A stretch of 64,000 nucleotides of DNA from Candidatus Gastranaerophilales bacterium. GTDB lineage: Bacteria; Cyanobacteriota; Vampirovibrionia; Gastranaerophilales; Gastranaerophilaceae. Each line of letters begins with the position of its first letter. Within the stretch, counting starts at the first letter, position 1. The notes under the pieces were generated by a model. It worked only from the letters and a program-made list of their open reading frames with translations. It was not told where the DNA came from and searched no databases. Positions 1 through 64,000 of the stretch are shown piece after piece. The stretch covers positions 8,431 through 72,430 of the forward strand of contig CAJULR010000022.1 in the NCBI GenBank assembly GCA_910587375.1. Reading direction: 5' to 3'. The translations under genes and the position numbers were made by a program.

Positions 1-934
1 AAGAGTTTTGCTTTAAAATTTTATTAAAAGTTCCTAAAAAAGGAATGATATAAAGCCCGGAATCTGCGTCAGCAAAAAAGCCTATATCATAAGGTTTTTT
101 AGATTTTGAAAACCCTCCTGCTGCATTTTTTATAAAATCGTCTTCCGCATTTTCATTTAATTCAAAATACTCAATTTTTCCGCTTAAGTTGGCGTTTAAT
201 ACATTTTGCCCGATATATTTTTCTTTTGAAATATTTTCAGTTTTTCCCTCCACAAGAAGGTTAAATTCCTTAATAAAATCATCCGCAAGGGCGTTTGTTG
301 TGATAATTTCATCACTTTCAAAAGTTTTAGTGAATTTTTCCAAAAAAAGTTTTGTTGATTTTTGAAGCTCACAAAGTTTCTCATCGTTATACATAGTCTG
401 CGATTGTGGGTATTTTACAAGGCATTTCACGGTTTCAACGTTTGCAAAATATTCTCTGAATTGTCCAAAGCAATCAAAAATTTCCAAAAGATAAAAAGCG
501 TTGTCAATTTCAATAATTCTTGCCTTGATAAAATCGTAAAGTCCTATTCCTCTTAAATTTGTCATCTTTACAAGGGGGATAAGTTCAAAATCTTTTTCGT
601 TTGCAAGGCAAGTGCAATTGTAGGCATTTTTTAATATTTTATTCACCCTGAAAACAGATTTAAAGCTTTTTTTAAATGCGGCCAAAACTTTTTTGTCAGC
701 TGCGGGGTTTTTTTGCGCAAAATAGTCTAAAACCCTTGTATTGTCTTGCATTTTTTCGTCCAAAATATAATTTATAAGACAATCGTTAAGTTCATTTTGT
801 CTTTCAATTTTTATCTCATTTTTTATTAAAAATTCTTCAAAATCTTTCGACAATGCTTCATCGCTTACGGCAAAATCTATGAGTGCGTCCATATTTGAAC
901 TTATCGAATTTAGCGTTTCAACAAGTGTGGCCAT
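1..934 (-). CDS. hypothetical protein, partial (start codon at 934, 3' end runs off the window start)
   Basis: Hand-checked open minus-strand frame from ATG 934-932 (MATLVETLNSISSNMDALIDF...) to position 1 with no in-frame stop. Absent from the ORF track because it has no stop in the window. No recognisable family. Confidence 0.5.
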   Translation of the reverse strand, partial: MATLVETLNSISSNMDALIDFAVSDEALSKDFEEFLIKNEIKIERQNELNDCLINYILDEKMQDNTRVLDYFAQKNPAADKKVLAAFKKSFKSVFRVNKILKNAYNCTCLANEKDFELIPLVKMTNLRGIGLYDFIKARIIEIDNAFYLLEIFDCFGQFREYFANVETVKCLVKYPQSQTMYNDEKLCELQKSTKLFLEKFTKTFESDEIITTNALADDFIKEFNLLVEGKTENISKEKYIGQNVLNANLSGKIEYFELNENAEDDFIKNAAGGFSKSKKPYDIGFFADADSGLYIIPFLGTFNKILKQNS

Positions 935-958
935 CTTTTTTCCTCTTCCCTCTTTTTT

Positions 959-1735
959 CTAGCCTCTTTTTAAATATATTAAATATTCCGTATTTCCCTG
1001 CTTTGCCCCTTGAATTGGCGATTTTATGACCCCGAGTGTTTCAAGGGAAATTGAATGAGCGAATTTTTTAATATCTTCAATAATTTTTTTGTGCACCGCT
1101 TCATCCTTTACAACTCCGCCCTTTGCAATTTCATTTTTTTCAGCTTCAAATTGCGGCTTTATTAAAAGCACCATTTCGGCTTTTTTTGCGGTGAAATTCA
1201 AAACATTTAATAAAACTTTTTTAATTGAAATAAAAGATAAATCCATTGATAAAAATGTCGGCATTTCTTCTTCATCAAGGCTTTCTGCCCCAAAAATTTC
1301 TTCAAAGGTGCAGTTTTTAACATTTACTTTTTCAATGACAGAAACCTTTTCGTCAGAACGCAACTTCCAGGCAATTTGCCCATAGCCCACATCTGCCGCA
1401 TAAACTTTCTTTGCCCCTTCTTGAAGCATGCAATCTGTAAAGCCGCCCGTGGAAGCGCCAATATCGATGCAAATTCTATCTTTTAAAGCTATTTTGAATT
1501 CATCAATCGCCCCTTTAAGCTTTAGGCCGCCACGGGACACATAAGGAATGGTCTTGATTTCAAGCTTCATTGGGTGTTCAGGGTGAAAAAGTTTTTCTTC
1601 ATCGTATAATTCGCCCGCTTTTGACACCACAACATCGTTAATTTTAACGTTTCCTGCTAAAATGTTCACCTGCGCGGAGTTTTTAGAGTCAAAATACCCA
1701 TGTTCAAAAAGAATTAAGTCAAGCCTTTTTTTCAT
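959..1735 (-). CDS. tlyA: TlyA-family rRNA 2'-O-methyltransferase (hemolysin A-like)
   Basis: N-terminal S4-like segment (KKRLDLILFEHGY...) followed by a FtsJ-type methyltransferase motif (IDIGASTGGFTDCMLQEGAKKVYAADVG). Confidence 0.9.
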   Translation of the reverse strand: MKKRLDLILFEHGYFDSKNSAQVNILAGNVKINDVVVSKAGELYDEEKLFHPEHPMKLEIKTIPYVSRGGLKLKGAIDEFKIALKDRICIDIGASTGGFTDCMLQEGAKKVYAADVGYGQIAWKLRSDEKVSVIEKVNVKNCTFEEIFGAESLDEEEMPTFLSMDLSFISIKKVLLNVLNFTAKKAEMVLLIKPQFEAEKNEIAKGGVVKDEAVHKKIIEDIKKFAHSISLETLGVIKSPIQGAKQGNTEYLIYLKRG

Positions 1736-1792
1736 CCTTTAAAATTTTTCCTTTAAAATCCTCTAAAATTCCCTCTTTTGGCCTTAAAGCTT

Positions 1793-2053
1793 CTATTGCT
1801 TCACCATATATTGTTCTTCCTGAAGCGCAAGCCCTGAAATTTCAGATGACATAAGGCTCACTTTTTTAATAGGCCCTGCGGCTTCAAGCTCTATCATTTT
1901 TGGCGCAGAAGCTGCTTTTAAGACTTTTTGAATATCATCGTAAACTTTTTTCGGGTCTTCAAAATAAAGAACAATTGGCGCAACAGAGCCTTTTAAAAAT
2001 ATTAAAAGTGAAATTTTAGTTTGAATGTTTTGTCCTGCAAACTGGCTTGCCAT
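1793..2053 (-). CDS. small conserved hypothetical protein (86 aa from internal ATG)
   Basis: ATG at 2053 is preceded by GGAGAG. The longer track ORF (to 2137) would overlap the tatD 3' end. No family recognised. Confidence 0.5.
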   Translation of the reverse strand: MASQFAGQNIQTKISLLIFLKGSVAPIVLYFEDPKKVYDDIQKVLKAASAPKMIELEAAGPIKKVSLMSSEISGLALQEEQYMVKQ

Positions 2054-2075
2054 CTTGTTTTTACTCTCCTTTTGT

Positions 2076-2834
2076 CTAATCCTTTTTGTCAAAGTTAAAA
2101 ATCTTCTCAGCGTTTTTAGTCGTTTCTTTTTGAACAAAATCCAAAGTTAAATCCTTCAAATTTGCAATCTCTTTTGCAATTAAATTTAAATACTTTGGTG
2201 CATTTTCTTCGCCTCTGAAAGGGTGCGGCGTTAAATATGGCGCGTCTGTTTCAAGGACAATGTTTTCAATCGGGATTTCGCGCACGACATCCTTCATTTT
2301 CCTTGCGTTTTTAAACGTTACAACCCCGCCAATTCCAAGATACCAACCCAAATTTACACATTCTTTTGCAAACTCAACACTTCCTGAAAAACAATGCATT
2401 ACAACTTTGTTATAATTTGCCTCTTTTAAAATGTTAAAAGTGTCTAAATGCGCCTCTCTGTCGTGAATTGCAACGGGCAAATCAAGTGCCATTGCAATTT
2501 CAATCTGCGTTTTAAAAACCTTCTTTTGAACATCGACAAATGTCTTATCCCAATAATAATCAAGGCCGATTTCCCCAATGCCCACAATTTTTGGGTGGTG
2601 CGCCAAAAGGGCAATCTGTTTTGCTGTGTTTTCAGTAAATTTTTGTGCTTCGCTCGGGTGCACGCCCAACATGCCATAAACATTATCGTATTTATCAATA
2701 AATTCGGTAATTTTATAAAAAGTATCAGGCTCCACGCCGGGGATTATTACTTTTTCAACCCCGGCAACAAGTGCTGCCTTAATTTCGGCTTCCGGGTTTT
2801 GAAGCATATCAATGTGAGTGTGTGTATCTATCAT
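2076..2834 (-). CDS. tatD: TatD-family metal-dependent hydrolase/DNase
   Basis: MIDTHTHID start motif, followed by the GEIGLDYY and HCFSG signatures typical of TatD. Confidence 0.9.
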   Translation of the reverse strand: MIDTHTHIDMLQNPEAEIKAALVAGVEKVIIPGVEPDTFYKITEFIDKYDNVYGMLGVHPSEAQKFTENTAKQIALLAHHPKIVGIGEIGLDYYWDKTFVDVQKKVFKTQIEIAMALDLPVAIHDREAHLDTFNILKEANYNKVVMHCFSGSVEFAKECVNLGWYLGIGGVVTFKNARKMKDVVREIPIENIVLETDAPYLTPHPFRGEENAPKYLNLIAKEIANLKDLTLDFVQKETTKNAEKIFNFDKKD

Positions 2835-2880
2835 AATTTAATATTTTAACAAATTTTAATTTTTTTGTATAATTATTAAG

Positions 2881-3250
2881 AAAGAAAGTCGGAGGATAAT
2901 CGCGCGAGGGTTTAAACCTTTGTGAGGAAAGTCCGGACATCCAAAAAGGCGTGTTGCCTGGGAAAGCCAGGTGCGTGTGAGCGTGAGGACAGTGCCACAG
3001 AAAAGAAGAATGCCCTTCTTTTAAAGGAAGCCTTAGAAGGTTTTCTATATGAAGCTTGGGTGATTGTGCAACGGCGGAGTAAGAGCCCACCGCCTCTTCC
3101 CGTAAGGGCAGAGGGCAAGGTAAACCCCAACAGGATGCAAGTTCGGCTTTGCGGCTATGGTGCCTTTTCCTCCCTTTGGGGCCGCATAAAGGAACGCATT
3201 AGACAGATGATTATCTTGAAACAGAATCCGGCTTATTACCGGCTTTCTTT
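2881..3250 (+). ncRNA. rnpB: RNase P RNA, bacterial type A
   Basis: Conserved blocks are present: GAGGAAAGTCCGGAC, GAGTAAGAGCCCACC, GGTAAACCCCAAC and ACAGAATCCGGCTTAT. A P1 helix forms between aaagaaagtcgg (2881-2892) and ccggctttcttt (3239-3250). The overlapping track ORFs are spurious. Confidence 0.85.
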
Positions 3251-3306
3251 TTATGCGTGCAAAATGTCCGGTTTTCCACAGGGTCTATATGCTGTTTATA
3301 AGGAAA

Positions 3307-3588
3307 TCATTTGTTCAAATCCAGGACACAGCGCACACCAAAGGCGTTGGTAGAAGAATTGCTATTAACCGTGAAACTGCCACTATTCAAGTTGCCTCTG
3401 TAATAACTAGTGCCGCTGTTAAGCGTGCCTGACCATACGTTGTTCGGGTAGCAGTTGTTATTGGTCGCGCCCGTGCAGCCGCTGGTACGGTTCTGGCACT
3501 GCAAGGCGCCGTAACCTGAATTGTTGTCGCAGAGCTGCAAACAAAACGTGGTGCAGTGGGACAACAGGAGTGGAACCAACTTTGTCAT
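3307..3588 (-). CDS. small Cys-rich protein with DUF1566/Lcl-C-terminal-like ending (...AFGVRCVLD); possible gene fragment
   Basis: 93-codon ORF with a hydrophobic N-terminus, 8 Cys and Asn/Ser/Gly-rich content. The C-terminal xFGVRCV motif resembles DUF1566-type domains. An in-frame stop lies 12 codons upstream, inside repeat DNA. Confidence 0.4.
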   Translation of the reverse strand: MTKLVPLLLSHCTTFCLQLCDNNSGYGALQCQNRTSGCTGATNNNCYPNNVWSGTLNSGTSYYRGNLNSGSFTVNSNSSTNAFGVRCVLDLNK

Positions 3589-3656
3589 CCTGAATACAAG
3601 CGCGTCATCCTGAACACAAATGCGTCATCCTGAACTTGTTTCAGGATCTCAAGATT
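3584..3656 (+). repeat. three 20-nt-spaced gtcatcctgaa half-sites, the last completing hairpin repeat H1 (gtcatcctgaacttgtttcaggatctcaagatt)
   Basis: Half-sites start at 3584, 3604 and 3624. The H1 stem is atcctgaa/ttcaggat. The same 33-mer family recurs at 4116, 7066(-), 7820(-), 8194 and 26084. Confidence 0.85.
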
Positions 3657-3915
3657 CAGTTGGTTTCTCAACCTTGCGACTCTGCCTTAATGTTTTAATC
3701 TCGCACTTTAATCTAAACTTTAAAGTGCAATAGCTAAGTTTAATTTCAGCCTAAGCCATCGGAGGCAAAACCCCATACGGTGGCAACATTTGACGATTTG
3801 AAATCCCATTCTGCTAAGGCCCGTAAGCCTCAACACTCCAAGGGCGATTTCCTTATTTAATATTACTTCTCTTTTTGCCCCATGGCAAATTTGTTAAAAA
3901 AGGAGTGTGAAAAAA

Positions 3916-3942
3916 GTAGGTTGGGCATACTTGCCCAACATC
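3916..3942 (+). repeat. hairpin repeat H2a (gtaggttgggcatacttgcccaacatc)
   Basis: Stem gttgggca/tgcccaac. A near-identical copy lies at 26004-26030 inside the 5' end of the 906-aa ORF. Confidence 0.8.
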
Positions 3943-4042
3943 AACTAATGGGCGTAAAAAAAGGAGCGCGAAGGTTACATAACGCGCCCCGAAAAGTTGT
4001 TTATCGTAAAAATTTGTTTTGTATGAAAGTTTAGATTTGTCG

Positions 4043-4200
4043 CGTCATTGCGAGGGACCAACGGGAGTGCGGCAATCTAGAAACCAGTGTCGAAAAAGCC
4101 AATCAACATGCAGTCGTCATCCTGAACTTGTTTCAGGATCTCAAGATTAAGTAAAATTTTCCTGGATTGCTTCGTCGCTGTCGCAACGCTCGCAATGACG
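4043..4200. repeat. composite palindromic repeat: two inverted cgtcattgcgag...gcaatc(c/t)ag copies flanking an H1 hairpin (4116-4148)
   Basis: Copy A (4043-4085, +) and copy B (4161-4200, -) are mutually inverted. A third copy lies at 8289-8334 (-). Confidence 0.8.
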
Positions 4201-4240
4201 TGTCCGCTCCGTAAGGCAGGGGCTAAAAGGCCCCAAAACC

Positions 4241-7204
4241 CTACATAGACGTGCTCTTATATTCAATTATGACAACCCCGTCGCCGCCATAGCCGCCAAG
4301 TCCGCCCACCCCGTCAACAACAGCGCCGCCTCCGCCGCCTCCGCCAAAGACTCCGGGCTTTCCTTGCGCTCCGCTTGCTGCTGCGTTACAATTTCCCGCA
4401 GCGCTCATGTTTCCGCCACAGCCGCCAAGTGGTGGCCCCGCAACTTTCCCGTCTTTGGATTTTATAAACGTCGCAAAGGTGTTGTCGATGTTTTGATAGA
4501 TATATTCCATATATCCGCCGATTCCGCCGCCGATTTCAGAGCCCGCATGCCCGTGCACGGCTGCTCCTTCGTCTGCAGCATAGTTATTATAGTTGTCAGG
4601 AAGCTTTTGAACCCCGCCATGGTCGTCTTTTGTAAGGCCGCTGTTGCCTTTAAGGCCGCCTTTTGCCTTTAAAAGCGTGCCAAAAGAGCTTTCGCCGCCC
4701 GCGCCGTCATAGGCTGTGCCGTTTGCCGCGGTTCCTGTTTTGCCGCCTTTGCCGATTGTGATTGGGATTTCGCTTCCCGGTTTTAAGTTATATAAAGTTG
4801 TAGATTTATATTCGCCGCTGGTGCCGCCCCCGCCGTTGCTGCCGCCATATTCAATGTAAATATAGCCGCTTGCACCTGCAGCGCCCATGCCAAAGGTGTC
4901 CCCTGTGGTTTGTGCGCCTGCTCCGCCGCCTCCGCCTGCGCCGTAGCTGTCGATTGCTGGTGTGGAGCCGTTTTTAACGCTGTTTCCGCCAGTTCCCCCT
5001 GAAACGCTTTCTGCTTTCATATTTTGGATGTTTCCGCCTGCGCCGCCAAAACCTTTGTTTGTAATTGCAGAGGCCAAAATGCCTTCGCCGCCTCCATATC
5101 CGCCTGTAAAGGTTTTGTTTAGCCAGTTTCCGCTTGCGTTTGCAACGTTATCCTGCATAATAAACACGCGTGTTCCAAGCCTTGCGCCGCCAGCAGAGGC
5201 CACATTCGGGTCTGAAGAGTATTGGCCTGCGTTTCCGCCAAGGGCTGTTGCAATGATTGTGCCTGTGGAAGAGCCGCGGCGGATGTAGGTTGCGCCGCCG
5301 TTGTTTCCGTTTTTGCCTGCGCTCACTTGGTTTGCGCCGCCTGCGCCCACTTCAAAATATAGGGTTTCGCCTGGGGTCACGGTGATTTCACCAATGGTCA
5401 TTTGGCCTGCGCCCCCGCCGCCCCCGCCATTTGCCGGCATATTATATGTGCATTTCAAGGCATTTGTCCTTGCCCCCGACTGCCCGTAACAAAGACGTAG
5501 CGCACCAGGCATGCCGTTGTTGGCCGCATTATTTGCATCTTTAGTGTTTTGTGTTCCATCGCCACCGTTACAATAATTGGCGCTTTTCCATATTGTAGTA
5601 GTACCTATAGTACCGGCAGTACTACTATTGCCAGATTTGCCTCCGTACCCTCCGCCTCCACCAACACCTGCAGATGTAGTACCTGTATTTCCGGTCAAAC
5701 CATTACCTATGCCTACAGTTGTATTTAAATATGTCCCACCTCCACCTCCAGCTCCAGCTCCACCTTTTCCACTTCCACCTGCTCCACCCCCTCCGCCATA
5801 TCCGCCCCCACCACCTCCGCCTCCTCCTGCACCGTAATATGTGCTTGAACTATAATGATAGCTTCCACCCCCACCCCCACCCCCACCAATTTGAAATATT
5901 ATAGTACCAGAGGTTCCTGAAGCAGTAGAAATTGATGTTGGGCCTCCGCCACCCCCACCCCCACCTGTTGCAAGACTTCCACTACCATTTGAATATGCAT
6001 TTCTTGCGCCCCCACCTCCGCCTCCACCCCATATTCCACCTCTTCCGCCACTTCCTGCATAACTGCTTGATATAGCATTACTACCTGTTCCCCCATACGA
6101 GATGGCAGTTCCAGTTCCATTTGAACCAGATGTTGCGTTTCCAGTAGAAGATTGCAGTCCTTGGCCACCATTACCTCCATATGTGCCTCCATTTCCACCG
6201 CTGTAGTTGCCACTCCAAGCTCCACCACCTCCACCTCCAGCACTATATCCACCTTCATTGCCACTGTGTTTACCTATTGCGCCCCCACCTCCACCTCCAG
6301 CAACTTTTATATAAACAGTTGATACAGATGAAGTTACTGATGCATTTGCTATATATCCACCTGAGCCTCCACCGCCACCATATGTATCGTACCCTGCACC
6401 ACCCCCACCCCCGCCGCCGCAGGCGGTGACTTTGAGTTCAGCTCCGGCTGTGGCTCCGGGGGTATATTTAACGCTTTCATCTGCCGTTAAGGTCCACTGT
6501 GTCACGCCTGAGGACTTACAGGCGCTGTCCAATTCGGGGACAATCCAGCTTGCATTGTTAGGAATTGTAAAGCTGTGTTCACCCGCGCTTAAAAAATCTT
6601 TACATGTTTCTGCAGCAGTTACCGAGGGAATATCTCCATAAGCTGTACCCACCCCAACGCCGCCGCTGGCGCCGCCTCCGCCGCCACCGACCATATAAAC
6701 GCGAAGTTTTGTAACGCCTTCCGGGACTTTCCAGCTTTGAACAGAGCTTGGGTTTTTAAATTCTAAAACGCCGTGGAATGCGTCCCCGCCTGCGCCTCCG
6801 CCGCCGAGCATGGTCACTTTGGCAGAGTTTACGTCAACCGGAACAAGAAAGGTTCCATCTTCGTTAAAAATCTGAATAACCGCGTCTTTATCGTATTGTG
6901 CGGCGCCAACGCCCGAAACATTGATTGTGGCTTCGTCCATGCGCTTTGTCATGACAGGCGCCAAGGCCGCCATGAGTAACGACGCCACCAATAGAGCCAT
7001 AAGCATTTCCACCAACGAAAACGCAGCATGGGATGATGTTGGGTTAAAACCCAACCTACGGGTTTGAGATTCTGAAACAAGTTCAGAATGACAAAGTCGG
7101 TCCCCGTTCGTTGGCCGAACAGTGTCCATTGGTTGAACGGCCGCAGTGCGGTTTAGAGCTGCAAAACTGCAGCTGTTTTTGAACAACTTTTTAAACATAA
7201 ACAA
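4241..7204 (-). CDS. giant glycine-rich protein with type IV prepilin-like N-terminal cleavage/methylation segment
   Basis: HAA|FSLVEMLMALLVASLLMAALAPVMTK matches the N_methyl-type motif (F-S-L-V-E plus a hydrophobic helix). The rest consists of stacked Gly-rich modules with runs of up to 9 Gly. Modules are bounded by beta-like strands (SWKVPEGVTKLRVYMVGGGGGG ... GYIYIEYGG ... GVVIIEYK). The true start is uncertain: TTG 7204, ATG 7198, or an internal TTG near 7050. Confidence 0.85.
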   Translation of the reverse strand: MFMFKKLFKNSCSFAALNRTAAVQPMDTVRPTNGDRLCHSELVSESQTRRLGFNPTSSHAAFSLVEMLMALLVASLLMAALAPVMTKRMDEATINVSGVGAAQYDKDAVIQIFNEDGTFLVPVDVNSAKVTMLGGGGAGGDAFHGVLEFKNPSSVQSWKVPEGVTKLRVYMVGGGGGGASGGVGVGTAYGDIPSVTAAETCKDFLSAGEHSFTIPNNASWIVPELDSACKSSGVTQWTLTADESVKYTPGATAGAELKVTACGGGGGGGAGYDTYGGGGGSGGYIANASVTSSVSTVYIKVAGGGGGGAIGKHSGNEGGYSAGGGGGGAWSGNYSGGNGGTYGGNGGQGLQSSTGNATSGSNGTGTAISYGGTGSNAISSSYAGSGGRGGIWGGGGGGGARNAYSNGSGSLATGGGGGGGGPTSISTASGTSGTIIFQIGGGGGGGGSYHYSSSTYYGAGGGGGGGGGYGGGGGAGGSGKGGAGAGGGGGTYLNTTVGIGNGLTGNTGTTSAGVGGGGGYGGKSGNSSTAGTIGTTTIWKSANYCNGGDGTQNTKDANNAANNGMPGALRLCYGQSGARTNALKCTYNMPANGGGGGGAGQMTIGEITVTPGETLYFEVGAGGANQVSAGKNGNNGGATYIRRGSSTGTIIATALGGNAGQYSSDPNVASAGGARLGTRVFIMQDNVANASGNWLNKTFTGGYGGGEGILASAITNKGFGGAGGNIQNMKAESVSGGTGGNSVKNGSTPAIDSYGAGGGGGAGAQTTGDTFGMGAAGASGYIYIEYGGSNGGGGTSGEYKSTTLYNLKPGSEIPITIGKGGKTGTAANGTAYDGAGGESSFGTLLKAKGGLKGNSGLTKDDHGGVQKLPDNYNNYAADEGAAVHGHAGSEIGGGIGGYMEYIYQNIDNTFATFIKSKDGKVAGPPLGGCGGNMSAAGNCNAAASGAQGKPGVFGGGGGGGAVVDGVGGLGGYGGDGVVIIEYKSTSM
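7038..7092 (-). repeat. hairpin repeats H2b (gtaggttgggttttaacccaac) and H1 variant (gtcattctgaacttgtttcagaatctc) inside the 5' part of the 987-aa ORF
   Basis: Reverse complement of 7038-7059 and of 7066-7092. The order and spacing relative to the FSLVEM codons match those in the 906-aa gene. Confidence 0.8.
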
Positions 7205-7398
7205 TTTCTCACTTTTTTAAAGTATTAACCGAAAATTTAATCTTTAGAACAACTTTTTAGTAAAATTTTCTACTACACAATATATTATAATAATGTTTAC
7301 ATTAAAAATCAATAAAAACTTGTTGTGTAGGTTATGAACACATGGCCTATTGCATAATAAGCTGTTGTTTGTATTGGGTTCAAGAAAAGTGGAATAAT

Positions 7399-7737
7399 AT
7401 GGACGAGAAAGAAATCAGGAAATTATTGGGCGAAAACATCAGAAGAATCCGCTGGAGTAAGAATATGACGCAGGAAGCGTTTTCAGAAAAAATCGGGATT
7501 GAGCCTTCAAGCCTTTCAAACATTGAAAACGGAAAGAGCCTGCCTTCAACACAAACAATTCTTAACATTCAGCAACAATTTGAAGTTTCTCCCAATGAAA
7601 TTTTTGATTTTGACATTGACTATGTTAAAAGCGCGCAAAACCTTGAAGATGAGATTTTTAGCACTGTTCGGGCCTTTGATGTAGACAGGAAGCGGGTTTT
7701 ATACAAAATTGTGAAGGCAATTGAAGTTACGGCGTAA
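7399..7737 (+). CDS. XRE-family helix-turn-helix transcriptional regulator
   Basis: MDEKEIRKLLGENIRRIRWSKNMTQEAFSEKIGIEPSSLSNIENGK is a classic Cro/CI-type HTH. An internal ATG at 7399 is preferred over the track start at 7342. The gene is divergent from the 987-aa gene. Confidence 0.8.
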   Translation: MDEKEIRKLLGENIRRIRWSKNMTQEAFSEKIGIEPSSLSNIENGKSLPSTQTILNIQQQFEVSPNEIFDFDIDYVKSAQNLEDEIFSTVRAFDVDRKRVLYKIVKAIEVTA

Positions 7738-7819
7738 GGGATTTAAGTTTTAAAGAGTTGTTTTTTATATCGTAGGTTGCATTTTAAGGAGTTGATAGAG
7801 CTGGATGAATTTCAAGTTC

Positions 7820-7852
7820 AATCTTGAGATCCTGAATCAAGTTCAGGATGAC
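7820..7852 (-). repeat. hairpin repeat H1, inverted orientation
   Basis: aatcttgagatcctgaatcaagttcaggatgac is the reverse complement of the H1 consensus with one loop change. Confidence 0.8.
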
Positions 7853-7890
7853 GGCTGCACATTGAATGGCCGGATTTACTGTACCAAGTA

Positions 7891-8088
7891 TTAATTTACG
7901 GTGCGGAAAAGCTCTTCCAGGGCGTTATTCAGGCTGTTTATTTTATGCTCGATTTCAATAAGTGCCTGGCCGTAAGGCAGAGTGTCATTGGTTTTTTGCT
8001 CTGTGTTCAGGAGGGCCATTTTAAGAACGTGGGTTGAGTTTCTGATTTCGAGGAGTTTTTCTGTGATTTCGAGGTGTTTTTGGAACAT
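7891..8088 (-). CDS. hypothetical 65-aa helical protein (weak call)
   Basis: Track ORF only. The sequence is heptad-like and rich in Leu/Glu. It lies between inverted H1 copies. No homology recognised. Confidence 0.3.
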   Translation of the reverse strand: MFQKHLEITEKLLEIRNSTHVLKMALLNTEQKTNDTLPYGQALIEIEHKINSLNNALEELFRTVN

Positions 8089-8193
8089 TTGATGATTCCT
8101 TTTTGTTTTACGTTTTTATTTTTGCACAGTTTTTTTGAAATGTATGTAAGCAAAAAGATTACAAGGATGAAGGCGGAGGTTTGGATTGGCCGT

Positions 8194-8334
8194 GTCATCC
8201 TGAACTTGTTTCAGGATCTCGAGATTTTTGCGCTATATCAACAGACCCTGAAATAAATTCAGGGTGACAAAGTCTTTTCAGCGGCGTTGGTTTCTGGATT
8301 GCCGCGGTACGCTGTCGCTTCCCTCGCAATGACG
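8194..8334. repeat. repeat cluster: H1 (8194-8226,+), H1 variant (8245-8268,-), cgtcattgcgag-type copy C (8289-8334,-)
   Basis: Direct sequence matches to the copies at 3624, 4116 and 4043-4200. The overlapping track ORFs (8074-8256, 8195-8551) are built from these repeats. Confidence 0.8.
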
Positions 8335-8381
8335 TAACCATTGAATGATTATAGTGCGAAACCTTGCGATGATGGTGAAGG

Positions 8382-9761
8382 TTATTTTGCAACGATGACG
8401 CGGTTTCGGCCGGATTCTTTGGCTTCATAAAGCGCCCCATCTGCGCTTCTATAGAGTTCATCCGGCTCTGCCATTGAATTTTTATACTGTGAAACGCCAA
8501 CCGAAATTGTAACCGAAATGTTTGAAACGCCCTCAATTCGGTAATCTTCAATGTTTATTGTTTTCTTTTCAATTTGTGCCCTTAAACGCTCCGCAACGAC
8601 CGTAGCTTCTTCAAGCGAAGTGTTTGGCAAAAGTATTGTAAACTCTTCTCCGCCATAGCGGGAGGGGATGTCGTATTCCCTAAGTTCTTTTTTAATGGCC
8701 TTTGCGACGGTTTTAAGGACGCAATCGCCCACGGCATGGCCATATGTGTCGTTTACGGATTTAAAGAAATCGATGTCGGTCATAATGCAGCAGAGGCTTG
8801 ATTTTTGCCTTTTTGCGTTTGCAACTTCGGAATGAAGCCTTGTGTGGAACTGGTGTCTGTTGTTCAGGCCCGTGAGAGCGTCTAAAGTGGCGTGTTCCAG
8901 GATTTTCATATAACTGCAAGCGCGCTCAACCGTTGTGGAAGCTTGTTTTGAGATTTCAATTAAATAATCCGTGTCTTTGTTGTTTAATTTTTCAAGGCCG
9001 CTTTTCGCAACAATCGCGCCGAAAATTTTTCCTTCGCAAAAAAGAGGAAATATTCCTATTTTGCCGCCGTCTTCAAGAATTGCCGTGCTTTTTTGGTTTA
9101 TTACGCTTAAATAATTCAAAATTCTTGTATCAGAACAATTATTTGGCCAAACAAGCTTGTAATCCTTCTTTTTTGGATTTTTCAAGAAAACATAAATTAA
9201 GTGTTCTGTAATAAAACTGTCAATCATCTCGCCCAAAACAGGCATTATATAATTAAGTTCGTATTGAGTTTCGATGATTTTTGCAATGTTTCTGATTGTT
9301 TTGTGGAATTTTTGCTGGGTCATCATCTCTTCTGAATTTTTCAAATTTTGAAGCGCAAAAGAAATTTGCCTTGAAACCAGGGGCAAAATTTCAAAGAGAA
9401 TTTTGTTTTTAATGTTTCCTTTAATGTAAACAAGCCCTGTAAGGCGGTTTTCATCAAAAACGGGGAAGGCAAGCGTGTCTTTTTCCTTGATGAAATCTGC
9501 ATTATTATATTTAAAGGAGCAAAAATAGCTATTTAAAATGTTTGCAAGATAGTCTTGTTTCAAGGTTTCCCAGGGTTTTGTAAAATCTTTCAGGGAATTT
9601 AAAACGTCATCAAAAAGGAAAACTTTGAATTCTTTAATATCGCCAAAGGTTTTAAAAGCCTCCTGTAAGCCTTGCGCAAGTTCGGTTTCCGACTTTGAAA
9701 TTTCAAAGACGTTTGTGAGATTTAACAAAAAATTATAAATGGTTTTTTCTGTGGTTTTCAA
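8382..9761 (-). CDS. diguanylate cyclase (GAF-like sensor region + GGDEF domain)
   Basis: The C-terminal domain carries DALTGLNNRHQF, a RYGGEEF active-site motif and YEAKESGRNRV. Confidence 0.9.
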   Translation of the reverse strand: MKTTEKTIYNFLLNLTNVFEISKSETELAQGLQEAFKTFGDIKEFKVFLFDDVLNSLKDFTKPWETLKQDYLANILNSYFCSFKYNNADFIKEKDTLAFPVFDENRLTGLVYIKGNIKNKILFEILPLVSRQISFALQNLKNSEEMMTQQKFHKTIRNIAKIIETQYELNYIMPVLGEMIDSFITEHLIYVFLKNPKKKDYKLVWPNNCSDTRILNYLSVINQKSTAILEDGGKIGIFPLFCEGKIFGAIVAKSGLEKLNNKDTDYLIEISKQASTTVERACSYMKILEHATLDALTGLNNRHQFHTRLHSEVANAKRQKSSLCCIMTDIDFFKSVNDTYGHAVGDCVLKTVAKAIKKELREYDIPSRYGGEEFTILLPNTSLEEATVVAERLRAQIEKKTINIEDYRIEGVSNISVTISVGVSQYKNSMAEPDELYRSADGALYEAKESGRNRVIVAK

Positions 9762-9770
9762 GGCTGCTCC

Positions 9771-10844
9771 TTAATCCCTTATTCCTGCTTCAAAATATTT
9801 TTTGTTTGCACAGGTTTTAAAATTTTTAATCATAGCGCCGTCAAATTCGTCCACAACAAGCATTTTGCCTTTAACATAAGTTACTTCTTTTGAATTTCCG
9901 GTGCTGTTTTCTTCCGTGAGGCTTTCTTTCAGGTTTTCATATTCTTCTGAAACTGTATATTTTTGGTTTACTTCGTTTAAAACATCGTAAATATATCTTG
10001 TTTTGTTGCTGTTTCCTTTGCCATCCAAAATGAGCCCTGCTTTTTTAAATTCTTCAATGGAATCAGCATATCTTTTCATACCTTTTAGAAGGATTGCAAG
10101 GTTGTAGTGTGCTTCATATTTCATTGGCTCTTTTTCAATGGCTTTACAGTAATAATAGCCTGCATATTCGGGGTTTCTTAAAAGATGGTGGGCAATCGCA
10201 AGGTTATAATAAACGTCATAAGTTTTTAGAGATTTTAAAGCCTTTTCATAAGAATTTACGGCATTTTCAAGAAAGCGGCGTGAAAGGAAAAGGTCTTCTC
10301 CGTTTAAAAGGGATTTCCCGCGCCAGGCAAGGCCCTGGTTATAATAGGCAACGCCTTTGTTGTGCTTATATGAGTGTTTATTATCAACAATAAAAGGGAT
10401 GTATACCCATTTTGGGATTTTTTCGATTGCAAGATTATACTCTTCAATGGCGCGGTCATAATTAAAAGTGGCCTCAGAAAGTACAATTGCATAGTCTATT
10501 CTTGCAACGGTGAAATCCGGGCGAAGCTGCAGCGCTTTTGAATACGCGTCAAGTGCTGAATAATAATCTTCATAAACAACATAAAGGTTTGCAAGGTTGT
10601 ATTGTGCTCTGTAATGCTTGGGGTATAGGCCTAAGGCCTTAACATATGAATTTATGGCCTTTTGGGGCTTATGTTTTTTATAGTAATTATCCCCAAGGTA
10701 AACATAATAAAAGCTTAAAGCTTTGTGCCATTGGCTTATGTAGAAATCTTTGAAGATGAAAATACTTGCAATAAAAGCTATAAACAGCACAAAGCTGAAT
10801 ATTTTTACTGTTGTATTTTTAAAAACTCTTAAGAATCTTCTCAT
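9771..10844 (-). CDS. membrane-anchored tetratricopeptide (TPR) repeat protein
   Basis: N-terminal TM helix (VKIFSFVLFIAFIASIFIF) followed by repeated TPR-like A..Y..AL...P motifs. Confidence 0.8.
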   Translation of the reverse strand: MRRFLRVFKNTTVKIFSFVLFIAFIASIFIFKDFYISQWHKALSFYYVYLGDNYYKKHKPQKAINSYVKALGLYPKHYRAQYNLANLYVVYEDYYSALDAYSKALQLRPDFTVARIDYAIVLSEATFNYDRAIEEYNLAIEKIPKWVYIPFIVDNKHSYKHNKGVAYYNQGLAWRGKSLLNGEDLFLSRRFLENAVNSYEKALKSLKTYDVYYNLAIAHHLLRNPEYAGYYYCKAIEKEPMKYEAHYNLAILLKGMKRYADSIEEFKKAGLILDGKGNSNKTRYIYDVLNEVNQKYTVSEEYENLKESLTEENSTGNSKEVTYVKGKMLVVDEFDGAMIKNFKTCANKKYFEAGIRD

Positions 10845-10938
10845 TTTATATCATTAACCGGTTTTGTTGTTTTGATTGGATGGCAGGTGCTTTGAAGCTG
10901 TTTTGTTTTGGGTTTTGCGCCCAATTTTTAGGCGAGAT

Positions 10939-12621
10939 TTATGTTTCAAAAAGTTTAAACAATCTTTCTTCAATTATTTCATCATCAATTTCAGGGTAAA
11001 CCTTGTTTAAATCAAGTGCATATTGATATTCGGTTGCAGCAGAAACCTTATTCCCCTTGGTTTCATAATATCTTGCCATGTTAAAATGCGCCATTGTGTA
11101 GTTATTGTTTAGTTTTAGGGCTGCTTCAAAGCAAGGTTTTGCGCGTTCTGCGTCGTTTAAACCGTCAAAATAAACAACACCAAGGTTATTGTAGGCTATT
11201 TCATAATCTGGCTCGATATCAATTGCCCTTGTGTAAAATTCTATGGCATTTTCAACGTAATCTCTTTCCCAAAAAGCCATTGCAAGCCTTGAAAAGACTT
11301 TTGCGTCTTTATATCCGCCCTCAAGCGCCAAAGTATAATATTTTATAGCTTCGTCCATATCTTCAATGTCATAATAAATATCTGCAAGGGAAAGATAAAT
11401 CTCAGTTTTATTTTTAGTTAAAATCAGGGCATTTTGAAGCATAGAAATTGCAGCGTCAAAATTTCCTTTAATTCTATGATAAATTGCAGCCAAAGCCTGC
11501 GCCACAACTGCTGTCCATTCGTTATCAGGGTTGTTTTCAAGAGCTTTTTTGTATAGTTCAATTGCACTGTCATACTGTTCTAATTGAACATATGCAAAAG
11601 CTAAAGAATTCTGATAGAACGGATTATCAGGCTCTCCTTCAAGTGCAAGCTTAAAAGCGCTTACTGCATTTATTTTTTCTTCTTTTTTTAAATACAGGTT
11701 TCCAAGCTCGTAATATCCTCTTGAAAAGCCCGGGATTTTTTTAATTAAAATTGTGTAATTATCAATTAAATCATCAACTTTTTCAGGGAAATTTGCTTCC
11801 ATAAATTCAATTAAATCCACAATTGTTTCAGGGTCGTGGTTTGATAATTGAACAGCATTTTGATAACATTGAAGCGCCACTTCCGGCCTTTCTTTTTTAA
11901 TTGCAATCCCTGCCATTTTTTCATAGAACAAGGGTGCATTTTTTGTGTTATCAAGGGCGTCTGAATATAGTTGATACGCGTTTTTATCTAAATTTGTTTT
12001 TTCTAAAATTTTTCCGACAGCTCTGTATTTTGCAAAGTTAAGGTCGTTAATTATATTTTTGCAAAACATTTTAATATTCGCCCTGTCAAATAAGAATAGA
12101 AAAGAGCCTGAAAAAATGTAGAACATTGCCTTTGAGAAGGAAATAAAATCTGCGCTTCCTTCGTTTTGCTTTCTTTTTTCAAGGAAAGCAAGAGCCATTG
12201 CAAGCCTTGCCCTGTGGGAAGAGGTTGGCTTTAGCTTCATTGCGGCCTTAAATTGTTCTTTGGCTTCTTCATATTCTCCGTTTTGAGAGAGGAAATACCC
12301 CAAATACATTCTGGCACTTGCGCTTCTTGGGTCTAATTCAACTGCCCTTCTGCATTGTTCCAAAGCACCCTCAAGGCCAATTTGCCCGCTTTCATGCATA
12401 AGGCTTGCGAGCCTGTAATAAGCGCTTGGAATATCGGGGTTTATTTTAATGGCTTTTATATATAAATTTATAGCGTTGATTAAATCTTCGTTATTTGCCC
12501 TTAAAATGTATTGCTGATGAGCGGCTGTCGCCTGTGAAATTAAAATTTCGGATTCTTTTTCGGGTGACAGCTCGTTAAAGTTAATATTTATAGCATTTTG
12601 CGGGTTTTTTTGCGTAAACAT
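10939..12621 (-). CDS. TPR repeat protein
   Basis: Many 34-residue repeats with the W/Y..LG..Y...G.Y..A...Y..AL..DP pattern. Confidence 0.8.
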   Translation of the reverse strand: MFTQKNPQNAININFNELSPEKESEILISQATAAHQQYILRANNEDLINAINLYIKAIKINPDIPSAYYRLASLMHESGQIGLEGALEQCRRAVELDPRSASARMYLGYFLSQNGEYEEAKEQFKAAMKLKPTSSHRARLAMALAFLEKRKQNEGSADFISFSKAMFYIFSGSFLFLFDRANIKMFCKNIINDLNFAKYRAVGKILEKTNLDKNAYQLYSDALDNTKNAPLFYEKMAGIAIKKERPEVALQCYQNAVQLSNHDPETIVDLIEFMEANFPEKVDDLIDNYTILIKKIPGFSRGYYELGNLYLKKEEKINAVSAFKLALEGEPDNPFYQNSLAFAYVQLEQYDSAIELYKKALENNPDNEWTAVVAQALAAIYHRIKGNFDAAISMLQNALILTKNKTEIYLSLADIYYDIEDMDEAIKYYTLALEGGYKDAKVFSRLAMAFWERDYVENAIEFYTRAIDIEPDYEIAYNNLGVVYFDGLNDAERAKPCFEAALKLNNNYTMAHFNMARYYETKGNKVSAATEYQYALDLNKVYPEIDDEIIEERLFKLFET

Positions 12622-12827
12622 TTATTTGTTATTTATACCTTTAATCTGGTCATAAAATAAATTACTTTTATTATCGCAAAAGAAGATAAATTGCTTAAGT
12701 AATTTTTGAAAAATCATCCGTTTAATTGAGTAAAACCCTATAAAGCGTTGCCATGGTGGCAAAATAGTTGTATTATTAGTATGGTAAAAAATCGAAGTTA
12801 ACAATTTATTAAAAGAGGGTTATTTAA

Positions 12828-14147
12828 ATGGGCATACATATGCAGATATTAATAGCAATTTTACTTGGAATTAAGAGAAACTGGCATATATTTTTCGGTC
12901 TTATAGCAGGTATTATTGTGGGAATTCTTCTTCCTGCTTCCCATTATCCCCTTGTTCATAAAATTTTAGATATTATAGGGCAATCTTTTATAAATATTAT
13001 TCAAATGGTTGTTATTCCCCTTGTAATAAGTGCTATTGTAATTGGTATTTCAAGCATTGGGGATAATAAACAGCTTGCAAAATTCGGCAAAAAGATGATT
13101 TTCTATTATGCAATCATAACTTTTGCCGCAGTTGTAATCGGGGCAATTTTGGCCCTTGTTATGAAGCCGGGCATTGGTGCTCAAAGCTTTATAAACCCTG
13201 ATGTTGCACGTGAAATGCAAGGATATGTTTCAAGTGCAATTGCAGAACAACAATCTAATATGACAGGCATGTTCCTTGGTTTAATTCCTAAAAACCCATT
13301 CCATTCTTTGGCAACAGGGGATATGGTTCCGATTATTATATTTGTTCTGATTTTCTCAATTGCTCTTGCAAAGATTGGCGAAATTAACCGTCCCGTTGTA
13401 TCTTTCTTTGAAAGCATTTTTGCTGCCACAATGAAAGTGACGGATTGGATTATGTATTTAGCTGCTCCCGGTGTGTTTGCGCTGACCGCAGCTTCTGTTT
13501 CAAACTTTGGTGTTTCAATGTTTGAGGGGGTTTGGAAATATCTCCTTGTTCTTGCACTAGGGTTTTTAATTCAATTTTTCTTTGTTTACCCTTTAATGTT
13601 GAAAATATTTTCAAAAGTTCCTGTTGGAAAACTTTATACTGCAATAACAGAGGCCATTATGGTGGCATTTGGTACGGCTTCAAGCTCTGCCACTTTGCCC
13701 TTAACAATTACGTGCTGTGAAAAGCGCGGTATTTCAAGCAAAATCTGTTCTTTTGTTCTTCCTTTGGGTGCAACTCTTAATATGGACGGAACAGCTCTCA
13801 TGCAGACGGTTGCAGTTATATTCCTCGCTCAAACATACGGAATTGAATTATCCTGGATTATAATTCTTCAAATTGCAGTTCTTGCAATGATAGCGTCTTC
13901 AACTTGTGCTGGAATTCCTGGTGCAGGCTTAATTACTATTGCGCTTGTTCTAAACGGTATAGGCTTAACGCCTGAACAGCTTGTAATTGGCTTTAGCTTC
14001 CTGTTTGCGCTTGAAAGGCTTGTTGATATGATGAGAACAACCGTAAACGTGGCTTCTGACGCCGTTGTTGCCGCTATTATTGCGGATAATGAAAATGAAA
14101 TAAACTACGAGCTTTTAAACAACGATTCATATAAAGACATAGTTTAA
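12828..14147 (+). CDS. dicarboxylate/amino acid:cation symporter (DAACS family)
   Basis: Multi-TM protein with SSSATLPLT and NMDGTALMQTVAVIFLAQ signature blocks. AGAGGG lies 8 nt upstream of the ATG. Confidence 0.9.
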   Translation: MGIHMQILIAILLGIKRNWHIFFGLIAGIIVGILLPASHYPLVHKILDIIGQSFINIIQMVVIPLVISAIVIGISSIGDNKQLAKFGKKMIFYYAIITFAAVVIGAILALVMKPGIGAQSFINPDVAREMQGYVSSAIAEQQSNMTGMFLGLIPKNPFHSLATGDMVPIIIFVLIFSIALAKIGEINRPVVSFFESIFAATMKVTDWIMYLAAPGVFALTAASVSNFGVSMFEGVWKYLLVLALGFLIQFFFVYPLMLKIFSKVPVGKLYTAITEAIMVAFGTASSSATLPLTITCCEKRGISSKICSFVLPLGATLNMDGTALMQTVAVIFLAQTYGIELSWIIILQIAVLAMIASSTCAGIPGAGLITIALVLNGIGLTPEQLVIGFSFLFALERLVDMMRTTVNVASDAVVAAIIADNENEINYELLNNDSYKDIV

Positions 14148-14187
14148 GCTGCCTTAAGATTTTATCAGGTGTAAAAGGCCGTTAAAA

Positions 14188-14616
14188 GTGAATATTAAAA
14201 TTGTACTTGAAGGAAAAATAAAGGAGCCGTATTTTAAGCTTGGCGTTGAAGAGTTTAAAAAAAGGCTCACAGGTTATACGTCTTTAAAAATCCTTGAGGT
14301 ATCTTCGATTTTAGAATTTGTAAAAAATAATGTAAAGTTAAATTCATATGTTATAACCCTTGAAATCGAAGGAAAAAGTTTATCAAGCCCGGAATTTGCC
14401 CAAAAAATAAAAGAAGTTGAAACAGACGGGGCATATAATGAAATAATATTTTTAATCGGGGGTTCAGATGGCCTTGTTCAGGAAGTTCGGGACAAAAGTG
14501 ATTTTAAATTTTCAATGTCAAAACTTACATTTTTGCACCAGGAGGCAGTTTTGATACTGACAGAGCAAATATATAGAGCATATAAAATTTTAAACAATGA
14601 AACGTATCATAAATAA
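14188..14616 (+). CDS. rlmH: 23S rRNA (pseudouridine1915-N3)-methyltransferase
   Basis: SPOUT-type sequence with the IFLIGGSDGL motif and a C-terminal EQIYRAYKI...YHK. GTG start. Confidence 0.9.
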   Translation: MNIKIVLEGKIKEPYFKLGVEEFKKRLTGYTSLKILEVSSILEFVKNNVKLNSYVITLEIEGKSLSSPEFAQKIKEVETDGAYNEIIFLIGGSDGLVQEVRDKSDFKFSMSKLTFLHQEAVLILTEQIYRAYKILNNETYHK

Positions 14617-14641
14617 AGTTAAAAGTCAGATGAGGTAAAAT

Positions 14642-15949
14642 ATGCGCGCGGTTGACATTATACAAAAGAAAAAAGAGGGGAAAACCCATACAAAAGAAGA
14701 GATTGATTTTCTTGTTCAAGGGCTTTTGGATGGAACGATTGAAGATTATCAAATGGCTGCATGGCTTATGGCTGTGTGTTTTAAGGGTTTAGATGATGAT
14801 GAAACGGCATATTTAACTGAAGCTTTTATAAATTCAGGTGATATTTTAGATTTTTCTGATATTTCAAATATTGTAGCCGATAAGCACTCTACAGGCGGTG
14901 TTGGGGATAAAGTGACAATTGTTCTCATTCCTTTGCTTGCTTCACTTGGTGTTCCCTGTGCAAAGCTTAGCGGAAGAGGCCTTGGATACACAGGCGGAAC
15001 GGTTGATAAGCTTGAATCTATACCAAATTTTGTATGTTCTTTGAAAGATGAAGATTTTAAAACTCAAATTAAAAAAATAGGGGCCGCAATTTCAGCGCAA
15101 ACGCCAAATTTAACTCCTGCGGACGGCAAAATATACGCCCTTCGGGATGTTACGGCAACGGTTGACAATAAATCTTTAATTTGCGCTTCTGTTGTGTCTA
15201 AAAAAATTGCAAGCGGTGCGGATATAATAGTTCTTGATGTTAAATACGGTGCAGGCGCATTTATCAAAACCAAGGAAGAGGCCAAAGAGCTTGCAGATTT
15301 AATGATAAAAACGGGCGCAAAATTAAACAGGAAAATTTCTGCCGTGATAAGTTCCATGGAACAGCCTTTGGGGACTCATATCGGAAATTCACTTGAAATT
15401 ATTGAAAGCATTGAATTTTTGAAAGGAAATTTTAACAAAGATTTATACGAAATTGTGCTTGAAATTGCTTCAAAGACGCTTGTTTTGGCTCATTTAGCTA
15501 AAGACTACAAAGAGGCTGATAAAATGGTGAAAAGTGCGATAAAATCAGGCTCTGCGTTAAATAAATTGAAAGAAATAATAAAAGCGCAAGGCGGAAACCC
15601 GGATTGTACTGATGATTACAAACTTTTTAATGTCGGAGAGAACAAGTTTGAAATAAAAACAGATAAAGATGGTTATGTTTCAAAACTTGACGCGCTTTTA
15701 ATAGCAAAAGCCTGCAAGCTTTTAGGCGCAGGGCGCGATAAAAAAAGTGATTTGATTGATTTTGGCGCAGGCTGTATTTTAAATAAAAAAACGGGTGATA
15801 AGGTGAATGCAGGCGATACCTTACTTACTTTATTCTGGAATAATATTAAAGAAGAAAAAATAAACGAAGCAAAAGAGTGCGCCCAAAGTGCGTTTGAATA
15901 TTCTAGCACTGCCCCTGAAAACATCCCGCTTATATATAAAGAAGATTAA
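14642..15949 (+). CDS. pdp: pyrimidine-nucleoside (thymidine) phosphorylase
   Basis: MRAVDIIQKKKEG...IEDYQMAAWLMAV...DKHSTGGVGDKV is the hallmark of the DeoA/Pdp family. Confidence 0.9.
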   Translation: MRAVDIIQKKKEGKTHTKEEIDFLVQGLLDGTIEDYQMAAWLMAVCFKGLDDDETAYLTEAFINSGDILDFSDISNIVADKHSTGGVGDKVTIVLIPLLASLGVPCAKLSGRGLGYTGGTVDKLESIPNFVCSLKDEDFKTQIKKIGAAISAQTPNLTPADGKIYALRDVTATVDNKSLICASVVSKKIASGADIIVLDVKYGAGAFIKTKEEAKELADLMIKTGAKLNRKISAVISSMEQPLGTHIGNSLEIIESIEFLKGNFNKDLYEIVLEIASKTLVLAHLAKDYKEADKMVKSAIKSGSALNKLKEIIKAQGGNPDCTDDYKLFNVGENKFEIKTDKDGYVSKLDALLIAKACKLLGAGRDKKSDLIDFGAGCILNKKTGDKVNAGDTLLTLFWNNIKEEKINEAKECAQSAFEYSSTAPENIPLIYKED

Positions 15950-15952
15950 TTT

Positions 15953-15984
15953 AAAAGCCCCGGCAAATCGGGGCTTTAATTTTA
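15953..15984. terminator. bidirectional intrinsic terminator between convergent pdp and the spermidine-synthase-like gene
   Basis: Stem agccccg/cggggct with a 6-nt loop, flanked by an A-tract on one side and a T-rich tract on the other. Confidence 0.7.
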
Positions 15985-16000
15985 TTGCTTTTACTTTTCT

Positions 16001-18256
16001 TTATTGTTTTTGTTCGCCTTCTGCCGTGCTCCAAAATTTGAATATTCGAACCAAGCTTGAATAATCGTCTGTGAAGGGTTTTAAAAATTCATCGTCTTGT
16101 ATATCCATAGATTTAATTATAATCGCTTCGTTTTGGTTTGGATCTGCCATTTTGTAATCAAAATTTTTGAAATTATTATAAAGCTTATTTTTGGGCATAA
16201 ACACAATGAAATATTTGCTTATTGATTTATAATATCCCCTTTCTTCTTTCTTTATTGGTTTTCCGCCCGAAACCAAAACGGAGGCTTTTAGCCCTTCTTT
16301 GTCCGTAATTTTTTTCAAGGCTCTGTCGATGTCAAGGTATCGGTTGCTTATATGGAAAAGGATTAAACCGTCATCTTTAATGTGTTTTTTGTAAATGTCA
16401 AACGCTTCTTTTGTGATTAAATGGACAGGGATTGAATCAGATGAAAAGGCGTCCACTAAAAGAATATCAAAGTTTTGAGGTTCGCTTTTGTCTAAAACTA
16501 TTCTCCCATCGCCCATTTTAACGTCAACCCTGCCTCTTGCCTCTTCAAGATAGGTAAATTCATTCTTTGCAATTTCATACATTTTAGGGTCAATTTCATA
16601 AAATGTCATTTTATCGTTTTTTTCTGTATAAGAGGCTGTAGTGCCTGCTCCAAGGCCGATTACTCCAATATTTAACGGCCTGTTCTTCTTGTTTTGGAAA
16701 TTTTTCATTCCTTCAATTGCATATGAAAAAGCACTTAGGTCGCTATAATAGGTTAAAGGTGTTGTTTTATATTCACCCGTTTTGCTGTCGTAAAATTGTG
16801 CGCCATGTAAAGTGTTTCCGCTTGTTACGGTTTTAGCGTCCTGGAATTTTTTTGTTTTTACAACAAGTGTGCCATAAAAATTCCTTTTATATTTAAAAGT
16901 AGTATCTTTCTCGGGAAGCAAACCTCCAACATATCCTAAAATTCCGAGTATGATTGCTAAAACAAGGGCCGCTGTAATTTTTGCTTTAGAAAATATGTTT
17001 AGCGGTTTTTCTAGTAAAACATCTTTTATGAAAAGATATGTGGCAAAAGCGTACATAGCAATATTTATCAGGGGAAGTTCAGTATAGCTGTTAAAAATTA
17101 CGGGCGCAACAATATTTACGAAAAATCCGCCAAGAACTCCGCCAAAAGCAATTGCAAGGTAAAATTCACTTAATTTTGAAGCCTCGGGCCTTGTTTTGTA
17201 TATTTCTCCGTTACAAATCATAAGGAATGTGAAAAATATGGCTGCAATCATTATAATTGATAATAATGGGTGAGAAACTAAACCGTCTGATAAATTTCTC
17301 GTAAGAATGTTTATTAAGGTAAACACAGGAACAAGAATAAGAAGCAGGGTTTTATTATAAAATTTTTCAGACCCAAAGCAAAGAACAAATGTTAAAAGAT
17401 AAAGCCCCAAAAACAACGTCCAAAGTAAAGGCATTGGGAGAATTTTAACCGTAACATATGTTGTGTATGATGTTAAAAGAATTGTGCCTGCTGCGCTTAG
17501 CGAAATCCAGTATAAAAGGCTTTTAGCCTGAATTTTTTCTTTTACGTCTTCTTTTGTTTCTCCATTTTTGGAATTTGTGAAATATAAAACAGAGGCTGAT
17601 ATAATAAGCAGCACAAGAAATGCAAAAACGCTGTGCCAAAGTTTTACCGTTGCAGAAATGGTCATTATGGGTTCATAAATTAACGGGTATAAAAAGAGGG
17701 CAAGAAATGAGCCTATATTTGAAATTGAATATAAAATATAAGGAGGCTCGCCTGTTTGTTTTGTATACCAATTTTGCATAGAAACGCTAATTGTAGAGAG
17801 CACCAAAACCGGGAGCATTGCATATTTAAACAAAGATGTAAACAAAGAAAGAAGAGGCTTTTGGTCAAATCCTGCGATATTTATAAGCCAGCTTCCAAAT
17901 TCTGTCGGAAGCTTAAAAAGAACAAGTGCCAAAATAAATAGAATAGCGTAAACAATAGCGTTAGTTTTTGGTTTCAGTTTGTTTAAAAACAGGGCAAGAA
18001 GATAGCCTGCAAATAAAATAAATTGAAAAAACAAAAGACAAGCGGCCCAAATGTCTGCCCCGCCGCCGTATTGGGGGGTTAAAATTTTCCCTGTAATCGG
18101 CTGAAACATAAATGTTAAAAAGGCGCCTAAAAATATAATCAGCGCATATAAAACTTTGCTTACAACAAGCGTATTTTCCTTTTTCATAAATTTCCCCAAA
18201 AATTTAATTGCTCCGTTTATTCCTTGATTATATATAAAAAAGCCAATAACAAACAA
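16001..18256 (-). CDS. polytopic membrane protein fused to a spermidine synthase-like methyltransferase-fold domain
   Basis: The N-terminal half has many TM helices. The C-terminal half carries GVIGLGAGTTASY...FYEIDP...DILLVDAFSSDSIPVHL, a spermidine-synthase-like pattern. An alternative start is ATG 18187 (MKKENTL). Confidence 0.8.
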   Translation of the reverse strand: MFVIGFFIYNQGINGAIKFLGKFMKKENTLVVSKVLYALIIFLGAFLTFMFQPITGKILTPQYGGGADIWAACLLFFQFILFAGYLLALFLNKLKPKTNAIVYAILFILALVLFKLPTEFGSWLINIAGFDQKPLLSLFTSLFKYAMLPVLVLSTISVSMQNWYTKQTGEPPYILYSISNIGSFLALFLYPLIYEPIMTISATVKLWHSVFAFLVLLIISASVLYFTNSKNGETKEDVKEKIQAKSLLYWISLSAAGTILLTSYTTYVTVKILPMPLLWTLFLGLYLLTFVLCFGSEKFYNKTLLLILVPVFTLINILTRNLSDGLVSHPLLSIIMIAAIFFTFLMICNGEIYKTRPEASKLSEFYLAIAFGGVLGGFFVNIVAPVIFNSYTELPLINIAMYAFATYLFIKDVLLEKPLNIFSKAKITAALVLAIILGILGYVGGLLPEKDTTFKYKRNFYGTLVVKTKKFQDAKTVTSGNTLHGAQFYDSKTGEYKTTPLTYYSDLSAFSYAIEGMKNFQNKKNRPLNIGVIGLGAGTTASYTEKNDKMTFYEIDPKMYEIAKNEFTYLEEARGRVDVKMGDGRIVLDKSEPQNFDILLVDAFSSDSIPVHLITKEAFDIYKKHIKDDGLILFHISNRYLDIDRALKKITDKEGLKASVLVSGGKPIKKEERGYYKSISKYFIVFMPKNKLYNNFKNFDYKMADPNQNEAIIIKSMDIQDDEFLKPFTDDYSSLVRIFKFWSTAEGEQKQ

Positions 18257-18294
18257 TCGTTTACAGTTCTTTATATTTAAAGTATAATTTTTCT

Positions 18295-19851
18295 ATGGAA
18301 AGATTTTATATTACAACGGCTATTGATTATGTAAACGGCGCACCGCACATTGGGCATGCGTATGAAAAAATTTATACTGATATTTTATTCAGGCATTTTA
18401 AAAAACGTGCAGCAGAAACGTTCTTTTTAACAGGAACGGATGAGCATGGCATTAAAATACAAAAAACTGCAAAGGCTAACGGGATTACTCCAAAAGAGCT
18501 CTGCGACGCCAATGCTGCACAGTTTATGGAAGCTTGGAAGCTTTTAGATATTGAATATTCAAAGTTTATAAGAACAACAGATGATTATCACGAAAAAATT
18601 GTGCAAGATATTTTTGAAAAACTTCTTGAACAGGGCGATATCTATAAACATAGCTACACTGGGCTCTATTGCAGCGGTTGTGAAACCTTTTTAAACCCAA
18701 AAGACTTGGATGAAAACGGAAACTGCCCGATTCATGGTAAAAAACCAGAGGAAGTTTCAGAGGAAAATTATTTCTTCAAGCTTACAAAATACAAAGATAA
18801 AATTATTGAACACATAAAGAAAAACCCCGGTTTCATTTTGCCTGAATTTAGGGCAAACGAGGTTTTAAACCAGCTTGAAAACATTGAAGACATTTCTGTT
18901 TCCCGTGCAAAAACAAATGTTGAGTGGGGAATTGAAGTAAAATCTGACCCAAGCCAGGTAATTTACGTTTGGATTGACGCGCTTTCAAACTATATCACTG
19001 CCCTTGGGTATGATGTGAATGGCAACCACGATGAAAACTTTAAAAAATTCTGGCCTGTAAATTTTCATATAATCGGTAAAGATATTTTAAAATTCCATTC
19101 AATTTATTGGATTGCAATTCTTATGGCGCTTGGTGTCGAGCTTCCGAAAGGAATTTATGCCCATGGCTGGATTACAATTGATCAAAATAAAATGTCAAAA
19201 TCAATTGGAAATGTTATTGCACCAAAGACCATAATTGAAGACTACGAATTGAAAAACCCGGACGCACTTCGCTATTTTATGGCAACTGCGGCGTCAAACG
19301 GCAAAGACGGAAATTATTCTGACGTTGATTTCAAAGAAAAAGTGAATGCAGATCTTGCAAACAATATGGGAAACCTTTTAAACCGTACGTTAAATATGCT
19401 TGTAAAATATTTTGACGGTGAAATTAAGCCTGAATTTGTTGAAGACAATGAATTAAACTCAAAGGCTGAAAAGGTTCTAAAAGATGTTTGTGCATTTTTC
19501 GATAAGTGCGACATAGCTTCTGCTGCAAACTGCATAATTAGTCTTGTGGATGAAGCAAATAAATATGTAAACGACACTGCACCCTGGGCTCTTGCAAAAA
19601 ATGAGCAAATGACAGAATGTGGCAAAGTTTTATACAATGTTTTAAATTTAATGGCAAAAATTACGCTCTTAATTGAACCTTACTGCCCGACCATAGCCAA
19701 AATGATGGCAGACCAGCTGAGGGTTGACATAAATTTAAAATATTCGGAGCTAATGCCAAATATGATTAGTTCAGGTAAGTTAATTTCAAAAGATGAAATC
19801 ACTCCGGTTTTCTTAAGACTAGACAGTGAATTTGCTACTAATAAAAAATAA
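18295..19851 (+). CDS. metG: methionine--tRNA ligase
   Basis: Class I HIGH (APHIGHAY) and KMSKS motifs, with CxxC...C..H zinc knuckle residues. Confidence 0.95.
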   Translation: MERFYITTAIDYVNGAPHIGHAYEKIYTDILFRHFKKRAAETFFLTGTDEHGIKIQKTAKANGITPKELCDANAAQFMEAWKLLDIEYSKFIRTTDDYHEKIVQDIFEKLLEQGDIYKHSYTGLYCSGCETFLNPKDLDENGNCPIHGKKPEEVSEENYFFKLTKYKDKIIEHIKKNPGFILPEFRANEVLNQLENIEDISVSRAKTNVEWGIEVKSDPSQVIYVWIDALSNYITALGYDVNGNHDENFKKFWPVNFHIIGKDILKFHSIYWIAILMALGVELPKGIYAHGWITIDQNKMSKSIGNVIAPKTIIEDYELKNPDALRYFMATAASNGKDGNYSDVDFKEKVNADLANNMGNLLNRTLNMLVKYFDGEIKPEFVEDNELNSKAEKVLKDVCAFFDKCDIASAANCIISLVDEANKYVNDTAPWALAKNEQMTECGKVLYNVLNLMAKITLLIEPYCPTIAKMMADQLRVDINLKYSELMPNMISSGKLISKDEITPVFLRLDSEFATNKK

Positions 19852-19885
19852 TTAAATTCCAGAAACAGTGTTTAAAATCGTGAAG

Positions 19886-20098
19886 TTAGTCAAACAGGTT
19901 TTTTATATCTGTGTCTAATATCTGTGCGATTTTAATTAATTTTTTCAAACTTGGTGCCCTTTCAGCTCTTTCTACATGACCTACAAATTTGTCATTTGCA
20001 GAAATAATTTCCGACAGTCTTTCCTGAGATAATCCTCTTAGCAATCGATATTTCCGTATATTTTTTCCTATTTTTACATATACAGGTTTATCTTGCAT
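19886..20098 (-). CDS. XRE-family HTH transcriptional regulator (70 aa)
   Basis: IGKNIRKYRLLRGLSQERLSEIISANDKFVGHVERAER is a Cro/CI-type HTH. The gene is divergent from the sigma factor gene. Confidence 0.8.
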   Translation of the reverse strand: MQDKPVYVKIGKNIRKYRLLRGLSQERLSEIISANDKFVGHVERAERAPSLKKLIKIAQILDTDIKNLFD

Positions 20099-20189
20099 AA
20101 ATTAAGATTATATATTATACTAATTTAGCAACAGTGCTAAATAAGCACCATTTTTTAAAAAATTAAGTTTCAAACTAAATATAATTCAG

Positions 20190-20220
20190 CGCGGGCGTTT
20201 TTCTTTTCGCCCGTTTTTTT
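20190..20220 (+). terminator. orphan intrinsic terminator-like hairpin in the sigma-factor upstream region
   Basis: Stem cgggcg/cgcccg with a 10-nt loop followed by T7. No plus-strand gene ends just upstream. Confidence 0.45.
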
Positions 20221-20505
20221 AGTATTTATACGGGTTTTCAAGGAATTGTTCCCCACTAATATTTTGCTTTATATGTTAAATATTTGAAATAAAATTTAAT
20301 TTTTAATTATAAATATTTTACTAATAATATTAATATTTGTTTAGAAATTGAATAAAAAACAGCCAAAATGCTTTTAATGTAAAGTAATGTTAAGAATATT
20401 ATTGTCCCCGGATTTTAAAACCCCGTCCATAAGCATTATTGTCTAAACCGGAGATAAAATGATATAATCTTAATTGAATGTGAGCAGTTTATTTTAAGTT
20501 AGGAT

Positions 20506-21309
20506 ATGCAAGCGGAGAATTTTACCACAGATACCGTTGAAGAAGTCAATATGTGGCTTAAGGAATATAAAGAAACCGGGGACGAAGCGACAAAGAAAAA
20601 GCTCCGGGATTTAATTGTGCTTGCCTATATGCCGCTTGTAAAAAAGGTTGCGCGCGGTTTTGCAAGGCGCTCCACTGACCCTGTTGAAGATATTACACAA
20701 GTTGGCTCTATGGGCCTCATTAAGGCAATTGATTTGTTTAAATCAGATATAAGTTCAAACTTCAAAACCTATGCCACATATTTAATTACAGGGGAAATTA
20801 GGCACTATTTAAGGGATAAAACTACAATTATAAGGGCGCCAAGGGAAATTAAAGAATTGTCCTATCGTGTACACAAGTTAACGCTTGAATTAACAGAAAG
20901 GCTTGGCTGCCAGCCAACGGACGAACAAATTGCCCAGGCTTTGCAAATGCCCGCCAAAAAAATTGAAGAAGTAATAGAGCTTGAGCGCAGAACAACAACC
21001 GTTTCAATTGATCAAATTATAGGTTCGGAAGAAAACGGCCAGACGCCTTTAATGGATAAAATTGCGGATGAAAAAGATAAAAATCTTATAAACGCTTTTG
21101 AAAATAAAATGATTTTAGAGGACGCTATTAAAAAGCTTTCCTTGGAAGACAGACAAATTATCACCATGAATTTCTTTGAAGGATTAAATCAAAGGGAAAT
21201 TTCAGAACGCTTGAACATTTCTCAAATGCAGGTTTCAAGGAAATTGAAAAAATCTTTAAACAAACTTTTTGAACTCATCACCAAAAAAGGCGTAACACAT
21301 TATGATTGA
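20506..21309 (+). CDS. group-3 sigma-70 family factor (SigF/SigB-like)
   Basis: Region 2 (FKTYATYLITGEIRHYLRD) and region 4.2 (REISERLNISQMQVSRKLKKSL) are present. Size and motifs are typical of the SigB/F/G clade. Confidence 0.9.
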   Translation: MQAENFTTDTVEEVNMWLKEYKETGDEATKKKLRDLIVLAYMPLVKKVARGFARRSTDPVEDITQVGSMGLIKAIDLFKSDISSNFKTYATYLITGEIRHYLRDKTTIIRAPREIKELSYRVHKLTLELTERLGCQPTDEQIAQALQMPAKKIEEVIELERRTTTVSIDQIIGSEENGQTPLMDKIADEKDKNLINAFENKMILEDAIKKLSLEDRQIITMNFFEGLNQREISERLNISQMQVSRKLKKSLNKLFELITKKGVTHYD

Positions 21310-22291
21310 TTTAAATACGGTTTTAGCAATTTTTGTATTCATAACAGGTGCTTGTATTGGAAGTTTCTTAAATGTTGTGGCGCTTCGCGGGCTTTCTGGC
21401 GAAAGCATTGTTTTTCCGCCTTCAAAATGTCCAAAATGCAACAATAAATTAAATTGGTATACAAATATCCCGATTATTTCATATTGTTTTTTAAGGGGGA
21501 AATGCCAGTTTTGTAAAGAGCACATTTCGCTTCAATATCCTGTTGTTGAATTTTTGAATGCGCTTCTTTACCTTTTTTGCTTTTTATCCTTTGGCTGCAC
21601 GGCAAAAACGGTGTTTTTATGTATTTTAATATCGCTTTTTCTTGTAATTGCAATAACCGATTTCAAAGAAAGCGTTGTAATTGACGCTCATACATATGTT
21701 ATTATTGCTCTTGGGCTTATATATAATATTGTTCCTTTTGGTTGCCCTTTTGGCGAAGCAGGAATTGTTCAAAGTGTCCTCGGCATTCTTCTTGGGGCGA
21801 TTTTCTTTGAAGCTATAGCGCGAATTGGCTATCTTTTTGCCGGAACCCGTGCTTTTGGCGAAGGGGACACGTTAATTGCAATGGGTATTGGCGCATTTTT
21901 TGGTTGGAAAACCCTTCTTGTAATCATATTTATGAGCATTATTCTTCAAGCCGTTTTAACGCTTCCAATGCTTTTCCACAAGGCACTTAAAGAAAAACAG
22001 TATAAAAGTGCCGCTGCATACATTGTGCTTGTTTTTTGCGTTGGTTTAGTGTGGGCTTTCAGAGAATTTAATATATATAATATCTTTCCCCTGATTTTAA
22101 TTTTGCTTCTTATGGTCTGTGCTATGCTTCTTTGGGCGCTTTGCACGATTTTAGCTGATATGAAAAATAAAAAGGAAACAAACAATTTTCTATATCTCCC
22201 TTTTGGCCCGGCGCTTGTTCTTGCAGGCCTAATCACAGTGTTTTTCCAAAGCTCAATCATTGCATTTATAAAAAACATTTTCTTTTTGTAA
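21302..22291 (+). CDS. pilD: prepilin peptidase (A24 family, PilD-like)
   Basis: N-terminal CPKC...CQFC zinc motif. Two catalytic Asp contexts (ITDFKES, GEGDTLIAMGIG). Polytopic. The ATG overlaps the sigma factor stop (ATGATTGA). Confidence 0.9.
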   Translation: MIDLNTVLAIFVFITGACIGSFLNVVALRGLSGESIVFPPSKCPKCNNKLNWYTNIPIISYCFLRGKCQFCKEHISLQYPVVEFLNALLYLFCFLSFGCTAKTVFLCILISLFLVIAITDFKESVVIDAHTYVIIALGLIYNIVPFGCPFGEAGIVQSVLGILLGAIFFEAIARIGYLFAGTRAFGEGDTLIAMGIGAFFGWKTLLVIIFMSIILQAVLTLPMLFHKALKEKQYKSAAAYIVLVFCVGLVWAFREFNIYNIFPLILILLLMVCAMLLWALCTILADMKNKKETNNFLYLPFGPALVLAGLITVFFQSSIIAFIKNIFFL

Positions 22292-22456
22292 TAATTGTTA
22301 ATCTTGAAAAACCTTATTTGAAAAAGGTTTCAGGCTAAATAAACATTAATTGTAACAAAAACTTTACAAAATACACGGAGTCAGGCAATTTTTCTTTGTA
22401 TATATTTTTTATATAAGTACGAGATATATAAGAGATATTCAAAGAGGAACTAACAA

Positions 22457-22849
22457 ATGACAATAATGGCAGCAACAAGCTCACAAAACAACCGAGGCGG
22501 AAACGGAAGATATATGCCATTGAAAAGAACAGGCGCTTCAAACGGAACATTTGACCGTTTAAACACAGAAGGCCTTCTTGAAACTTTGAATGCAATTGAT
22601 GAAAGAAATATAAGAACAATATTTAAACAGGCAAAAGACCCTGTTGAATTGGCGTTTGACCATATCGACCGCCAATCATTAAAAAAAGTTACCACAGATG
22701 CTATTAAAGATAGCATTAGCGATATGAGAGGGAGCATCGACGATTTTAAAGATGCAATGGTTGACATCAAAGGCTCTTTAGGAGATTTTGTTGAATTCAT
22801 CGGTAAAATATTTACATCAAACGAAGAATTCATTCCTGAAGCAGTTTAG
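22457..22849 (+). CDS. hypothetical protein (130 aa)
   Basis: Track ORF with AGAGGA 8 nt upstream of the ATG. No recognisable domain. Confidence 0.5.
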   Translation: MTIMAATSSQNNRGGNGRYMPLKRTGASNGTFDRLNTEGLLETLNAIDERNIRTIFKQAKDPVELAFDHIDRQSLKKVTTDAIKDSISDMRGSIDDFKDAMVDIKGSLGDFVEFIGKIFTSNEEFIPEAV

Positions 22850-22963
22850 TTTGCAAGTTTTAAGCCCTAAACAGCAAAAGCTGTTATAAATGGTCAAAAA
22901 GGGGTCGAAACTTTGCATTCCAAAGATTAATATTCTTTGGCAATAAGGTTATGGTTTAAAAAT

Positions 22964-22997
22964 AAAAGAGGCACATTTTTAATTTGTGCCTCTTTTA
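22964..22997. terminator. bidirectional intrinsic terminator between convergent genes
   Basis: Stem agaggcac/gtgcctct, with an A-tract upstream and a T-tract downstream. Confidence 0.7.
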
Positions 22998-23043
22998 ATG
23001 TTTGTGTCACAGGGCAGCTCGCCTTGGAGGGCTTAACAAAAGC

Positions 23044-25131
23044 CTATGCGTTTGCGCCCGCTTTTGCAATGATTTCAGATTCAACGTTTGATGGAACCTG
23101 TTCATATTTTGCAAATTCCATAGAGAATGTGCCGCGGCCTTGAGTATTTGATCTCAAGTCTGTAGCGTAACCGAACATATTAGCCAACGGTACAACCGCA
23201 CGAACGATAACGTTTCCTGTGTTTCCTTGCGGTTCTTGGCCTTCGATACGTCCTCTTCTTCTTGAAATGTCACCGATGATTGTACCTGTAAATTCATCAG
23301 GAATTTCAATTTCAACCTTCATCATAGGTTCAAGGATAACAGGTCTAGCCTTTTTGCAACCGTCTTTAATTGCCATAGAACCTGCGATTTTAAATGCCAT
23401 TTCAGAAGAGTCAACTTCGTGGAATGAACCATCGTAAAGTTCAACTTTAACGTCAATCATCGGGAATCCTGCTAAGATACCGCCTTCAAGGGCTTCTTCC
23501 ATACCTTTTCTTGCAGGTTCAATGTATTCTTTTGGAATTGCACCACCAACGATTTTGTTTTCAAACACAAATCCTGCGTTTTCTTCTGCCGGAGCAATTC
23601 TGATTTTAACGTGGCCGTATTGACCTTTACCGCCTGACTGACGGATGAATTTAGAGTCTTGATCAGCGTTTCCTCTGATTGTTTCTCTGTATGCAACCTG
23701 CGGCTTACCAACGTTTGCTTCAACCTTGAATTCACGAAGCATACGGTCAACGATGATGTCAAGGTGAAGTTCGCCCATACCGGAGATGATTGTTTGGCCG
23801 GTTTCTGTGTCTGTTTTAACTTGGAATGAAGGATCTTCTTCAGCAAGTTTTTGAAGGGCAATACCCATTTTGTCTTGGTCAGCTTTTGTTTTAGGTTCGA
23901 TTGCAACTGAAATTACAGGGGTTGGGAAGCTCATTCTTTCTAACACAATCGGAGATTTTTCATCGCAAAGTGTATCCCCTGTTGTTGTGTCTTTCAAACC
24001 AACAGCCGCGCAAATGTCTCCGGCGCAAACTTCTGAAATTTCGTTTCTTTGATCAGCATACATTTGAACCAATCTTGAAATACGTTCTTTTTTGCCGCTT
24101 GTAGAGTTTAATACATAAGAACCTGAAGTTAATTTTCCTGAATAAACTCTCATAAATGTTAAACGGCCAACAAACGGGTCTGTCATAACTTTGAATGCAA
24201 GTGCTGCAAACGGTTCGTCGTCTGAAGAATGACGTTCTGTCTTGCTTCCGTCTTCAAGTTCGCCTTCAATAGCTTTAACATCCAACGGAGAAGGCATTAA
24301 TTCAACAATTGAATCCAATAATAATTGAACACCTTTGTTTTTAAATGCTGTACCGCAGGTTACAGGAACGATTTTGTTGTTGCAAACTGCTTTTCTAAGG
24401 CCTGCTTTTAATTCTTCAACCGTGATAGATTCAGGGTCTTCAAAGAATTTTTCCATTAAAGCGTCGTCTTCTGAAGCAATTGCTTCAACTAATTCATCTC
24501 TGTATTTTTTAGCTTCTTCAAGCATATCTGCAGGGATGTCTTCTTCTTTAATATCTGTTCCGAGATCGTTTGTATAAATTTCAGCCTTCATTGTAAAAAG
24601 GTCGATTAAACCTCTGAATTTATCTTCAGCGCCGATTGGAAGCCTGATAGGAAATGCAGGAGCGCCCAATCTGTTTTTGATTTGGTCAACTACACGATAG
24701 AAATCTGCACCGGTTCTGTCCATTTTGTTAACGAAAACCATACGCGGAACTTCGTATCTGTTTGCCTGACGCCATACGGTTTCAGACTGTGATTGAACAC
24801 CGCCAACCGCACAGAATACAGCAACAACGCCGTCTAATACCCTTAAAGAACGTTCAACCTCAATTGTGAAGTCAACGTGCCCGGGGGTGTCGATTACGTT
24901 AATTTGGTGTCCTTTCCATTCAGCAGTAACTGCGGCTGATTGAATTGTGATACCTCTTTCTCTTTCCTGGTCCATAAAGTCTGTTACGGCAGCACCATCG
25001 TGCACTTCGCCGATTTTATGGGTTTTACCTGTATAGAACAAGATACGTTCTGTAGTAGTGGTTTTGCCGGCGTCGATGTGGGCAGCAATACCAATGTTCC
25101 TTATCTTTTCCAAAGGAGTTTTTCTTGCCAT
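23044..25131 (-). CDS. fusA: translation elongation factor G
   Basis: Full-length canonical EF-G ([35 protein letters not shown]). The N-terminal third closely resembles cyanobacterial EF-G as I remember it. Confidence 0.97.
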
Positions 25132-25255
25132 TGTTATTTTCCTTTTCTAAATTTGAATAGTACTTATCTTAATTCTATTCTCACATAAAAATACTCAATA
25201 GCAAGGACTTTCGCTTGAAGCCTCTCTCTATAATATTTATATGGCGATGTAAAAA

Positions 25256-25465
25256 TCAAAAGAAATATTTCATATCCACCCCGAAAAATTCAGCAAGTTT
25301 GTATAAAGTTTTAATGTTTATTGAGTGTTTACCGTTTTCAATGTTTGAAAGGTGGTCCCTTGAAATTTCAACTTCAAAGGCGACTGCCTCTTGAGAGAGT
25401 TCTTTTTCAAGCCTCAAATGCTTTAACCGTCTGCCTATTTCGTTCTGCAATGCCTTAATGCCCAT
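25256..25465 (-). CDS. XRE-family HTH transcriptional regulator (69 aa)
   Basis: IGRRLKHLRLEKELSQEAVAFEVEISRDHLSNIENGK. It shares the LSNIENGK block with the regulator at 7399. Confidence 0.8.
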   Translation of the reverse strand: MGIKALQNEIGRRLKHLRLEKELSQEAVAFEVEISRDHLSNIENGKHSINIKTLYKLAEFFGVDMKYFF

Positions 25466-25470
25466 ATAAT

Positions 25471-25635
25471 TTATTCTTCTCTATCAAGCTCTTGAAGAGC
25501 ATATTCACAGCACTGCTGGACTAAATTATTTAAAGAAACACCCTTATCCTGTGCAACAATTTGCAGCTCCTGCACCAGCTTTGCGGGCAGTCTGAAAGTT
25601 TTATTTATCATTTCAGGTTTTTCAACTTTGAACAT
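25471..25635 (-). CDS. ribbon-helix-helix (CopG/Arc-like) small protein, 54 aa
   Basis: Hand-translated ORF below the track cutoff: MFKVEKPEMINKTFRLPAKLVQELQIVAQDKGVSLNNLVQQCCEYALQELDREE. The pattern is a beta-strand (TFRLP) followed by two helices. It is packed 3-5 nt from both neighbouring genes. Confidence 0.5.
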   Translation of the reverse strand: MFKVEKPEMINKTFRLPAKLVQELQIVAQDKGVSLNNLVQQCCEYALQELDREE

Positions 25636-25638
25636 CGT

Positions 25639-25854
25639 CTAATCAAATTTTAATCCTATTTTTGCATTGGCAATCTGTGCTATCAGGTTTGCTTCCTCAA
25701 ATCTCAAACTTTTACGGCGCACCCTTGCATATAAAGATTGCCTTGAATATTTTTTGCCGGTTTTTTGTGTCAATAATTCAGCAATTTGTGCATAAGTTAA
25801 ACCGGTTTGTGCCTGAATATGTTTGATAAATTGATTTGCGTCCATACCCTGCAT
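25639..25854 (-). CDS. small HTH DNA-binding protein (71 aa)
   Basis: TGLTYAQIAELLTQKTGKKYSRQSLYARV is HTH-like. It is the first gene of the three-gene minus-strand regulator array. Confidence 0.6.
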   Translation of the reverse strand: MQGMDANQFIKHIQAQTGLTYAQIAELLTQKTGKKYSRQSLYARVRRKSLRFEEANLIAQIANAKIGLKFD

Positions 25855-25866
25855 TCTAAAATCTTA

Positions 25867-25894
25867 TTGACTTATGTACAAATATATATACAAT
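25867..25894 (+). promoter_or_regulatory. candidate sigma-70-type promoter TTGACT-16 nt-TACAAT for the 906-aa gene
   Basis: TTGACT at 25867-25872 and TACAAT at 25889-25894. A second candidate is acGACA-17-TATAAT at 25918-25946. Confidence 0.4.
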
Positions 25895-25904
25895 ATTGTA
25901 TATA
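25885..25904. promoter_or_regulatory. perfect 20-bp palindrome tatatacaat|attgtatata, candidate operator
   Basis: Verified base by base. It overlaps the candidate -10 and lies between the divergent regulator array and the 906-aa gene. Confidence 0.5.
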
Positions 25905-25984
25905 GTTATATACATATACGACACAACTAGGTTAACTGGATATAATTTTTGATTGTTGATTAATTAAAAAAAAGGAATTATAAA

Positions 25985-28705
25985 ATGCAAAACAAGCAAA
26001 TCTGTAAGTTGGGCATACTTGCCCAACATCATTCAATGACAGCTGCTCAATCAACGAAAAAAGCAATCAACCAACGTGCAACCGTCACCCTGAACTTGAT
26101 TCAGGGTCTCAACCAACGTGCACCCCGTAGGTTGGGTTTTAACCCAACACCACCCCATGCTGCTTTCTCTCTTGTGGAAATGCTCATGGCCCTTCTTGTG
26201 GCCTCCCTGCTGCTTGCGGCCCTTGCCCCCGTTATGACAAAGAAAATGTCCGAAAATATAAACGTTAACGGCATTTCAGGCGGCGGCCATGCCCCTGCTG
26301 TCTTTAAATGTTGGGACTACGACAGCCCGGAACTCCAGCCTGCGGCGGACGGCAGCAACTATAAAGTCCTCCCCGAAGCCTATCCTGTGGATGACGCCTG
26401 GAATATTAATTTCATCCTTGCTTCAGGCGGCGGCGGAGGCGCCGGTGCCACAATTCCAAACGAAACAAGCCACAGTTTTGACGGCACGGGCGAATTAAAA
26501 ATCGAGCCTGAAATGGATGAAATAGACATTGTTTCAATGATTGGAGGCGGCGCAGGGGGCGGAGGAGGCGCCGCAGTATTTAGCTCTGCCACTTGCACAG
26601 GCGGCCCGTCAGAGGCCAAATGCGAGTGTATGGGCGCAACATACGACTCTGTAAATAAAGTTTGCGTTTCAAATAATTTAGGTTCAAAAAACTTAACAAA
26701 TGCAAAAACAGCATGCCAAAATGTTACACCTCTTAACAAATGGAGTTTGCCAACAACAAGCCAGCTTTCAAACTGGAAGACTAATACGCTGTATTCAACC
26801 CTTGGAATTATAAGCGGGCAGACAGTTTGGAGCCAAACAAGCGGCCAAGGAGCATGCTCTAGTAGCACTTCGACCTATAATTGCTATTACAATGGTGCAT
26901 ATAGAACAGGCTATGCAAGTGAAACAGAATGTTGCAGTGGGAGTAGTTATGGTAGCAAGAAGGGAGCATATGAGCCCAACAATAATTCTTGTGGTGTGTA
27001 TTGCGCTGCAAGAAATGTAACATCTTCCCCTGGAAGTGGCTGGTTTAAAGGCGATGGCCAAACTGCAACAAAATGCGGAGGAACGGGAGGATGTAATTGG
27101 GGTAGTACGGATTATTTTAAATGTGGAACCTGTCCTGATTCTGACACCTGTGCTTCCACTGTTACAACTTCTTGTTCTTCATATTATACAAACTACTACT
27201 TCTACCAACTCACAGGTTCGACCTGGTCCCAAAGTTATGCAACAGATAACACAGGCTCCAGACAGACTTATTGCGTATATAATGACTCCGCAAATGTCAC
27301 AGGTGAAAGCTTCTACTCCCTATCAGGCGGCGGAGGAGGTGGTGCGCCCGCAATTTCAGACAATAATTTCGATTCAAACATTTTAAATACATTTAGAAAA
27401 AGAGTTAAGGAAAACGCCGGCGGCTACCTTGAATTTCAGCGCGGCACAGGCGGAAACGGCGGCGACGCAAGTGCTTCTAAAAACCAAAAAGCAGGAAACG
27501 GCGCAGACGGCGGAGATACCTGTATTATCGTGAAAAACGCGGCACGCGCGTATAAATATAAACTTTGCGTTTCGGGCGGAAACGGCGGCGGGGGCGCAAA
27601 CGCCACCAAAGCAGATTCTTCAACCACAGGCTGGGGCTATGCAGGAGGCGAAAAGAATAACGCAAATGCTTGCTATGTCGTGGATTACACGGCAAATTCC
27701 GCAGGCGTGAAGACAGATTTTGACTGTGCATTAAAAGGAAAAGCCGGAGGGGCAGGCGGCGCCTCAACAAGCAACCCGACAGCGGGCGGAAAAGGCGCTG
27801 CAAGCGTATTAAACAGCACACAAGTTGGCGGAACTGCAGTAAAAGACGGGGTTAGCGCCTCAACTTCAAACTATGGCGCAGGCGGAGGCGGCGGCTCTGC
27901 CTCGAAAACAGGCTATGGCTCTTCAGCAACTCTTGCTTTTGGCAAGGGCGGAAACGGCGCGCCGGGGTATATCAAAATAAACTATAAGAAAAAATTCGCA
28001 GCAGCAGGCGGCGGAGGCGGAGGCGGAGGCTATGTTGCCCATATAAATAATATTACGGTCGGAAAAACCGCAACCTGTGAAATCAAAGTGGGATACGGCG
28101 GGGCAGGAGGCGCTGCCGGGATAAAAGGCTATGACGGCGGAGATTCAAGCGTCACTTGCTCAAATGCGCCAAATGTTACCTACAGAATTACGGGCGGAAA
28201 AGGCGGAGAATTAGGCAGCACAACAGCCGGCGGCCTTGGCGGAGAGGCAGGCACCTATGATGACACAGGGAACATCTTCACAAGGCTTTTCAGCCAGGGA
28301 AATTTCAGACAGGCTGCGGGCCTTGCCGGAAAACAAGGCGGGGCGGGCGATTCCGCAAACTTTAAGGCAAACGTTCGAAGCGCAGGCGGCAGAGGCGGCA
28401 CGGGCGGAACCGGCGAAAAGGGCAAATGCGGCGGTATTTATACAGAAAGCGGCGTTTGCGCCACAGTGCAGGCGGATGAGAATAACGACATAACCGAACC
28501 AAACCAGGACGCCTTGAACGGCGAGGGTTTTGGGGCAGGAGAAATTACAGCGCCCACAAAGGATGGCATAGTTGAGGCCACGCCAAAATACGGAAAAGCA
28601 GGCGCTGGCGGGGGCGGAGGGGCCTGGTATGTAGGCAAAAACCCTGGCCGCGGGGGTGCCGGCCAAGGCGGATATGTCTGCATTTATTGGGACAAGCTGG
28701 AGTAG
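25985..28705 (+). CDS. giant glycine-rich protein with type IV prepilin-like N-terminal segment and a central Cys-rich DUF1566-like insert
   Basis: HAA|FSLVEMLMALLVASLLLAALAPVMTK is nearly identical to the 987-aa protein. Gly-rich modules end in GYIKINYKK and GYVCIYWDK. The central part holds about 18 Cys and a KWSLPTTSQLSNW motif. The true start is uncertain (ATG 25985 with an AAGGA site upstream, or TTG 26132). Confidence 0.85.
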   Translation: MQNKQICKLGILAQHHSMTAAQSTKKAINQRATVTLNLIQGLNQRAPRRLGFNPTPPHAAFSLVEMLMALLVASLLLAALAPVMTKKMSENINVNGISGGGHAPAVFKCWDYDSPELQPAADGSNYKVLPEAYPVDDAWNINFILASGGGGGAGATIPNETSHSFDGTGELKIEPEMDEIDIVSMIGGGAGGGGGAAVFSSATCTGGPSEAKCECMGATYDSVNKVCVSNNLGSKNLTNAKTACQNVTPLNKWSLPTTSQLSNWKTNTLYSTLGIISGQTVWSQTSGQGACSSSTSTYNCYYNGAYRTGYASETECCSGSSYGSKKGAYEPNNNSCGVYCAARNVTSSPGSGWFKGDGQTATKCGGTGGCNWGSTDYFKCGTCPDSDTCASTVTTSCSSYYTNYYFYQLTGSTWSQSYATDNTGSRQTYCVYNDSANVTGESFYSLSGGGGGGAPAISDNNFDSNILNTFRKRVKENAGGYLEFQRGTGGNGGDASASKNQKAGNGADGGDTCIIVKNAARAYKYKLCVSGGNGGGGANATKADSSTTGWGYAGGEKNNANACYVVDYTANSAGVKTDFDCALKGKAGGAGGASTSNPTAGGKGAASVLNSTQVGGTAVKDGVSASTSNYGAGGGGGSASKTGYGSSATLAFGKGGNGAPGYIKINYKKKFAAAGGGGGGGGYVAHINNITVGKTATCEIKVGYGGAGGAAGIKGYDGGDSSVTCSNAPNVTYRITGGKGGELGSTTAGGLGGEAGTYDDTGNIFTRLFSQGNFRQAAGLAGKQGGAGDSANFKANVRSAGGRGGTGGTGEKGKCGGIYTESGVCATVQADENNDITEPNQDALNGEGFGAGEITAPTKDGIVEATPKYGKAGAGGGGGAWYVGKNPGRGGAGQGGYVCIYWDKLE
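26004..26148 (+). repeat. hairpin repeats H2a (26004-26030), H1 variant (26084-26110) and H2b (26127-26148) inside the annotated 5' end of the 906-aa ORF
   Basis: Direct matches to intergenic copies at 3916, 3624/4116/8194 and 45205. Confidence 0.85.
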
Positions 28706-28990
28706 GAAAATGGCTTCGACTAATGAACTTTAAATCCTGATTTGCAGACAACAAGATTTTAGATGAACAACTTTTCGGGTATTGATTTTGTAACCTTATC
28801 AATACCCTTTTTTTATGCCATAATATTTATAATGAACATAAATCTTGAAACGCTTAATACTTTTTGTTTAATAGCTTGGCTTTTGTTTATGTTTGGTTTT
28901 TGCACATATAAATACACAAGCCAAAACAAAAAGTACTCCCAAAAATAGTCTTTGGGTTATTAGATGTTTTTAAAGGCAGGTTAAATTTCC

Positions 28991-30031
28991 CTATGCCTTT
29001 TTCTTTATTGACTTTGAAACAATATTTAAGATGAAAAGTATTATTATAACAACGATTGCAAAGATGTAATATTTGCTTAAAGAGCCTGCAATTAAAATTG
29101 CGCTGATGGCGCAGGCAAAAGAAATTGAGGCTAAAATCAAAACCGCAACGTCTTGTGATAAGCCCGCGTGGAGCAATTTATGGTGAATGTGTTCTGAATC
29201 TGCCACAAAGGGGCTTTGGCCCTTCATAATCCTTCTTATGCTTGAATAAGCCACATCAAGCATAGGTACAGCCAAAATGAGCAAAGGCAAATACATTAAA
29301 TGCCCTGAAGTCTTTGCAACGCCTGTGATTGAAAGGGTTGCAAGCAAAAAGCCCGCATAAAGTGCGCCTGAATCGCCCATAAAGATTTTGGCCGGGTTGT
29401 AGTTATAGGTTAAAAACGCAAGCATAGCGCCCAAAAGGATGAACGCAACAAGTGCAGAGATAGGGGAGGCGGGCGATACCACCATTGAAATAATTCCTAT
29501 TGCAAAGGAACTTATGGTGACAACGCTTCCTGCAAGGCCGTCTATGCCGTCTATGAAATTGATTGCGTTTGAAATTCCTACAATCCAAAGGAGGGTTATT
29601 GGGTATGACCAAAAGCCAAGCTCAATCGGGTTTGAAAAGGGTGTGTAAATGCTCTCAATCCTTACGCCCAAAAGAATTACAACCGTTGCGATTGCAATTT
29701 GTATGAATAGTTTGAATTTGGCGTTAAGACAGTAAATATCATCCACAAGGCCCAAAAGAAACATTAAAGAGCCGCCTGCAATAATTCCTGAAAGCCCCTG
29801 TCCGTTTGGATATCGGCTTAGAAGCACCAAAGACAAAAATGTGAGCATAATGGATACCCAAATTGCAACCCCGCCAAGACGCGAAATCTTGCCGTGGTGG
29901 ATTTTTCGTTCGTTTGGAACATCCACAAGCCCTGCTTTGTCTGAAAAATATATTACAATTGGAACAATAAATACCCCCAAAAGGTATGCTATGATTGCTC
30001 CTAAGATTTGTGCTTCAGTTAATTTAATCAT
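28991..30031 (-). CDS. glycosyltransferase family 4 polyprenyl-phosphate sugar-1-phosphate transferase (WecA/MraY-like)
   Basis: Polytopic protein with DVPNERKIHHGKISRLGG, NAINFIDGIDGLA and HIHHKLL motifs. Confidence 0.9.
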   Translation of the reverse strand: MIKLTEAQILGAIIAYLLGVFIVPIVIYFSDKAGLVDVPNERKIHHGKISRLGGVAIWVSIMLTFLSLVLLSRYPNGQGLSGIIAGGSLMFLLGLVDDIYCLNAKFKLFIQIAIATVVILLGVRIESIYTPFSNPIELGFWSYPITLLWIVGISNAINFIDGIDGLAGSVVTISSFAIGIISMVVSPASPISALVAFILLGAMLAFLTYNYNPAKIFMGDSGALYAGFLLATLSITGVAKTSGHLMYLPLLILAVPMLDVAYSSIRRIMKGQSPFVADSEHIHHKLLHAGLSQDVAVLILASISFACAISAILIAGSLSKYYIFAIVVIIILFILNIVSKSIKKKA

Positions 30032-30209
30032 AAAACTATCCTGTTTTTTGAAATTATCTTTTGGTTTTCCTTGGCTTCAAATATTTGCAACGAAGACAGA
30101 GCGGTCTGTTGCACATCTTGAGCTTTGCGAGAGTTTAAAGCGGAGTGCTTCGCGACAGTCTTCTTGTGCAAATATTTTTTGCCTTAGAAAACTTGTTTTC
30201 GACATAATC

Positions 30210-31475
30210 TTAGCACAAAATATCAGGATACAACGGAAATTTTTCGCAAAGTTCAAGCGTTCTTTTCCTTAAATTTTCCTTTGTATCTGTGCCTTTAATT
30301 GTGTCTGCAATAATTTTGCCGATTTCAACCATCTCGTCTTCTTTGAATCCGCGTGTGGTTGCTGCAGGAACGCCAATTCTAACGCCTGACGTTACAAACG
30401 GGCTTTTCGGGTCGTTTGGAACAGTGTTTTTGTTTGCGGTAATTCCTACTTCTTCTAAGGAGTTTGAAATGTCTTTTCCTGTTTTGTCAAGACGTCTTAA
30501 ATCAACCGTCATAAGGTGATTTTGCGTATCAGAACCAACAATGTCAATTCCTTCTGCCATAAGTGTTTTGCACAATGTTTTTGCGTTTTTAATTATCTGT
30601 TTTGTATATTCTTTAAATTCGGGCGAGAGTGCTTCTTTTAAGGCAATTGCTTTTGCTGCAATAACATGTTCCAAAGGCCCGCCTTGAATTCCAGGGAATA
30701 CAGCTTTGTCTATTCCTTGTGCGTGTTCTTCTTTGCACATAATAATGCCGCCTCTTGGGCCACGCAAGGTTTTGTGAGTTGTTGTTGTGACAAAATCAGC
30801 GTATGGCACGGGGCTTGGGTGTTCACCCGTTGCAACAAGCGCTGCAATGTGTGCTATATCTGCCATTAAATATGTGCGGTCACCTTCGGGTTGAAGCGCA
30901 CTCACTTTGTCTGCAATTTCTTTAAATCTTTTAAAATCGATAATTTTAGAATAGTTTGAAGCACCTGCAATGATAAGTTTTGGTTTATTTTCAAGGGCAA
31001 GCTTTTCTAATTCGTCATAATTTATTTCGCCATTATCATCAATTCCGTAACTTACAATGTTGAAATAAAGTCCTGAAAAATTAACCGGAGAGCCGTGGGT
31101 TAAGTGTCCGCCGTTTGATAAATCCATTCCAAGAACGGTGTCACCTTGTTTTAAGGCGTACAAGAAAACTGCCATATTGGCTTGTGCGCCGGAGTGTGGC
31201 TGAACATTTGCATGGTCGCAGCCAAATAATTCACAGCACCTTTTTTGGGCCAATTCTTCAATTTTATCCACATTTTCACAACCGTTGTAAAATCTTTTGT
31301 AGGGCTTTCCTTCTGCATATTTATTTGTTAAAACACTTCCCTGTGCTGCCATAACGGCGGTTGATGTAAAGTTTTCGCTTGCAATAAGCTCAATTGTTTC
31401 CTGTTGTCTTTTTAATTCTGCTTTAATATGCTGTGCAACTTCAGGGTCTTTTTTCTTTATTATTTCAAATTCCAT
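30210..31475 (-). CDS. glyA: serine hydroxymethyltransferase
   Basis: [10 protein letters not shown] and the PLP site [14 protein letters not shown]. Confidence 0.97.
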
Positions 31476-31599
31476 AATTCCTGGCCCTCCTCAAAAAAGT
31501 AAACTTTAAATTACCTTTATTTTACCTTAAAAATATTTCTTGGGGCAAAAAATAATATTTTGAAGGTTTAATAGATGGCAAAGTTTTGAAGGAATTAAA

Positions 31600-32154
31600 A
31601 TGAGAGTAAATAATATTAATTTAGCAGGAAGGCTTGCAGTCCCGAATTTTACCCGTGCAATCCAGGTTGTGTCTGATACAAACAGGGGCGGGGACGACGG
31701 TAAAATCGATAATTCAACAATGAGTGTTGTAAGGGTGCTGCAAAATAAGCCGACAACATACAGCGCCGATGTTTCAAGAAAAATAAACACATTTTTAAGG
31801 GCACAAATCGGGGATATTTCAAAAAGCAGGGTTTATCCAAGAAAAATAAACGGAAAAGTCTATATTTATACAGGCGAAGAGGCAAAAACTGCCCGTGCAA
31901 TTGATGTAGAGGCTAAAAGAAAAATGGAATCAGGGCTGGACATAGAAAACACCTTGAAAGAGCGGAACAAAAAGCTGCTTGCGCTTGTAGAAGACGGTTT
32001 GTTGGATGATAACGGTAATTCAAAGCCTGCAACTCAAATTACGCTTGATTTTGCGCAGGGCGGAAAATTGAACAGCATAGAATATTTTTGTATGAAATTT
32101 GATGATGAGGCCCAAGACGCTGAAAACATTGAAGAAAAGAAATTAACTCTATAA
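31600..32154 (+). CDS. hypothetical protein (184 aa)
   Basis: Track ORF. No recognised domain. Confidence 0.5.
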   Translation: MRVNNINLAGRLAVPNFTRAIQVVSDTNRGGDDGKIDNSTMSVVRVLQNKPTTYSADVSRKINTFLRAQIGDISKSRVYPRKINGKVYIYTGEEAKTARAIDVEAKRKMESGLDIENTLKERNKKLLALVEDGLLDDNGNSKPATQITLDFAQGGKLNSIEYFCMKFDDEAQDAENIEEKKLTL

Positions 32155-32215
32155 ATTTTGTTTGATGTAGAATATTTTTTGTGACGATATACAAGCTGAT
32201 TGGAAATTAACAACA

Positions 32216-34006
32216 ATGAGAAAAAAGAATATAAGAAATATAGCAATTATTGCCCACGTTGACCATGGTAAAACCACTCTTGTAGACTGCATTTTACAGC
32301 AGACAGGTGTTTTTAAAGAACACCAGGAAGCAGGGGTTAGGGTTTTAGATAACAACGACATTGAAAAAGAACGCGGAATTACGATTCTTTCAAAGAATAT
32401 TTCTGTTGATTATAAAGGCGTAAAAATTAACGTTGTAGATACCCCGGGCCACGCGGATTTTGGCGGCGAAGTTGAACGTGTTTTAGGTATGGTGGATGGA
32501 GCCCTCTTAATTGTGGACGCGCAGGAAGGCCCAATGCCCCAAACGCGCTTTGTGCTTTCAAAGGCGCTTGAACTTGGGTTAAAAATCATTGTTGTTGTAA
32601 ATAAAATCGACAAACAAGGTGCAGACCCAAATGGCACAATAGACAAGGTTTTTGATCTATTTACAGAATTAACGGATAATGAAGAACTGATTGATTTTCC
32701 GATAATTTATGCAAGTTCTCTTCAAAAGTTTGCAAAGAAAGAATTGACGGATGAAAACAAAGATATAATCCCATTGTTGGATTGCATTTTGGAAAATATC
32801 AAACCTCCCGTGGGGGATGATGAAGCAACCCTTCAATTCCAGGCAACGACGCTTGATTACAACGATTATGTCGGCCGTATTGCAATTGGCCGTATCATAA
32901 ACGGAAAAATGACATCAGGTGAAAATGTAACACTTATAAAGGCTGACGGTTCTTTTGAAAAAGGAAAAATCGTAAAACTTTTTGAATTCAAAGACCTTGG
33001 CCGTGTTGAAACGCAAACTGCTGAATCAGGGGATATTGTTGGTGTTGCAGGTTTTTCAGACATTCAAATCGGCGAAACTTTATCAGCCGTTGTAAATCCT
33101 GCCGCTCTGCCTTTAATTAAGGTAGATGAACCCACGCTCCAGATGAATTTCAGCGTAAATAATTCCCCGTTTGCAGGGCAGGAAGGTAAGTTTGTAACAA
33201 GCCGTCAGATTAGAAAACGTTTATACTACGAACTTGAAAAGAACGTTTCTCTAAGGGTTGAAGACACTGATTCTACTGATGTTTTCAGGGTTTCAGGACG
33301 TGGTGAACTCCATCTTGGTATTTTAATCGAAACAATGAGGCGTGAAGGCTATGAATTCCAGGTTTCAAAGCCCGAAGTTATCTTTAAAAAGGACGCAAGT
33401 GGCGAAACTTTAGAGCCTTATGAAAATTTAATCGTGGATGTGCCTGAAGAATACACAGGCTCTGTGATTGAAAAATTGTCCCAAAGAAAAGCGCAAATGC
33501 AAAATATGGAATCCGGCCCGAAAAGAAACAATATAGATTTTATAATTCCTGCCCGCGGCCTTATCGGTTTCAGGTCTGAATTTATCAGAATGACAAAGGG
33601 TGAAGGTATTATGTATCATACCTTTGAAAAATACGGGCCTTATGCAGGAGAAATGACACGCCCAAGAAACGGCTCTCTTATTGCCTTTGAAGAAGGAGAA
33701 GCAATTCCTTATGCTCTTCATCAGTTTGAAGATCGCGGCGTATTTTTTGTAACCCCGAAAACAAAAGTATACAAAGGTATGATTATCGGTGAATGCAACA
33801 GGCCGCAGGATATTGCAGTGAATATTTGTAAAACTAAAAAACTTACAAATATGAGAAGTGCAACAGCCGATGTTATGGTAACTCTGCAATCGCCAAGATT
33901 AATGTCTTTGGAAGATTGTCTTGAATATATTGCAGAAGATGAACTTGTTGAAGTAACTCCTGAAAATGTAAGGATCAGAAAGGCAAATCTTACAAAGATA
34001 AAATAA
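32216..34006 (+). CDS. typA: translational GTPase TypA/BipA
   Basis: [35 protein letters not shown] and NKIDK motifs. The ~600-aa length is typical of BipA. Confidence 0.95.
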
Positions 34007-34099
34007 TTTACACTTCTTTACATGGAATAATTTTGAAAGCAATAAATTTTTATTTTACGCGTTTTTAAAGATATACATGTAAATAGGGCATAATTAAAA

Positions 34100-36901
34100 A
34101 TGAAAGTTAACGGTTCATTTAAAGGTATAAATCCTTCTGATAATAATTCTGCAAAAAAGCGCATAACAAAAGCCGCAATCCTTACAGGAGTTGTGGTTGG
34201 TGGCGCTGCATTGTATGGCAGGGGGAAGAAAAGCCCTGCTTTTCAAAAATTTGCAAGCACTTTAGCCAGTGATATTTTAACTCCCCTGAAACAAAAGGGG
34301 GTGCCTTTTAATGAAAAAATTGCAAATATTGGTGCAAATTTAAAACAATCCATTGGCGTTTTCACATCAAAAAGAAACAGATATGACGATATTATCGATA
34401 TCAGGCCGGGAAGGCAGCTTCCAGCGCTTCCTGAAAGGTCTTCTGCAAGTTATGTTGATAGCGCTTTAAGAAATCTGATTTATAAAGATAACGGGCAAAT
34501 TATTTTTGACATTCCCATAATTCCGGACGCAAACATTCCGCAGCAGAGCGGAAAAATTCTCGCACTTTCTGCCCCCGGAAACAGGCTTGCACTTCCTGAA
34601 AAAGCAGGAGGCGCGGCAGGCAATGTTGTGGAAAAAATACATTATAAGACTGTGCTGCCTGCGACTCCGCGTGTTATTGAGCTGCCGGGTGAAATTGCAG
34701 AAACCGCAGCAACCGTTGGCGAAGGGGTTACAGGAGCTTCAGAAAAAGCTGGTGGAAAATTTGCTGCAGCGGCAGGTGCAAGTGCAATTTTAGCAGGCGG
34801 TGTTGCGGCCTCAAAATTAAATAATGATGAAGAACCCAAGGTTCCTGCAAAAGACGTTAAACCCAAGGGAGCCAAAGAAACGAAAGGGCCTGCAAAAACA
34901 GCCGGGGCGCCAAAATCTGACAAAGTTCAGACGGTGACATTAAACGGTAAAGAATTTGGCGGCATTTTTGAAGACGGTATTGCATACGATGAAGAATGTG
35001 AACCCTTGACAGGAAGCCTTGTTGCAGGTTTTAAATCCGGCAAGACCGTTGTGCTTCAATATGAAGATGGTGTTTTGCAAAAATCTCTTATCTTTAAAGG
35101 TAAAGACGATGAAGCACCAAAAGAAATTAAAACTTATAAAAACGGAAAAATACATCAAAAATTCGAAGGCATAACTTTTGAAGATGGTGTATATGTTGCA
35201 AAAACAACTTCAACTTACCGTGCAAATGATTCTATGCTTCAAAGCAGGGAAGTTAAAGGCAAAAAGACCGTCCGCACAAAACACTTTAAAAACAGTTTGG
35301 ATGAAAACGGTAAAATAAACGGTAAACCCATTCCTGTAATGACTACAAGCGTTAGTCACTCAAATAATGGTACTGAAGTAAGAAAGTTCTATGCAATTAC
35401 AGGAGATGACACAGAAAGGCTTGCAAGAATAAGTGAAGCAAGGCCGGACGGCACAAAAGAAATTAAGCTTGTGGGCAATGGCGGAAATCCTGTAAGCACG
35501 ATGATTTTAAATAATGACAGACAAATTAATTGGTATATAACAGACCCTGACAGCCCGAATGATTCATACATATACATTAATAACGGCAAGGTGGCCGATG
35601 TAACAACAAGTATGAAATTTAATGACAAAGAACAGCTTATGGAATATGTCGGCTATACATATGCCGGGTCTGAAACTACGCCCCTAAAGCCTCTAGAAGA
35701 AGGGGAAACAAAATATAATGTACCTCATAAAACAACTACGCGTTATAAATCAAAAGAAGGTGAAATGTTTGTTATAACAACAGTTGTTAACAATGGACAT
35801 GAATACGTTACAAAGATTGAAGGATTTGAAAACGAAAAAGATACAGAACCTAAGAGCACCAGAATATATTCTGAAAATGATAAGATTGTGGCGGATTATT
35901 CTGAACATACATCCCCAATAACAGGTGAATTGCGAACCAAGCTGTCTATATGCAAGGGCGGAAAAGCGATGTCTTTCCCAACGCTTGAAAAGCTTGAATG
36001 TGCCGACGATTCTATTGAAGCCTACAGAAAGGCAGACGGTTCTGTTGTTGAAATTGAAAAAGACGAAGATGGTTATATAGTGTCAATTGCAACCTATGCT
36101 AATGAAGAAATTGACTATCCTGAATGTATTACAATTTTTGACCATGGCATGCCTGTAAAAGACGCAATATTTGATGTTGACGGCAATGTAGTTTTTAAAT
36201 CAAAATACAGCATAAAACCCGTTCCAAAGCAAGAAGTGGTGCAAGAAGCGCCGAAAATATTGACAAAAGAAGAGTCTATAAGACAGCCCGGCGGTTTTAA
36301 ATTTGACAATGATACGTATAATTCAATAACGTTCTATGAAAACATGTGGACCGGAAAATACTATCAGCCTGCAGACGTTAAGCGAATTGAAAGAGATAAA
36401 GAAGACGCGTATCGCATAACTCTTCTAAATCCGTATTCATATAACACGCCTGCATATAATATGCTTTTGGACCAAAATAATACAATTCAGCTTCTTAGCG
36501 TATATTCAAGCGGTAATACGGTTGAACTATTCTTGGATGAAGAAGGGCGTCTTGATGTTGATGATTTAAAATATGCCATTAAAGAAGGCGAACTTAAACA
36601 TGTCGGGCCTTTCAAGAAAAACATCGAAAGATATCAAATGGAAAAGGGCGAAGTTATTGAATTTGTAAAACGTGAAGACGGAACTGTTGCCTCTATTGCT
36701 TATTATGAAGATGAAACAAGTGATACTCCTGTTTGCAGAACCTTTGTAAAAGGTGGTGTTCCAACAACAGATGTTGTATATAATTTAGAAGATGGAAGCT
36801 ATGTTTATAATGAATCTTCACTAAGTGGTTTAGATATGCTTGAAAACCCGATTGAAGATATTTATATAAACAACATATTTGGCGGCCCGGAGAGAAAATA
36901 A
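34100..36901 (+). CDS. large orphan membrane-anchored repeat protein (933 aa)
   Basis: Two hydrophobic segments (AAILTGVVVGGAALYG; AAAAGASAILAGGVAAS) and a Lys/Pro-rich linker. These are followed by MORN/YwqK-like turns (YEDGVLQKSLIF, YKNGKIHQKF) and two related C-terminal modules (VEIEKDEDGYIVSIATYANEEIDYPEC... / VIEFVKREDGTVASIAYYEDETSDTPVC...). Confidence 0.7.
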   Translation: MKVNGSFKGINPSDNNSAKKRITKAAILTGVVVGGAALYGRGKKSPAFQKFASTLASDILTPLKQKGVPFNEKIANIGANLKQSIGVFTSKRNRYDDIIDIRPGRQLPALPERSSASYVDSALRNLIYKDNGQIIFDIPIIPDANIPQQSGKILALSAPGNRLALPEKAGGAAGNVVEKIHYKTVLPATPRVIELPGEIAETAATVGEGVTGASEKAGGKFAAAAGASAILAGGVAASKLNNDEEPKVPAKDVKPKGAKETKGPAKTAGAPKSDKVQTVTLNGKEFGGIFEDGIAYDEECEPLTGSLVAGFKSGKTVVLQYEDGVLQKSLIFKGKDDEAPKEIKTYKNGKIHQKFEGITFEDGVYVAKTTSTYRANDSMLQSREVKGKKTVRTKHFKNSLDENGKINGKPIPVMTTSVSHSNNGTEVRKFYAITGDDTERLARISEARPDGTKEIKLVGNGGNPVSTMILNNDRQINWYITDPDSPNDSYIYINNGKVADVTTSMKFNDKEQLMEYVGYTYAGSETTPLKPLEEGETKYNVPHKTTTRYKSKEGEMFVITTVVNNGHEYVTKIEGFENEKDTEPKSTRIYSENDKIVADYSEHTSPITGELRTKLSICKGGKAMSFPTLEKLECADDSIEAYRKADGSVVEIEKDEDGYIVSIATYANEEIDYPECITIFDHGMPVKDAIFDVDGNVVFKSKYSIKPVPKQEVVQEAPKILTKEESIRQPGGFKFDNDTYNSITFYENMWTGKYYQPADVKRIERDKEDAYRITLLNPYSYNTPAYNMLLDQNNTIQLLSVYSSGNTVELFLDEEGRLDVDDLKYAIKEGELKHVGPFKKNIERYQMEKGEVIEFVKREDGTVASIAYYEDETSDTPVCRTFVKGGVPTTDVVYNLEDGSYVYNESSLSGLDMLENPIEDIYINNIFGGPERK

Positions 36902-36941
36902 TTTAAAAGATAATTTGTTTTATGATATAATCCCTTTTGTT

Positions 36942-37451
36942 ATGGAAGGGATTATATCTGTAGGAAAAATATTAAATTTTCACGGTATTTTAGGTATCGC
37001 AAAAGTTGGATACTCAAATGCCGAAACGATTTCAGGGCTGAAAAAAGTTTTAATCAAAAAAGATGGCAAAGAAGAAACATTCACTGTTCAAAGTGTGAAA
37101 TTTCACAAAAACTTCGCCCTTGTGAAGTTTAAGGAAATAAACTCAATTGATGAACTTCTTCCATACAAAGGTCAAAATATTTTTATCCAAAAAGAAGAGG
37201 TTGAAAAATCGTTGGATGAGGATGAATTTTTAATCCAGGATTTAATCGGCCTGAATGCCTTCGATAATAATGATGATTTTATAGGTGTAATTTCAGATGT
37301 TAAAACATCAGCCGGGAACGACCTTTTGTGTATAAAGCCCGAAGATGAAACAAAAGGCGAAATCCTTGTCCCGTTTGCAAAAGAACTTGTTCCAATTGTG
37401 GATATAAATAAGAAAAAGGTTGTAATTAAGCCTATTGAGGGGCTTTTATAA
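36942..37451 (+). CDS. rimM: 16S rRNA processing protein RimM
   Basis: ISVGKILNFHGILGIAKV (RimM N-terminal barrel) and a PRC-barrel-like C-terminus. The internal ATG 36942 avoids overlap with the upstream gene. Confidence 0.85.
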   Translation: MEGIISVGKILNFHGILGIAKVGYSNAETISGLKKVLIKKDGKEETFTVQSVKFHKNFALVKFKEINSIDELLPYKGQNIFIQKEEVEKSLDEDEFLIQDLIGLNAFDNNDDFIGVISDVKTSAGNDLLCIKPEDETKGEILVPFAKELVPIVDINKKKVVIKPIEGLL

Positions 37452-37471
37452 TGTTTTTGGAGATTTTTTAA

Positions 37472-38149
37472 GTGCGCTATGATGTTTTAACCCTTTTTCC
37501 CGATATAATAACGGATTATTGCTCTTATTCAATTATGAAAAGAGGAATTGAAAAAGGCGTTATTACCGTAAATACAATTAATTTCAGGGATTTTACCCAT
37601 GATAAGCACAGGAAAGTGGACGATACACCATATGGCGGCTCATCCGGCATGGTTTTAATGGCCCCTCCTATATTTGAAGCATATGAAAGCATTGAACGTA
37701 CCGAAAATTCTGAATTTATAATGCTTACCCCGCAAGGCGAACCGTATAACCAAAAAATAAGCCTTGAATTATCCAAAAAAGACCAAATAATTCTTCTTTG
37801 CGGAAGATATGAGGGGTTTGATGAAAGGGTAAGGCTTGGGCTTAAACCAAGGGAAATTTCCCTTGGGGATTACGTTCTAACGGGTGGGGAACTTGGCGCA
37901 CTTTGCATTATGGACAGTGTTTCAAGGCATTTAGACGGTTTTTTAAATAAGGAAGAATCTTCCGTAAACGACAGTTTTTCAGAGGCTTTAGAAGGCAGGC
38001 TTGAACATCCGCAATATACAAAGCCAAGGGAATACCGCGGTATGAAGGTACCCGAGGTTTTGTTGGATGGCAACCATGCTGAAATTGAAAAATTCAGGCA
38101 TAAAGAAAGTGTTCTAAGGACAAAAATCCGCCGCCCGGATTTAATTTAG
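37472..38149 (+). CDS. trmD: tRNA (guanine37-N1)-methyltransferase
   Basis: YDVLTLFPD..., DDTPYGGSSGMVL, LLCGRYEGFDERV and SLGDYVLTGGE motifs. GTG start. Confidence 0.95.
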   Translation: MRYDVLTLFPDIITDYCSYSIMKRGIEKGVITVNTINFRDFTHDKHRKVDDTPYGGSSGMVLMAPPIFEAYESIERTENSEFIMLTPQGEPYNQKISLELSKKDQIILLCGRYEGFDERVRLGLKPREISLGDYVLTGGELGALCIMDSVSRHLDGFLNKEESSVNDSFSEALEGRLEHPQYTKPREYRGMKVPEVLLDGNHAEIEKFRHKESVLRTKIRRPDLI

Positions 38150-38242
38150 TATTCTAAAAATCTTATATAAAGCCTTTTTTGGGTAATTTTTAAGAAATTA
38201 TTACATAATTGACTTTTTAATTAGATTTTTCTATGCTTAATT

Positions 38243-38548
38243 ATGTATATGAACAAGCGTTGGTATGATGCGGATCCTGTTATAACAAATGCCCTTGATT
38301 TAATCCAAAATTCAGATGATGAGAGGAAAAATTTAATGGCAGATTTTATAATAAGAGAGGCTCAAAACCTTGGCGTAGAACTTGAAAAAGGTGTTTTTGA
38401 CTGCTTTTGGCAAAGAAGGCAGGAAGAAAATAAAAAATATTTCGTGGCTCTTGAATATTTAAAGGCCATGGAAAAAGAGGCAGGAAGAGAGTTATCCTTT
38501 AAAATCATTTCTGCGTTCAAAAACATCAAAGATACTACACAAACATAA
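38243..38548 (+). CDS. hypothetical protein (101 aa)
   Basis: Track ORF in the position where rplS usually follows trmD. The sequence is not L19-like. Confidence 0.45.
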   Translation: MYMNKRWYDADPVITNALDLIQNSDDERKNLMADFIIREAQNLGVELEKGVFDCFWQRRQEENKKYFVALEYLKAMEKEAGRELSFKIISAFKNIKDTTQT

Positions 38549-38599
38549 ATACTGTATTTGTTTGATGACTATATGATTGGGTCTTAATAAAATTAAAAT

Positions 38600-39478
38600 A
38601 TGAAAAAGTATTGCATCACATTAATAATTACACTTTTTACTATATTTTTTAATATGGGCCCTGCGCATGCCATAAGAATCGGGCTGGATGAAAACATTAA
38701 ACAAACTTATGTCGGAACATCCAAAGCGGGGCAGATTTTAGACGGCAGAACAAAAAAACCTTTATATTATACAAAGGCCCTTGTGCCATATACAATTAAA
38801 GCCCACAACGACATCATTGTTATTAAAATTAACGGAAAATATTATAGCCTCGGCACAAATTATATCGTTATTCAAAACAAGGAACCAAAAGGTTTTCTTG
38901 CCACAAAGAAAAAGTGGTATCGGGGCGATATGATTATTTACAACTATAATAAAAAGTTAATTGTTGTAAATAATGTGCCCTTAGAAGAATATTTAATGGG
39001 GGTTGTGCCCTCTGAAATGCCTTCCGTTTGGAATGTTGAAGCACATAAAGCCCAGGCAATTGCCGCAAGAAGCTATGCCATTGCAAACCTTGGAAAAAGA
39101 AAATCCATGGGCTATGACCTTAAAGATACACCTTTAGACCAAACCTATGGCGGGGCTTCGTCTGAAACTAAACAGACAACCCGTGCTGTGCTTGAAACAA
39201 GGGGTATTGTTTTAACCCATAACGGCAAAATTATTCCTGCATACTACCATGCAGCTTCTGGCGGCAAAACCGTTGTATCGGGCGCTGTTTGGGCGAAGGA
39301 TTTACCTTATATTAAATCCGTTCCTGGGTATGACGATGGTATCAGGAAAAATGGACATGGCGTAGGGATGAGCCAGCATGGTGCAAACAACCTTGCAAAC
39401 AAAGGCTACAATGCTTATCAGATTTTGAATTATTTTTATAAAAACATCCGCTTTTCTGTAACAAAGAACGAGTATTAG
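38600..39478 (+). CDS. SpoIID/LytB-domain protein (putative lytic transglycosylase/amidase enhancer)
   Basis: Signal peptide, then LEEYLMGVVPSEMP...EAHKAQAIAARSYA and YHAASGGKT motifs. Confidence 0.85.
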   Translation: MKKYCITLIITLFTIFFNMGPAHAIRIGLDENIKQTYVGTSKAGQILDGRTKKPLYYTKALVPYTIKAHNDIIVIKINGKYYSLGTNYIVIQNKEPKGFLATKKKWYRGDMIIYNYNKKLIVVNNVPLEEYLMGVVPSEMPSVWNVEAHKAQAIAARSYAIANLGKRKSMGYDLKDTPLDQTYGGASSETKQTTRAVLETRGIVLTHNGKIIPAYYHAASGGKTVVSGAVWAKDLPYIKSVPGYDDGIRKNGHGVGMSQHGANNLANKGYNAYQILNYFYKNIRFSVTKNEY

Positions 39479-39697
39479 GATTTTTCGGCTTTATTCTTCA
39501 GATGTATAATTTTAATACCGGGCCTGCAACGGTATAAAAAACATTTAAAACAAATTATTCTTCAAAATTTCACCGAAACCATCCCACAAAACCATACAGA
39601 AAGCGGATTTTAAATGTAAAATTGTGTAAACTCCTTGCAAAGAAAGGATTTATAGGTATAATAAAGGAGTAACTAATGATAGAAAGGGGTTCAGAGG

Positions 39698-39973
39698 ATG
39701 AACAAAGAAGAATTAGTAAAAGAAGTTAGCGCGCAAGCTAAATTATCACAAAAACAAACAACTGAAGTTATAGCTGCTCTTTTAGACACTGTTGAAAAAA
39801 CAGTTGCTAAAGGTAAAAAAGTTACTTTAGTTGGTTTCGGTACTTTTGAATCAAGAAAAAGAGCTGCAAGAGTTGGCCGCAACCCTCAAACTGGTAAAGA
39901 AATCAAGATTGCTGCTAAAACAGTTCCTGCTTTCTCTGCTGGTAAAAAATTCAAAGACCTTATGAAGAAATAA
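39698..39973 (+). CDS. hup: DNA-binding protein HU
   Basis: MNKEELV...GFGTFESRKRAARVGRNPQTGKEIKIAA is a canonical HU/IHF fold sequence. Confidence 0.95.
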   Translation: MNKEELVKEVSAQAKLSQKQTTEVIAALLDTVEKTVAKGKKVTLVGFGTFESRKRAARVGRNPQTGKEIKIAAKTVPAFSAGKKFKDLMKK

Positions 39974-40115
39974 CGCAAGCCAAATGAGCTTAGCCAGACT
40001 TGGCTTAGCGAATGCAGGCGAGCGCAACGGTGTGCGAAGCCCGTGACGGCAAGCGATGAGCTTGGCGGACAGGGCGAAGGCCGTACCCGGGGCGTAAGTT
40101 AAGCAGTTTTTAAAA

Positions 40116-40143
40116 GGCCAGCTCTTTTCGGGCTGGTCTTTTT
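40116..40143 (+). terminator. intrinsic terminator downstream of hup
   Basis: Stem ggccagc/gctggtc (one G-U pair) followed by T5. Confidence 0.65.
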
Positions 40144-40228
40144 GCACTATAAAAACCCTTACTATATATACATTTAAAGCGCTTTGTGATAAAATTATCC
40201 TGTTACATTTAAAAAAGGAGATACAACA

Positions 40229-40762
40229 ATTAGTAAAAACGATATGAAAACCAAAGAGTTGGTTAATGAAAAAATCAGAGCAAGAGAGGTAATGCTTATA
40301 GATGACGAGGGCACAAACCACGGAGCAGTTTCAACTTCAAAGGCCCTTGAGATGGCAAAAGAAAAAGGTTTAGATTTAGTTGTTGTATCCCCAAACCAAG
40401 CCCCGCCCGTTGCAAAAATTTTAGATTGGGGCAAATATAAATATGAAACCGAAAAACGTGCTAAAGAAGCAAAGAAAAAGCAGCACACGGTTGATATAAA
40501 AGAAGTAAAAATGCGCTATAAAATAGACACACACGACTATGAAGTCCGTTTAAAAAGCGCTAAAAAGTTTATAGCACAAGGAAACAAGGTGAAAGTTGTT
40601 GTTATGCTTCGCGGCCGTGAAATGCAGCATAATAAACTTGCAATTGACCTTGCGAACAAATTTTTAACAGACATTGAGGAAGGTTCTGTTTCCGTTGAGA
40701 AAAAACCTACTCTTGAGGGCAGAAACGTTGTAATGGTGCTTGCCCCGCCAACTGGAAAGTAA
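40229..40762 (+). CDS. infC: translation initiation factor IF-3 (probable ATT start)
   Basis: INEKIRAREVMLIDDEGTNHG... plus a canonical IF-3 C-domain. AAAGGAG (40214-40220) lies 8 nt upstream of an in-frame ATT at 40229. The track ATG at 40244 is 23 nt from that site. Confidence 0.9.
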   Translation: MSKNDMKTKELVNEKIRAREVMLIDDEGTNHGAVSTSKALEMAKEKGLDLVVVSPNQAPPVAKILDWGKYKYETEKRAKEAKKKQHTVDIKEVKMRYKIDTHDYEVRLKSAKKFIAQGNKVKVVVMLRGREMQHNKLAIDLANKFLTDIEEGSVSVEKKPTLEGRNVVMVLAPPTGK

Positions 40763-40801
40763 GAAGTTAAAAATTTTACAATAAGCATAAGTTGGCAAAA
40801 G

Positions 40802-40998
40802 CATATCTTGCAAAATATTTATTTTATACCGTTAGCATAAGGGCATTAGAGATATTTAGCGAATGTATAAAGCGAGTATGTTTGAGCTTGTGCCTCCTTA
40901 GCTTGAGGCACAAGTGAGTTTGCGAGCAATAAAAGATGAGCTTAATAGCTCTTTGACCGTTGCAGCCCCGGTATAAAATAAATATTTTGCAAGATATG
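40802..40998. mobile_element. 197-bp MITE-like element with perfect 30-bp terminal inverted repeats
   Basis: catatcttgcaaaatatttattttataccg (40802-40831) is the exact reverse complement of 40969-40998. There is an internal 10-bp hairpin cttgtgcctc/gaggcacaag. A partial relative (accgttgcag[g/c]cccggtat) lies at 39516-39535. No transposase is present and no clear target-site duplication was seen. Confidence 0.55.
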
Positions 40999-41024
40999 AA
41001 TAATCAATTAATCAAGGAGTTTTT

Positions 41025-41525
41025 ATGTTCAGGCCTATGCGCAGAAAAAACCAGGAACTTTCAAAAAAAGAATGCGAAGAAATTTTAGTAAACGGTAAAA
41101 CAGGCACTCTTGCCGTCTTTGGGGATGAAAACTATCCCTATGCCGTGCCTTTGAACTATATTTACCTTAACGATAAAATCTATTTTCACTGTGCAAAAGA
41201 AGGCCATAAAATAGATTCTATAAAGAAAAATTCCAAGGTTTCATTCTGTGTCATAGGAAAAGATGAAGTCGTGCCTAAAGTGTTTGGAACAGATTTTAGA
41301 AGCGTCATCGCCTTTGGGCAAGCGCGCATAATGAATGAAGAAGAGTTTATGCCCGTTATACAAAGCTTTGCAAGGAAATATTGCCCAAAAGAAACCAATG
41401 ATTCCATTCAAAACGAAATCAACAGAGATTTTAAGCGCCTTTGTATGGTGGAAATTTTAATTGAGCATATGACAGGAAAACAAGCCATAGATTTTGTCCG
41501 TAAAGCAAATGAAAAAGCAGACTAA
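41025..41525 (+). CDS. pyridoxamine 5'-phosphate oxidase-family FMN-binding protein
   Basis: MRRKNQELSKKECEEIL..GKTGTLAV...YPYAVPLNY....KIYFHCAKEGHK is typical of the PNPOx-like/NimA-like split-barrel family. Confidence 0.8.
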   Translation: MFRPMRRKNQELSKKECEEILVNGKTGTLAVFGDENYPYAVPLNYIYLNDKIYFHCAKEGHKIDSIKKNSKVSFCVIGKDEVVPKVFGTDFRSVIAFGQARIMNEEEFMPVIQSFARKYCPKETNDSIQNEINRDFKRLCMVEILIEHMTGKQAIDFVRKANEKAD

Positions 41526-41628
41526 AACGCGGCAGCATGGCTTTTCTTTCAAAAACACCCTCTTTTTTTCAAGAATTTGACAGAGGTAGACTTTTTAAAT
41601 ATAATTAGTTGATAAAGGCAACTAATTT

Positions 41629-42066
41629 ATGGATAAAAAACTCTCAATTGTTGAAAATATAAGGCTTTTTAACCGCTTTTATTTTGTAAAATCAAAGCTT
41701 TTATTTGGCAAATACTTGAATTCAAACTATTCTGCCGCAGAAGCAAGGATTTTGTTTGAAATATTTGAAAATAAAAAATGCACTGCAAATTTTGTTGCCC
41801 AAAAATTAAACCTTGATAAAGGTTATCTAAGCAGGATAATTAAGCGTTTTGAAGGTGATTGCTTAATTAAAAGAACACCTTCTAAAAAAGACGCCAGGTT
41901 TTTTGATATAACGCTTACTTCAAAAGGGCTCAATTTGGTGCAAGGGCTTATTAAAAAATCAAATTCCGACATTGAAAACCTAATACAAGGCCTAAGCCCG
42001 GATGATTGCGAAGTTTTAGTGTCTTCTATGAACACAATTATTGAAAAAATGGAGAATATAAGATGA
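41629..42066 (+). CDS. MarR-family transcriptional regulator
   Basis: Winged-helix pattern (AEARILFEI...FVAQKLNLDKGYLSRIIKRFEGDCLIKRTPSKKDAR). Confidence 0.8.
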   Translation: MDKKLSIVENIRLFNRFYFVKSKLLFGKYLNSNYSAAEARILFEIFENKKCTANFVAQKLNLDKGYLSRIIKRFEGDCLIKRTPSKKDARFFDITLTSKGLNLVQGLIKKSNSDIENLIQGLSPDDCEVLVSSMNTIIEKMENIR

Positions 42067-42386
42067 AAAATGTTGTAAAAAAAGAAGGTGCAATAAAAAA
42101 AGTTTTTAAGGGCGTAAACCTTGATTCTCTTGCTGTTGGCGAGAAATCAATGGTGACAAAAATGAACTATGTCAAAGGAAATTACGCTTCATCCCACAAA
42201 CACCCAAATGAGCAGTCAGGCTATGTGATTTCAGGAAGGCACATTCTAACGCTGGATGGCACAACCTATGAACTAACAGCGGGCGACACCTATGCAATTC
42301 CATCTAACATTGAACATTCTTTTGAAGTTTTGGAAGATGGCGAAGTAATCGATGTTTTCACTCCAATTAGAGAGGATTATCTGTAA
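42063..42386 (+). CDS. cupin-domain protein
   Basis: Approximately G.H.H...E ... G....P...H spacing (SSHKHPNEQSGYVISG ... IPSNIEHSFE). The 4-nt overlap with marR suggests an operon. Confidence 0.75.
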   Translation: MKNVVKKEGAIKKVFKGVNLDSLAVGEKSMVTKMNYVKGNYASSHKHPNEQSGYVISGRHILTLDGTTYELTAGDTYAIPSNIEHSFEVLEDGEVIDVFTPIREDYL

Positions 42387-42389
42387 ATT

Positions 42390-42860
42390 ATGAAAATTAT
42401 TAAATATGATAAAAAATATAAACAAAGTTTTATTGATTTCAACACAGACTGGATTGTTGAAAATTTTGGCTTTCTTGAAGAAAACGACATAAATTCGTTC
42501 AACAGTATCGAAGAAAATATTTCAAAAGGCGGAATGATATTTTTTGCGCTTGAAGATGAAAATTGTCTTGCCTGTTGTATGGCTGTGCCCTTGGAAGATG
42601 AGGCCTGGGAAATTTGCAAACTGGGTTCAAATAAAAACCTTCCGCACAAGGGCGCCGGAAGCGCTGTTTTTAAGGCCTGCATGGATTATGCAACAGAAAA
42701 CGGGGCTAAAAAACTCTGTATTATTTCAAATTCAAAGCTAAAGGCAGCTCTTCATATTTATGAAAAATATGGCTTTAAAGAGATGAAACTCAATGATTAT
42801 CATTATGAAAGAGGCAACATTGCTTTTGAATATAATGTTCCTGAAAAAATAGCAAGGTAA
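42390..42860 (+). CDS. GNAT-family N-acetyltransferase
   Basis: The acetyl-CoA binding block HKGAGSAVFKACMDYA and the C-terminal YEKYGF are typical of GNAT. Confidence 0.8.
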   Translation: MKIIKYDKKYKQSFIDFNTDWIVENFGFLEENDINSFNSIEENISKGGMIFFALEDENCLACCMAVPLEDEAWEICKLGSNKNLPHKGAGSAVFKACMDYATENGAKKLCIISNSKLKAALHIYEKYGFKEMKLNDYHYERGNIAFEYNVPEKIAR

Positions 42861-42887
42861 CAAAAATAAATTTATCATTCAAATAAA

Positions 42888-42929
42888 AACTCCGCTAAGC
42901 ATAAACAAAAGCGGAGTTTTTTAATTTTT
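42888..42929. terminator. bidirectional intrinsic terminator between convergent GNAT and MFS genes
   Basis: Stem aactccgc/gcggagtt, with an A-tract upstream and a T-tract downstream. Confidence 0.7.
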
Positions 42930-42991
42930 CAAGCCTTGAAACACAGACTTCCCGGGTTTTAAATTATAACCTTAAAAGTCCGATTAAAGCC

Positions 42992-44359
42992 CTATGAAGG
43001 CTTTTTCTCATTCACAAAACCTGCTGTTATTGCAGCAAGGATAAGCATTAGGGCGCCCACAAGGAAAGCATGTTCCCAATGGTTATTTAATAAGCCGTTT
43101 TCCATTGTAAACCTTGCCTTATCGATATACCAAGCAAGCAATGTGCATACAAGAACCTGCGGAGCTGCGATGAATATGTTGAATATACCCATAACAGAGC
43201 CTTCCGTGCCGGACTTTATGTATTTTGAAAGCATTGCAAAAGGAAGGGCCAAAGTGCTTGCCCAGCCGATACCTGCAAGTGCCATAGCACTCATAACAGA
43301 AATTTTGTTCGGTAAAAACGCCATTAAAATGTAGGCTAAAGCCATACTTGATAACGCGATAATGTGAACAAATTTGTTTCCTCTGCGCTCTGCCCATTTT
43401 CCGATAGGAATTGCAACAAGGAAGCAAACAAGGTTAAACACTGCAAAACAGATTGATGAAAAATACTGTCCTGCAACCATTTGATCTGCATAAATTTCTT
43501 TTACGTTTCCGCCGATGTTTAAATCAGGTACGCCAAACACGGTGTGCACGGCATATTGCGTGAAGAAAATCATCATACTCATAAGGCCAATCCAGCTGAA
43601 GAATTGCATTGTGCAGATTTTTCCAACTTCAGGAGAAATCTTAAAGAAATCTTTAACATTTTGAACAAATGAAGTTTTTTCTTCCTCTTTTGCAGCTTCT
43701 TTTGCCTCTGCTTTAATTTTTCTTTCTTTTATTGTCATGCAAGTCCAGGTCATAGCAAGGAAGAAAGCAAGCCCTGCCATTGTAAACTGTGCATTTGTGC
43801 TCATATCATACCCAAAAGCATATTTTAAGAAAGGTGCTGTGCCTGCCGCAATAACAGAGCCAAGGCCGATTGCAAAGCTTAAGTATGAATTTGCAAGAGC
43901 GTGCTGTTCTTTTGGAATATTATCCGGGATGAGCGCTCTGTACGGGCCTTGCGCCGCGTTAACACAAGCGTCGATTACCCAAATCATAATGGCCGCAATT
44001 AAAAGCCCAAGCCAAACAGGGGCAGATTCCCCAAAAAGTGCCGCAATGTCGCCGCTTCTTGGAAGCAAGAATAAGCCTATGGCGGCTAAAATTGCCCCGC
44101 CCATTAAGTATGGAACGCGCCTTCCAAAGGGCGTTTGGGTTGCGTCTGATAGTGCGCCTATAATTGGCTGTACAACAATCCCTGTAACAGGGCCTGCAAG
44201 CCATATAAGCCCGAAAATTAAAGGGCTTGCGCCGAGAGCTTCAGTAACAGGGCCTGAGAGGATAATTCTCATCTGCCAAGCAAATTGAAGCCCGAAAAAT
44301 CCTAAACAAAAATTCAGAAGCTGTGCTGTCGTGAATTTTTTCATCTCTTCGTTTGCCAT
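42992..44359 (-). CDS. MFS/GPH-type sugar:cation symporter (SLC45/sucrose-transporter-like)
   Basis: Twelve-TM-like profile. The N-terminal GALSDATQTPFGRRVPYLMGG motif is typical of the glycoside-pentoside-hexuronide/SLC45 group. Confidence 0.85.
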   Translation of the reverse strand: MANEEMKKFTTAQLLNFCLGFFGLQFAWQMRIILSGPVTEALGASPLIFGLIWLAGPVTGIVVQPIIGALSDATQTPFGRRVPYLMGGAILAAIGLFLLPRSGDIAALFGESAPVWLGLLIAAIMIWVIDACVNAAQGPYRALIPDNIPKEQHALANSYLSFAIGLGSVIAAGTAPFLKYAFGYDMSTNAQFTMAGLAFFLAMTWTCMTIKERKIKAEAKEAAKEEEKTSFVQNVKDFFKISPEVGKICTMQFFSWIGLMSMMIFFTQYAVHTVFGVPDLNIGGNVKEIYADQMVAGQYFSSICFAVFNLVCFLVAIPIGKWAERRGNKFVHIIALSSMALAYILMAFLPNKISVMSAMALAGIGWASTLALPFAMLSKYIKSGTEGSVMGIFNIFIAAPQVLVCTLLAWYIDKARFTMENGLLNNHWEHAFLVGALMLILAAITAGFVNEKKPS

Positions 44360-44565
44360 TAAAACCTCCTAACAAAACTTGTCTTAATTGTACCTTAAAC
44401 CGAAGAAAAAGTCATATAGTTTAAAAGAACCGTTTTATCGGAAGAAAAATTTAACCGTTAGGCCTGCAGGTCAGGTTTTAATATGGACATTGTTTAAGCC
44501 GCTTGTCTTAATAAAAATTTCTGATACACTTTGAATTATGTATGGAATGGGTGTAGGATAGGGGT

Positions 44566-45201
44566 GTGATGAATTTATATTTTATAGCAAGTTATATTCA
44601 ACATAGTGGAGATTATTTGGGCGAAAATCCACAGTATGTTTATTTTAACGGTAGTTTGGTTAATTTTACAGGCGCAACTTTGTTATTGACTCTGATTTTC
44701 GGTGTGCTTGGCATTTTAATATGCATTCTTGTTTCAAGTGTGCTACATAAAACACTTATGAATAAAATTACAAAAGAATACCCTTTGGATAAAATCATAT
44801 GCAAGTTCCATCCAACCATTACAACCGCTTTGCCTGCAGAATTTTTTTGTGGTGGTTTTATTGGTGGATATATAATTCCACTACTTCTTTTTAGTGAAAT
44901 AATCCATGTGGATATGGTAACAAGAGAAAATTTAATACTTTATATACTTTTTGGAGCAGCAGCCCTAATGGGCTGCATATTATTTGGAAGCTATACTCTT
45001 GTTTTAACAAATAAAAGAATAATAGGGGTATCTTACGGTGGACTCATCAAAAACACTTTATGCGCTTCTGAAGACATAAAGACTATACAAAAAACTTTTG
45101 GTGGCTGGGAAATTGTACTTAAGAGTGGGGACATTTTACCCTTAAGGTGCCATCCAAAAGCAAAGAAATTTTATGAAAAACTTAAGGATTGGAGTCCGTA
45201 G
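44566..45201 (+). CDS. membrane protein with bacterial PH-like C-terminal region (tentative)
   Basis: Several TM segments. The C-terminus LVLTNKRIIGVSYGG...IKTIQK resembles bPH/YdbT-like motifs. GTG start. Confidence 0.5.
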   Translation: MMNLYFIASYIQHSGDYLGENPQYVYFNGSLVNFTGATLLLTLIFGVLGILICILVSSVLHKTLMNKITKEYPLDKIICKFHPTITTALPAEFFCGGFIGGYIIPLLLFSEIIHVDMVTRENLILYILFGAAALMGCILFGSYTLVLTNKRIIGVSYGGLIKNTLCASEDIKTIQKTFGGWEIVLKSGDILPLRCHPKAKKFYEKLKDWSP

Positions 45202-45204
45202 CTC

Positions 45205-45226
45205 GTAGGTTGGGTTTTAACCCAAC
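45205..45226 (+). repeat. hairpin repeat H2b (gtaggttgggttttaacccaac), intergenic copy
   Basis: Identical to 26127-26148 and to the reverse complement of 7038-7059. It sits between convergent genes. Confidence 0.85.
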
Positions 45227-45272
45227 ACCATTAAACTTGCAACAAAACATCCTGTGATGAAATGCCTGCAAA

Positions 45273-47627
45273 TTACCCTTCAAGCTGGCTTTTCATATTC
45301 CAAATTCCGCAAGGGCAAACCCCTGCGCAAATTCCGCAGCCAATACATTTTTTCTCATCCGAAACGTATGCAAAGCTTGTCGTGCCGTCGGGGTTTGTAA
45401 ATTCAACCCTCTCGATTGCTCCTCTTGGGCAGGATGTAAGGCACATTTTGCAATCTCTGCAGCCGGCGCAGCTTAAACACCTGTTCTTTTCATCTAAAGT
45501 GTCAAGGGCGCAGATTTCACTTTTTCTTAACGTTTTGTAATAAACATCTTTTACTTCGTGCGGTTTTATTTTATTAACGCTCTCTTCCTTGCGGAGCGGC
45601 TTTCCGGTTAATAACCTGTTGATATTCCGCGCAGCGCTTCTGCCTTGGCCTATGCCGTCGCAGAAAAGCCCCTGTCTGATTGAATCTCCGGCAAAGAAAA
45701 CATTCTCCGCTTTTGTGCTTTGGTTAAATTCATTCAACAAAGGCTGGTGCCTTTCGTTTAAAAACCCTTCCGGCACAAAGCTTAAATCGGTTCTATCGCC
45801 GATTGCAATAATTACGCTGTCTGCTTTTAAAAGTCTGCCGTCTGTTAAATATACGCCTTCCTCGGTCACTTTTTCAGTAAAGCAAGGATGCATTATTTTT
45901 GCGCCCAAAGCGCGTGCTGCCTCAATTTCCTTTTCAAAGGCCGCCGGTTTTTGGATGTCAATTGCGGTCACCTGTTTTGCGCCCACTTTGTATGCGCCTA
46001 AAACCACGTCCATTGCTGCGTTTCCGGCCCCTATAACAACAACGTTATTTCCAACAGAGAATTTATTTCCCTTGTTAATTTCTTTTAGAAAATCAAGCCC
46101 TTTTATAATTCTTTCTTTTCCTTCAACAGGCAATACAAAAGGATTTTGGGCGCCGACAGCCACAACAACCGCATCATAATCATCCGCTATGCGTTCAAAT
46201 TCATCCTTGTCGATGTTATAGGATGTGTGAATTTTGCTTTTTGAATCTTCGATTGCACTTTTTAAAATTTCCAATTCAATGTTTAAAATGCCCTGGTTAA
46301 GCCTTTCTTCCGGGATTACCTGTCTTAATTTTCCGCCGATTTCAACATCTTTTTCAAAAATTTCAACCTTATATCCAAGGCGCAATAAATTCCAGGCGCA
46401 AGAGAGCCCTGAAACCCCGCCGCCAATTATTGCAACGGTTTTGTCTTTGGTTTGTGTAAATTCGCCAAGGTCAATGTTTTCAAAAGATTTGACCCCAAGC
46501 TCTGCAACCTTAATTTCTTCATCCACGGCTTTTCTTGAACATGTTTGCATACAAAGGTTTGGGCAAACCTGGCCGCAAACAGACCCCGGGAACGGAGAAT
46601 ATTGATATACAAGGTTTAGAGCCTCTTGAAGCCTTCCTTCCCTTAAAAGCGCCAGGCGTTTTTGGGTTGGAATTGAAACAGGGCAGTCAAATTCACAAGG
46701 GGGCGTTTTTGAATTGTTGTCCCAGGAAGGCACGCGGAGCCTGTTTTCGCCTGTGTTTATAAGGCCTGTAATTTCATTATCAGAACCGAAAAATTCAGAG
46801 AATATCCCGTCTTTTACCCATTTTTGCTTGCGAAATTCGCTTATGGTAAGCTCCGGCACGAATTTTTTCTTATCATAAGGCTTTGCAAGGATTTTTTGCC
46901 ATTTTGAAAAATCCGTCAATTCCTCATAAATTTCAGGTCTTTCAATTTCTGCTAAAAACGTTTTTAAGCCGGAGGTTAAAAAGCTCTTATCTTCTTCATT
47001 TAAGGGGTAAATATCAACATCGGATGTCAACCCTTCAACGTTTCCCCGAACATAAACAACTCCGCCTACCATACCGCAGCAAGAGCGGTTTGAGAGCACT
47101 GATTTTAAATCTTCACATTCATATCCGCAAACAACGGCTTTTCCGCCGCCCATAAATTCAAAACTGAAAGAGCCCGTATTTTTTAACACCCAAAATTCAG
47201 GTTCTTCAAACTTTGGGTCGTGCTTCATTAAGGCGCCGGAGCGGGTTCCGACACGGCCCGCAACATAAATTTTGCCGCCCGCACAACAGTGCGCGGTTGT
47301 ATCCCCGCCATCGCCCAGCACTGTAATTTCAGCCCCTGCATTTAACCAGCCCACATCCGCAGGCGCAGAGCCGTGAACGATGATTTTTGTTCCGACCATC
47401 CCCATAGAACCGACTCTTTGGCCCGGGTTTGTGACATGAAACACAAGCGGTGCACCGTCTTTGGACTTATTTTTTGACCAAAGCGGCCCCCCGATGTCGT
47501 GTTGGCCGGAGGCTAAAATTTTAAATTCGTTAAACCCAAGGTTAATCTTATCGTAGATTAAATCCAGAAGTTCCCTCGTAGAGAGCCTTTTATTATCTTG
47601 TAAACTGTCGATTATGGTTACGTTCAT
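45273..47627 (-). CDS. glutamate synthase component: GXGXG (GltB C-terminal) domain fused to GltD-like NAD(P)H oxidoreductase and a 2x[4Fe-4S] ferredoxin domain
   Basis: The N-terminus carries GQRVGSMG...HGSAPADVGWLNAGAEITVLGDGGDTTA. The middle carries a GltD Fe-S region plus IIGGGVSGLSCA and VIGAGNAAMD dinucleotide folds. The C-terminus carries CLSCAGCRDC...CIGCGICAGVCP. ATG 47627 has AGGAAA upstream. Confidence 0.85.
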   Translation of the reverse strand: MNVTIIDSLQDNKRLSTRELLDLIYDKINLGFNEFKILASGQHDIGGPLWSKNKSKDGAPLVFHVTNPGQRVGSMGMVGTKIIVHGSAPADVGWLNAGAEITVLGDGGDTTAHCCAGGKIYVAGRVGTRSGALMKHDPKFEEPEFWVLKNTGSFSFEFMGGGKAVVCGYECEDLKSVLSNRSCCGMVGGVVYVRGNVEGLTSDVDIYPLNEEDKSFLTSGLKTFLAEIERPEIYEELTDFSKWQKILAKPYDKKKFVPELTISEFRKQKWVKDGIFSEFFGSDNEITGLINTGENRLRVPSWDNNSKTPPCEFDCPVSIPTQKRLALLREGRLQEALNLVYQYSPFPGSVCGQVCPNLCMQTCSRKAVDEEIKVAELGVKSFENIDLGEFTQTKDKTVAIIGGGVSGLSCAWNLLRLGYKVEIFEKDVEIGGKLRQVIPEERLNQGILNIELEILKSAIEDSKSKIHTSYNIDKDEFERIADDYDAVVVAVGAQNPFVLPVEGKERIIKGLDFLKEINKGNKFSVGNNVVVIGAGNAAMDVVLGAYKVGAKQVTAIDIQKPAAFEKEIEAARALGAKIMHPCFTEKVTEEGVYLTDGRLLKADSVIIAIGDRTDLSFVPEGFLNERHQPLLNEFNQSTKAENVFFAGDSIRQGLFCDGIGQGRSAARNINRLLTGKPLRKEESVNKIKPHEVKDVYYKTLRKSEICALDTLDEKNRCLSCAGCRDCKMCLTSCPRGAIERVEFTNPDGTTSFAYVSDEKKCIGCGICAGVCPCGIWNMKSQLEG

Positions 47628-47785
47628 ATATTTTTCCTGTTTCTTTTTTTGGAGTTGTTTTGAGCTGCTGTCGGTCATCCTGTGCCCGTTTGACTACTTT
47701 TGCTAAATCTTTAATTTTGTGCAAAATGTCCGGTTTTTTAGCAGAATCTCAGGATTTTGCAAAATCCTGTTTTTATAACGAAATC

Positions 47786-49429
47786 CTAGCACACATGCTG
47801 AATTCCAAGCCTTTCTGCCACGTTTTTATCCACTGTTACAAGCGCGTCAGACCTTCCGACTGGCAAGCTGGAGTTTCCGATAGGCGCCATAAGCTTTTTC
47901 AGCTCTGTGTGGGTTGCAAGGAAATAATTTACAATGTTTTGCGCAACTTTATCCACATCAAGCCTTTTCATTAATATTGGGTGCTGTGTTGTAAGCCCTG
48001 CGGGGCAAAGGCCCGTATTGCAAGCGTTACATTTCCCCCAATCATTTCCGAGGCACCCTGCAATTTGAAGCATTAAACGGCCCGTAAATACGCCGTTTGC
48101 GCCAAGGCATATCATCTTAAACGCGTCTGCTGCAAGGTTTCCGTTCATTCCTAAACCTCCTGCGGCCCAAAGCGGTATCTGTCCTTGTTTTCCCTGGTGT
48201 ACAGCTGCGTTGTAGCAGTCGCGAAGTCTGGAAACTATCGGATGGCCTGTATGGTCTAATGATGTTTCGTGTGCAGCGCCCGTGCCGCCTGCAATACCGT
48301 CTAAGAAGAAGCCGCCAACGATGTCATACGGGTCACGAAGCAGGTTGTTATATACTGAAACAGATGTAACAGAGGCTGCAACCTTAATTGCCACGGGCAC
48401 TTTAAATTTAAACGCCGCATTCATTGAAAGGAACATTTTTTGAACAGATTCTTCAATTGAATAAAGTCCCTGATGATTAGGCGGAGAGAGCAAATCAGAC
48501 TTTGGAACCCCTCTGATTTCCTGGATGTGTTTTTCAACCTTCTTAGAAAGCAAAAGCCCGCCGTCGCCTGGTTTTGCGCCCTGTCCGATTTTAATCAAAA
48601 TCCCCGCAGGGTCTTCTATCATATCAGGCATTGAATTTATAATTCTGTTCCAGCCAAAATGTCCTGAGGCTATCTGTAAAATCATATATTTCAAGTATTT
48701 TGACTTCAAAAGTTTCTCCGGAACTCCGCCTTCCCCTGTGCACATGCGGATTGGCAGGTTATGAACTTCGTTTAAATAAGCAACAGCAATGCAAATCGCT
48801 TCCCAAAGCCTTGGAGATAGCGCGCCTATTGACATATCGCCTATAATAATAGGGTAAATCCAGCGTGTAGTCGGGATTTTCTTATCGATTTTTAAATTTC
48901 CCGTTTCATCTACGCTAAAAGGCAGGTTTTCAGGCGGAAGCACACGCCCGAAAGGCGCCAAGAGTTCGAAAGTGTGACGTAGAGCGTCTAAAGACGGGTC
49001 TGTCATTTGTGAAATTCTTCCGATTTTAATTTTATCAAGGGTTCTGCCTTCAGTGTGAAGGTTTGTCCTGCCGCCTCTTTTGGGGGATTCAGCGTTTAGG
49101 GCTCTGTATTTTACATTTACTCTGTTTTTGTCGTTAAACACAGGTTTTATCGCTTCATTCGGGCAAACTTTTGCGCAAAGTTCGCACCCTACGCAGTTTT
49201 TAGAGTTCGTTACAATCTGTTTTATAACAGGAACAATAGTTTCAGACACTTGGGGGGTTGGGAAATCTCCTGAAGATGTCACTTTTCTTCTTTTTTGAAC
49301 ATCGGCCTTAATTGCTCCCATTGTGCATACGGCAAGGCATTTGCCACAAAGGGTGCATTTATCCTGATTGTGCTCAATCTGCCATTTTAGGTCAGACTTT
49401 GAAATGCCTGTTATATCTACTGTTTCCAT
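47786..49429 (-). CDS. glutamate synthase FMN-binding (GltB domain 2-like) subunit with N-terminal 2x[4Fe-4S] ferredoxin domain
   Basis: CTLCGKCLAVC and CVGCELCAKVCP clusters, followed by a TIM-barrel glutamate synthase region (GEGG, QGAKPGDGG, GGTGAA). Confidence 0.9.
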   Translation of the reverse strand: METVDITGISKSDLKWQIEHNQDKCTLCGKCLAVCTMGAIKADVQKRRKVTSSGDFPTPQVSETIVPVIKQIVTNSKNCVGCELCAKVCPNEAIKPVFNDKNRVNVKYRALNAESPKRGGRTNLHTEGRTLDKIKIGRISQMTDPSLDALRHTFELLAPFGRVLPPENLPFSVDETGNLKIDKKIPTTRWIYPIIIGDMSIGALSPRLWEAICIAVAYLNEVHNLPIRMCTGEGGVPEKLLKSKYLKYMILQIASGHFGWNRIINSMPDMIEDPAGILIKIGQGAKPGDGGLLLSKKVEKHIQEIRGVPKSDLLSPPNHQGLYSIEESVQKMFLSMNAAFKFKVPVAIKVAASVTSVSVYNNLLRDPYDIVGGFFLDGIAGGTGAAHETSLDHTGHPIVSRLRDCYNAAVHQGKQGQIPLWAAGGLGMNGNLAADAFKMICLGANGVFTGRLMLQIAGCLGNDWGKCNACNTGLCPAGLTTQHPILMKRLDVDKVAQNIVNYFLATHTELKKLMAPIGNSSLPVGRSDALVTVDKNVAERLGIQHVC

Positions 49430-50526
49430 CTTTCAATCCTTAAATTGTTATCAATAATAACGGTTTCTCTTTCGTTCGGGTAAATGTCACTTGCAGCGTC
49501 CCTGTTCGGTAAAACTTCGTTTATGCCGCAAACTTCACTTGTTACGATTACGGTTTTTTCGTCCCTTCCGATTACAACCGGGCGAAGCTTTTTAGAATCG
49601 CAGGTGACTAACATTGTGCCATCCGGAGCCACGCCTATGATTGTGTTTGGGCCGTTTATCTCTAAATGTGCCAAAGAAGCCTTGATTCTGAGCAAAATTT
49701 CTCTGTCTTCCCTTCTTAATATTTCTTCATATTCGAGGGGTGTAATTACGTGTTTAAAATATTTCAAGGGCCATTTTAAAATTTTATTTACATAATGCAG
49801 CGTATACAAAAAGCACTGAGAATCAGACTCAAAGCCTATATAGCCTTTAAATAAATTTTTCTGAAAGAGCTTATTCTTTTCATAGAAAGTGTTTTCGCCA
49901 TTTGCAAGCACCGTATATCCCTGTAAAAAGAACGGGTGAGCGGCATAGCGGACAATGTCATAATTTGTATTTTGGCGACATTGAACGGTTATAATTTTTG
50001 AAACAAAATCGCTGTTTTCCTTGTCCAGGTTGAAATATGTGCCAATGTCTTTCGGGTTTCCAATTTCTTTTAACATCAAAGTATCAGGCCAAAATGAGTA
50101 TACATAGCCATTATCGCCATCTTCAAGAGCTTCTCTTAATTTTAGCCTTGTTTCAAGCAAAAGCTCCTCTTTTTCCTCTGCTGTAGCGTATTTATACATT
50201 TTCGGGTAGTTAAAAACCTCAAAAACATAGTTTGGCATAGGGCAAATATTCAGGTTTTTCGCGGTTTTGTTAATGTCCGGGGTCCACTGCATAAGCCTTA
50301 CAAACCCTGCCTGGTGCAGAATATCCTCTGCAATCCTTATTCCCATATCGGTGCATGCCATTGAAAGAACCGGCAAATCCTTGTAGGGCTCGAATATTCC
50401 GCCTAAATCCTGCATTACAAAAGCAAAGCCCGAATTATCATGGCCTTTTTGCTGAGAGCGCATAAGTTCAAGGGTTTTCGCCGGATGGAAATATTCGCTC
50501 GATTTAATTGCCCCGATACGGCACAT
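49417..50526 (-). CDS. class II (Ntn) glutamine amidotransferase subunit of split glutamate synthase
   Basis: MCRIGA places a Cys directly after the initiator Met, which is the Ntn nucleophile. The gene overlaps the downstream FMN-subunit gene by 13 nt. Confidence 0.85.
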   Translation of the reverse strand: MCRIGAIKSSEYFHPAKTLELMRSQQKGHDNSGFAFVMQDLGGIFEPYKDLPVLSMACTDMGIRIAEDILHQAGFVRLMQWTPDINKTAKNLNICPMPNYVFEVFNYPKMYKYATAEEKEELLLETRLKLREALEDGDNGYVYSFWPDTLMLKEIGNPKDIGTYFNLDKENSDFVSKIITVQCRQNTNYDIVRYAAHPFFLQGYTVLANGENTFYEKNKLFQKNLFKGYIGFESDSQCFLYTLHYVNKILKWPLKYFKHVITPLEYEEILRREDREILLRIKASLAHLEINGPNTIIGVAPDGTMLVTCDSKKLRPVVIGRDEKTVIVTSEVCGINEVLPNRDAASDIYPNERETVIIDNNLRIERWKQ

Positions 50527-50621
50527 ATTTTACCTCACTCATTAAATTGAAAACTTGCGCCACCAAAAGATGTGCGCACAAAATAATCTACCATAAAAAT
50601 TATTTGTAGTAAAATTGATTT

Positions 50622-52619
50622 ATGAAATTTTTATGGAACTTATTAATTATTACGGTGTTTTTTTTCTATGCCCCTGTATGCCTTGGGGCACAAGGCGAAG
50701 GGTCTGAAAAAGATATCATTAGAGTCGGGCTTTCAAATTCAAGCTTTTCAACTTTTGAATTTACTGAAATCACCCTTGTAACAAGTGATACAACCTCCGT
50801 ATCCGATATGTCAAACGGGGCGCAAATTAAGGATATACCAAGGAATACGGAAATTTTTGCCCAAATGAGAAACGGGGAATTTTTCGTTTCTTTTAACGGC
50901 AAAGAAGGTGTTAAAAACGCTAAAGGCCCTATTTTGATTGTATCTAAAGGAAAAATTGGGGTGAAAGGCCTTAACAGGAAGGGAAATCCGGCATATTACA
51001 AGGGGATGATGGAACTTATAAAAGCTTATCCTGAAAACAAGGGAAAGTTTAATATAGTAAATGTTTTGGACTCTCAAACATACTTAAAAGGCGTTGTGCC
51101 AAATGAAATGCCTGTATCATTCGGCTTAAATGCGCTAAAGGCGCAGGCTGTGGCCGCAAGAAACTATGCAAACAGGCCGCAAAACGCGTATAAAAATTAC
51201 GACATTTGTGATTCAACCGCGTGCCAGGTTTATTATGGCGCAAACAGTGAAAACCCGCTCTCTGACAGGGCTGTAGATGAAACACAGGGAATTTTTGCCC
51301 TGTATAATAAAGAACCCGTATTAGCGCTCTATTCCTCCACCGGAGGAGGCATAACCGAAGACTATGAGTGTGTTTACGGCTCCGGCAACAGTAAATTTAA
51401 TCCAAAGCCTTTTTTAAAATCCGTGAAAGACAATGATAGCTTGAAAATTCCAAAATCTGAAGAGGAATTAAAAGAATTTTATACAAACAGCGTGCCATCT
51501 TTTGATATGAAATCCCCAAAACATAGATGGCAAGTGGATTTTAGCAGGTTTGAACTTGAAGATATTTTGACAACGACACTCCGTGAACAATCGGCTAAAA
51601 GCCTTGTATATCCTGCATTTGGACCAAATGATGAAGTTTGGGGCCTAGAGGATATACGTGTTGTAAAAAGAGGGGATTCAGGCAAGGCTATAGAGGTTGA
51701 AATCCGCTCTATGGGCGGAACTTGGCGGGTGAAAAAAGAGCTTGGAATTCGCCGGGTGTTTAAAAAAGGCAAATCAATTTTATGGTCAGGAAATTTTGTT
51801 GTTGAAAAAAATATGCCAAAAAATGAGGAGCAAATCGGGAATGAAATTGCCGATGAAAATATAGCAAAAAATGTCAAAAATTCTAAAGAAAACACTCATA
51901 ATATGCTAGGTAACGAAAAAAAATCAGAAACGACAGGTGTTTTGGAGGATAAAACTCCTTCGAAAGTCCCTGATGACCCTATTTTCACGTTTTTAAAACC
52001 TGAAGATAAAGAACCTGTAATTCAATCGGCCGAAGTTAAAATTGAGAACGGTAAAAAAATTGCATATAAAAACAGGCTTGGAATACCGTTACCGTTGGGT
52101 TTCAGCTTTTACGGCGCCGGATTTGGCCATGGGGTGGGGATGAGCCAATATGGAGCAGGGTATTTAGCCTCTCAGGGTGTGGGTTACGACAGAATTTTAA
52201 AACATTACTACAGCGGAATCACGCTTGGGACAATGCCTCGGGAGGTTTCGTATAACAACTATAATCAAAATTATGTGCAAAATTTGTATGTAGACAATAT
52301 TGAGTCAACAACGGCGGGGGTTTTGCCTTCAAATATAGATGAAAATCCGCTTAAAGAGGAGGTTGTACGTCTATATAATGCCTCAAAAGCCTCTGCTAAG
52401 TATATTTTAAATATTGATAATTCTAAAAGCCCTTCTGAGATTGAGTTCTACGTGAATGATTTTCATTTTACACAGTCTATGAGAGGGTTTTACGGCAAAA
52501 TTTTAAAAATGGATATTACAAAATATTTGAAAAAAGGAAAAAATACAATAACCTTTACGCCTCTAAAGGCCGCAGACAAAGAAAAAATAACCTCTTTTTG
52601 GGTTGAAATAGAGAAATAG
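50622..52619 (+). CDS. large SpoIID/LytB-domain protein (665 aa)
   Basis: Signal peptide. YLKGVVPNEMP...ALKAQAVAARNYA and YSSTGGGITED motifs. A second conserved block GHGVGMSQYGA. An extra C-terminal domain. Confidence 0.8.
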   Translation: MKFLWNLLIITVFFFYAPVCLGAQGEGSEKDIIRVGLSNSSFSTFEFTEITLVTSDTTSVSDMSNGAQIKDIPRNTEIFAQMRNGEFFVSFNGKEGVKNAKGPILIVSKGKIGVKGLNRKGNPAYYKGMMELIKAYPENKGKFNIVNVLDSQTYLKGVVPNEMPVSFGLNALKAQAVAARNYANRPQNAYKNYDICDSTACQVYYGANSENPLSDRAVDETQGIFALYNKEPVLALYSSTGGGITEDYECVYGSGNSKFNPKPFLKSVKDNDSLKIPKSEEELKEFYTNSVPSFDMKSPKHRWQVDFSRFELEDILTTTLREQSAKSLVYPAFGPNDEVWGLEDIRVVKRGDSGKAIEVEIRSMGGTWRVKKELGIRRVFKKGKSILWSGNFVVEKNMPKNEEQIGNEIADENIAKNVKNSKENTHNMLGNEKKSETTGVLEDKTPSKVPDDPIFTFLKPEDKEPVIQSAEVKIENGKKIAYKNRLGIPLPLGFSFYGAGFGHGVGMSQYGAGYLASQGVGYDRILKHYYSGITLGTMPREVSYNNYNQNYVQNLYVDNIESTTAGVLPSNIDENPLKEEVVRLYNASKASAKYILNIDNSKSPSEIEFYVNDFHFTQSMRGFYGKILKMDITKYLKKGKNTITFTPLKAADKEKITSFWVEIEK

Positions 52620-52620
52620 T

Positions 52621-54255
52621 ATGGGAAATGAGAATTTAGAAACGCTAAAAAGCAATGATGGCAACACTTCCACGGACAAAAAAGATGAAGGTGGAGGCCT
52701 TTTTAAAGCTGCCTCCTGGATAGCCGTAATCATACTCCTGTCAAAGGTTGCAGGCTTTTTAAGGGATATTGTTGTTGCAAATTTTTATGGTGCAGGAATT
52801 GTGTCCGACGCATATTTTTACGCGTACCAAATTCCCGCCCTTGTGCTTGTGATTTTAGGAGGGGTCGGAGGGCCTTTCCACAGTGCCACTGTGGCCGTTT
52901 TTTCAAAGCTTATAACCGACTTTAAAGCAAAGCCGAAGGAGGATGTTAAAAAACTTTTTAATACCTTTGAAACCTTTACTATGCTTTTGTTTGCGGCTGC
53001 TGCGCTCCTTTGTTTCTTTTTCCCTGTGCAGATTATGCGGGTAATTATAAATGAGGGTTCGCAGGAATTAGTGAATTTAGCGGCATATCACCTTAAAATA
53101 ATGTCCCCAATTGTCTTTATTGGCTCTGTTATGGGACTTTATTACGGCATTTTGGTAACGTATAAGCGGTTTTTGCTCCCTAATATATCTCCTTCCATGC
53201 TCTCCTTGGGCATTGTGGCGGTTTTATTAATTACAAAAGGGGACAAAACCGGGTATTTATTGGCTTTGGGAACAACTATAGGTGCTATTTTGCAGTTATT
53301 AGTGCAAATGCCGGCTGTGGTGAAGCTTGGGTACAGTTTTCGACCAGCTTTTGACTTTTTTAAAAATAAAAGTTTTAGTGAAATTTTAGAACTTCTGTTT
53401 CCTGCATTTTTAAGCTCAACCATAGGCCAGTTGGGCGTTTATGTCGATATGTTCTTTTCTTCCGGCTTGAGAGAAGGAAGCTGGACAGCTTATGGATATG
53501 CAAACAGAATCTTTCAATTCCCTGTAGGAATGCTTTTGACAGCGATTTTAGTGCCCTTATTTCCTTTGTTTTCAAGGCTTGTGGCCAAAAAAGATGAGGA
53601 TGGTGTGCGTCATTACTTCCAAAAGGGGGTTGGCACACTTATATTTGTCGGAACTTACCTAATGACAGCGATTTTTGTCGTTCGAACCGACGCAATCCGC
53701 TTGGCGCTTCAAAGAGGGGCTTTTGATAATGAGGCAACAATTGTCGTGTCTGAAATCCTTTTCTATATCACACTTTCAATCATTCCATATGTCTTTAGGG
53801 ACAGTGCCACAAGGCTTTTCTACTCTTTTAATGACTCAAAAACACCGTTTTTAATAGCTATGGCTTGCATTGTTTTAAAATGCGTTCTAAATATAATTTT
53901 AGTGAAACCCCTTGGTATTAACGGGATTGCCCTTTCTACAACCCTTGTAACCCTATTTAACGCTGTAAGTTTGGGGATTTTACTCCGCAAAAAAATACAA
54001 ATTGGCTATACAAGGCTGTTAAAAAATGTCTATAAGATAATAATATCGGGAACTTTGGCCTTTTTATCAGGCTATTTTGTGAGTGAAATTTTTGACAAAT
54101 TTGTTGCCTGGGGTTTTGTGGCAGGGGTGATAAAACTTGTTATTATAGGGCTTGTAATGCTTGTTGTATATGGGCTTTGCGCCTGGTTTACAAAAATTGA
54201 ATATTTGAATGATTTAATTGAACGGGTGAAAAACCGCGGGAAAGTTGAAGCATAG
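52621..54255 (+). CDS. murJ: lipid II flippase MurJ (MviN family)
   Basis: KVAGFLRDIVVANFYGAG..SDAYF.AYQIP is the hallmark MurJ N-terminus. About 14 TM helices. The start is 1 nt after the upstream stop. Confidence 0.9.
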   Translation: MGNENLETLKSNDGNTSTDKKDEGGGLFKAASWIAVIILLSKVAGFLRDIVVANFYGAGIVSDAYFYAYQIPALVLVILGGVGGPFHSATVAVFSKLITDFKAKPKEDVKKLFNTFETFTMLLFAAAALLCFFFPVQIMRVIINEGSQELVNLAAYHLKIMSPIVFIGSVMGLYYGILVTYKRFLLPNISPSMLSLGIVAVLLITKGDKTGYLLALGTTIGAILQLLVQMPAVVKLGYSFRPAFDFFKNKSFSEILELLFPAFLSSTIGQLGVYVDMFFSSGLREGSWTAYGYANRIFQFPVGMLLTAILVPLFPLFSRLVAKKDEDGVRHYFQKGVGTLIFVGTYLMTAIFVVRTDAIRLALQRGAFDNEATIVVSEILFYITLSIIPYVFRDSATRLFYSFNDSKTPFLIAMACIVLKCVLNIILVKPLGINGIALSTTLVTLFNAVSLGILLRKKIQIGYTRLLKNVYKIIISGTLAFLSGYFVSEIFDKFVAWGFVAGVIKLVIIGLVMLVVYGLCAWFTKIEYLNDLIERVKNRGKVEA

Positions 54256-54272
54256 GAAAACGGGGCTAAAAA

Positions 54273-54887
54273 GTGGACTTGACGGATTTTGACGGTAAAT
54301 TATCAAAAGGCGAAATTTTAGGCTTTGAAACAGACACTGTCTGGGGTTTGGGGTGTTTGCCGAATGACGGCACCGCTGTGGATAAAATTTATGAAATTAA
54401 GGGCAGGGACCGCTCCAAGCCTTTGATTTTAATGAGTAATAATCTTGAAAGTCTTTTGCCGTATGTTGTTTCTGTGCCTGATTATGCTAAAAACCTTATG
54501 GATAGGCATTTTCCAGGGGCCTTAACTTTAATATTTGAAAAATCGGAACTCACTCCATTTTCTATAACATCCGGCAAAAACACTGTGGGGATTAGAATTC
54601 CAGCCCATTCGGGATTTTGTGAAATTTGTTCTAAAATTGGGGATGAAAATGGGGGAAAATTGGGTGAAACTTGGGGCGGGGTGCTTGCTACGACCTCTTT
54701 AAACCGCTCGAATGAGCCCCCCGTAAAGGATTACAAGGAGGCCATCAAAGAATTTGGCTATGAATTTGGAGACGGGGTAAAAATAATAAAACCTGAAAAA
54801 CCTTGTAGCATAGGGGTTTCATCCACAGTGGTGCTCTGCACCGGCCCCGCGCCTGTTGTTTTAAGGCAAGGGAATGTGGAGATATAA
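54273..54887 (+). CDS. tsaC: L-threonylcarbamoyladenylate synthase (YrdC/TsaC family)
   Basis: ETDTVWGLGC...IYEIKGRDRSKPL and PGALTLI motifs. GTG start. Confidence 0.85.
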   Translation: MDLTDFDGKLSKGEILGFETDTVWGLGCLPNDGTAVDKIYEIKGRDRSKPLILMSNNLESLLPYVVSVPDYAKNLMDRHFPGALTLIFEKSELTPFSITSGKNTVGIRIPAHSGFCEICSKIGDENGGKLGETWGGVLATTSLNRSNEPPVKDYKEAIKEFGYEFGDGVKIIKPEKPCSIGVSSTVVLCTGPAPVVLRQGNVEI

Positions 54888-54931
54888 CATTTATTAAAAT
54901 TTAATTTTTAAAGCTCTTTTATTTCAGAGTT

Positions 54932-56413
<1,482 letters not shown>

Positions 56414-56493
56414 TTAATATTTATGAGTGTTTCGGCGCAAAAATATTTTTGCAGGAGATTTAGAATAATAAAACTATAATGAGGAATTAATTT

Positions 56494-57108
56494 ATGAGAA
56501 TAGCGCCTGTGGCACTTAACAATGTAAGCATTATGTCTTTTGAAAGAAAGAAGAGAGCGGCTTTTTCAATTCCTGTGCAAGCGGAAGAAGACACCTTTTC
56601 AAGAAGAGAAGACACCTATACAAAAAGATATAAAGAGCTTTTAAGAGAGGCAAACAGGAAAATGCGTCTTGATGATGTACAAAAAACTTATATCAGTGCA
56701 AAAGATATTGAATTTTTAATGGAAATTAAAGATGATAAAAAGTTTAAAAGCCTTATAACAATGCCCGTAGCCGCTTCTGATAAAAATGATGAAGAATTTA
56801 TCAACATATTTTTATTCACTGACGCAGACGCCACAAGAAAGCTTGCAAAAAGGCTAGGGGACAGAACTGCTTTGAAAAAGCTTCTTTCCCAAAAATATGG
56901 ATATGGCGATAGAACCGTATTTTTTGCAATTGCGGAAAATGATGATGTGAAAAAGGCAAAAGCGCTTCAGGAAAATTTATCTGCCAAAGAATTTAAGAAA
57001 TTTATGAGCGCAAAAGATTATTTATATGAAACTCCGTATTCTATTGCACAAGAAAAAGATGGGGCGCTGAAAGCCTTGCTGGACCCTATTTTTGCGAGTG
57101 AAACATAA
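56494..57108 (+). CDS. hypothetical protein (204 aa)
   Basis: Track ORF. No recognised domain. Confidence 0.5.
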   Translation: MRIAPVALNNVSIMSFERKKRAAFSIPVQAEEDTFSRREDTYTKRYKELLREANRKMRLDDVQKTYISAKDIEFLMEIKDDKKFKSLITMPVAASDKNDEEFINIFLFTDADATRKLAKRLGDRTALKKLLSQKYGYGDRTVFFAIAENDDVKKAKALQENLSAKEFKKFMSAKDYLYETPYSIAQEKDGALKALLDPIFASET

Positions 57109-57212
57109 CTTAACATAAGATATAAAGATTGTATTAAAAAAAACGGTTTTCGATTTTTTTTACCTTATAATTCTAAACAAGAAGAGAAGGACACCTTTAA
57201 AAAGGAGAAAAA

Positions 57213-57539
57213 ATGCAAGCTGTACTTACAAATAGTGTTAATGTTAATGCAGAGTATAATTTGGACCAAACCCTTGAAAGATTGTTCAATGATTTGGATA
57301 CGGCAGATAATATGACAAAAAACGCCATTGAAAATGACGTTGTGAAATTTGGTCGTGACGCTGCAGATTTTCTTGTAAATAAGGTGAGAACAGCAAAAGG
57401 CGCACAAAGAGGCGTTGCTGCGATGAGTTTAATTAGAATTGGTGAAGATTCAATTAAACCTTTAAAAGAAGCCGCAACAAAAGATATGAATTTTCAATGG
57501 GTTGCAAATTATTTAATCAGAGAAATTTCCGGAAGATAG
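57213..57539 (+). CDS. hypothetical protein, possibly HEAT/PBS-lyase-like repeat
   Basis: AQRGVAAMSLIRIGEDSIKPLKEA resembles a HEAT-like repeat unit. AAGGAG upstream. Weak call. Confidence 0.45.
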   Translation: MQAVLTNSVNVNAEYNLDQTLERLFNDLDTADNMTKNAIENDVVKFGRDAADFLVNKVRTAKGAQRGVAAMSLIRIGEDSIKPLKEAATKDMNFQWVANYLIREISGR

Positions 57540-57749
57540 GCTCATAGAAAGGCTTTAGATGGCATAAGCCAATAAAGTTTCTTGTCTTTTCGTCTAATAG
57601 TAAAAATTAAAATAAGCCGAATAAATAGTCATTTTTGGCAATGAAGATAGCTTAGCAAGAGTGCATAATTCAATCAAAAGATATGAAATATGCACTCTTT
57701 GCATTTTTAAAAAAGTAAAAAAGTTAATCTTTAATTTAAAGGAGGAAAG

Positions 57750-59771
57750 ATGACTATTAAAAAAATCGTATTAACAGCAACGGCTGTAGCAACCATGTTT
57801 GCATTTACAGTGCCCGTGAGCTTTGCAGCATGTTCAACAGGGTCAGCATGCTCTATAGATTCTCTAAATCAGGTAAATCCGAGCACTGCAACATGTTCAA
57901 AATGCAAATCTTCAATGGATTCTTGCAAATGTAAAAAAAAGAGTTTTTTCAGAAACTATTTCAAAAGAAACAAATGCAACCCATGCGAAACGGGAGCAGC
58001 AGCACCGTGCGACCCTTGCAAAGTGAAAAAAAATGATTGCGACCCTTGCAAGGTGAAAGAAAAATGTGACCCATGCAACAAGCCAAAGTGCGATAAATGC
58101 TCTACAGGCGTAGGCTCAAGCTGTCTTAACCAAAGAACACACTCAAATATGCAAGTTTATGCATACCCGGGTGCAATTTATTCCCCTGCAAACGTAGCAG
58201 TTACAGGTGAAGCTACAAACAATTCAGTAGTTTCAGACCAAACAATCGCAGAAATTCCTATTACCCCCGGCGTTCGCCTTTCTGATGATTGTGTAACAGG
58301 TGCTGCAGCGCCGATTATCGACCCTGCATTACTTCCGCCTAAAGAAGACTGCTGCCCTGGAGCTGATGTACAATCTCCAAATTCTATGCAGGCAATTTAT
58401 AAAGAAATGGAAAAATGTGACACTTGTGCAACTTCTAAGAAAGACTGCGGTTGTGCAACAGGCGGCGCAAGCCACTTAGGCAGCCAAAGCTATCCTGACG
58501 TTCCTGATAGATACTGGGCTTCTGCTGATATCAACCGTTTAACAGACCAATGTATCGTTGTAGGGTATCCTGATGACTTGTTTAAACCTAATAAAAACGT
58601 AACAAGAGCCGAAATGGCAGCTATGGTTGTGAAAGGTTTCAACCTTGAATCTACCCAAATGACTGAAGCAGGAAACTTTGCCGATGTTCCTTACAGCCAC
58701 TGGGCTCATGATTTCATTAACAAAGGCGTAAGCGCTGATATGCTTGCAGGTCACTCTTCAAATAAATTCTTACCGAATAACCACATTACAAGAGCGGAAG
58801 CTTTAACAATTATGTCTAAAGGCTTGAAATGTCCTATGGACAACTGTAAAGCCGAAGAAATCCTTGCTAAGTTCAGAGATGGTGCCCAAGTTCCAAACTG
58901 GGCAAGAGAATGTGTTGCAAAAGCAATTGACGTTGGTGCTCTTAAAGATTCAAAATCATCTGATTTAATCAGACCGAATGAAAATGCTACAAGGGCAGAA
59001 ATTGCAACTATGCTTCAAAACACAAGAATTGCAGGCGGATATGACAAAAATGCTCCTGAAATGACCGCTATGGGCCCTGCTAAGACAACTTATGTTGAAA
59101 AGGAAACCCCTGTTTGCATTCCTACTCTTGAACTTACAATGAAGGATCAGGTTAATGCTAAAAATGCTAACGTTGGCGAACAATTTGCGGCAGAAACCAC
59201 TCATGAAATTACAATTAACGGTGTAACATATCCTTGTGGAAGCCGTGTAAACGGTAAAATCACCGAAGTTATAAGACCGTCTAAATGCAACCCGGGCGCA
59301 ATCAAACTTTCATTCACTGAAATCGTTGGCTGCGACGGCTGCAAACAAATTCTTCCAAAACAAGTGTTAACAGCTAAAGTTGAAAAATGTAAAGATGTTA
59401 ACCCTGTTGTAAGATTAATCCAAATGCCATTCACATTTGTTGGGTCTACTTTAGGCCTTGCAGGACGTACTGTTGGTGGTGCTGCGATTGGTTTAAGCAA
59501 CGCTGTTGAAGGTTTGTTTGACCAAGTTGGTACAGGTACCGGCGAAATCCTTTCAGGACAATTTAAAGCCGGTGGCAGAAGCTATATTGACGGTATCAAG
59601 ACAACAGTTAAAGCTCCTGTGGACATCGTAAGAACTGCAGCTGTAGGTACAGCAGGTTTATTCAACAACACTGTTGATGAAGTAGCTTATGTAATTGACG
59701 GCGCAGGCAACAGAATCACAAGAGTGAACCCGAAAGATAAAATGACCATCGCCTTTGGCAACAACAAATAG
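57750..59771 (+). CDS. SLH-domain envelope protein with Cys-rich N-terminal region
   Basis: Signal peptide (..VPVSFA|A). Tandem C(D/N)PC repeats. Three S-layer-homology units (YPDVPDRYWAS...TRAEMA; FADVPYSHWAH...TRAEAL; VPNWAREC...TRAEIA). GGAGGA site upstream. Confidence 0.85.
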   Translation: MTIKKIVLTATAVATMFAFTVPVSFAACSTGSACSIDSLNQVNPSTATCSKCKSSMDSCKCKKKSFFRNYFKRNKCNPCETGAAAPCDPCKVKKNDCDPCKVKEKCDPCNKPKCDKCSTGVGSSCLNQRTHSNMQVYAYPGAIYSPANVAVTGEATNNSVVSDQTIAEIPITPGVRLSDDCVTGAAAPIIDPALLPPKEDCCPGADVQSPNSMQAIYKEMEKCDTCATSKKDCGCATGGASHLGSQSYPDVPDRYWASADINRLTDQCIVVGYPDDLFKPNKNVTRAEMAAMVVKGFNLESTQMTEAGNFADVPYSHWAHDFINKGVSADMLAGHSSNKFLPNNHITRAEALTIMSKGLKCPMDNCKAEEILAKFRDGAQVPNWARECVAKAIDVGALKDSKSSDLIRPNENATRAEIATMLQNTRIAGGYDKNAPEMTAMGPAKTTYVEKETPVCIPTLELTMKDQVNAKNANVGEQFAAETTHEITINGVTYPCGSRVNGKITEVIRPSKCNPGAIKLSFTEIVGCDGCKQILPKQVLTAKVEKCKDVNPVVRLIQMPFTFVGSTLGLAGRTVGGAAIGLSNAVEGLFDQVGTGTGEILSGQFKAGGRSYIDGIKTTVKAPVDIVRTAAVGTAGLFNNTVDEVAYVIDGAGNRITRVNPKDKMTIAFGNNK

Positions 59772-59828
59772 TGCCATAGATGAAGTGGAAATTGCCTTAT
59801 CTTTAAAGGTAACCGTAATAAAGATAAA

Positions 59829-59862
59829 AAGGACAAGCGTAATAACTTGTCCTTTTTGTTTT
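59829..59862 (+). terminator. intrinsic terminator after the SLH gene
   Basis: 9-bp stem aaggacaag/cttgtcctt followed by TTTGTTTT. Confidence 0.75.
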
Positions 59863-59920
59863 AAAAAGTTTGAATTGAAAAGCTTGAAACCCGGGTTAAA
59901 AAGTTTATTTGATATGGGAT

Positions 59921-60175
59921 TTAGCCTTGCATTAAATCATCGTAGTTTAAATTGTGAGCTCTTGCATAGTCAATAAAAAGAGCTTCTTTTTCAGATAATC
60001 TTTTTGTGAATTTTAAAACTTTGCTTTCGTCAATTGCTTTTCTGCCGCTGTTTTTGCGGGCTCCGCCCCATTTGTATTTTTCTACTTCTTTTTGAACTTC
60101 TGCTTTTAACTCTGCTTGTTCTTCGGGTGTTAAGAGTTCTTTTATCAAATCATCATTTGTTTTTAGTCTTTTCAT
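59921..60175 (-). CDS. putative antitoxin (84 aa) of a type II TA pair
   Basis: Its ATG overlaps the stop of the upstream toxin-like gene by 4 nt (ATGA). Small, charged protein. Family not recognised. Confidence 0.55.
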   Translation of the reverse strand: MKRLKTNDDLIKELLTPEEQAELKAEVQKEVEKYKWGGARKNSGRKAIDESKVLKFTKRLSEKEALFIDYARAHNLNYDDLMQG

Positions 60176-60495
60176 AAAATTTCATTCCTTATATATTTTT
60201 CTATATTTGACATCGCTTCAATTTTATATCTTTCGGGGGCTTTTTGTGTTTTCTTTAATACAACAAGACCGATTATTATAATACTGTTTTTATGGTACAT
60301 AAAATAAATTCTGATTTTATCGCACTTCATTTCGAATAAACCTTGTTTGTTTAGCTGTCTGCAGTTTACAGCGTCTTTTCCGAGCTGTTCAAACAAGCTT
60401 ACTGTGCGCAAGGTTCTTTTTAAATTTTGTTTATCAAGAGCTTTTAAATCTTCTTCAGCTTCTTTAGCGTATCTTGCCTCAAAAAGTTTTCCCAT
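60172..60495 (-). CDS. RelE/ParE-superfamily toxin, phage Gp49-like
   Basis: From the internal ATG 60495: MGKLFEARYAKEAEEDLKALDKQ...GLFEMKCDKIRIYFMYHKNSIIIIGLVVLKKTQKAP resembles Gp49/HigB-like toxins. Confidence 0.65.
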   Translation of the reverse strand: MGKLFEARYAKEAEEDLKALDKQNLKRTLRTVSLFEQLGKDAVNCRQLNKQGLFEMKCDKIRIYFMYHKNSIIIIGLVVLKKTQKAPERYKIEAMSNIEKYIRNEIL

Positions 60496-60573
60496 ATCCT
60501 TTATTATAACATCCAATTTGAAAAATGCAACGCATTTCAAGTTTGAATTGTTTTTAATTAAAGGAGGTGAAAA

Positions 60574-61053
60574 TTATCTCAAAAATGAAAGAAGGGTGAT
60601 GTTTGGCATGGCAAAGTGAATCCATAGGGCGCAGACAACCCCAAGCAAAGAGCCCATAAACACTTCAAAAGGCGTGTGCCCTAAAAGTTCTTTTAAAACT
60701 TCATATGGTTTGGTTTGGTTTGTATGTTCAATTATTTCGCCCACAAGCCTGTTTAAAGTGGCTGCGGTTTTTCCTGCTGCGCGGCGAAGACCTGCTGCGT
60801 CTTGAAGCACAATTAGGGCAAAACCTAAGGCAATTGCAAAAGACACAGATGTAAAGCCTTCAACAAGGCCGACAGAAACAGAAAGGCTTATAACCCCTGC
60901 CGAATGAGAGCTTGGCATGCCGCCTGTTGTTGTAAAAATTTTAAAGTTCATTTTTTTGTGGGTTAAAAAGTAAAAAATAACCTTCAAAATTTGTGCAAAG
61001 CATGCACTTGCTATTCCTGTAAAAATTACCTCAAGTCCCGTATTATAAAACAC
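60574..61053 (-). CDS. divergent PAP2-family membrane protein (DUF212/YuiD-like)
   Basis: GGMPSSHSA and LKELLGHTPFEV motifs with 4 TM segments. Confidence 0.8.
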   Translation of the reverse strand: MFYNTGLEVIFTGIASACFAQILKVIFYFLTHKKMNFKIFTTTGGMPSSHSAGVISLSVSVGLVEGFTSVSFAIALGFALIVLQDAAGLRRAAGKTAATLNRLVGEIIEHTNQTKPYEVLKELLGHTPFEVFMGSLLGVVCALWIHFAMPNITLLSFLR

Positions 61054-61062
61054 TTTTTTATC

Positions 61063-61944
61063 CTACTCCAGTGAATTAACGATTTTTTCCAATACTTCAG
61101 TTTTTATATTGTCTTTTTCAAGTATATCATAACATTCCTGAATTATGTTTTTTAATTTTTCTGTGGCTGTATCAAGGCCAAAAATTGTTACATAGGTTGA
61201 TTTGTTGGCATTTTCGTCTTTGCCCAGGGTTTTTCCCATAATGTCAGAGGTGCTTGTAACATCCAAAATATCGTCTTTTATCTGAAAGGCTAAGCCAAAT
61301 TTTTCGCCGAATTTTTCAATTGTATCAAGTTGGTCTTTATCTGCCCCGCCTAAAAGCGCGCCTGATATAAGAGAAAATTTAAAAAGAGCGCCTGTTTTAT
61401 ATTTGTGAATAAAGTTTAAGTGATGGGCGGAAATTTTTTCATTTCTGTTTTCCGCTTCTATGTCTGCCGTTTGTCCGCCGACAATGCCAAAGGCGCCTGC
61501 TGCAATTGAATATTGACGTAAAAGCTCTATTATTCTTTCAGATGGAATATTTTTCGGGGTTTTTTCGATGATAATTTGGGGCCCAAAAGAAATTAAGGCG
61601 TCCCCTGCAAGGGTTGCGATGGCTTCGCCATAAACCTTGTGGTTAGAGGGTTTTCCGCGTCTTAAATCGTCATTGTCCATACAGGGAAGGTCGTCATGGA
61701 TTAAACTTTGGGCATGGAGCATTTCAATGGCGCATGCTGTAGGAATTGCAGCTTTATAATCGCCTGAAAATATTCTGCAAGCTTCAAGACAAAAAACTGC
61801 CCTAAGCCTTTTTCCGCCAAGGCATGTTGTATATTTCATAGATTCTATAACGTCTTTAAACAGCGTATATTCAGGGTTTTGAAGCCTTTCATCAAAATAT
61901 TTTTCAAGGCTTTCTTCAATTATTTTTTTATATTCACTAATCAT
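61063..61944 (-). CDS. polyprenyl (farnesyl/geranylgeranyl) diphosphate synthase
   Basis: First and second Asp-rich motifs (LIHDDLPCMDNDDLRRG and FQIKDDILD). ATG 61944 is preceded by GGAGA and overlaps the rsgA stop by 8 nt. Confidence 0.9.
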   Translation of the reverse strand: MISEYKKIIEESLEKYFDERLQNPEYTLFKDVIESMKYTTCLGGKRLRAVFCLEACRIFSGDYKAAIPTACAIEMLHAQSLIHDDLPCMDNDDLRRGKPSNHKVYGEAIATLAGDALISFGPQIIIEKTPKNIPSERIIELLRQYSIAAGAFGIVGGQTADIEAENRNEKISAHHLNFIHKYKTGALFKFSLISGALLGGADKDQLDTIEKFGEKFGLAFQIKDDILDVTSTSDIMGKTLGKDENANKSTYVTIFGLDTATEKLKNIIQECYDILEKDNIKTEVLEKIVNSLE

Positions 61945-63007
61945 ATTCATTCTCCAAATCGTTCTCTTGGCCATATTTTTCGCGGTGTTGAAGCACAAGG
62001 TTTTTTGTTGCTTGGTTAATTTTTTTTCTTGAAACCGCTCGCTTTTTATTGCTTATTTTTGCAAAATCTTTGTTATTATTGGTTTTAGAGGTTGTTTCTT
62101 CCTTTGTTCCTTCGTATGTAACTTTTTCTTTATATTTTTTTGCTTCACTTAAAAATTCAACATAGCTTTCATATCTTGAAATGTCAATTGTATCAAGGTT
62201 TTTTATTACGTTACATTCTTCATCTTCGCCCAAAATGTGAAGGCAGTCTGAATATTTACACTCTTTTTTCAGTTCTTTAATTTCAGGAAAATAATCCCCA
62301 AGGTCTTTTGGAAGAATAAAATCAAAGGTGAGCCTTGAAAAGCCCGGTGTGTCTGTTATTTTAAAGTCGCCAAAGTCTAAAATTTCAGAGTGTCTTGTGG
62401 TGTGCACTCCTCTTTTTAGTTTTTCACTGACATTTTTTGTCCTTATGTTAAATTCCGGGTTTAGGGCATTTAAAATGGAGCTTTTGCCAACGCCGGACTG
62501 GCCTGTGAGCGCTATAGTTTTTCCTTTTATAAGTTTTTTTAAGTCGCAAAGCCCGTCTTTGCTTAATGCAGAGGTGAAAACAATCTCATAACCTAATGGT
62601 TTATAGATATTTGAGATTTTTTCTTTCATAATTGAAAGTTCGGCTTCGTTTGTTAAATCATCCTTGTTAAAACACAAAAGAGCAGGGATTTTGTGATATT
62701 TAAGAAATGTTAAATATCTGTTAAGTTGGGTAAAGTTTAAATCGGGCTCAAGAAGCGCAGACACCACAAGCATAAGGTCTAAATTTGAAACGGCAGGCCT
62801 TTTGCAGAAATTTTTTCTTGTTAAAACCTTTACAATTGCATTGTTATTTTCAATTTCAACAAAATCTCCGACAACAATTCTTTCTTTTTTTTTCTTTAAA
62901 ATTTCCCTTAATTTGCACTCTACAAGGGCAGTATCGCCTTTTTTTCCGTTTGGCATTACATAGTAAAAGTCTGAATGAATTTTATAAACCGTGCCTATCA
63001 TCTTCAT
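61937..63007 (-). CDS. rsgA: ribosome small-subunit-dependent GTPase A with Lys-rich C-terminal tail
   Basis: OB-fold start (GTVYKIHSDFYYV), circularly permuted GTPase motifs (NKDDL ... GQSGVGKSS) and a C...C.H....C zinc knuckle. The start could be 63007 or 63001 (track start 63040). Confidence 0.85.
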   Translation of the reverse strand: MKMIGTVYKIHSDFYYVMPNGKKGDTALVECKLREILKKKKERIVVGDFVEIENNNAIVKVLTRKNFCKRPAVSNLDLMLVVSALLEPDLNFTQLNRYLTFLKYHKIPALLCFNKDDLTNEAELSIMKEKISNIYKPLGYEIVFTSALSKDGLCDLKKLIKGKTIALTGQSGVGKSSILNALNPEFNIRTKNVSEKLKRGVHTTRHSEILDFGDFKITDTPGFSRLTFDFILPKDLGDYFPEIKELKKECKYSDCLHILGEDEECNVIKNLDTIDISRYESYVEFLSEAKKYKEKVTYEGTKEETTSKTNNNKDFAKISNKKRAVSRKKINQATKNLVLQHREKYGQENDLENEYD

Positions 63008-63108
63008 TAAAATAATAGACAAATAACGCCCTTTTTGCAATTATTTTCTATTATATTATAATGTTTAGGTAACGAATATATTTTAGCTTGGGGAAGGTTA
63101 AATTAAAT

Positions 63109-64000
63109 ATGACTCTTACAGATTGGTTTAATAAAAGAAAAGAGCTTCAACAGCAGGCTCTTCGTGAAAATGATGTTGTAATTGATGATTCTGTAGGAAA
63201 GCTTTGGAGCCTTTGTTACAATTGCAATTCTCAGCTTCCAAAAAAGGATTTGGAAAATAATAATATGGTTTGTCCAAATTGCGATTATCACTTTAGAATA
63301 GGCGCAAGAGCAAGAATTAAGCTTGTTTTGGACCAGGATACTTTCGAAGAAAGATATAAAAATATTACAGGGAAAGACCCTTTGAATTTTGTGGATACGC
63401 AGCCCTATTCAAAAAGACAAAAATCTGCAAAAGAAAAATCAGACCTTGATGAAGCGGTAATTACAGGCGTTGGCGAAATTGACGGGCAAAAAGTCGCCGT
63501 TGCCGTTATGGATTTTGACTATATGGGCGGCTCTATGGGCTCTGTTGTGGGCGAAAAAGTTACAAGAATTATGGAAGATGCTCTTAAGGAAAGAATTCCG
63601 GTTATTGTATTTACAGCCTCAGGCGGTGCCAGAATGCAAGAATCTGCCTTAAGCCTTATGCAGATGGCAAAAACAAGCTGCGCTGTTGCAAAATTGAACG
63701 AAGCAAAGATTTTATACATAACAGTTTTAACAGAACCTACGTTTGGCGGGGTTACAGCAAGTTTTGGCACTCTTGGCGATATTATGATAGCAGAAAAGGG
63801 CGCAAGGATTGGCTTTGCAGGAAGAAGGGTGATTGAGCAGACAATTAAAGAAAAGCTTCCTGCGGATTTTCAGACGGCAGAATACCTTTTAAAATACGGT
63901 CAAATCGATTTAATTGTTTCAAGAAACGAGATGAAAGAGAAATTGTCGAAGATTATTTCTATGCATAACACTGCCCAAGGCAAAACTAATACAGCGAAGG
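63109..64000 (+). CDS. accD: acetyl-CoA carboxylase carboxyltransferase beta subunit, partial (runs off window end)
   Basis: Hand translation from ATG 63109 (GGGGAAGG site upstream): MTLTDWFNKRKE...CYNCNSQLPKKDL..MVCPNCDYHFR zinc ribbon, followed by MDFDYMGGSMGSVVGEK. Confidence 0.9.
   Translation, partial: MTLTDWFNKRKELQQQALRENDVVIDDSVGKLWSLCYNCNSQLPKKDLENNNMVCPNCDYHFRIGARARIKLVLDQDTFEERYKNITGKDPLNFVDTQPYSKRQKSAKEKSDLDEAVITGVGEIDGQKVAVAVMDFDYMGGSMGSVVGEKVTRIMEDALKERIPVIVFTASGGARMQESALSLMQMAKTSCAVAKLNEAKILYITVLTEPTFGGVTASFGTLGDIMIAEKGARIGFAGRRVIEQTIKEKLPADFQTAEYLLKYGQIDLIVSRNEMKEKLSKIISMHNTAQGKTNTAK

Follow-up and report, generated by a model that had tools for sequence, protein, structure and literature searches.

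Giant glycine-rich proteins on a conserved pilin-type anchor form a family of candidate adhesins in gut Gastranaerophilales

Large non-pilin proteins, the sugar-binding proteins of the Sulfolobus bindosome, reportedly use a prepilin-type signal and its peptidase. Among the closest described systems are the modular type IV pilins, such as Streptococcus sanguinis PilB and PilC, for which a survey of more than 1,200 proteins distinguished 264 architectures, some of ~860 aa, and a logic of carrier plus effector module was proposed (Raynaud et al. 2021; PMC8179133). Large minor pilins or pseudopilins (CofB, TcpB, GspK and ComZ) are regarded as tip-located proteins that mediate binding (PMC8179133). 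In Haloferax volcanii, subsets of the pilins PilA1-6 are expressed under differing conditions (PMC4371748). Glycine-rich domains are also known from phages, where they have been proposed as anti-receptors (PMC13243795). Gastranaerophilales are common uncultured gut relatives of cyanobacteria with an essentially unexplored surface biology, and their published genomes are reported to hold partial pilus gene sets only (PMC5877343).

We have analyzed a window of Gastranaerophilales DNA, by which we mean the whole stretch of 64,000 nucleotides, centering on a gene for a giant prepilin-type protein and its paralogue:

25985..28705, + strand: gene for the 906-aa prepilin-type glycine-rich giant protein (from the ORF list; stop codon included)
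25867-25894, + strand: promoter-like site TTGACT-16-TACAAT (consensus match; putative function)
25873-25916, + strand: 44-bp palindrome overlapping the promoter-like site, a candidate operator
8 nt upstream of ATG 25985, + strand: AAGGA Shine-Dalgarno (consensus match)
4241..7204, - strand: gene for the 987-aa paralogue, with 30% Gly, four Gly_rich_2 stretches and the same anchor

The initial annotation placed the 906-aa frame exactly, and an identical product is called in 27 public contigs. It also reported a second such gene some 19 kb away on the opposite strand; the measured distance is 18.8 kb, and that gene encodes 987 aa if read from TTG, or 985 aa with ATG 7198 as the start. A high GC might hint at horizontal origin, but the excess lies chiefly at codon position 2, as a result of the Gly/Ala/Ser/Thr composition, with GC3 raised only modestly, and we make no such claim. 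Phase variation by tandem repeats was considered and found unsupported, as the DNA holds only short GGN-type repeats (score of at most 42) and no slippage-prone tract. Other large unannotated frames of the window, of 933 and 801 aa, bear no relation to the glycine-rich family.

The pilin-type anchor and its leader

The 5' part of the gene consists of a leader and an anchor segment:

25985..26164, + strand: leader-coding region of 60 codons from ATG 25985, or 43 from ATG 26036, ending H-A-A at the predicted cleavage site
26008-26027, + strand: REP-like hairpin C in the leader
26087-26107, + strand: REP-like hairpin A in the leader
26126-26149, + strand: REP-like hairpin B in the leader
26165..26248, + strand: predicted mature N-terminus FSLVEMLMALLVASLLLAALAPVMTKKM, a hydrophobic helix of alpha1N type with F+1, E+5 and P+22, the invariant family anchor

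Prepilins are recognized by G, A or S at position -1, a processing site ahead of the hydrophobic domain and E or D at +5 (PMC4371748). Further features are F or another hydrophobic residue at +1 and ~20 hydrophobic residues. In the 906-aa protein, the predicted peptidase site A60|F61 has Ala at -1 and lies before the hydrophobic domain, and the segment FSLVEMLMALLVASLLLAALAPV supplies F+1 and E+5 along with a hydrophobic stretch ~22 residues long and a proline at +22, in agreement with the +1, +5 and hydrophobicity features. A proline at +22 is typical of T4a pilins and GspG. The conserved anchor begins at F61 (FSLVEMLMALLVASLL..APVMTK). In 115/120 homologues, F+1 is the very first conserved residue, directly preceded by A or G, and the glutamate at +5 is present in all 115 that bear the motif. 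Among 117 genomic copies, 98 have A and 19 have G at -1. The N_methyl, TIGR02532, ComGC and GspG models all match aa 59-95, slightly below threshold in the 906-aa protein itself (N_methyl, PF07963, 19.4 bits for a cutoff of 21.2; TIGR02532, 15.3 for 16.3). The N_methyl-type cutoff is reached by homologues P0083 (27.0), P0057 (22.0) and P0039 (21.2), and 36/47 members match at E<0.01. In the AF2 model, the N-terminal helix is short, covering model residues 13-29 (aa 63-79 of the ORF), and is followed by a linker with pLDDT <50. A canonical pilin head, with alpha1C packed on a beta-sheet, is absent from this model, in which a Gly-rich beta module comes next.

The N-termini of the two proteins had been described as nearly identical. 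At the protein level this is borne out from F61 on, since 26/87 nt differ there between the genes, but no more than 2 of the first 27 residues between the proteins. It does not extend to the RRLGFNPT stretch that both share further upstream: this is REP-like palindrome B, identical in 24/24 nt and found a second time in an intergenic position at 45209, while palindrome A is translated in differing frames in the two genes. Hence, one could argue that the common N-terminus is REP-derived DNA and not a translated functional segment. We regard this as hardly credible, because the same anchor peptide is kept, with different codons, in more than 100 homologues, and of the codon changes between the two genes in the anchor, 15 are synonymous against 2 non-synonymous, so that the anchor is under selection at the protein level. 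As an account of the whole shared N-terminus, untranslated repeat DNA is thus refuted for the anchor by the codon changes and holds for the RRLGFNPT segment of the leader only. A degenerate DNA pattern for FSLVEMLMA gave exactly two sites in the window, one in each paralogue, for a chance expectation of 0.01.

Leaders are variable across the family. In the 117 genomic copies, the frame upstream of the anchor stays open for 42 codons in the median, the other frames for 9-13, and every locus offers an in-frame ATG. Judging from the sequence, the RRLGFNPT part belongs to this variable, cleavable leader and not to the conserved anchor. The invariant 27 residues of the anchor can serve as a specific tag for the family and its lineage in metagenomes and metaproteomes.

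Glycine-rich modules and the Cys-rich insert

Behind the anchor, the body comprises three glycine-rich modules and an insert:

26267..26599, + strand: module D1, aa 95-205, beta-rich, with two poly-Gly runs (AF2 pLDDT 85-95)
26600..27304, + strand: Cys-rich insert, aa 206-440, divergent Lcl_C/DUF1566-like and weakly C-type-lectin-like, absent from the 987 type
26855..27154, + strand: hypervariable, indel-rich Cys loops, aa 291-390, inside the insert (pLDDT <50)
27305..27988, + strand: module D2, aa 441-668, glycine-rich, ending GYIKINYKK (pLDDT ~90-97; weak Gly_rich_2 match)
27989..28702, + strand: module D3, aa 669-906, Gly_rich_2 (PF21722), ending GGYVCIYWDKLE, with phage glycine-rich fold matches

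The motifs singled out earlier, INFILASGGGGGAGA, GAPGYIKINYKK and the D3 terminus, were all found in the 906-aa protein, whose body is 20% Gly. The central Cys-rich segment was likewise confirmed, with 18 of the 28 Cys of the body within aa ~204-430; such a number would be compatible with an extracytoplasmic location. The bodies of the two paralogues were said to have diverged, which is true of their pairwise alignment: BLASTP aligned only aa 42-120 (58% identity, E 1e-23). However, when family bodies were grouped by C-terminal signature and compared by hhalign, the profiles showed the 906 and 987 bodies to be homologous and collinear, with the exception of the Cys-rich insert. Values were 75% for D1 against D2 and 85% for D1 against mature residues 27-121 of the 987 type, while D2 gave 93.5% with D3 and 96.5% with residues 532-725 of the 987 type. 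The idea of the bodies as interchangeable cargo was therefore not sustained by the profile comparison and Pfam, which point to divergent versions of one architecture, in which a Gly-rich module near the N-terminus is followed by a variable middle part and a C-terminal pair of Gly_rich_2 modules.

The Gly_rich_2 model scored 28.3 bits on aa 661-906 alone, above its cutoff of 24.3, and 22.6 bits, just under it, on the full-length 906-aa protein; the 987-aa paralogue reached 67.1 bits, and 36/47 orthologues have a match. The AF2 model has a mean pLDDT of 81, with values >90 in the Gly-rich parts, including the Gly runs, which DSSP calls coil, an indirect indication of the polyglycine-II helices that form the 'fingers' of brush domains. 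A fold search of BFVD returned 14 matches at E<1e-3, nearly all of them glycine-rich, tail-fibre or minor tail proteins, and the top match in the PDB was the Bxb1 tail tip (9d93_Qb, probability 0.97, E 0.03). The body also matches PHROG tail families, and its sole fold relatives are glycine-rich domains of phages and giant viruses, tail fibres, minor tail proteins and the Bxb1 tail tip. A search of PDB sequences with the family-alignment profile gave only low-complexity noise, and matches of a single-sequence search against 1.84 billion representatives were confined to the glycine-rich family.

Since fold and profile comparisons relate the body to phage tail-fibre, tail-tip and minor tail proteins only, the genes could be prophage tail-fibre genes, domesticated or remnant, without relation to pili. 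We consider this very improbable. Their neighbors are housekeeping genes, without phage structural genes, and at least 7-11 scattered copies occur per genome, each with its own regulator. Besides, purifying selection acts on the prepilin N-terminus, which does not vary, and the search of the 1.84 billion representatives returned the glycine-rich family alone.

Regarding the insert, Lcl_C (PF07603) had no match in the 906-aa protein itself; in six homologues it scored ~26 bits, below its cutoff of 34.9, in a region that maps onto aa 234-416 of the 906-aa protein. Foldseek placed C-type lectin-like folds in ~20 of its top 26 matches to the insert, with a best E of 1.2, which is not significant. 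Among orthologues, the Cys loops of aa 291-390 share 10-33% identity with 25-54% gaps. Diversification of these lectin-like loops by a diversity-generating retroelement was rejected locally, as the window holds neither a template repeat (no second copy of 26700-27300) nor a reverse transcriptase (no YxDD ORF), and the RVT family is absent from the annotations of neighbors at the family loci.

Family size and genomic neighborhood

The two genes had been taken as signs of a family sharing a pilin-type anchor, and that family is far larger than a pair. We counted paralogues by scanning genomes with a degenerate DNA pattern for the anchor, and found more than 113 matches in ~11 Gastranaerophilales MAGs, with at least 7-11 per genome. 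The family forms 161 clusters at 50% identity. In 50/52 complete ORFs, the mature protein has 724-981 aa and 16-31% Gly, and no small pilin with the family anchor was found, 50/52 complete motif ORFs being longer than 720 aa. Our literature search yielded no prior description of PF21722 or of glycine-rich pilins in Melainabacteria. The family is large, specific to this lineage of gut Melainabacteria (Gastranaerophilales) and previously undescribed.

Around the two genes of the window we identified a peptidase and putative regulators:

21302..22291, + strand: prepilin peptidase / N-methyltransferase of 329 aa (A24_N_bact and Peptidase_A24)
25256..25854, - strand: divergent operon of three small DNA-binding proteins beside the 906-aa gene
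25639-25854, - strand: 71-aa wHTH-like protein of this operon
25471-25635, - strand: 54-aa RHH/HicB-like protein of this operon
25256-25465, - strand: 69-aa HTH_3/XRE protein of this operon
7342..7737, + strand: divergent gene for a 131-aa HTH_3/XRE regulator, paired with the 987-aa paralogue

The peptidase gene lies 3.7 kb upstream of the 906-aa gene and overlaps the end of a sigma-70 gene (20506-21309). Its product has both catalytic Asp motifs and the CxxC..CxxC of a Zn-finger domain; in loci L047, L041 and L094 the gene is likewise linked to the 906-type orthologue. An XRE gene stands beside 60/90 family loci, always divergent, at 12 times the background rate. Pilus assembly genes were found neither in the 64-kb window nor in ~0.9 Mb of family loci, and the PilB/GspE Walker-A signature is absent from these 0.9 Mb.

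Candidate function and comparison with known systems

The reading we favor, with moderate confidence, is that these are PilD-processed, pilin-anchored adhesins that make up a repertoire under individual regulation and are displayed on type IV filaments or next to them; it is here that we infer surface exposure, leader cleavage, filament loading, ligand binding and switching. The leader of the 906-aa protein would be variable and tolerant of REP insertions. Cleavage after Ala60 by the peptidase encoded upstream would create the new N-terminus (N-methyl-)FSLVEMLMALLVASLLLAALAPVMTK, and the alpha1N helix with its N-(methyl)Phe (F1, E5, P22) would anchor the protein in the cytoplasmic membrane. 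A type IV filament machinery would pick up the protein by this helix and most likely place it at a tip or incorporate it as a rare subunit. The body of 820 residues would face outward, with three phage tail-fibre-like polyglycine 'brush' modules and the lectin-like insert, hypervariable and rich in disulfides; its probable targets are glycan or lipid surfaces. As paralogues would each have their own divergent XRE-type regulator, we propose that the repertoire is an individually switched set of binding specificities. What speaks against filament loading is the body of ~85 kDa and at least four domains, large for passage with the filament through an outer-membrane secretin. Also at odds with the reading are the headless AF2 model, the lack of pilus assembly genes in the window and the ~0.9 Mb of family loci, the partial pilus gene sets reported for published genomes, the N_methyl and TIGR02532 scores under their cutoffs and the non-significant lectin-like match.

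The proteins could instead be membrane-anchored envelope proteins outside any filament, with the class III signal serving Sec targeting, PilD processing and anchoring only, and the bodies forming a periplasmic or cell-surface layer. This alternative is tentative and rather less probable. It agrees with the AF2 model without pilin head and with family loci without linked assembly genes, non-pilin PibD substrates offer a precedent (the archaeal sugar-binding proteins of the bindosome), and membrane-associated pilins can aid adhesion without pili (PMC4371748). However, a plain membrane anchor needs neither an invariant E+5 and P+22 nor a near-identical alpha1N, a constraint typical of filament packing or recognition by the machinery. 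An inner-membrane anchor in a diderm would also leave the receptor-binding-like and lectin-like domains in the periplasm, far from external ligands.

We can also conceive of a bolder form of the adhesin reading, in which a headless, invariant alpha1N 'plug' would load any of ~ten alternative giant adhesins, each XRE-gated, onto a filament or the assembly platform. As such adhesins would be built of polyglycine domains of phage-receptor-binding type, a phage host-recognition module would have been captured by the bacterium. We deem this scheme unlikely.

Quite improbable, in our view, is that the proteins themselves build, as its major subunits, a thick type IV-like filament of a novel kind with an alpha1N core and a giant glycine-rich decoration, the paralogues being alternatives. 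The anchor is invariant among paralogues like the Haloferax H-domain, in whose case each paralogue can act as major pilin (PMC4371748), and a small pilin with the family anchor was not found. Nevertheless, bodies of this size would be severely crowded around a helical alpha1N core, and the alpha1C/head required for subunit packing is missing from the AF2 model. We also know of no type IV filament with subunits of ~85 kDa.

If the bolder scheme with the alpha1N 'plug' is true, an uncultured gut lineage would have a new use of the type IV pilin system and a programmable or variable adhesin repertoire. Pilin-anchored proteins take up about 1.5% of a ~2-Mb genome; these are proteins of 800-1000 aa with domains of phage receptor-binding type, a share that points to a major system for recognition of host, mucus or microbes. 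Through the family, the 'brush' domains of phage tail fibres would gain a role in cells, and the 'modular pilin' idea would come to include a headless anchor as well as multigene repertoires in which regulators are dedicated.

Among the known systems, the Sulfolobus bindosome substrates differ from the family in being solute-binding proteins of archaea that have no conserved E+5 and do not form a glycine-rich family, and CofB, TcpB, GspK and ComZ in keeping the pilin fold, being single-copy and being encoded in a pilus or T2SS operon. The resemblance to phage Gly_rich_2 (PF21722) 'brush' domains is seen in Pfam (28.3 vs 24.3 bits for D3), in BFVD probabilities of 0.97-1.0 and in the 0.97 of 9d93_Qb, and both D3 and the phage domain end in the same G-rich-then-hydrophobic strand; two mycobacteriophage cryo-EM papers do not use the term 'brush domain'. 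The phage counterpart sits distally on trimeric tail proteins (e.g. mycobacteriophage tail tips, Bxb1 9d93 chain Qb), whereas here two or three copies stand in tandem in a chromosomal protein behind a pilin signal, with an identity of only ~20%.

Like modular pilins, the family has an N-terminal class III signal peptide or IPR012902-type motif followed by bulky non-pilus domains with a predicted ligand-binding role (PMC8179133), and an N_methyl-type motif and Gly_rich_2 occur in one protein, as in the definition of Raynaud et al. (2021). Differences are the lack of a predicted canonical pilin module (alpha1C and beta-sheet head) in the 906-aa protein, the Gly_rich_2 'brush' modules, unmentioned in that survey (PMC8179133), and the combination of at least 7-11 members per genome, an invariant anchor, a -1 residue that is mainly Ala, leaders both long and variable, and a divergent regulator of their own. 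Since modular pilins carry a complete pilin module for polymerisation into the filament and the AF2 model shows no pilin head, we do not file the 906-aa protein as a proven modular pilin; it may work like one. With Haloferax volcanii PilA1-6 (Esquivel et al. 2013), the family shares a near-invariant hydrophobic H-domain in front of differing C-terminal parts (PMC4371748), and genes scattered apart from the biosynthesis genes. The Haloferax pilins are small, archaeal and PibD-processed, each a possible major pilin, whereas the proteins described here are bacterial, of 800-1000 aa, glycine-rich and modular, and would represent a bacterial counterpart of the conserved H-domain phenomenon.

The two giant genes and their family

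The window holds two genes for giant proteins that share an N-terminal prepilin-type segment, the anchor, which starts at F61 of the 906-aa protein (F+1, from which further positions are counted).

25985-28705, forward strand: 906-aa protein, the gene under study
4241-7204, reverse strand: 987-aa paralogue with a TTG start (985 aa if the ATG at 7198 is used), 18.8 kb away

The 906-aa ORF lies where the initial annotation placed it, and the motifs quoted there are found in the sequence. A degenerate DNA pattern for FSLVEMLMA matched only these two genes in the window (0.01 matches expected by chance). By BLASTP, the alignment of both proteins is limited to residues 42-120, with 58% identity and an E value of 1e-23. 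Glycine makes up 20% of the body in the 906-aa protein and 30% in the paralogue; the 906-aa body also contains 28 Cys, 18 of them within aa ~204 to 430. The GC content of the giant genes (4001-6000 and 26001-28000) is 0.49-0.53, against about 0.35-0.39 in their surroundings. Codon position 2 (0.56-0.60) accounts for most of this excess, as a result of the amino-acid composition; GC3 rises modestly, and GGC is the preferred Gly codon.

The family extends far beyond the two genes initially recognized: in the 80 matches listed, each genome has at least 7-11 copies, and all matches come from gut MAGs assigned to Gastranaerophilales, 'Vampirovibrio' or Melainabacteria, about 11 in number. The window itself matches MAGs GCA_948502535.1, GCA_949097115.1 and others; named homologues belong to 'Candidatus Gastranaerophilales', and the database entries read 'hypothetical protein'. 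Scanning the anchor-coding pattern over one genome per species gave at least 113 matching stretches. An exhaustive HMMER search over 1.84 billion cluster representatives retrieved 161 at E<=1e-3 vs 19 at E<=1e-30, so the family is diverse yet limited to a narrow lineage. Of 52 ORFs that the fetched loci contain in full, 50 encode a mature protein of 724-981 aa with 16-31% Gly, which ends in a strand of the form 'GG.G..G + four hydrophobic + W/Y'.

Recurrent C-terminal subtypes
GYVCIYWDKLE: 906 type, with 22-30 Cys
GVVIIEYKSTSI: 987 type
GKIILEWWE, GMVVIEWSN and GRIILQLWE: other subtypes

In more distant members, the anchor is of the FTLAELLV type, and the genes are sometimes arranged in tandem. 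At one such locus (L121:3385-8409), two tandem family genes encoding 821 and 802 aa, with Lcl_C and Gly_rich_2, lie downstream of a divergent MerR-type regulator, not an XRE one.

Leader and anchor

The ~58 first codons of both giant ORFs are mostly composed of small palindromic REP-like elements, which recur in intergenic DNA. At least four families were observed (window sites 3500-4240, 7800-8350, 26008-26149 and 45205-45230), packed closely into the intergenic stretches flanking the 987-aa gene and into the leader-coding portion of each giant gene.

REP-like palindrome families
A: GTCAYYCTGAACTTGWTTCAGRRTCTCA, core CTGAACTTGWTTCAG; 7 copies in the window
B: CGTAGGTTGGGTTTTAACCCAACA, also given as GTTGGGTTTTAACCCAAC; 3 copies in the window, one intergenic at 45209
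C: GTTGGGCA..TGCCCAAC; found in the leader-coding part
D: GTCATTGCGAG...; a further family

The shared N-terminus quoted in the initial annotation is a composite. Its RRLGFNPT stretch is translated palindrome B, identical at 24/24 nt between the two genes, and a 10-nt indel puts palindrome A into different reading frames in the two. The anchor, on the other hand, is conserved as protein, since in the 27 residues from F+1 to K/R+27 15 codons differ synonymously and 2 non-synonymously. The explanation of the similarity as mere repeat DNA, which the initial annotation named as a refuting condition and which would fit the palindromic leader, is refuted for the anchor by these counts, and we give it negligible probability.

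Of 120 database homologues, 115 show conservation that starts exactly at F+1 (consensus FSLVEMLMALLVASLL[LM]AALAPVMTK[KR]); their leaders are unrelated in sequence and, as called, range from 7 to >100 aa. The 117 genomic copies have A (98 copies) or G (19 copies) at -1. Upstream of F+1, their reading frame remains open over a median of 42 codons, compared with 13 and 9 for the two other frames; an in-frame ATG is found at every locus, with a median leader of 23 aa from the nearest one. REP cores are 30-70x denser within 180 nt upstream of F+1 than in the rest of the 0.88 Mb of family loci (115 loci), and 19/115 family genes carry at least one, which suggests that the leader, being disposable, tolerates the insertion of these elements. 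The candidate start ATG at 25985 is preceded by an AAGGA Shine-Dalgarno, spaced as it is in the EF-G gene, and has a promoter-like site shortly upstream; the alternative is the ATG at 26036. Whichever is used, palindromes A and B would be translated within a leader predicted to be removed.

Four accepted features mark class III (prepilin) signal peptides (PMC4371748): F+1, E+5, some 22 hydrophobic residues in a row, and G/A/S at -1, before the hydrophobic domain. The 906-aa protein has all of these, and Pro at +22 is likewise found in the anchor. The N_methyl, TIGR02532, ComGC, HpsB and GspG models all match its aa 59-95 slightly under their curated cutoffs, which are reached in some homologues.

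Body modules and the Cys-rich insert

Gly_rich_2 (PF21722) gives 67 bits across four stretches of the paralogue. In the 906-aa protein it gives 22.6 bits over the full length and 28.3 bits (cutoff 24.3) when aa 661-906 are scanned alone, and it matches 36/47 orthologues. We modeled aa 51-906 with AlphaFold2 (AF2) from an alignment of 47 homologues, with a mean pLDDT of 81. The Gly-rich parts exceed a pLDDT of 90, yet are coil by DSSP, which would fit a polyglycine-type structure. Foldseek found no cellular or classical fold for this model; the top solved-structure match was the mycobacteriophage Bxb1 tail tip (9d93_Qb, probability 0.97, E 0.03). The viral library gave 14 matches at E<1e-3, nearly all of them 'glycine-rich domain-containing' Caudovirales proteins, mycobacteriophage minor tail proteins, tail fibres or giant-virus collagen-like proteins, and PHROG tail families match the body too. 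Such phage domains are termed 'polyglycine-rich' or 'brush', with credentials as anti-receptors (PMC13243795). That the genes are prophage remnants, a reading on which these viral matches bear, is extremely unlikely.

By local profile-profile comparison, D2 (aa 441-668) and D3 (aa 669-906) are homologous (93.5% probability), and the 906-aa body is modular. Compared in this way, the bodies of the two paralogues in the window are collinear.

Parts of the 906-aa body and matching 987-type mature residues
D1 (aa 95-205): 27-121, 85%
D2: 532-725, 96.5%
D3: 724-919, 92.4%

Hence, the divergence of the bodies described initially holds at the BLAST level, where they are no longer recognized as related, and gives way to collinearity at the profile level, so that they are variants of one architecture and not cargo without common origin. 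For the Cys-rich insert (aa 206-440), this comparison gives nothing equivalent in the 987 type (0.1%). At the equivalent position of six homologues, Lcl_C/DUF1566 matches below threshold (about 26 bits vs 34.9); these matches map onto aa 234-416, with 'KWSLPTTSQLSNW' aligned to 'NWRLPTKDELSKF'. Modeled separately with AF2, the insert is confident at residues 1-110 and 180-230, and ~20 of its 26 top Foldseek matches are C-type lectin-like domains, each individually insignificant (best E 1.2). A C-type lectin-like nature is, in our view, a coherent lead that falls short of an assignment. Across orthologues, aa 291-390 are hypervariable and indel-rich (10-33% identity, 25-54% gaps), coinciding with low-confidence Cys-rich loops of the model. 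A DGR as the source of this variability was ruled out locally, with neither template repeat nor reverse transcriptase.

Neighbouring genes and proposed mode of action

25256-25854, reverse strand: three-gene operon, divergent from the adjoining 906-aa gene, that includes its XRE-type HTH gene (25256-25465)
7342-7737, forward strand: XRE-type HTH gene immediately upstream of the 987-aa gene, divergent
25873-25916: 44-bp AT-rich palindrome (TATGTACAAATATATATACAAT/ATTGTATATAGTTATATACATA) overlapping the -10 element of the promoter-like site that precedes the 906-aa gene
21302-22291, forward strand: prepilin peptidase of the bifunctional type, 3.7 kb upstream of the 906-aa gene
20506-21309, forward strand: sigma-70-family gene, its 3' end overlapped by 8 nt by the peptidase gene
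34100-36901, forward strand: 933-aa Lys/Glu-rich ORF, w/o Pfam match on record, apparently internally repetitive by eye; kept next to BipA and RimM in related MAGs
57750-59771, forward strand: SLH-domain protein, 673 aa
~59920-60520, reverse strand: toxin-antitoxin-like pair of small genes, 84 aa and 114 aa (Gp49 family, PF05973)

Among 90 family loci with enough upstream sequence (within L007-L119), 60 have an XRE/HTH_3 gene within 1.5 kb upstream, about 12x background. It is divergent in 60/60, with a median distance of 262 nt to the F+1 codon. The one beside the 906-aa gene is the last of a three-gene operon that also encodes 71-aa wHTH-like and 54-aa RHH/HicB-like proteins; the 44-bp palindrome is a candidate operator. 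The peptidase combines A24_N_bact and Peptidase_A24, with both Asp motifs and CxxC..CxxC, and its linkage to the 906-type orthologue is kept in at least three genomes. The 8-nt overlap suggests that it is co-transcribed with the sigma-70-family gene.

The best-supported reading, whose probability we put at about one half, is a pilin-anchored, PilD-type-processed, outward-presented and XRE-controlled body. The precursor would be inserted by Sec; the linked peptidase would cut after Ala60 and N-methylate; the alpha1N-type helix, whose E5, P22 and near-invariance point to an interaction with the type IV filament machinery, would retain the protein, possibly loaded onto a filament; the body would be displayed outward, with phage receptor-binding-type polyglycine modules and a hypervariable, disulfide-rich, lectin-like insert that may bind ligands; and each paralogue would be controlled by its own divergent XRE regulator, with possible switching. 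The sequence analysis establishes the gene structures, the family, its conservation pattern, the domain homologies, the peptidase and the pairing with regulators, while the steps from processing to switching are inferred.

The main rival, a membrane anchor independent of filaments, is favoured by the missing pilin head in the AF2 model and the lack of linked assembly genes. We consider this rival less likely than the reading above. Besides the peptidase, the 64-kb window contains no other type IV filament genes, and no PilB/GspE-type Walker-A signature was found in the fetched family loci; the literature reports pilA/B/C/T/D for one Gastranaerophilus genome and incomplete sets for others (PMC5877343). 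A filament built from the giant subunits themselves is quite improbable.

For the pilin-anchored, outward-presented body, the SLH-domain protein is relevant to how it would get to the surface, as we take it to be of the kind expected to tether the outer membrane to peptidoglycan in a diderm related to cyanobacteria.

The literature searched held no publication describing this family or an N_methyl + Gly_rich_2 architecture. The family would be notable for pilus, phage and gut-microbiome specialists, although it comes from an uncultured lineage and is known here from sequence. Its closest frameworks are modular pilins (PMC8179133), PilA1-6 of Haloferax, which share a conserved H-domain (PMC4371748), and phage brush-domain receptor-binding proteins. 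The 906-aa protein qualifies by its signal peptide and by Gly_rich_2 and fails on a complete pilin module in the AF2 model; hence, we do not file it as a proven modular pilin, and describe it as a protein that would work like one.

What the first reader, a model, noticed from the sequence alone, without database searches (positions are those of the whole stretch)
25985..26182. The 'leader' of the 906-aa gene is assembled from three interspersed hairpin repeats; the start codon is ambiguous
Between ATG 25985 and the FSLVEM codons (26165 onward) lie three repeats: H2a (26004-26030), an H1 variant (26084-26110) and H2b (26127-26148). The same elements occur in clearly non-coding DNA (3916, 3624, 4116, 8194, 45205). 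There are two readings. In the first, repeat DNA has been exapted as a ~60-aa prepilin leader, far longer than the short leaders usual for type IV pilins. In the second, this stretch is a structured 5' UTR and translation starts at the in-frame TTG 26132. That TTG sits inside the H2b stem (gTTGgg/cccaac) and would give an 11-aa leader, MGFNPTPPHAA|F. A start codon sequestered in a hairpin would be a translational control device.
Basis: partly seen in the sequence, partly recalled or inferred. Interest (0 to 1): 0.7.

Follow-up and report, generated by a model that had tools for sequence, protein, structure and literature searches.

The report
Giant prepilin leader built from repeats
A gut bacterium's giant pilin-like gene starts with a 60-residue throw-away leader peptide that is stitched together from mobile hairpin repeats read in frame; this is a tolerated-junk arrangement shared by its gene family, not a hairpin switch hiding an alternative start codon.

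Summary
Three perfect hairpin repeats (H2a, an H1 variant, H2b) lie between ATG 25985 and the FSLVEM codons, and the same elements occur in non-coding DNA. The window comes from a mouse-gut Gastranaerophilales (Melainabacteria) genome.

The gene belongs to a family of about 850-1000-aa glycine-rich pilin-like proteins with an invariant [A/G]|FSLVEMLMALLVASLL N-terminus. I examined 32 family loci. In all of them the reading frame is open from the cleavage site up to a first ATG, which carries a Shine-Dalgarno (SD) match in all but the window's weaker paralogue. Leaders run from 9 to 162 codons. The 15 long leaders hold 0 in-frame stops against 63 and 101 in the other two frames, and they consist of translated dispersed repeats.

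Short-leader relatives share the same first ~15-20 leader residues, so the repeats were inserted inside an already translated leader. H2b is a true REP: its exact 23-mer sits next to RAYT transposase genes in other genomes.

TTG 26132 has no SD and would give an uncharged leader. The distance from H2b to the cleavage site also varies among homologues. The long-leader reading is supported; the UTR/hidden-start reading is not. Cleavage of the leader is inferred, not shown.

The parts
25867..25894 (+). Promoter-like site TTGACT-16-TACAAT. A second candidate has its -10 TATAAT at 25941-25946.
   Evidence: The -35/-10 align with TTGATT/TATAAT upstream of the paralogue.
25972..25976 (+). Shine-Dalgarno AAGGA, 8 nt before the ATG
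   Evidence: Sequence. The same SD-ATG architecture occurs across the family loci.
25985..26164 (+). Leader-coding segment, 60 codons from ATG 25985 to A60. All but the first ~6 and last ~4 codons derive from repeats.
   Evidence: The initiation region 25965-26003 is unstructured at -1.3 kcal/mol.
26004..26030 (+). H2a REP-like element: GTAA plus an 8-bp stem and 4-nt loop (26008-26027), read as C-K-L-G-I-L-A-Q-H
26067..26125 (+). H1-variant unit: hairpin at 26087-26107, flanked by the direct repeat TCAACCAACGTGCA(A/C)CC at 26067-83 and 26109-25 (42-nt spacing)
26127..26149 (+). H2b REP: GTAG (26127-30) plus a hairpin at 26131-26148 (effective 7-bp stem, 4-nt loop), read as R-L-G-F-N-P-T
   Evidence: The exact 23-mer lies next to RAYT genes elsewhere.
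26132..26134 (+). Rejected.
   Evidence: No SD: CCCCGTAGG abuts the codon. It lies inside a -10 kcal/mol stem. The leader MGFNPTPPHAA would have no K/R.
26162..26167 (+). Inferred prepilin-peptidase site A60|F61
   Evidence: Position -1 is A (116) or G (25) in 141 family proteins, while -2 to -5 vary. Matches to PF07963 and TIGR02532.
26165..26242 (+). Hydrophobic N-terminal helix FSLVEMLMALLVASLLLAALAPVMTK with Glu at +5
   Evidence: Nearly invariant across the family, with mostly synonymous changes versus the orthologue.
26165..28705 (+). Mature 846-aa glycine-rich pilin-like protein (PF21722 Gly_rich_2 at the C-terminus), plus stop codon
4241..7198 (-). Paralogue, 985 aa. Its leader spans 7022-7198 (59 codons) and holds an H1 variant at 7069-7089, H2b at 7038-7055, and an unrelated hairpin at 7157-7174.
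3916..3950 (+). Intergenic H2a copy (GTAG + identical hairpin)
45205..45231 (+). Intergenic H2b copy between convergent genes
3623..4152 (+). Intergenic H1 copies at 3623-3660 and 4115-4152. The second lies within a composite R3-H1-R3inv unit (~4041-4200).
7829..8265 (.). Intergenic H1 copies at 7829-7849 (-), 8193-8230 (+) and 8245-8265

Best explanation
The 906-aa gene is translated from ATG 25985, which has an AAGGA SD 8 nt upstream and an unstructured initiation region. The ribosome reads straight through three REP/MITE-type hairpin repeats, which therefore encode most of a 60-residue leader peptide.

The protein has a class III (prepilin-type) signal. The leader stays in the cytoplasm, the FSLVEMLMALLV... 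helix spans the membrane, and a prepilin peptidase is inferred to cut between A60 and F61, discarding the leader.

Because the leader is discarded, its sequence is almost unconstrained. It is therefore the one place inside a coding region where mobile palindromic repeats can insert and persist, as long as the frame stays open.

The whole gene family shows this. Leaders range from 5 to 162 residues and are inflated in repeat-rich genomes.

Shown: the repeats, the open frame, the SD-ATG, the family pattern, and the REP identity of H2b. Inferred: actual initiation at the ATG, cleavage at A|F, and neutrality of the repeats.
For: (1) Frame and start. In all 32 family loci (30 from Gastranaerophilales/Vampirovibrio MAGs, plus the two window copies), frame 0 is open from F+1 up to a first ATG. 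That ATG has an SD match in 31 of them; the paralogue's GAG is weaker. Leaders are 9-162 codons.

(2) Stop counts. The 15 leaders of at least 50 codons total 1316 codons with 0/63/101 stops in frames 0/1/2. At 0.062 stops per codon, the chance of 60 open codons is 0.021, and of all 1316 is about 1e-37. Frame 0 is the longest open frame in 25 of 32 loci (p = 3e-7). Median open length is 54 versus 13 codons.

(3) Repeats inserted inside a pre-existing leader. The leader N-terminal module MK.LS.F.AL.RALFSLSKT is shared by 27-36-aa and 76-85-aa leaders. MKNFSEFLIIYKRHA|F (15 aa) matches the start of a 135-aa leader in L022. The paralogue's MFKKLFK start resembles the 18-aa L020 leader.

(4) Remodelling without loss of frame. 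The orthologue L002 (82% identity) keeps H1v and H2b but has other repeats in place of H2a. Its leader is 129 codons, still open to an SD-ATG. The two window paralogues read H1 in different frames, yet indels of 2+5-10 nt restore the frame.

(5) Cleavage site. Position -1 is only A or G in 141 family proteins, and K/R cluster at -3 to -5. This matches the rule for prepilin leaders in PMC10191384.

(6) Repeat location. H2 and R3 repeat cores number 25 in 5.2 kb of leaders, 10 in 36 kb of intergenic DNA, and 0 in 176 kb of other coding DNA.

(7) H2b is a REP. Its exact 23-mer occurs in 48 unrelated metagenome stretches, often as inverted doublets. In four loci it lies 50-130 nt upstream of RAYT genes (NF047646, 163 and 198 bits).

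(8) Genome dependence. Leader length tracks the genome: MGBC159708 has 68-162 codons and MGBC142924 has 9-38.

(9) Stability. The exact 906-aa product, leader included, is called on 24 or more contigs.
Against: There is no direct evidence of initiation or of cleavage: no proteomics, ribosome profiling or 5' ends.

No prepilin peptidase or pilus machinery lies in the window. Its presence in the order rests on PMC5877343.

The prepilin-motif HMM matches are at or just under curated thresholds for the full-length protein (PF07963 19.4 vs 21.2 bits; TIGR02532 15.3 vs 16.3). TIGR02532 passes only for the shortened construct (19.3 bits).

The window leaders have their only K/R at -13/-14, unusually far from the site.

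A few other long leaders do have an internal SD-like start, so dual initiation cannot be excluded family-wide (L022 TTG -15 after AGGAGG; L030 ATG -11).

Repeats are 17-fold denser in leaders than in intergenic DNA, more than pure tolerance predicts. However, repeat cores travel in composite units and the loci were chosen around these genes.
Confidence: 0.8

Rival explanations
1. Structured 5' UTR with translation starting at TTG 26132 inside the H2b stem. The hairpin would act as a translational control device and give an 11-aa leader, MGFNPTPPHAA.
For: TTG 26132 is in frame and lies in the 5' arm of a -10 kcal/mol hairpin. The 26 nt around H2b are 100% identical between the two paralogues, although the flanking coding DNA has many synonymous differences. 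An 11-aa leader would be a normal length for the family.
Against: There is no SD: CCCCGTAGG abuts the TTG. The leader would contain no K/R, unlike 89 of 92 family leaders.

The upstream frame is open to an SD-ATG here, in the paralogue and in the orthologue. A UTR would not need that.

H2b lies at -11, -17 (P0055) or -30 (P0146/L081) from the cleavage site and is absent from most family members.

The identity of H2b copies is a family property of a REP element. The same 23-mer is found in unrelated genomes next to RAYT genes.
Confidence: 0.04
2. The long N-terminal extension is translated but not removed. The protein would be a signal-anchored membrane or surface protein with a 60-residue cytoplasmic tail, and the pilin-like motif would no longer serve as a cleavage site.
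For: Prepilin HMM scores are marginal. Position -1 is mostly Ala rather than the classical Gly. No peptidase gene lies in the window. No prepilin leader anywhere near 60-160 aa came up in the review consulted.
Against: Position -1 is strictly A or G, +1 is F and +5 is E across 141 proteins, while neighbouring leader positions vary freely. That is the signature of a maintained peptidase site, and Ala is an accepted -1 residue (PMC10191384).

A functional tail would not be replaced wholesale between orthologues, nor vary from 5 to 162 residues.
Confidence: 0.1
3. The repeats are translated and also functional in the leader. Hairpins inside the coding leader would tune ribosome loading or mRNA stability, or would serve as recombination substrates that swap promoter-leader modules among the 5-6 or more paralogues per genome.
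For: Repeat cores are about 17 times denser in leaders than in neighbouring intergenic DNA. The palindromes stay perfect in leader copies through paired changes: TCCTGAA/TTCAGGA versus CCCTGAA/TTCAGGG versus TTCTGAA/TTCAGAA. Both window paralogues carry a perfect hairpin starting at +24/+25 from the ATG, though the sequences are unrelated. The paralogue leaders are far more alike in DNA than the genes' bodies, which share only 34% aa identity.
Against: Many family members have short leaders with no hairpin of 7 bp or more. Leader inflation tracks the genome rather than the gene lineage. Stem variants also exist in intergenic copies, e.g. 8245-8265, so paired changes may predate insertion. Repeat cores come in composite units, so the counts are not independent.
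Confidence: 0.12

Closest known systems
Class III (prepilin-type) signal peptide of type IV pilins / Com-type pilins (IPR012902, PF07963, TIGR02532; best NCBIfam hit ComGC NF040999)
   Same: A hydrophilic leader ending in Ala/Gly, then Phe+1, Glu+5 and a ~22-residue hydrophobic helix. The leader is expected to stay cytoplasmic and be removed by a prepilin peptidase (PMC10191384).
   Different: The leader is 60 aa here and up to 162 aa in the family. Leaders of S. sanguinis T4aP pilins and T4b pilins are already called 'very long' or 'much longer'; from memory these run to roughly 18-30 aa. The leader is made of mobile repeats. The mature part is an ~850-aa glycine-rich protein rather than a ~150-aa pilin. 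HMM scores are marginal.
Rickettsia palindromic elements (RPE) and other intragenic MITEs inserted in frame into protein-coding genes (Ogata et al. 2000, as summarised in PMC10969869)
   Same: Selfish palindromic repeats with non-coding copies elsewhere are inserted in coding DNA. They are read in frame, the host ORF stays open, and homologues without the insertion exist.
   Different: Here several short, unrelated repeat families are stacked, and only in a segment that is predicted to be cleaved off. None occurs in 176 kb of other coding DNA. RPEs are ~100-150 bp and sit inside mature proteins.
REP / REPIN elements mobilised by RAYT (REP-associated tyrosine transposase, NF047646)
   Same: H2a and H2b have a 5' GTAG (GTAA in one copy) followed by an 18-20-nt palindrome. 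They occur in multiple near-identical copies and as inverted doublets in other genomes. The exact H2b 23-mer lies just upstream of RAYT genes in four loci.
   Different: REPs are by definition extragenic, yet 3 of the 5 window copies are inside ORFs and translated. No RAYT gene was found in the 64-kb window, and the rest of this genome could not be searched.
Start-codon/SD-sequestering mRNA hairpins (RNA thermometers and similar translational switches)
   Same: A potential start codon (TTG 26132) is base-paired in a stable hairpin.
   Different: There is no SD and no conserved start-hairpin geometry across homologues. The upstream frame is open and has its own SD-ATG. The hairpin is a generic REP.

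Membership tests
Type IV pilin-like protein with class III signal peptide | Leader ends in Gly or Ala, immediately followed by the hydrophobic segment | tested here: met
   A60|F61 in the window gene. Position -1 is A (116) or G (25) in 141 family proteins. The rule comes from PMC10191384.
Type IV pilin-like protein with class III signal peptide | A ~20-25-residue hydrophobic stretch with Glu at +5 | tested here: met
   FSLVE(+5)MLMALLVASLLLAALAPV
Type IV pilin-like protein with class III signal peptide | Curated HMM threshold reached (PF07963 / TIGR02532) | tested here: inconclusive
   Full-length protein: PF07963 19.4 bits versus cut-off 21.2; TIGR02532 15.3 versus 16.3. Fragment from codon 50: TIGR02532 19.3, which passes 16.3.
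Type IV pilin-like protein with class III signal peptide | Short hydrophilic, positively charged leader (typically under ~30 aa) | tested here: not met
   The leader is 60 aa here; the family median is 23 and the maximum 162. K/R here lie only at -13/-14 or further.
Type IV pilin-like protein with class III signal peptide | Processing by a prepilin peptidase encoded in the same genome | not testable with these tools
   There is no peptidase in the window. pilD is reported in Ca. Gastranaerophilus (PMC5877343). Cleavage needs an experiment.
In-frame intragenic palindromic repeat (RPE-like) | The same element exists as non-coding copies elsewhere in the genome | tested here: met
   H2a at 3920, H2b at 45209, H1 at 3623/4115/7829/8193/8245
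In-frame intragenic palindromic repeat (RPE-like) | The host ORF stays open across the insertion | tested here: met
   0/63/101 stops in frames 0/1/2 of the 15 long leaders
In-frame intragenic palindromic repeat (RPE-like) | Homologues without the insertion exist | tested here: met
   Short-leader relatives with the same leader N-terminus. The orthologue L002 has a different repeat content.
REP/RAYT element (for H2a/H2b) | 5' GTAG tetranucleotide followed by a short palindrome | tested here: met
   GTAG precedes 4 of the 5 window copies and GTAA precedes H2a at 26004. That GTAG is the REP hallmark rests on my memory of the REP/RAYT literature.
REP/RAYT element (for H2a/H2b) | Association with a RAYT gene | tested here: met
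   In other genomes only. The exact 23-mer lies 50-130 nt upstream of RAYT ORFs in L039, L044, L060 and L069; NF047646 scores were 163 and 198 bits (cut-off 80) for the two ORFs scanned (L060, L044). Not tested for this genome beyond the window.
REP/RAYT element (for H2a/H2b) | Extragenic location | tested here: not met
   3 of the 5 window copies lie inside the two leader-coding segments
Start-codon-sequestering translational switch | A functional ribosome-binding site for the sequestered start | tested here: not met
   No SD upstream of TTG 26132
Start-codon-sequestering translational switch | Hairpin/start geometry conserved among homologues | tested here: not met
   H2b lies at -11, -17 or -30, or is absent. 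Most short leaders have no hairpin of 7 bp or more.

The most novel reading that the evidence does not exclude
Prepilin leaders in these genomes may be selected landing pads rather than just tolerated dumps. REP/MITE hairpins would accumulate there (about 17 times denser than in intergenic DNA) because translated, hairpin-laden leaders set expression levels. Alternatively, they could promote recombination that swaps promoter-leader modules among the 5-6 or more giant pilin-like paralogues per genome, giving a switching system for surface proteins. Either way, a prepilin peptidase would have to process leaders of 60-160 residues, far beyond any leader length described in the literature I consulted.
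Probability: 0.12. Interest if true: 0.7.

Novelty: new variant of a known kind. Interest (0 to 1): 0.45.

Why it matters
If the leaders are translated and cleaved as inferred, three things follow.

1. This family extends the known length range of prepilin leaders several-fold (to 60-160 residues). It offers a natural series for testing what a prepilin peptidase and SRP/Sec targeting tolerate.

2. REPs and MITE-like repeats, normally excluded from genes, can colonise one specific coding niche: a discarded peptide. That makes a clean natural experiment on selection for frame only.

3. It gives gene annotators a practical rule. In these genomes the upstream SD-ATG, not the nearest start to the pilin motif, is the start. 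Repeat-derived 'hypothetical peptide' sequence at an N-terminus need not be an annotation error.

It also removes the case for a hairpin-hidden start codon here.

Tried and rejected
- The word-indexed protein search with residues 49-200 returned only fragments of 265 aa or less. I used them only for the leader census. Full-length relatives came from the exhaustive representative search.
I read the sequences from the data files instead.
- Intrinsic terminators in 25600-26300: none, so the hairpins are not attenuators of the classical kind.
- Rfam on the whole window found only RNase P RNA at 2884-3251 and nothing in the leader.
- Pilus machinery or a prepilin peptidase in the window: none. The neighbours are housekeeping genes (EF-G, SHMT, BipA, RimM, TrmD, MetRS).
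- I suspected that family proteins called from 'MALLV...' (P0077 and others) were frame-disrupted by repeats. The DNA shows an intact SD-ATG and a 15-aa leader, so this is a gene-caller miscall.
- The paralogue's hairpin AGCTGCAgtttTGCAGCT (7157-7174) is not a dispersed repeat in the window; it is a single copy.
- A loosened H1 pattern matched AT-rich coding DNA by chance, so H1 was left out of the density comparison.
- Substitutions in H1v/H2b versus the rest of the shared leader, between the window and L002: 5 changes, all outside the stems. I estimated p at about 0.17 by hand, so it is not informative.
Full report
**Observation**

ORF 25985-28705 (+) encodes 906 aa, and FSLVEM begins at 26165. 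Three perfect hairpins lie between the ATG and that point:
- H2a: GTTGGGCAtactTGCCCAAC at 26008-26027, preceded by GTAA.
- H1 variant: ACCCTGAActtgaTTCAGGGT at 26087-26107.
- H2b: GTTGGGTtttaACCCAAC at 26131-26148, preceded by GTAG.

These are shown. Predicted RNA stabilities are -14.4, -11.1 and -10.0 kcal/mol.

Identical or closely related copies lie in non-coding DNA: H2a at 3920, H2b at 45209, and H1 at 3623, 4115, 8193, 7829(-) and 8245. Chance expectation is 0.08 and 0.00 matches. TTG 26132 is in frame and sits in the 5' arm of H2b.

**Source and gene family**

The exact 906-aa protein is called on 24 or more contigs, including a MAG (GCA_948502535.1).

A scan of species genomes with the two paralogues returned 30 loci. 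All are in mouse-gut Candidatus Gastranaerophilales / 'Vampirovibrio' / Melainabacteria MAGs, with 5-6 copies per MAG.

An exhaustive search of 1.84 billion representative proteins found only 139 clusters. These are mostly ~800-1000-aa glycine-rich proteins (PF21722) with a nearly invariant N-terminus, [A/G]|FSLVEMLMALLVASLL.AALAPVMTK.

The N-terminus matches the prepilin motif weakly (PF07963 19.4 bits; TIGR02532 15.3-19.3 bits; best NCBIfam hit ComGC). The window holds no pilus machinery, and both copies sit among housekeeping genes. pilA-D genes are reported for this order (PMC5877343).

**Where translation starts**

For all 32 family loci I measured the distance from the Phe+1 codon to the nearest upstream stop in each frame, and listed every in-frame start codon.
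- Frame 0 is open up to a first ATG in every locus. That ATG is preceded by a good SD (AAGGAG, AAAGGA and similar, 5-10 nt away) in 31 of them; the window's paralogue has only a weak GAG.
- This gives leaders of 9 to 162 codons.
- Frame 0 is the longest open frame in 25 of 32 loci (p = 3e-7). Median open length is 54 codons, against 13 in the other frames.
- The 15 leaders of 50 codons or more total 1316 codons. They have no frame-0 stop, against 63 and 101 stops in frames 1 and 2. At that stop density, a 60-codon open stretch has probability 0.02, and the whole set about 1e-37.

In the window gene the SD AAGGA (25972-25976) lies 8 nt before ATG 25985. A promoter-like TTGACT-16-TACAAT lies at 25867-25894. 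The initiation region 25965-26003 is unstructured at -1.3 kcal/mol.

TTG 26132, by contrast:
- has no SD (CCCCGTAGG abuts it);
- is paired in a -10 kcal/mol stem;
- would yield MGFNPTPPHAA, a leader with no Lys/Arg. In the family, 89 of 92 distinct leaders have at least one K/R in the last 12 residues.

**The repeats were inserted into an already translated leader**

The long leaders are mosaics of translated dispersed repeats. The peptides SCHCERPAGARQS, VIASEAKQSR, LPRSLTLPRND, SLAMT, HPELVSGSNQ, MLNLVQHD and RRLGFNPT recur.

Short- and long-leader relatives share the same first 15-20 residues:
- MK.LS.F.AL.RALFSLSKT heads leaders of 27-36 aa and of 76-85 aa. The extra length is repeat sequence between this module and the cleavage site.
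- MKNFSEFLIIYKRHA|F (15 aa, L080) matches the start of the 135-aa L022 leader.
- The paralogue's MFKKLFK... resembles the 18-aa L020 leader.

The orthologue L002 (82% identity) keeps H1v and H2b unchanged. Upstream of ...CAATGAC it has different repeats, giving a 129-codon leader that is still open to an SD-ATG.

Changes between the window and L002 are mostly non-synonymous in the leader. In the hydrophobic helix they are almost all synonymous. This fits a translated but otherwise unconstrained leader.

The two window paralogues read H1 in different frames (VTLNLIQGL versus CHSELVSES). Three indels of 2, 5 and 10 nt sum to -3, which restores the frame.

Leader length tracks the genome:

| MAG | Leader lengths (codons) |
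|---|---|
| MGBC159708 | 68-162 (six copies) |
| MGBC142924 | 9-38 (five copies) |

**What the repeats are**

All H2 copies carry a 5' GTAG (GTAA in one) followed by a palindrome.

The exact 23-mer GTAGGTTGGGTTTTAACCCAACA occurs in 48 metagenome stretches of very different origin and GC content (25-58%). None is followed by FSLVEM. It often appears as an inverted doublet with a related palindrome ending in CCTAC.

In four of those loci it lies 50-130 nt upstream of an ORF with RAYT-like motifs. The two I scanned (L060, L044) are REP-associated tyrosine transposases by the NCBIfam equivalog model (NF047646, 163 and 198 bits against a cut-off of 80; PF01797). H2 is therefore a REP in the strict sense.

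H1 and the R3 family (GTCATTGCGAG.../...CTCGCAATGAC) form composite units in intergenic DNA, for example at 4041-4200.

Locations of the H2 and R3 cores (window plus 30 loci):

| Location | Cores | DNA surveyed |
|---|---|---|
| Leaders | 25 | 5.2 kb |
| Intergenic DNA | 10 | 36 kb |
| Other coding DNA | 0 | 176 kb |

Two caveats apply: the cores travel together in composite units, and the loci were chosen around these genes.

**Mechanism proposed**

1. Transcription starts from the promoter just upstream.
2. Translation initiates at ATG 25985.
3. The ribosome reads through the three hairpins.
4. The 60-residue leader stays cytoplasmic while the FSLVEM... helix inserts into the membrane.
5. 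A prepilin peptidase cuts after A60.

The general scheme, including Gly or Ala at -1 and cleavage on the cytoplasmic face, follows PMC10191384. In 141 family proteins, -1 is only A (116) or G (25), while -2 to -5 vary with a K/R bias. This is indirect evidence that the site is used.

Because the leader is discarded, repeats that land in it are harmless provided the frame stays open. Initiation at the ATG, the cleavage, and the neutrality of the repeats are all inferences.

**Rivals**

- The TTG/hairpin-switch model fails on four counts: SD, leader charge, the open upstream frame, and conservation. H2b lies at -11, -17 (P0055) or -30 (P0146/L081) from the site and is absent from most members.
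- An uncleaved cytoplasmic tail remains possible but fits poorly with the strict A/G at -1 and the free replacement of leader content.
- A regulatory or recombinational role for the leader hairpins cannot be excluded. The density excess, the preserved palindromes with paired stem changes, and the hairpins at the same +24/+25 offset in both paralogues remain unexplained.

**Comparison and novelty**

In-frame insertion of palindromic selfish repeats into genes is known, notably the Rickettsia palindromic elements (PMC10969869). Class III signal peptides are textbook.

What is unusual here is the combination. REPs and other repeats are stacked inside a leader predicted to be cleaved off. They inflate it to 60-160 residues across a gene family, and they are absent from all other coding DNA examined.

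I rate this a new variant of a known kind. It is of moderate interest and has no experimental support yet.

Noticed in passing
window 4241-7198 (-): A second family member (985 aa, 34% aa identity to the 906-aa gene). Its 59-codon leader carries the same H1-variant + H2b modules. The 26 nt around H2b are 100% identical between the two genes, although the bodies are highly diverged. This suggests shared descent or gene conversion of the 5' end.
   Followed up: yes
window 25256-25854 (-) and 25873-25916; L080 587-898; L081 911-1132: A divergently transcribed cassette of small genes lies directly upstream of the pilin-like gene: a 69-aa XRE-type HTH, a 54-aa ORF and a 71-aa weak wHTH. An AT-rich palindrome with 22-nt arms overlaps the promoter-like site. 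A divergent XRE-HTH gene also precedes family members in two other loci, so it may be a dedicated regulator.
   Followed up: partly
L032-L079 (metagenome loci); RAYT ORFs at L039 (-) 5355-5900, L044 (-) 378-854, L060 142-672, L069 8802-9248: The exact 23-nt H2b sequence is shared by contigs of 25-58% GC from human gut and sediment. It often forms inverted doublets and in four cases lies just upstream of a RAYT gene. Several AT-rich gut contigs share the same right flank but have different left flanks. Such cross-lineage identity of a REP is odd.
   Followed up: partly
window 7157-7174 (-) versus 26008-26027 (+): Both paralogue leaders have a perfect hairpin starting 24-25 nt after the ATG, but with unrelated stems (AGCTGCAgtttTGCAGCT versus GTTGGGCAtactTGCCCAAC). 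The paralogue's hairpin is single-copy in the window. It is unclear whether this is coincidence, covariation or a positional preference.
   Followed up: partly
window 26067-26083 and 26109-26125: A 17-nt direct repeat, TCAACCAACGTGCA(A/C)CC, flanks the H1-variant hairpin at a spacing of exactly 42 nt (14 codons). This gives the peptide repeat NQRAT...NQRAP. The second copy is missing in the paralogue (10-nt gap).
   Followed up: no
window 3354-4240 and 7738-8381: Two intergenic regions are packed with repeats. One holds a composite unit at about 4041-4200 whose ends look like terminal inverted repeats (CGTCATTGCGAG ... CTCGCAATGACG) around an H1 hairpin, which is MITE-like.
   Followed up: partly
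window 2884-3251 (+): Bacterial RNase P RNA class A (190 bits). This was the only Rfam match in the window.
   Followed up: no
P0010, P0033, P0049, P0071, P0073, P0074, P0077; L080 1077-1140: Public gene calls for several family members start at the internal Met of ...EMLMALLV. For the one checked (P0077), the DNA shows an intact SD-ATG and a 15-aa leader, so the database N-terminus is a start-codon miscall.
   Followed up: partly
window 34100-36901 (+): A 933-aa ORF with no Pfam match at E <= 1e-4, located between bipA and rimM/trmD.
   Followed up: no
L022 (TTG at -15) and L030 (ATG at -11): In two long-leader relatives, the repeat sequence itself supplies an SD-like motif (AGGAGG, AGGA) a few nt before an internal in-frame start. 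Dual initiation giving a short leader is conceivable there, though not in the window gene.
   Followed up: no
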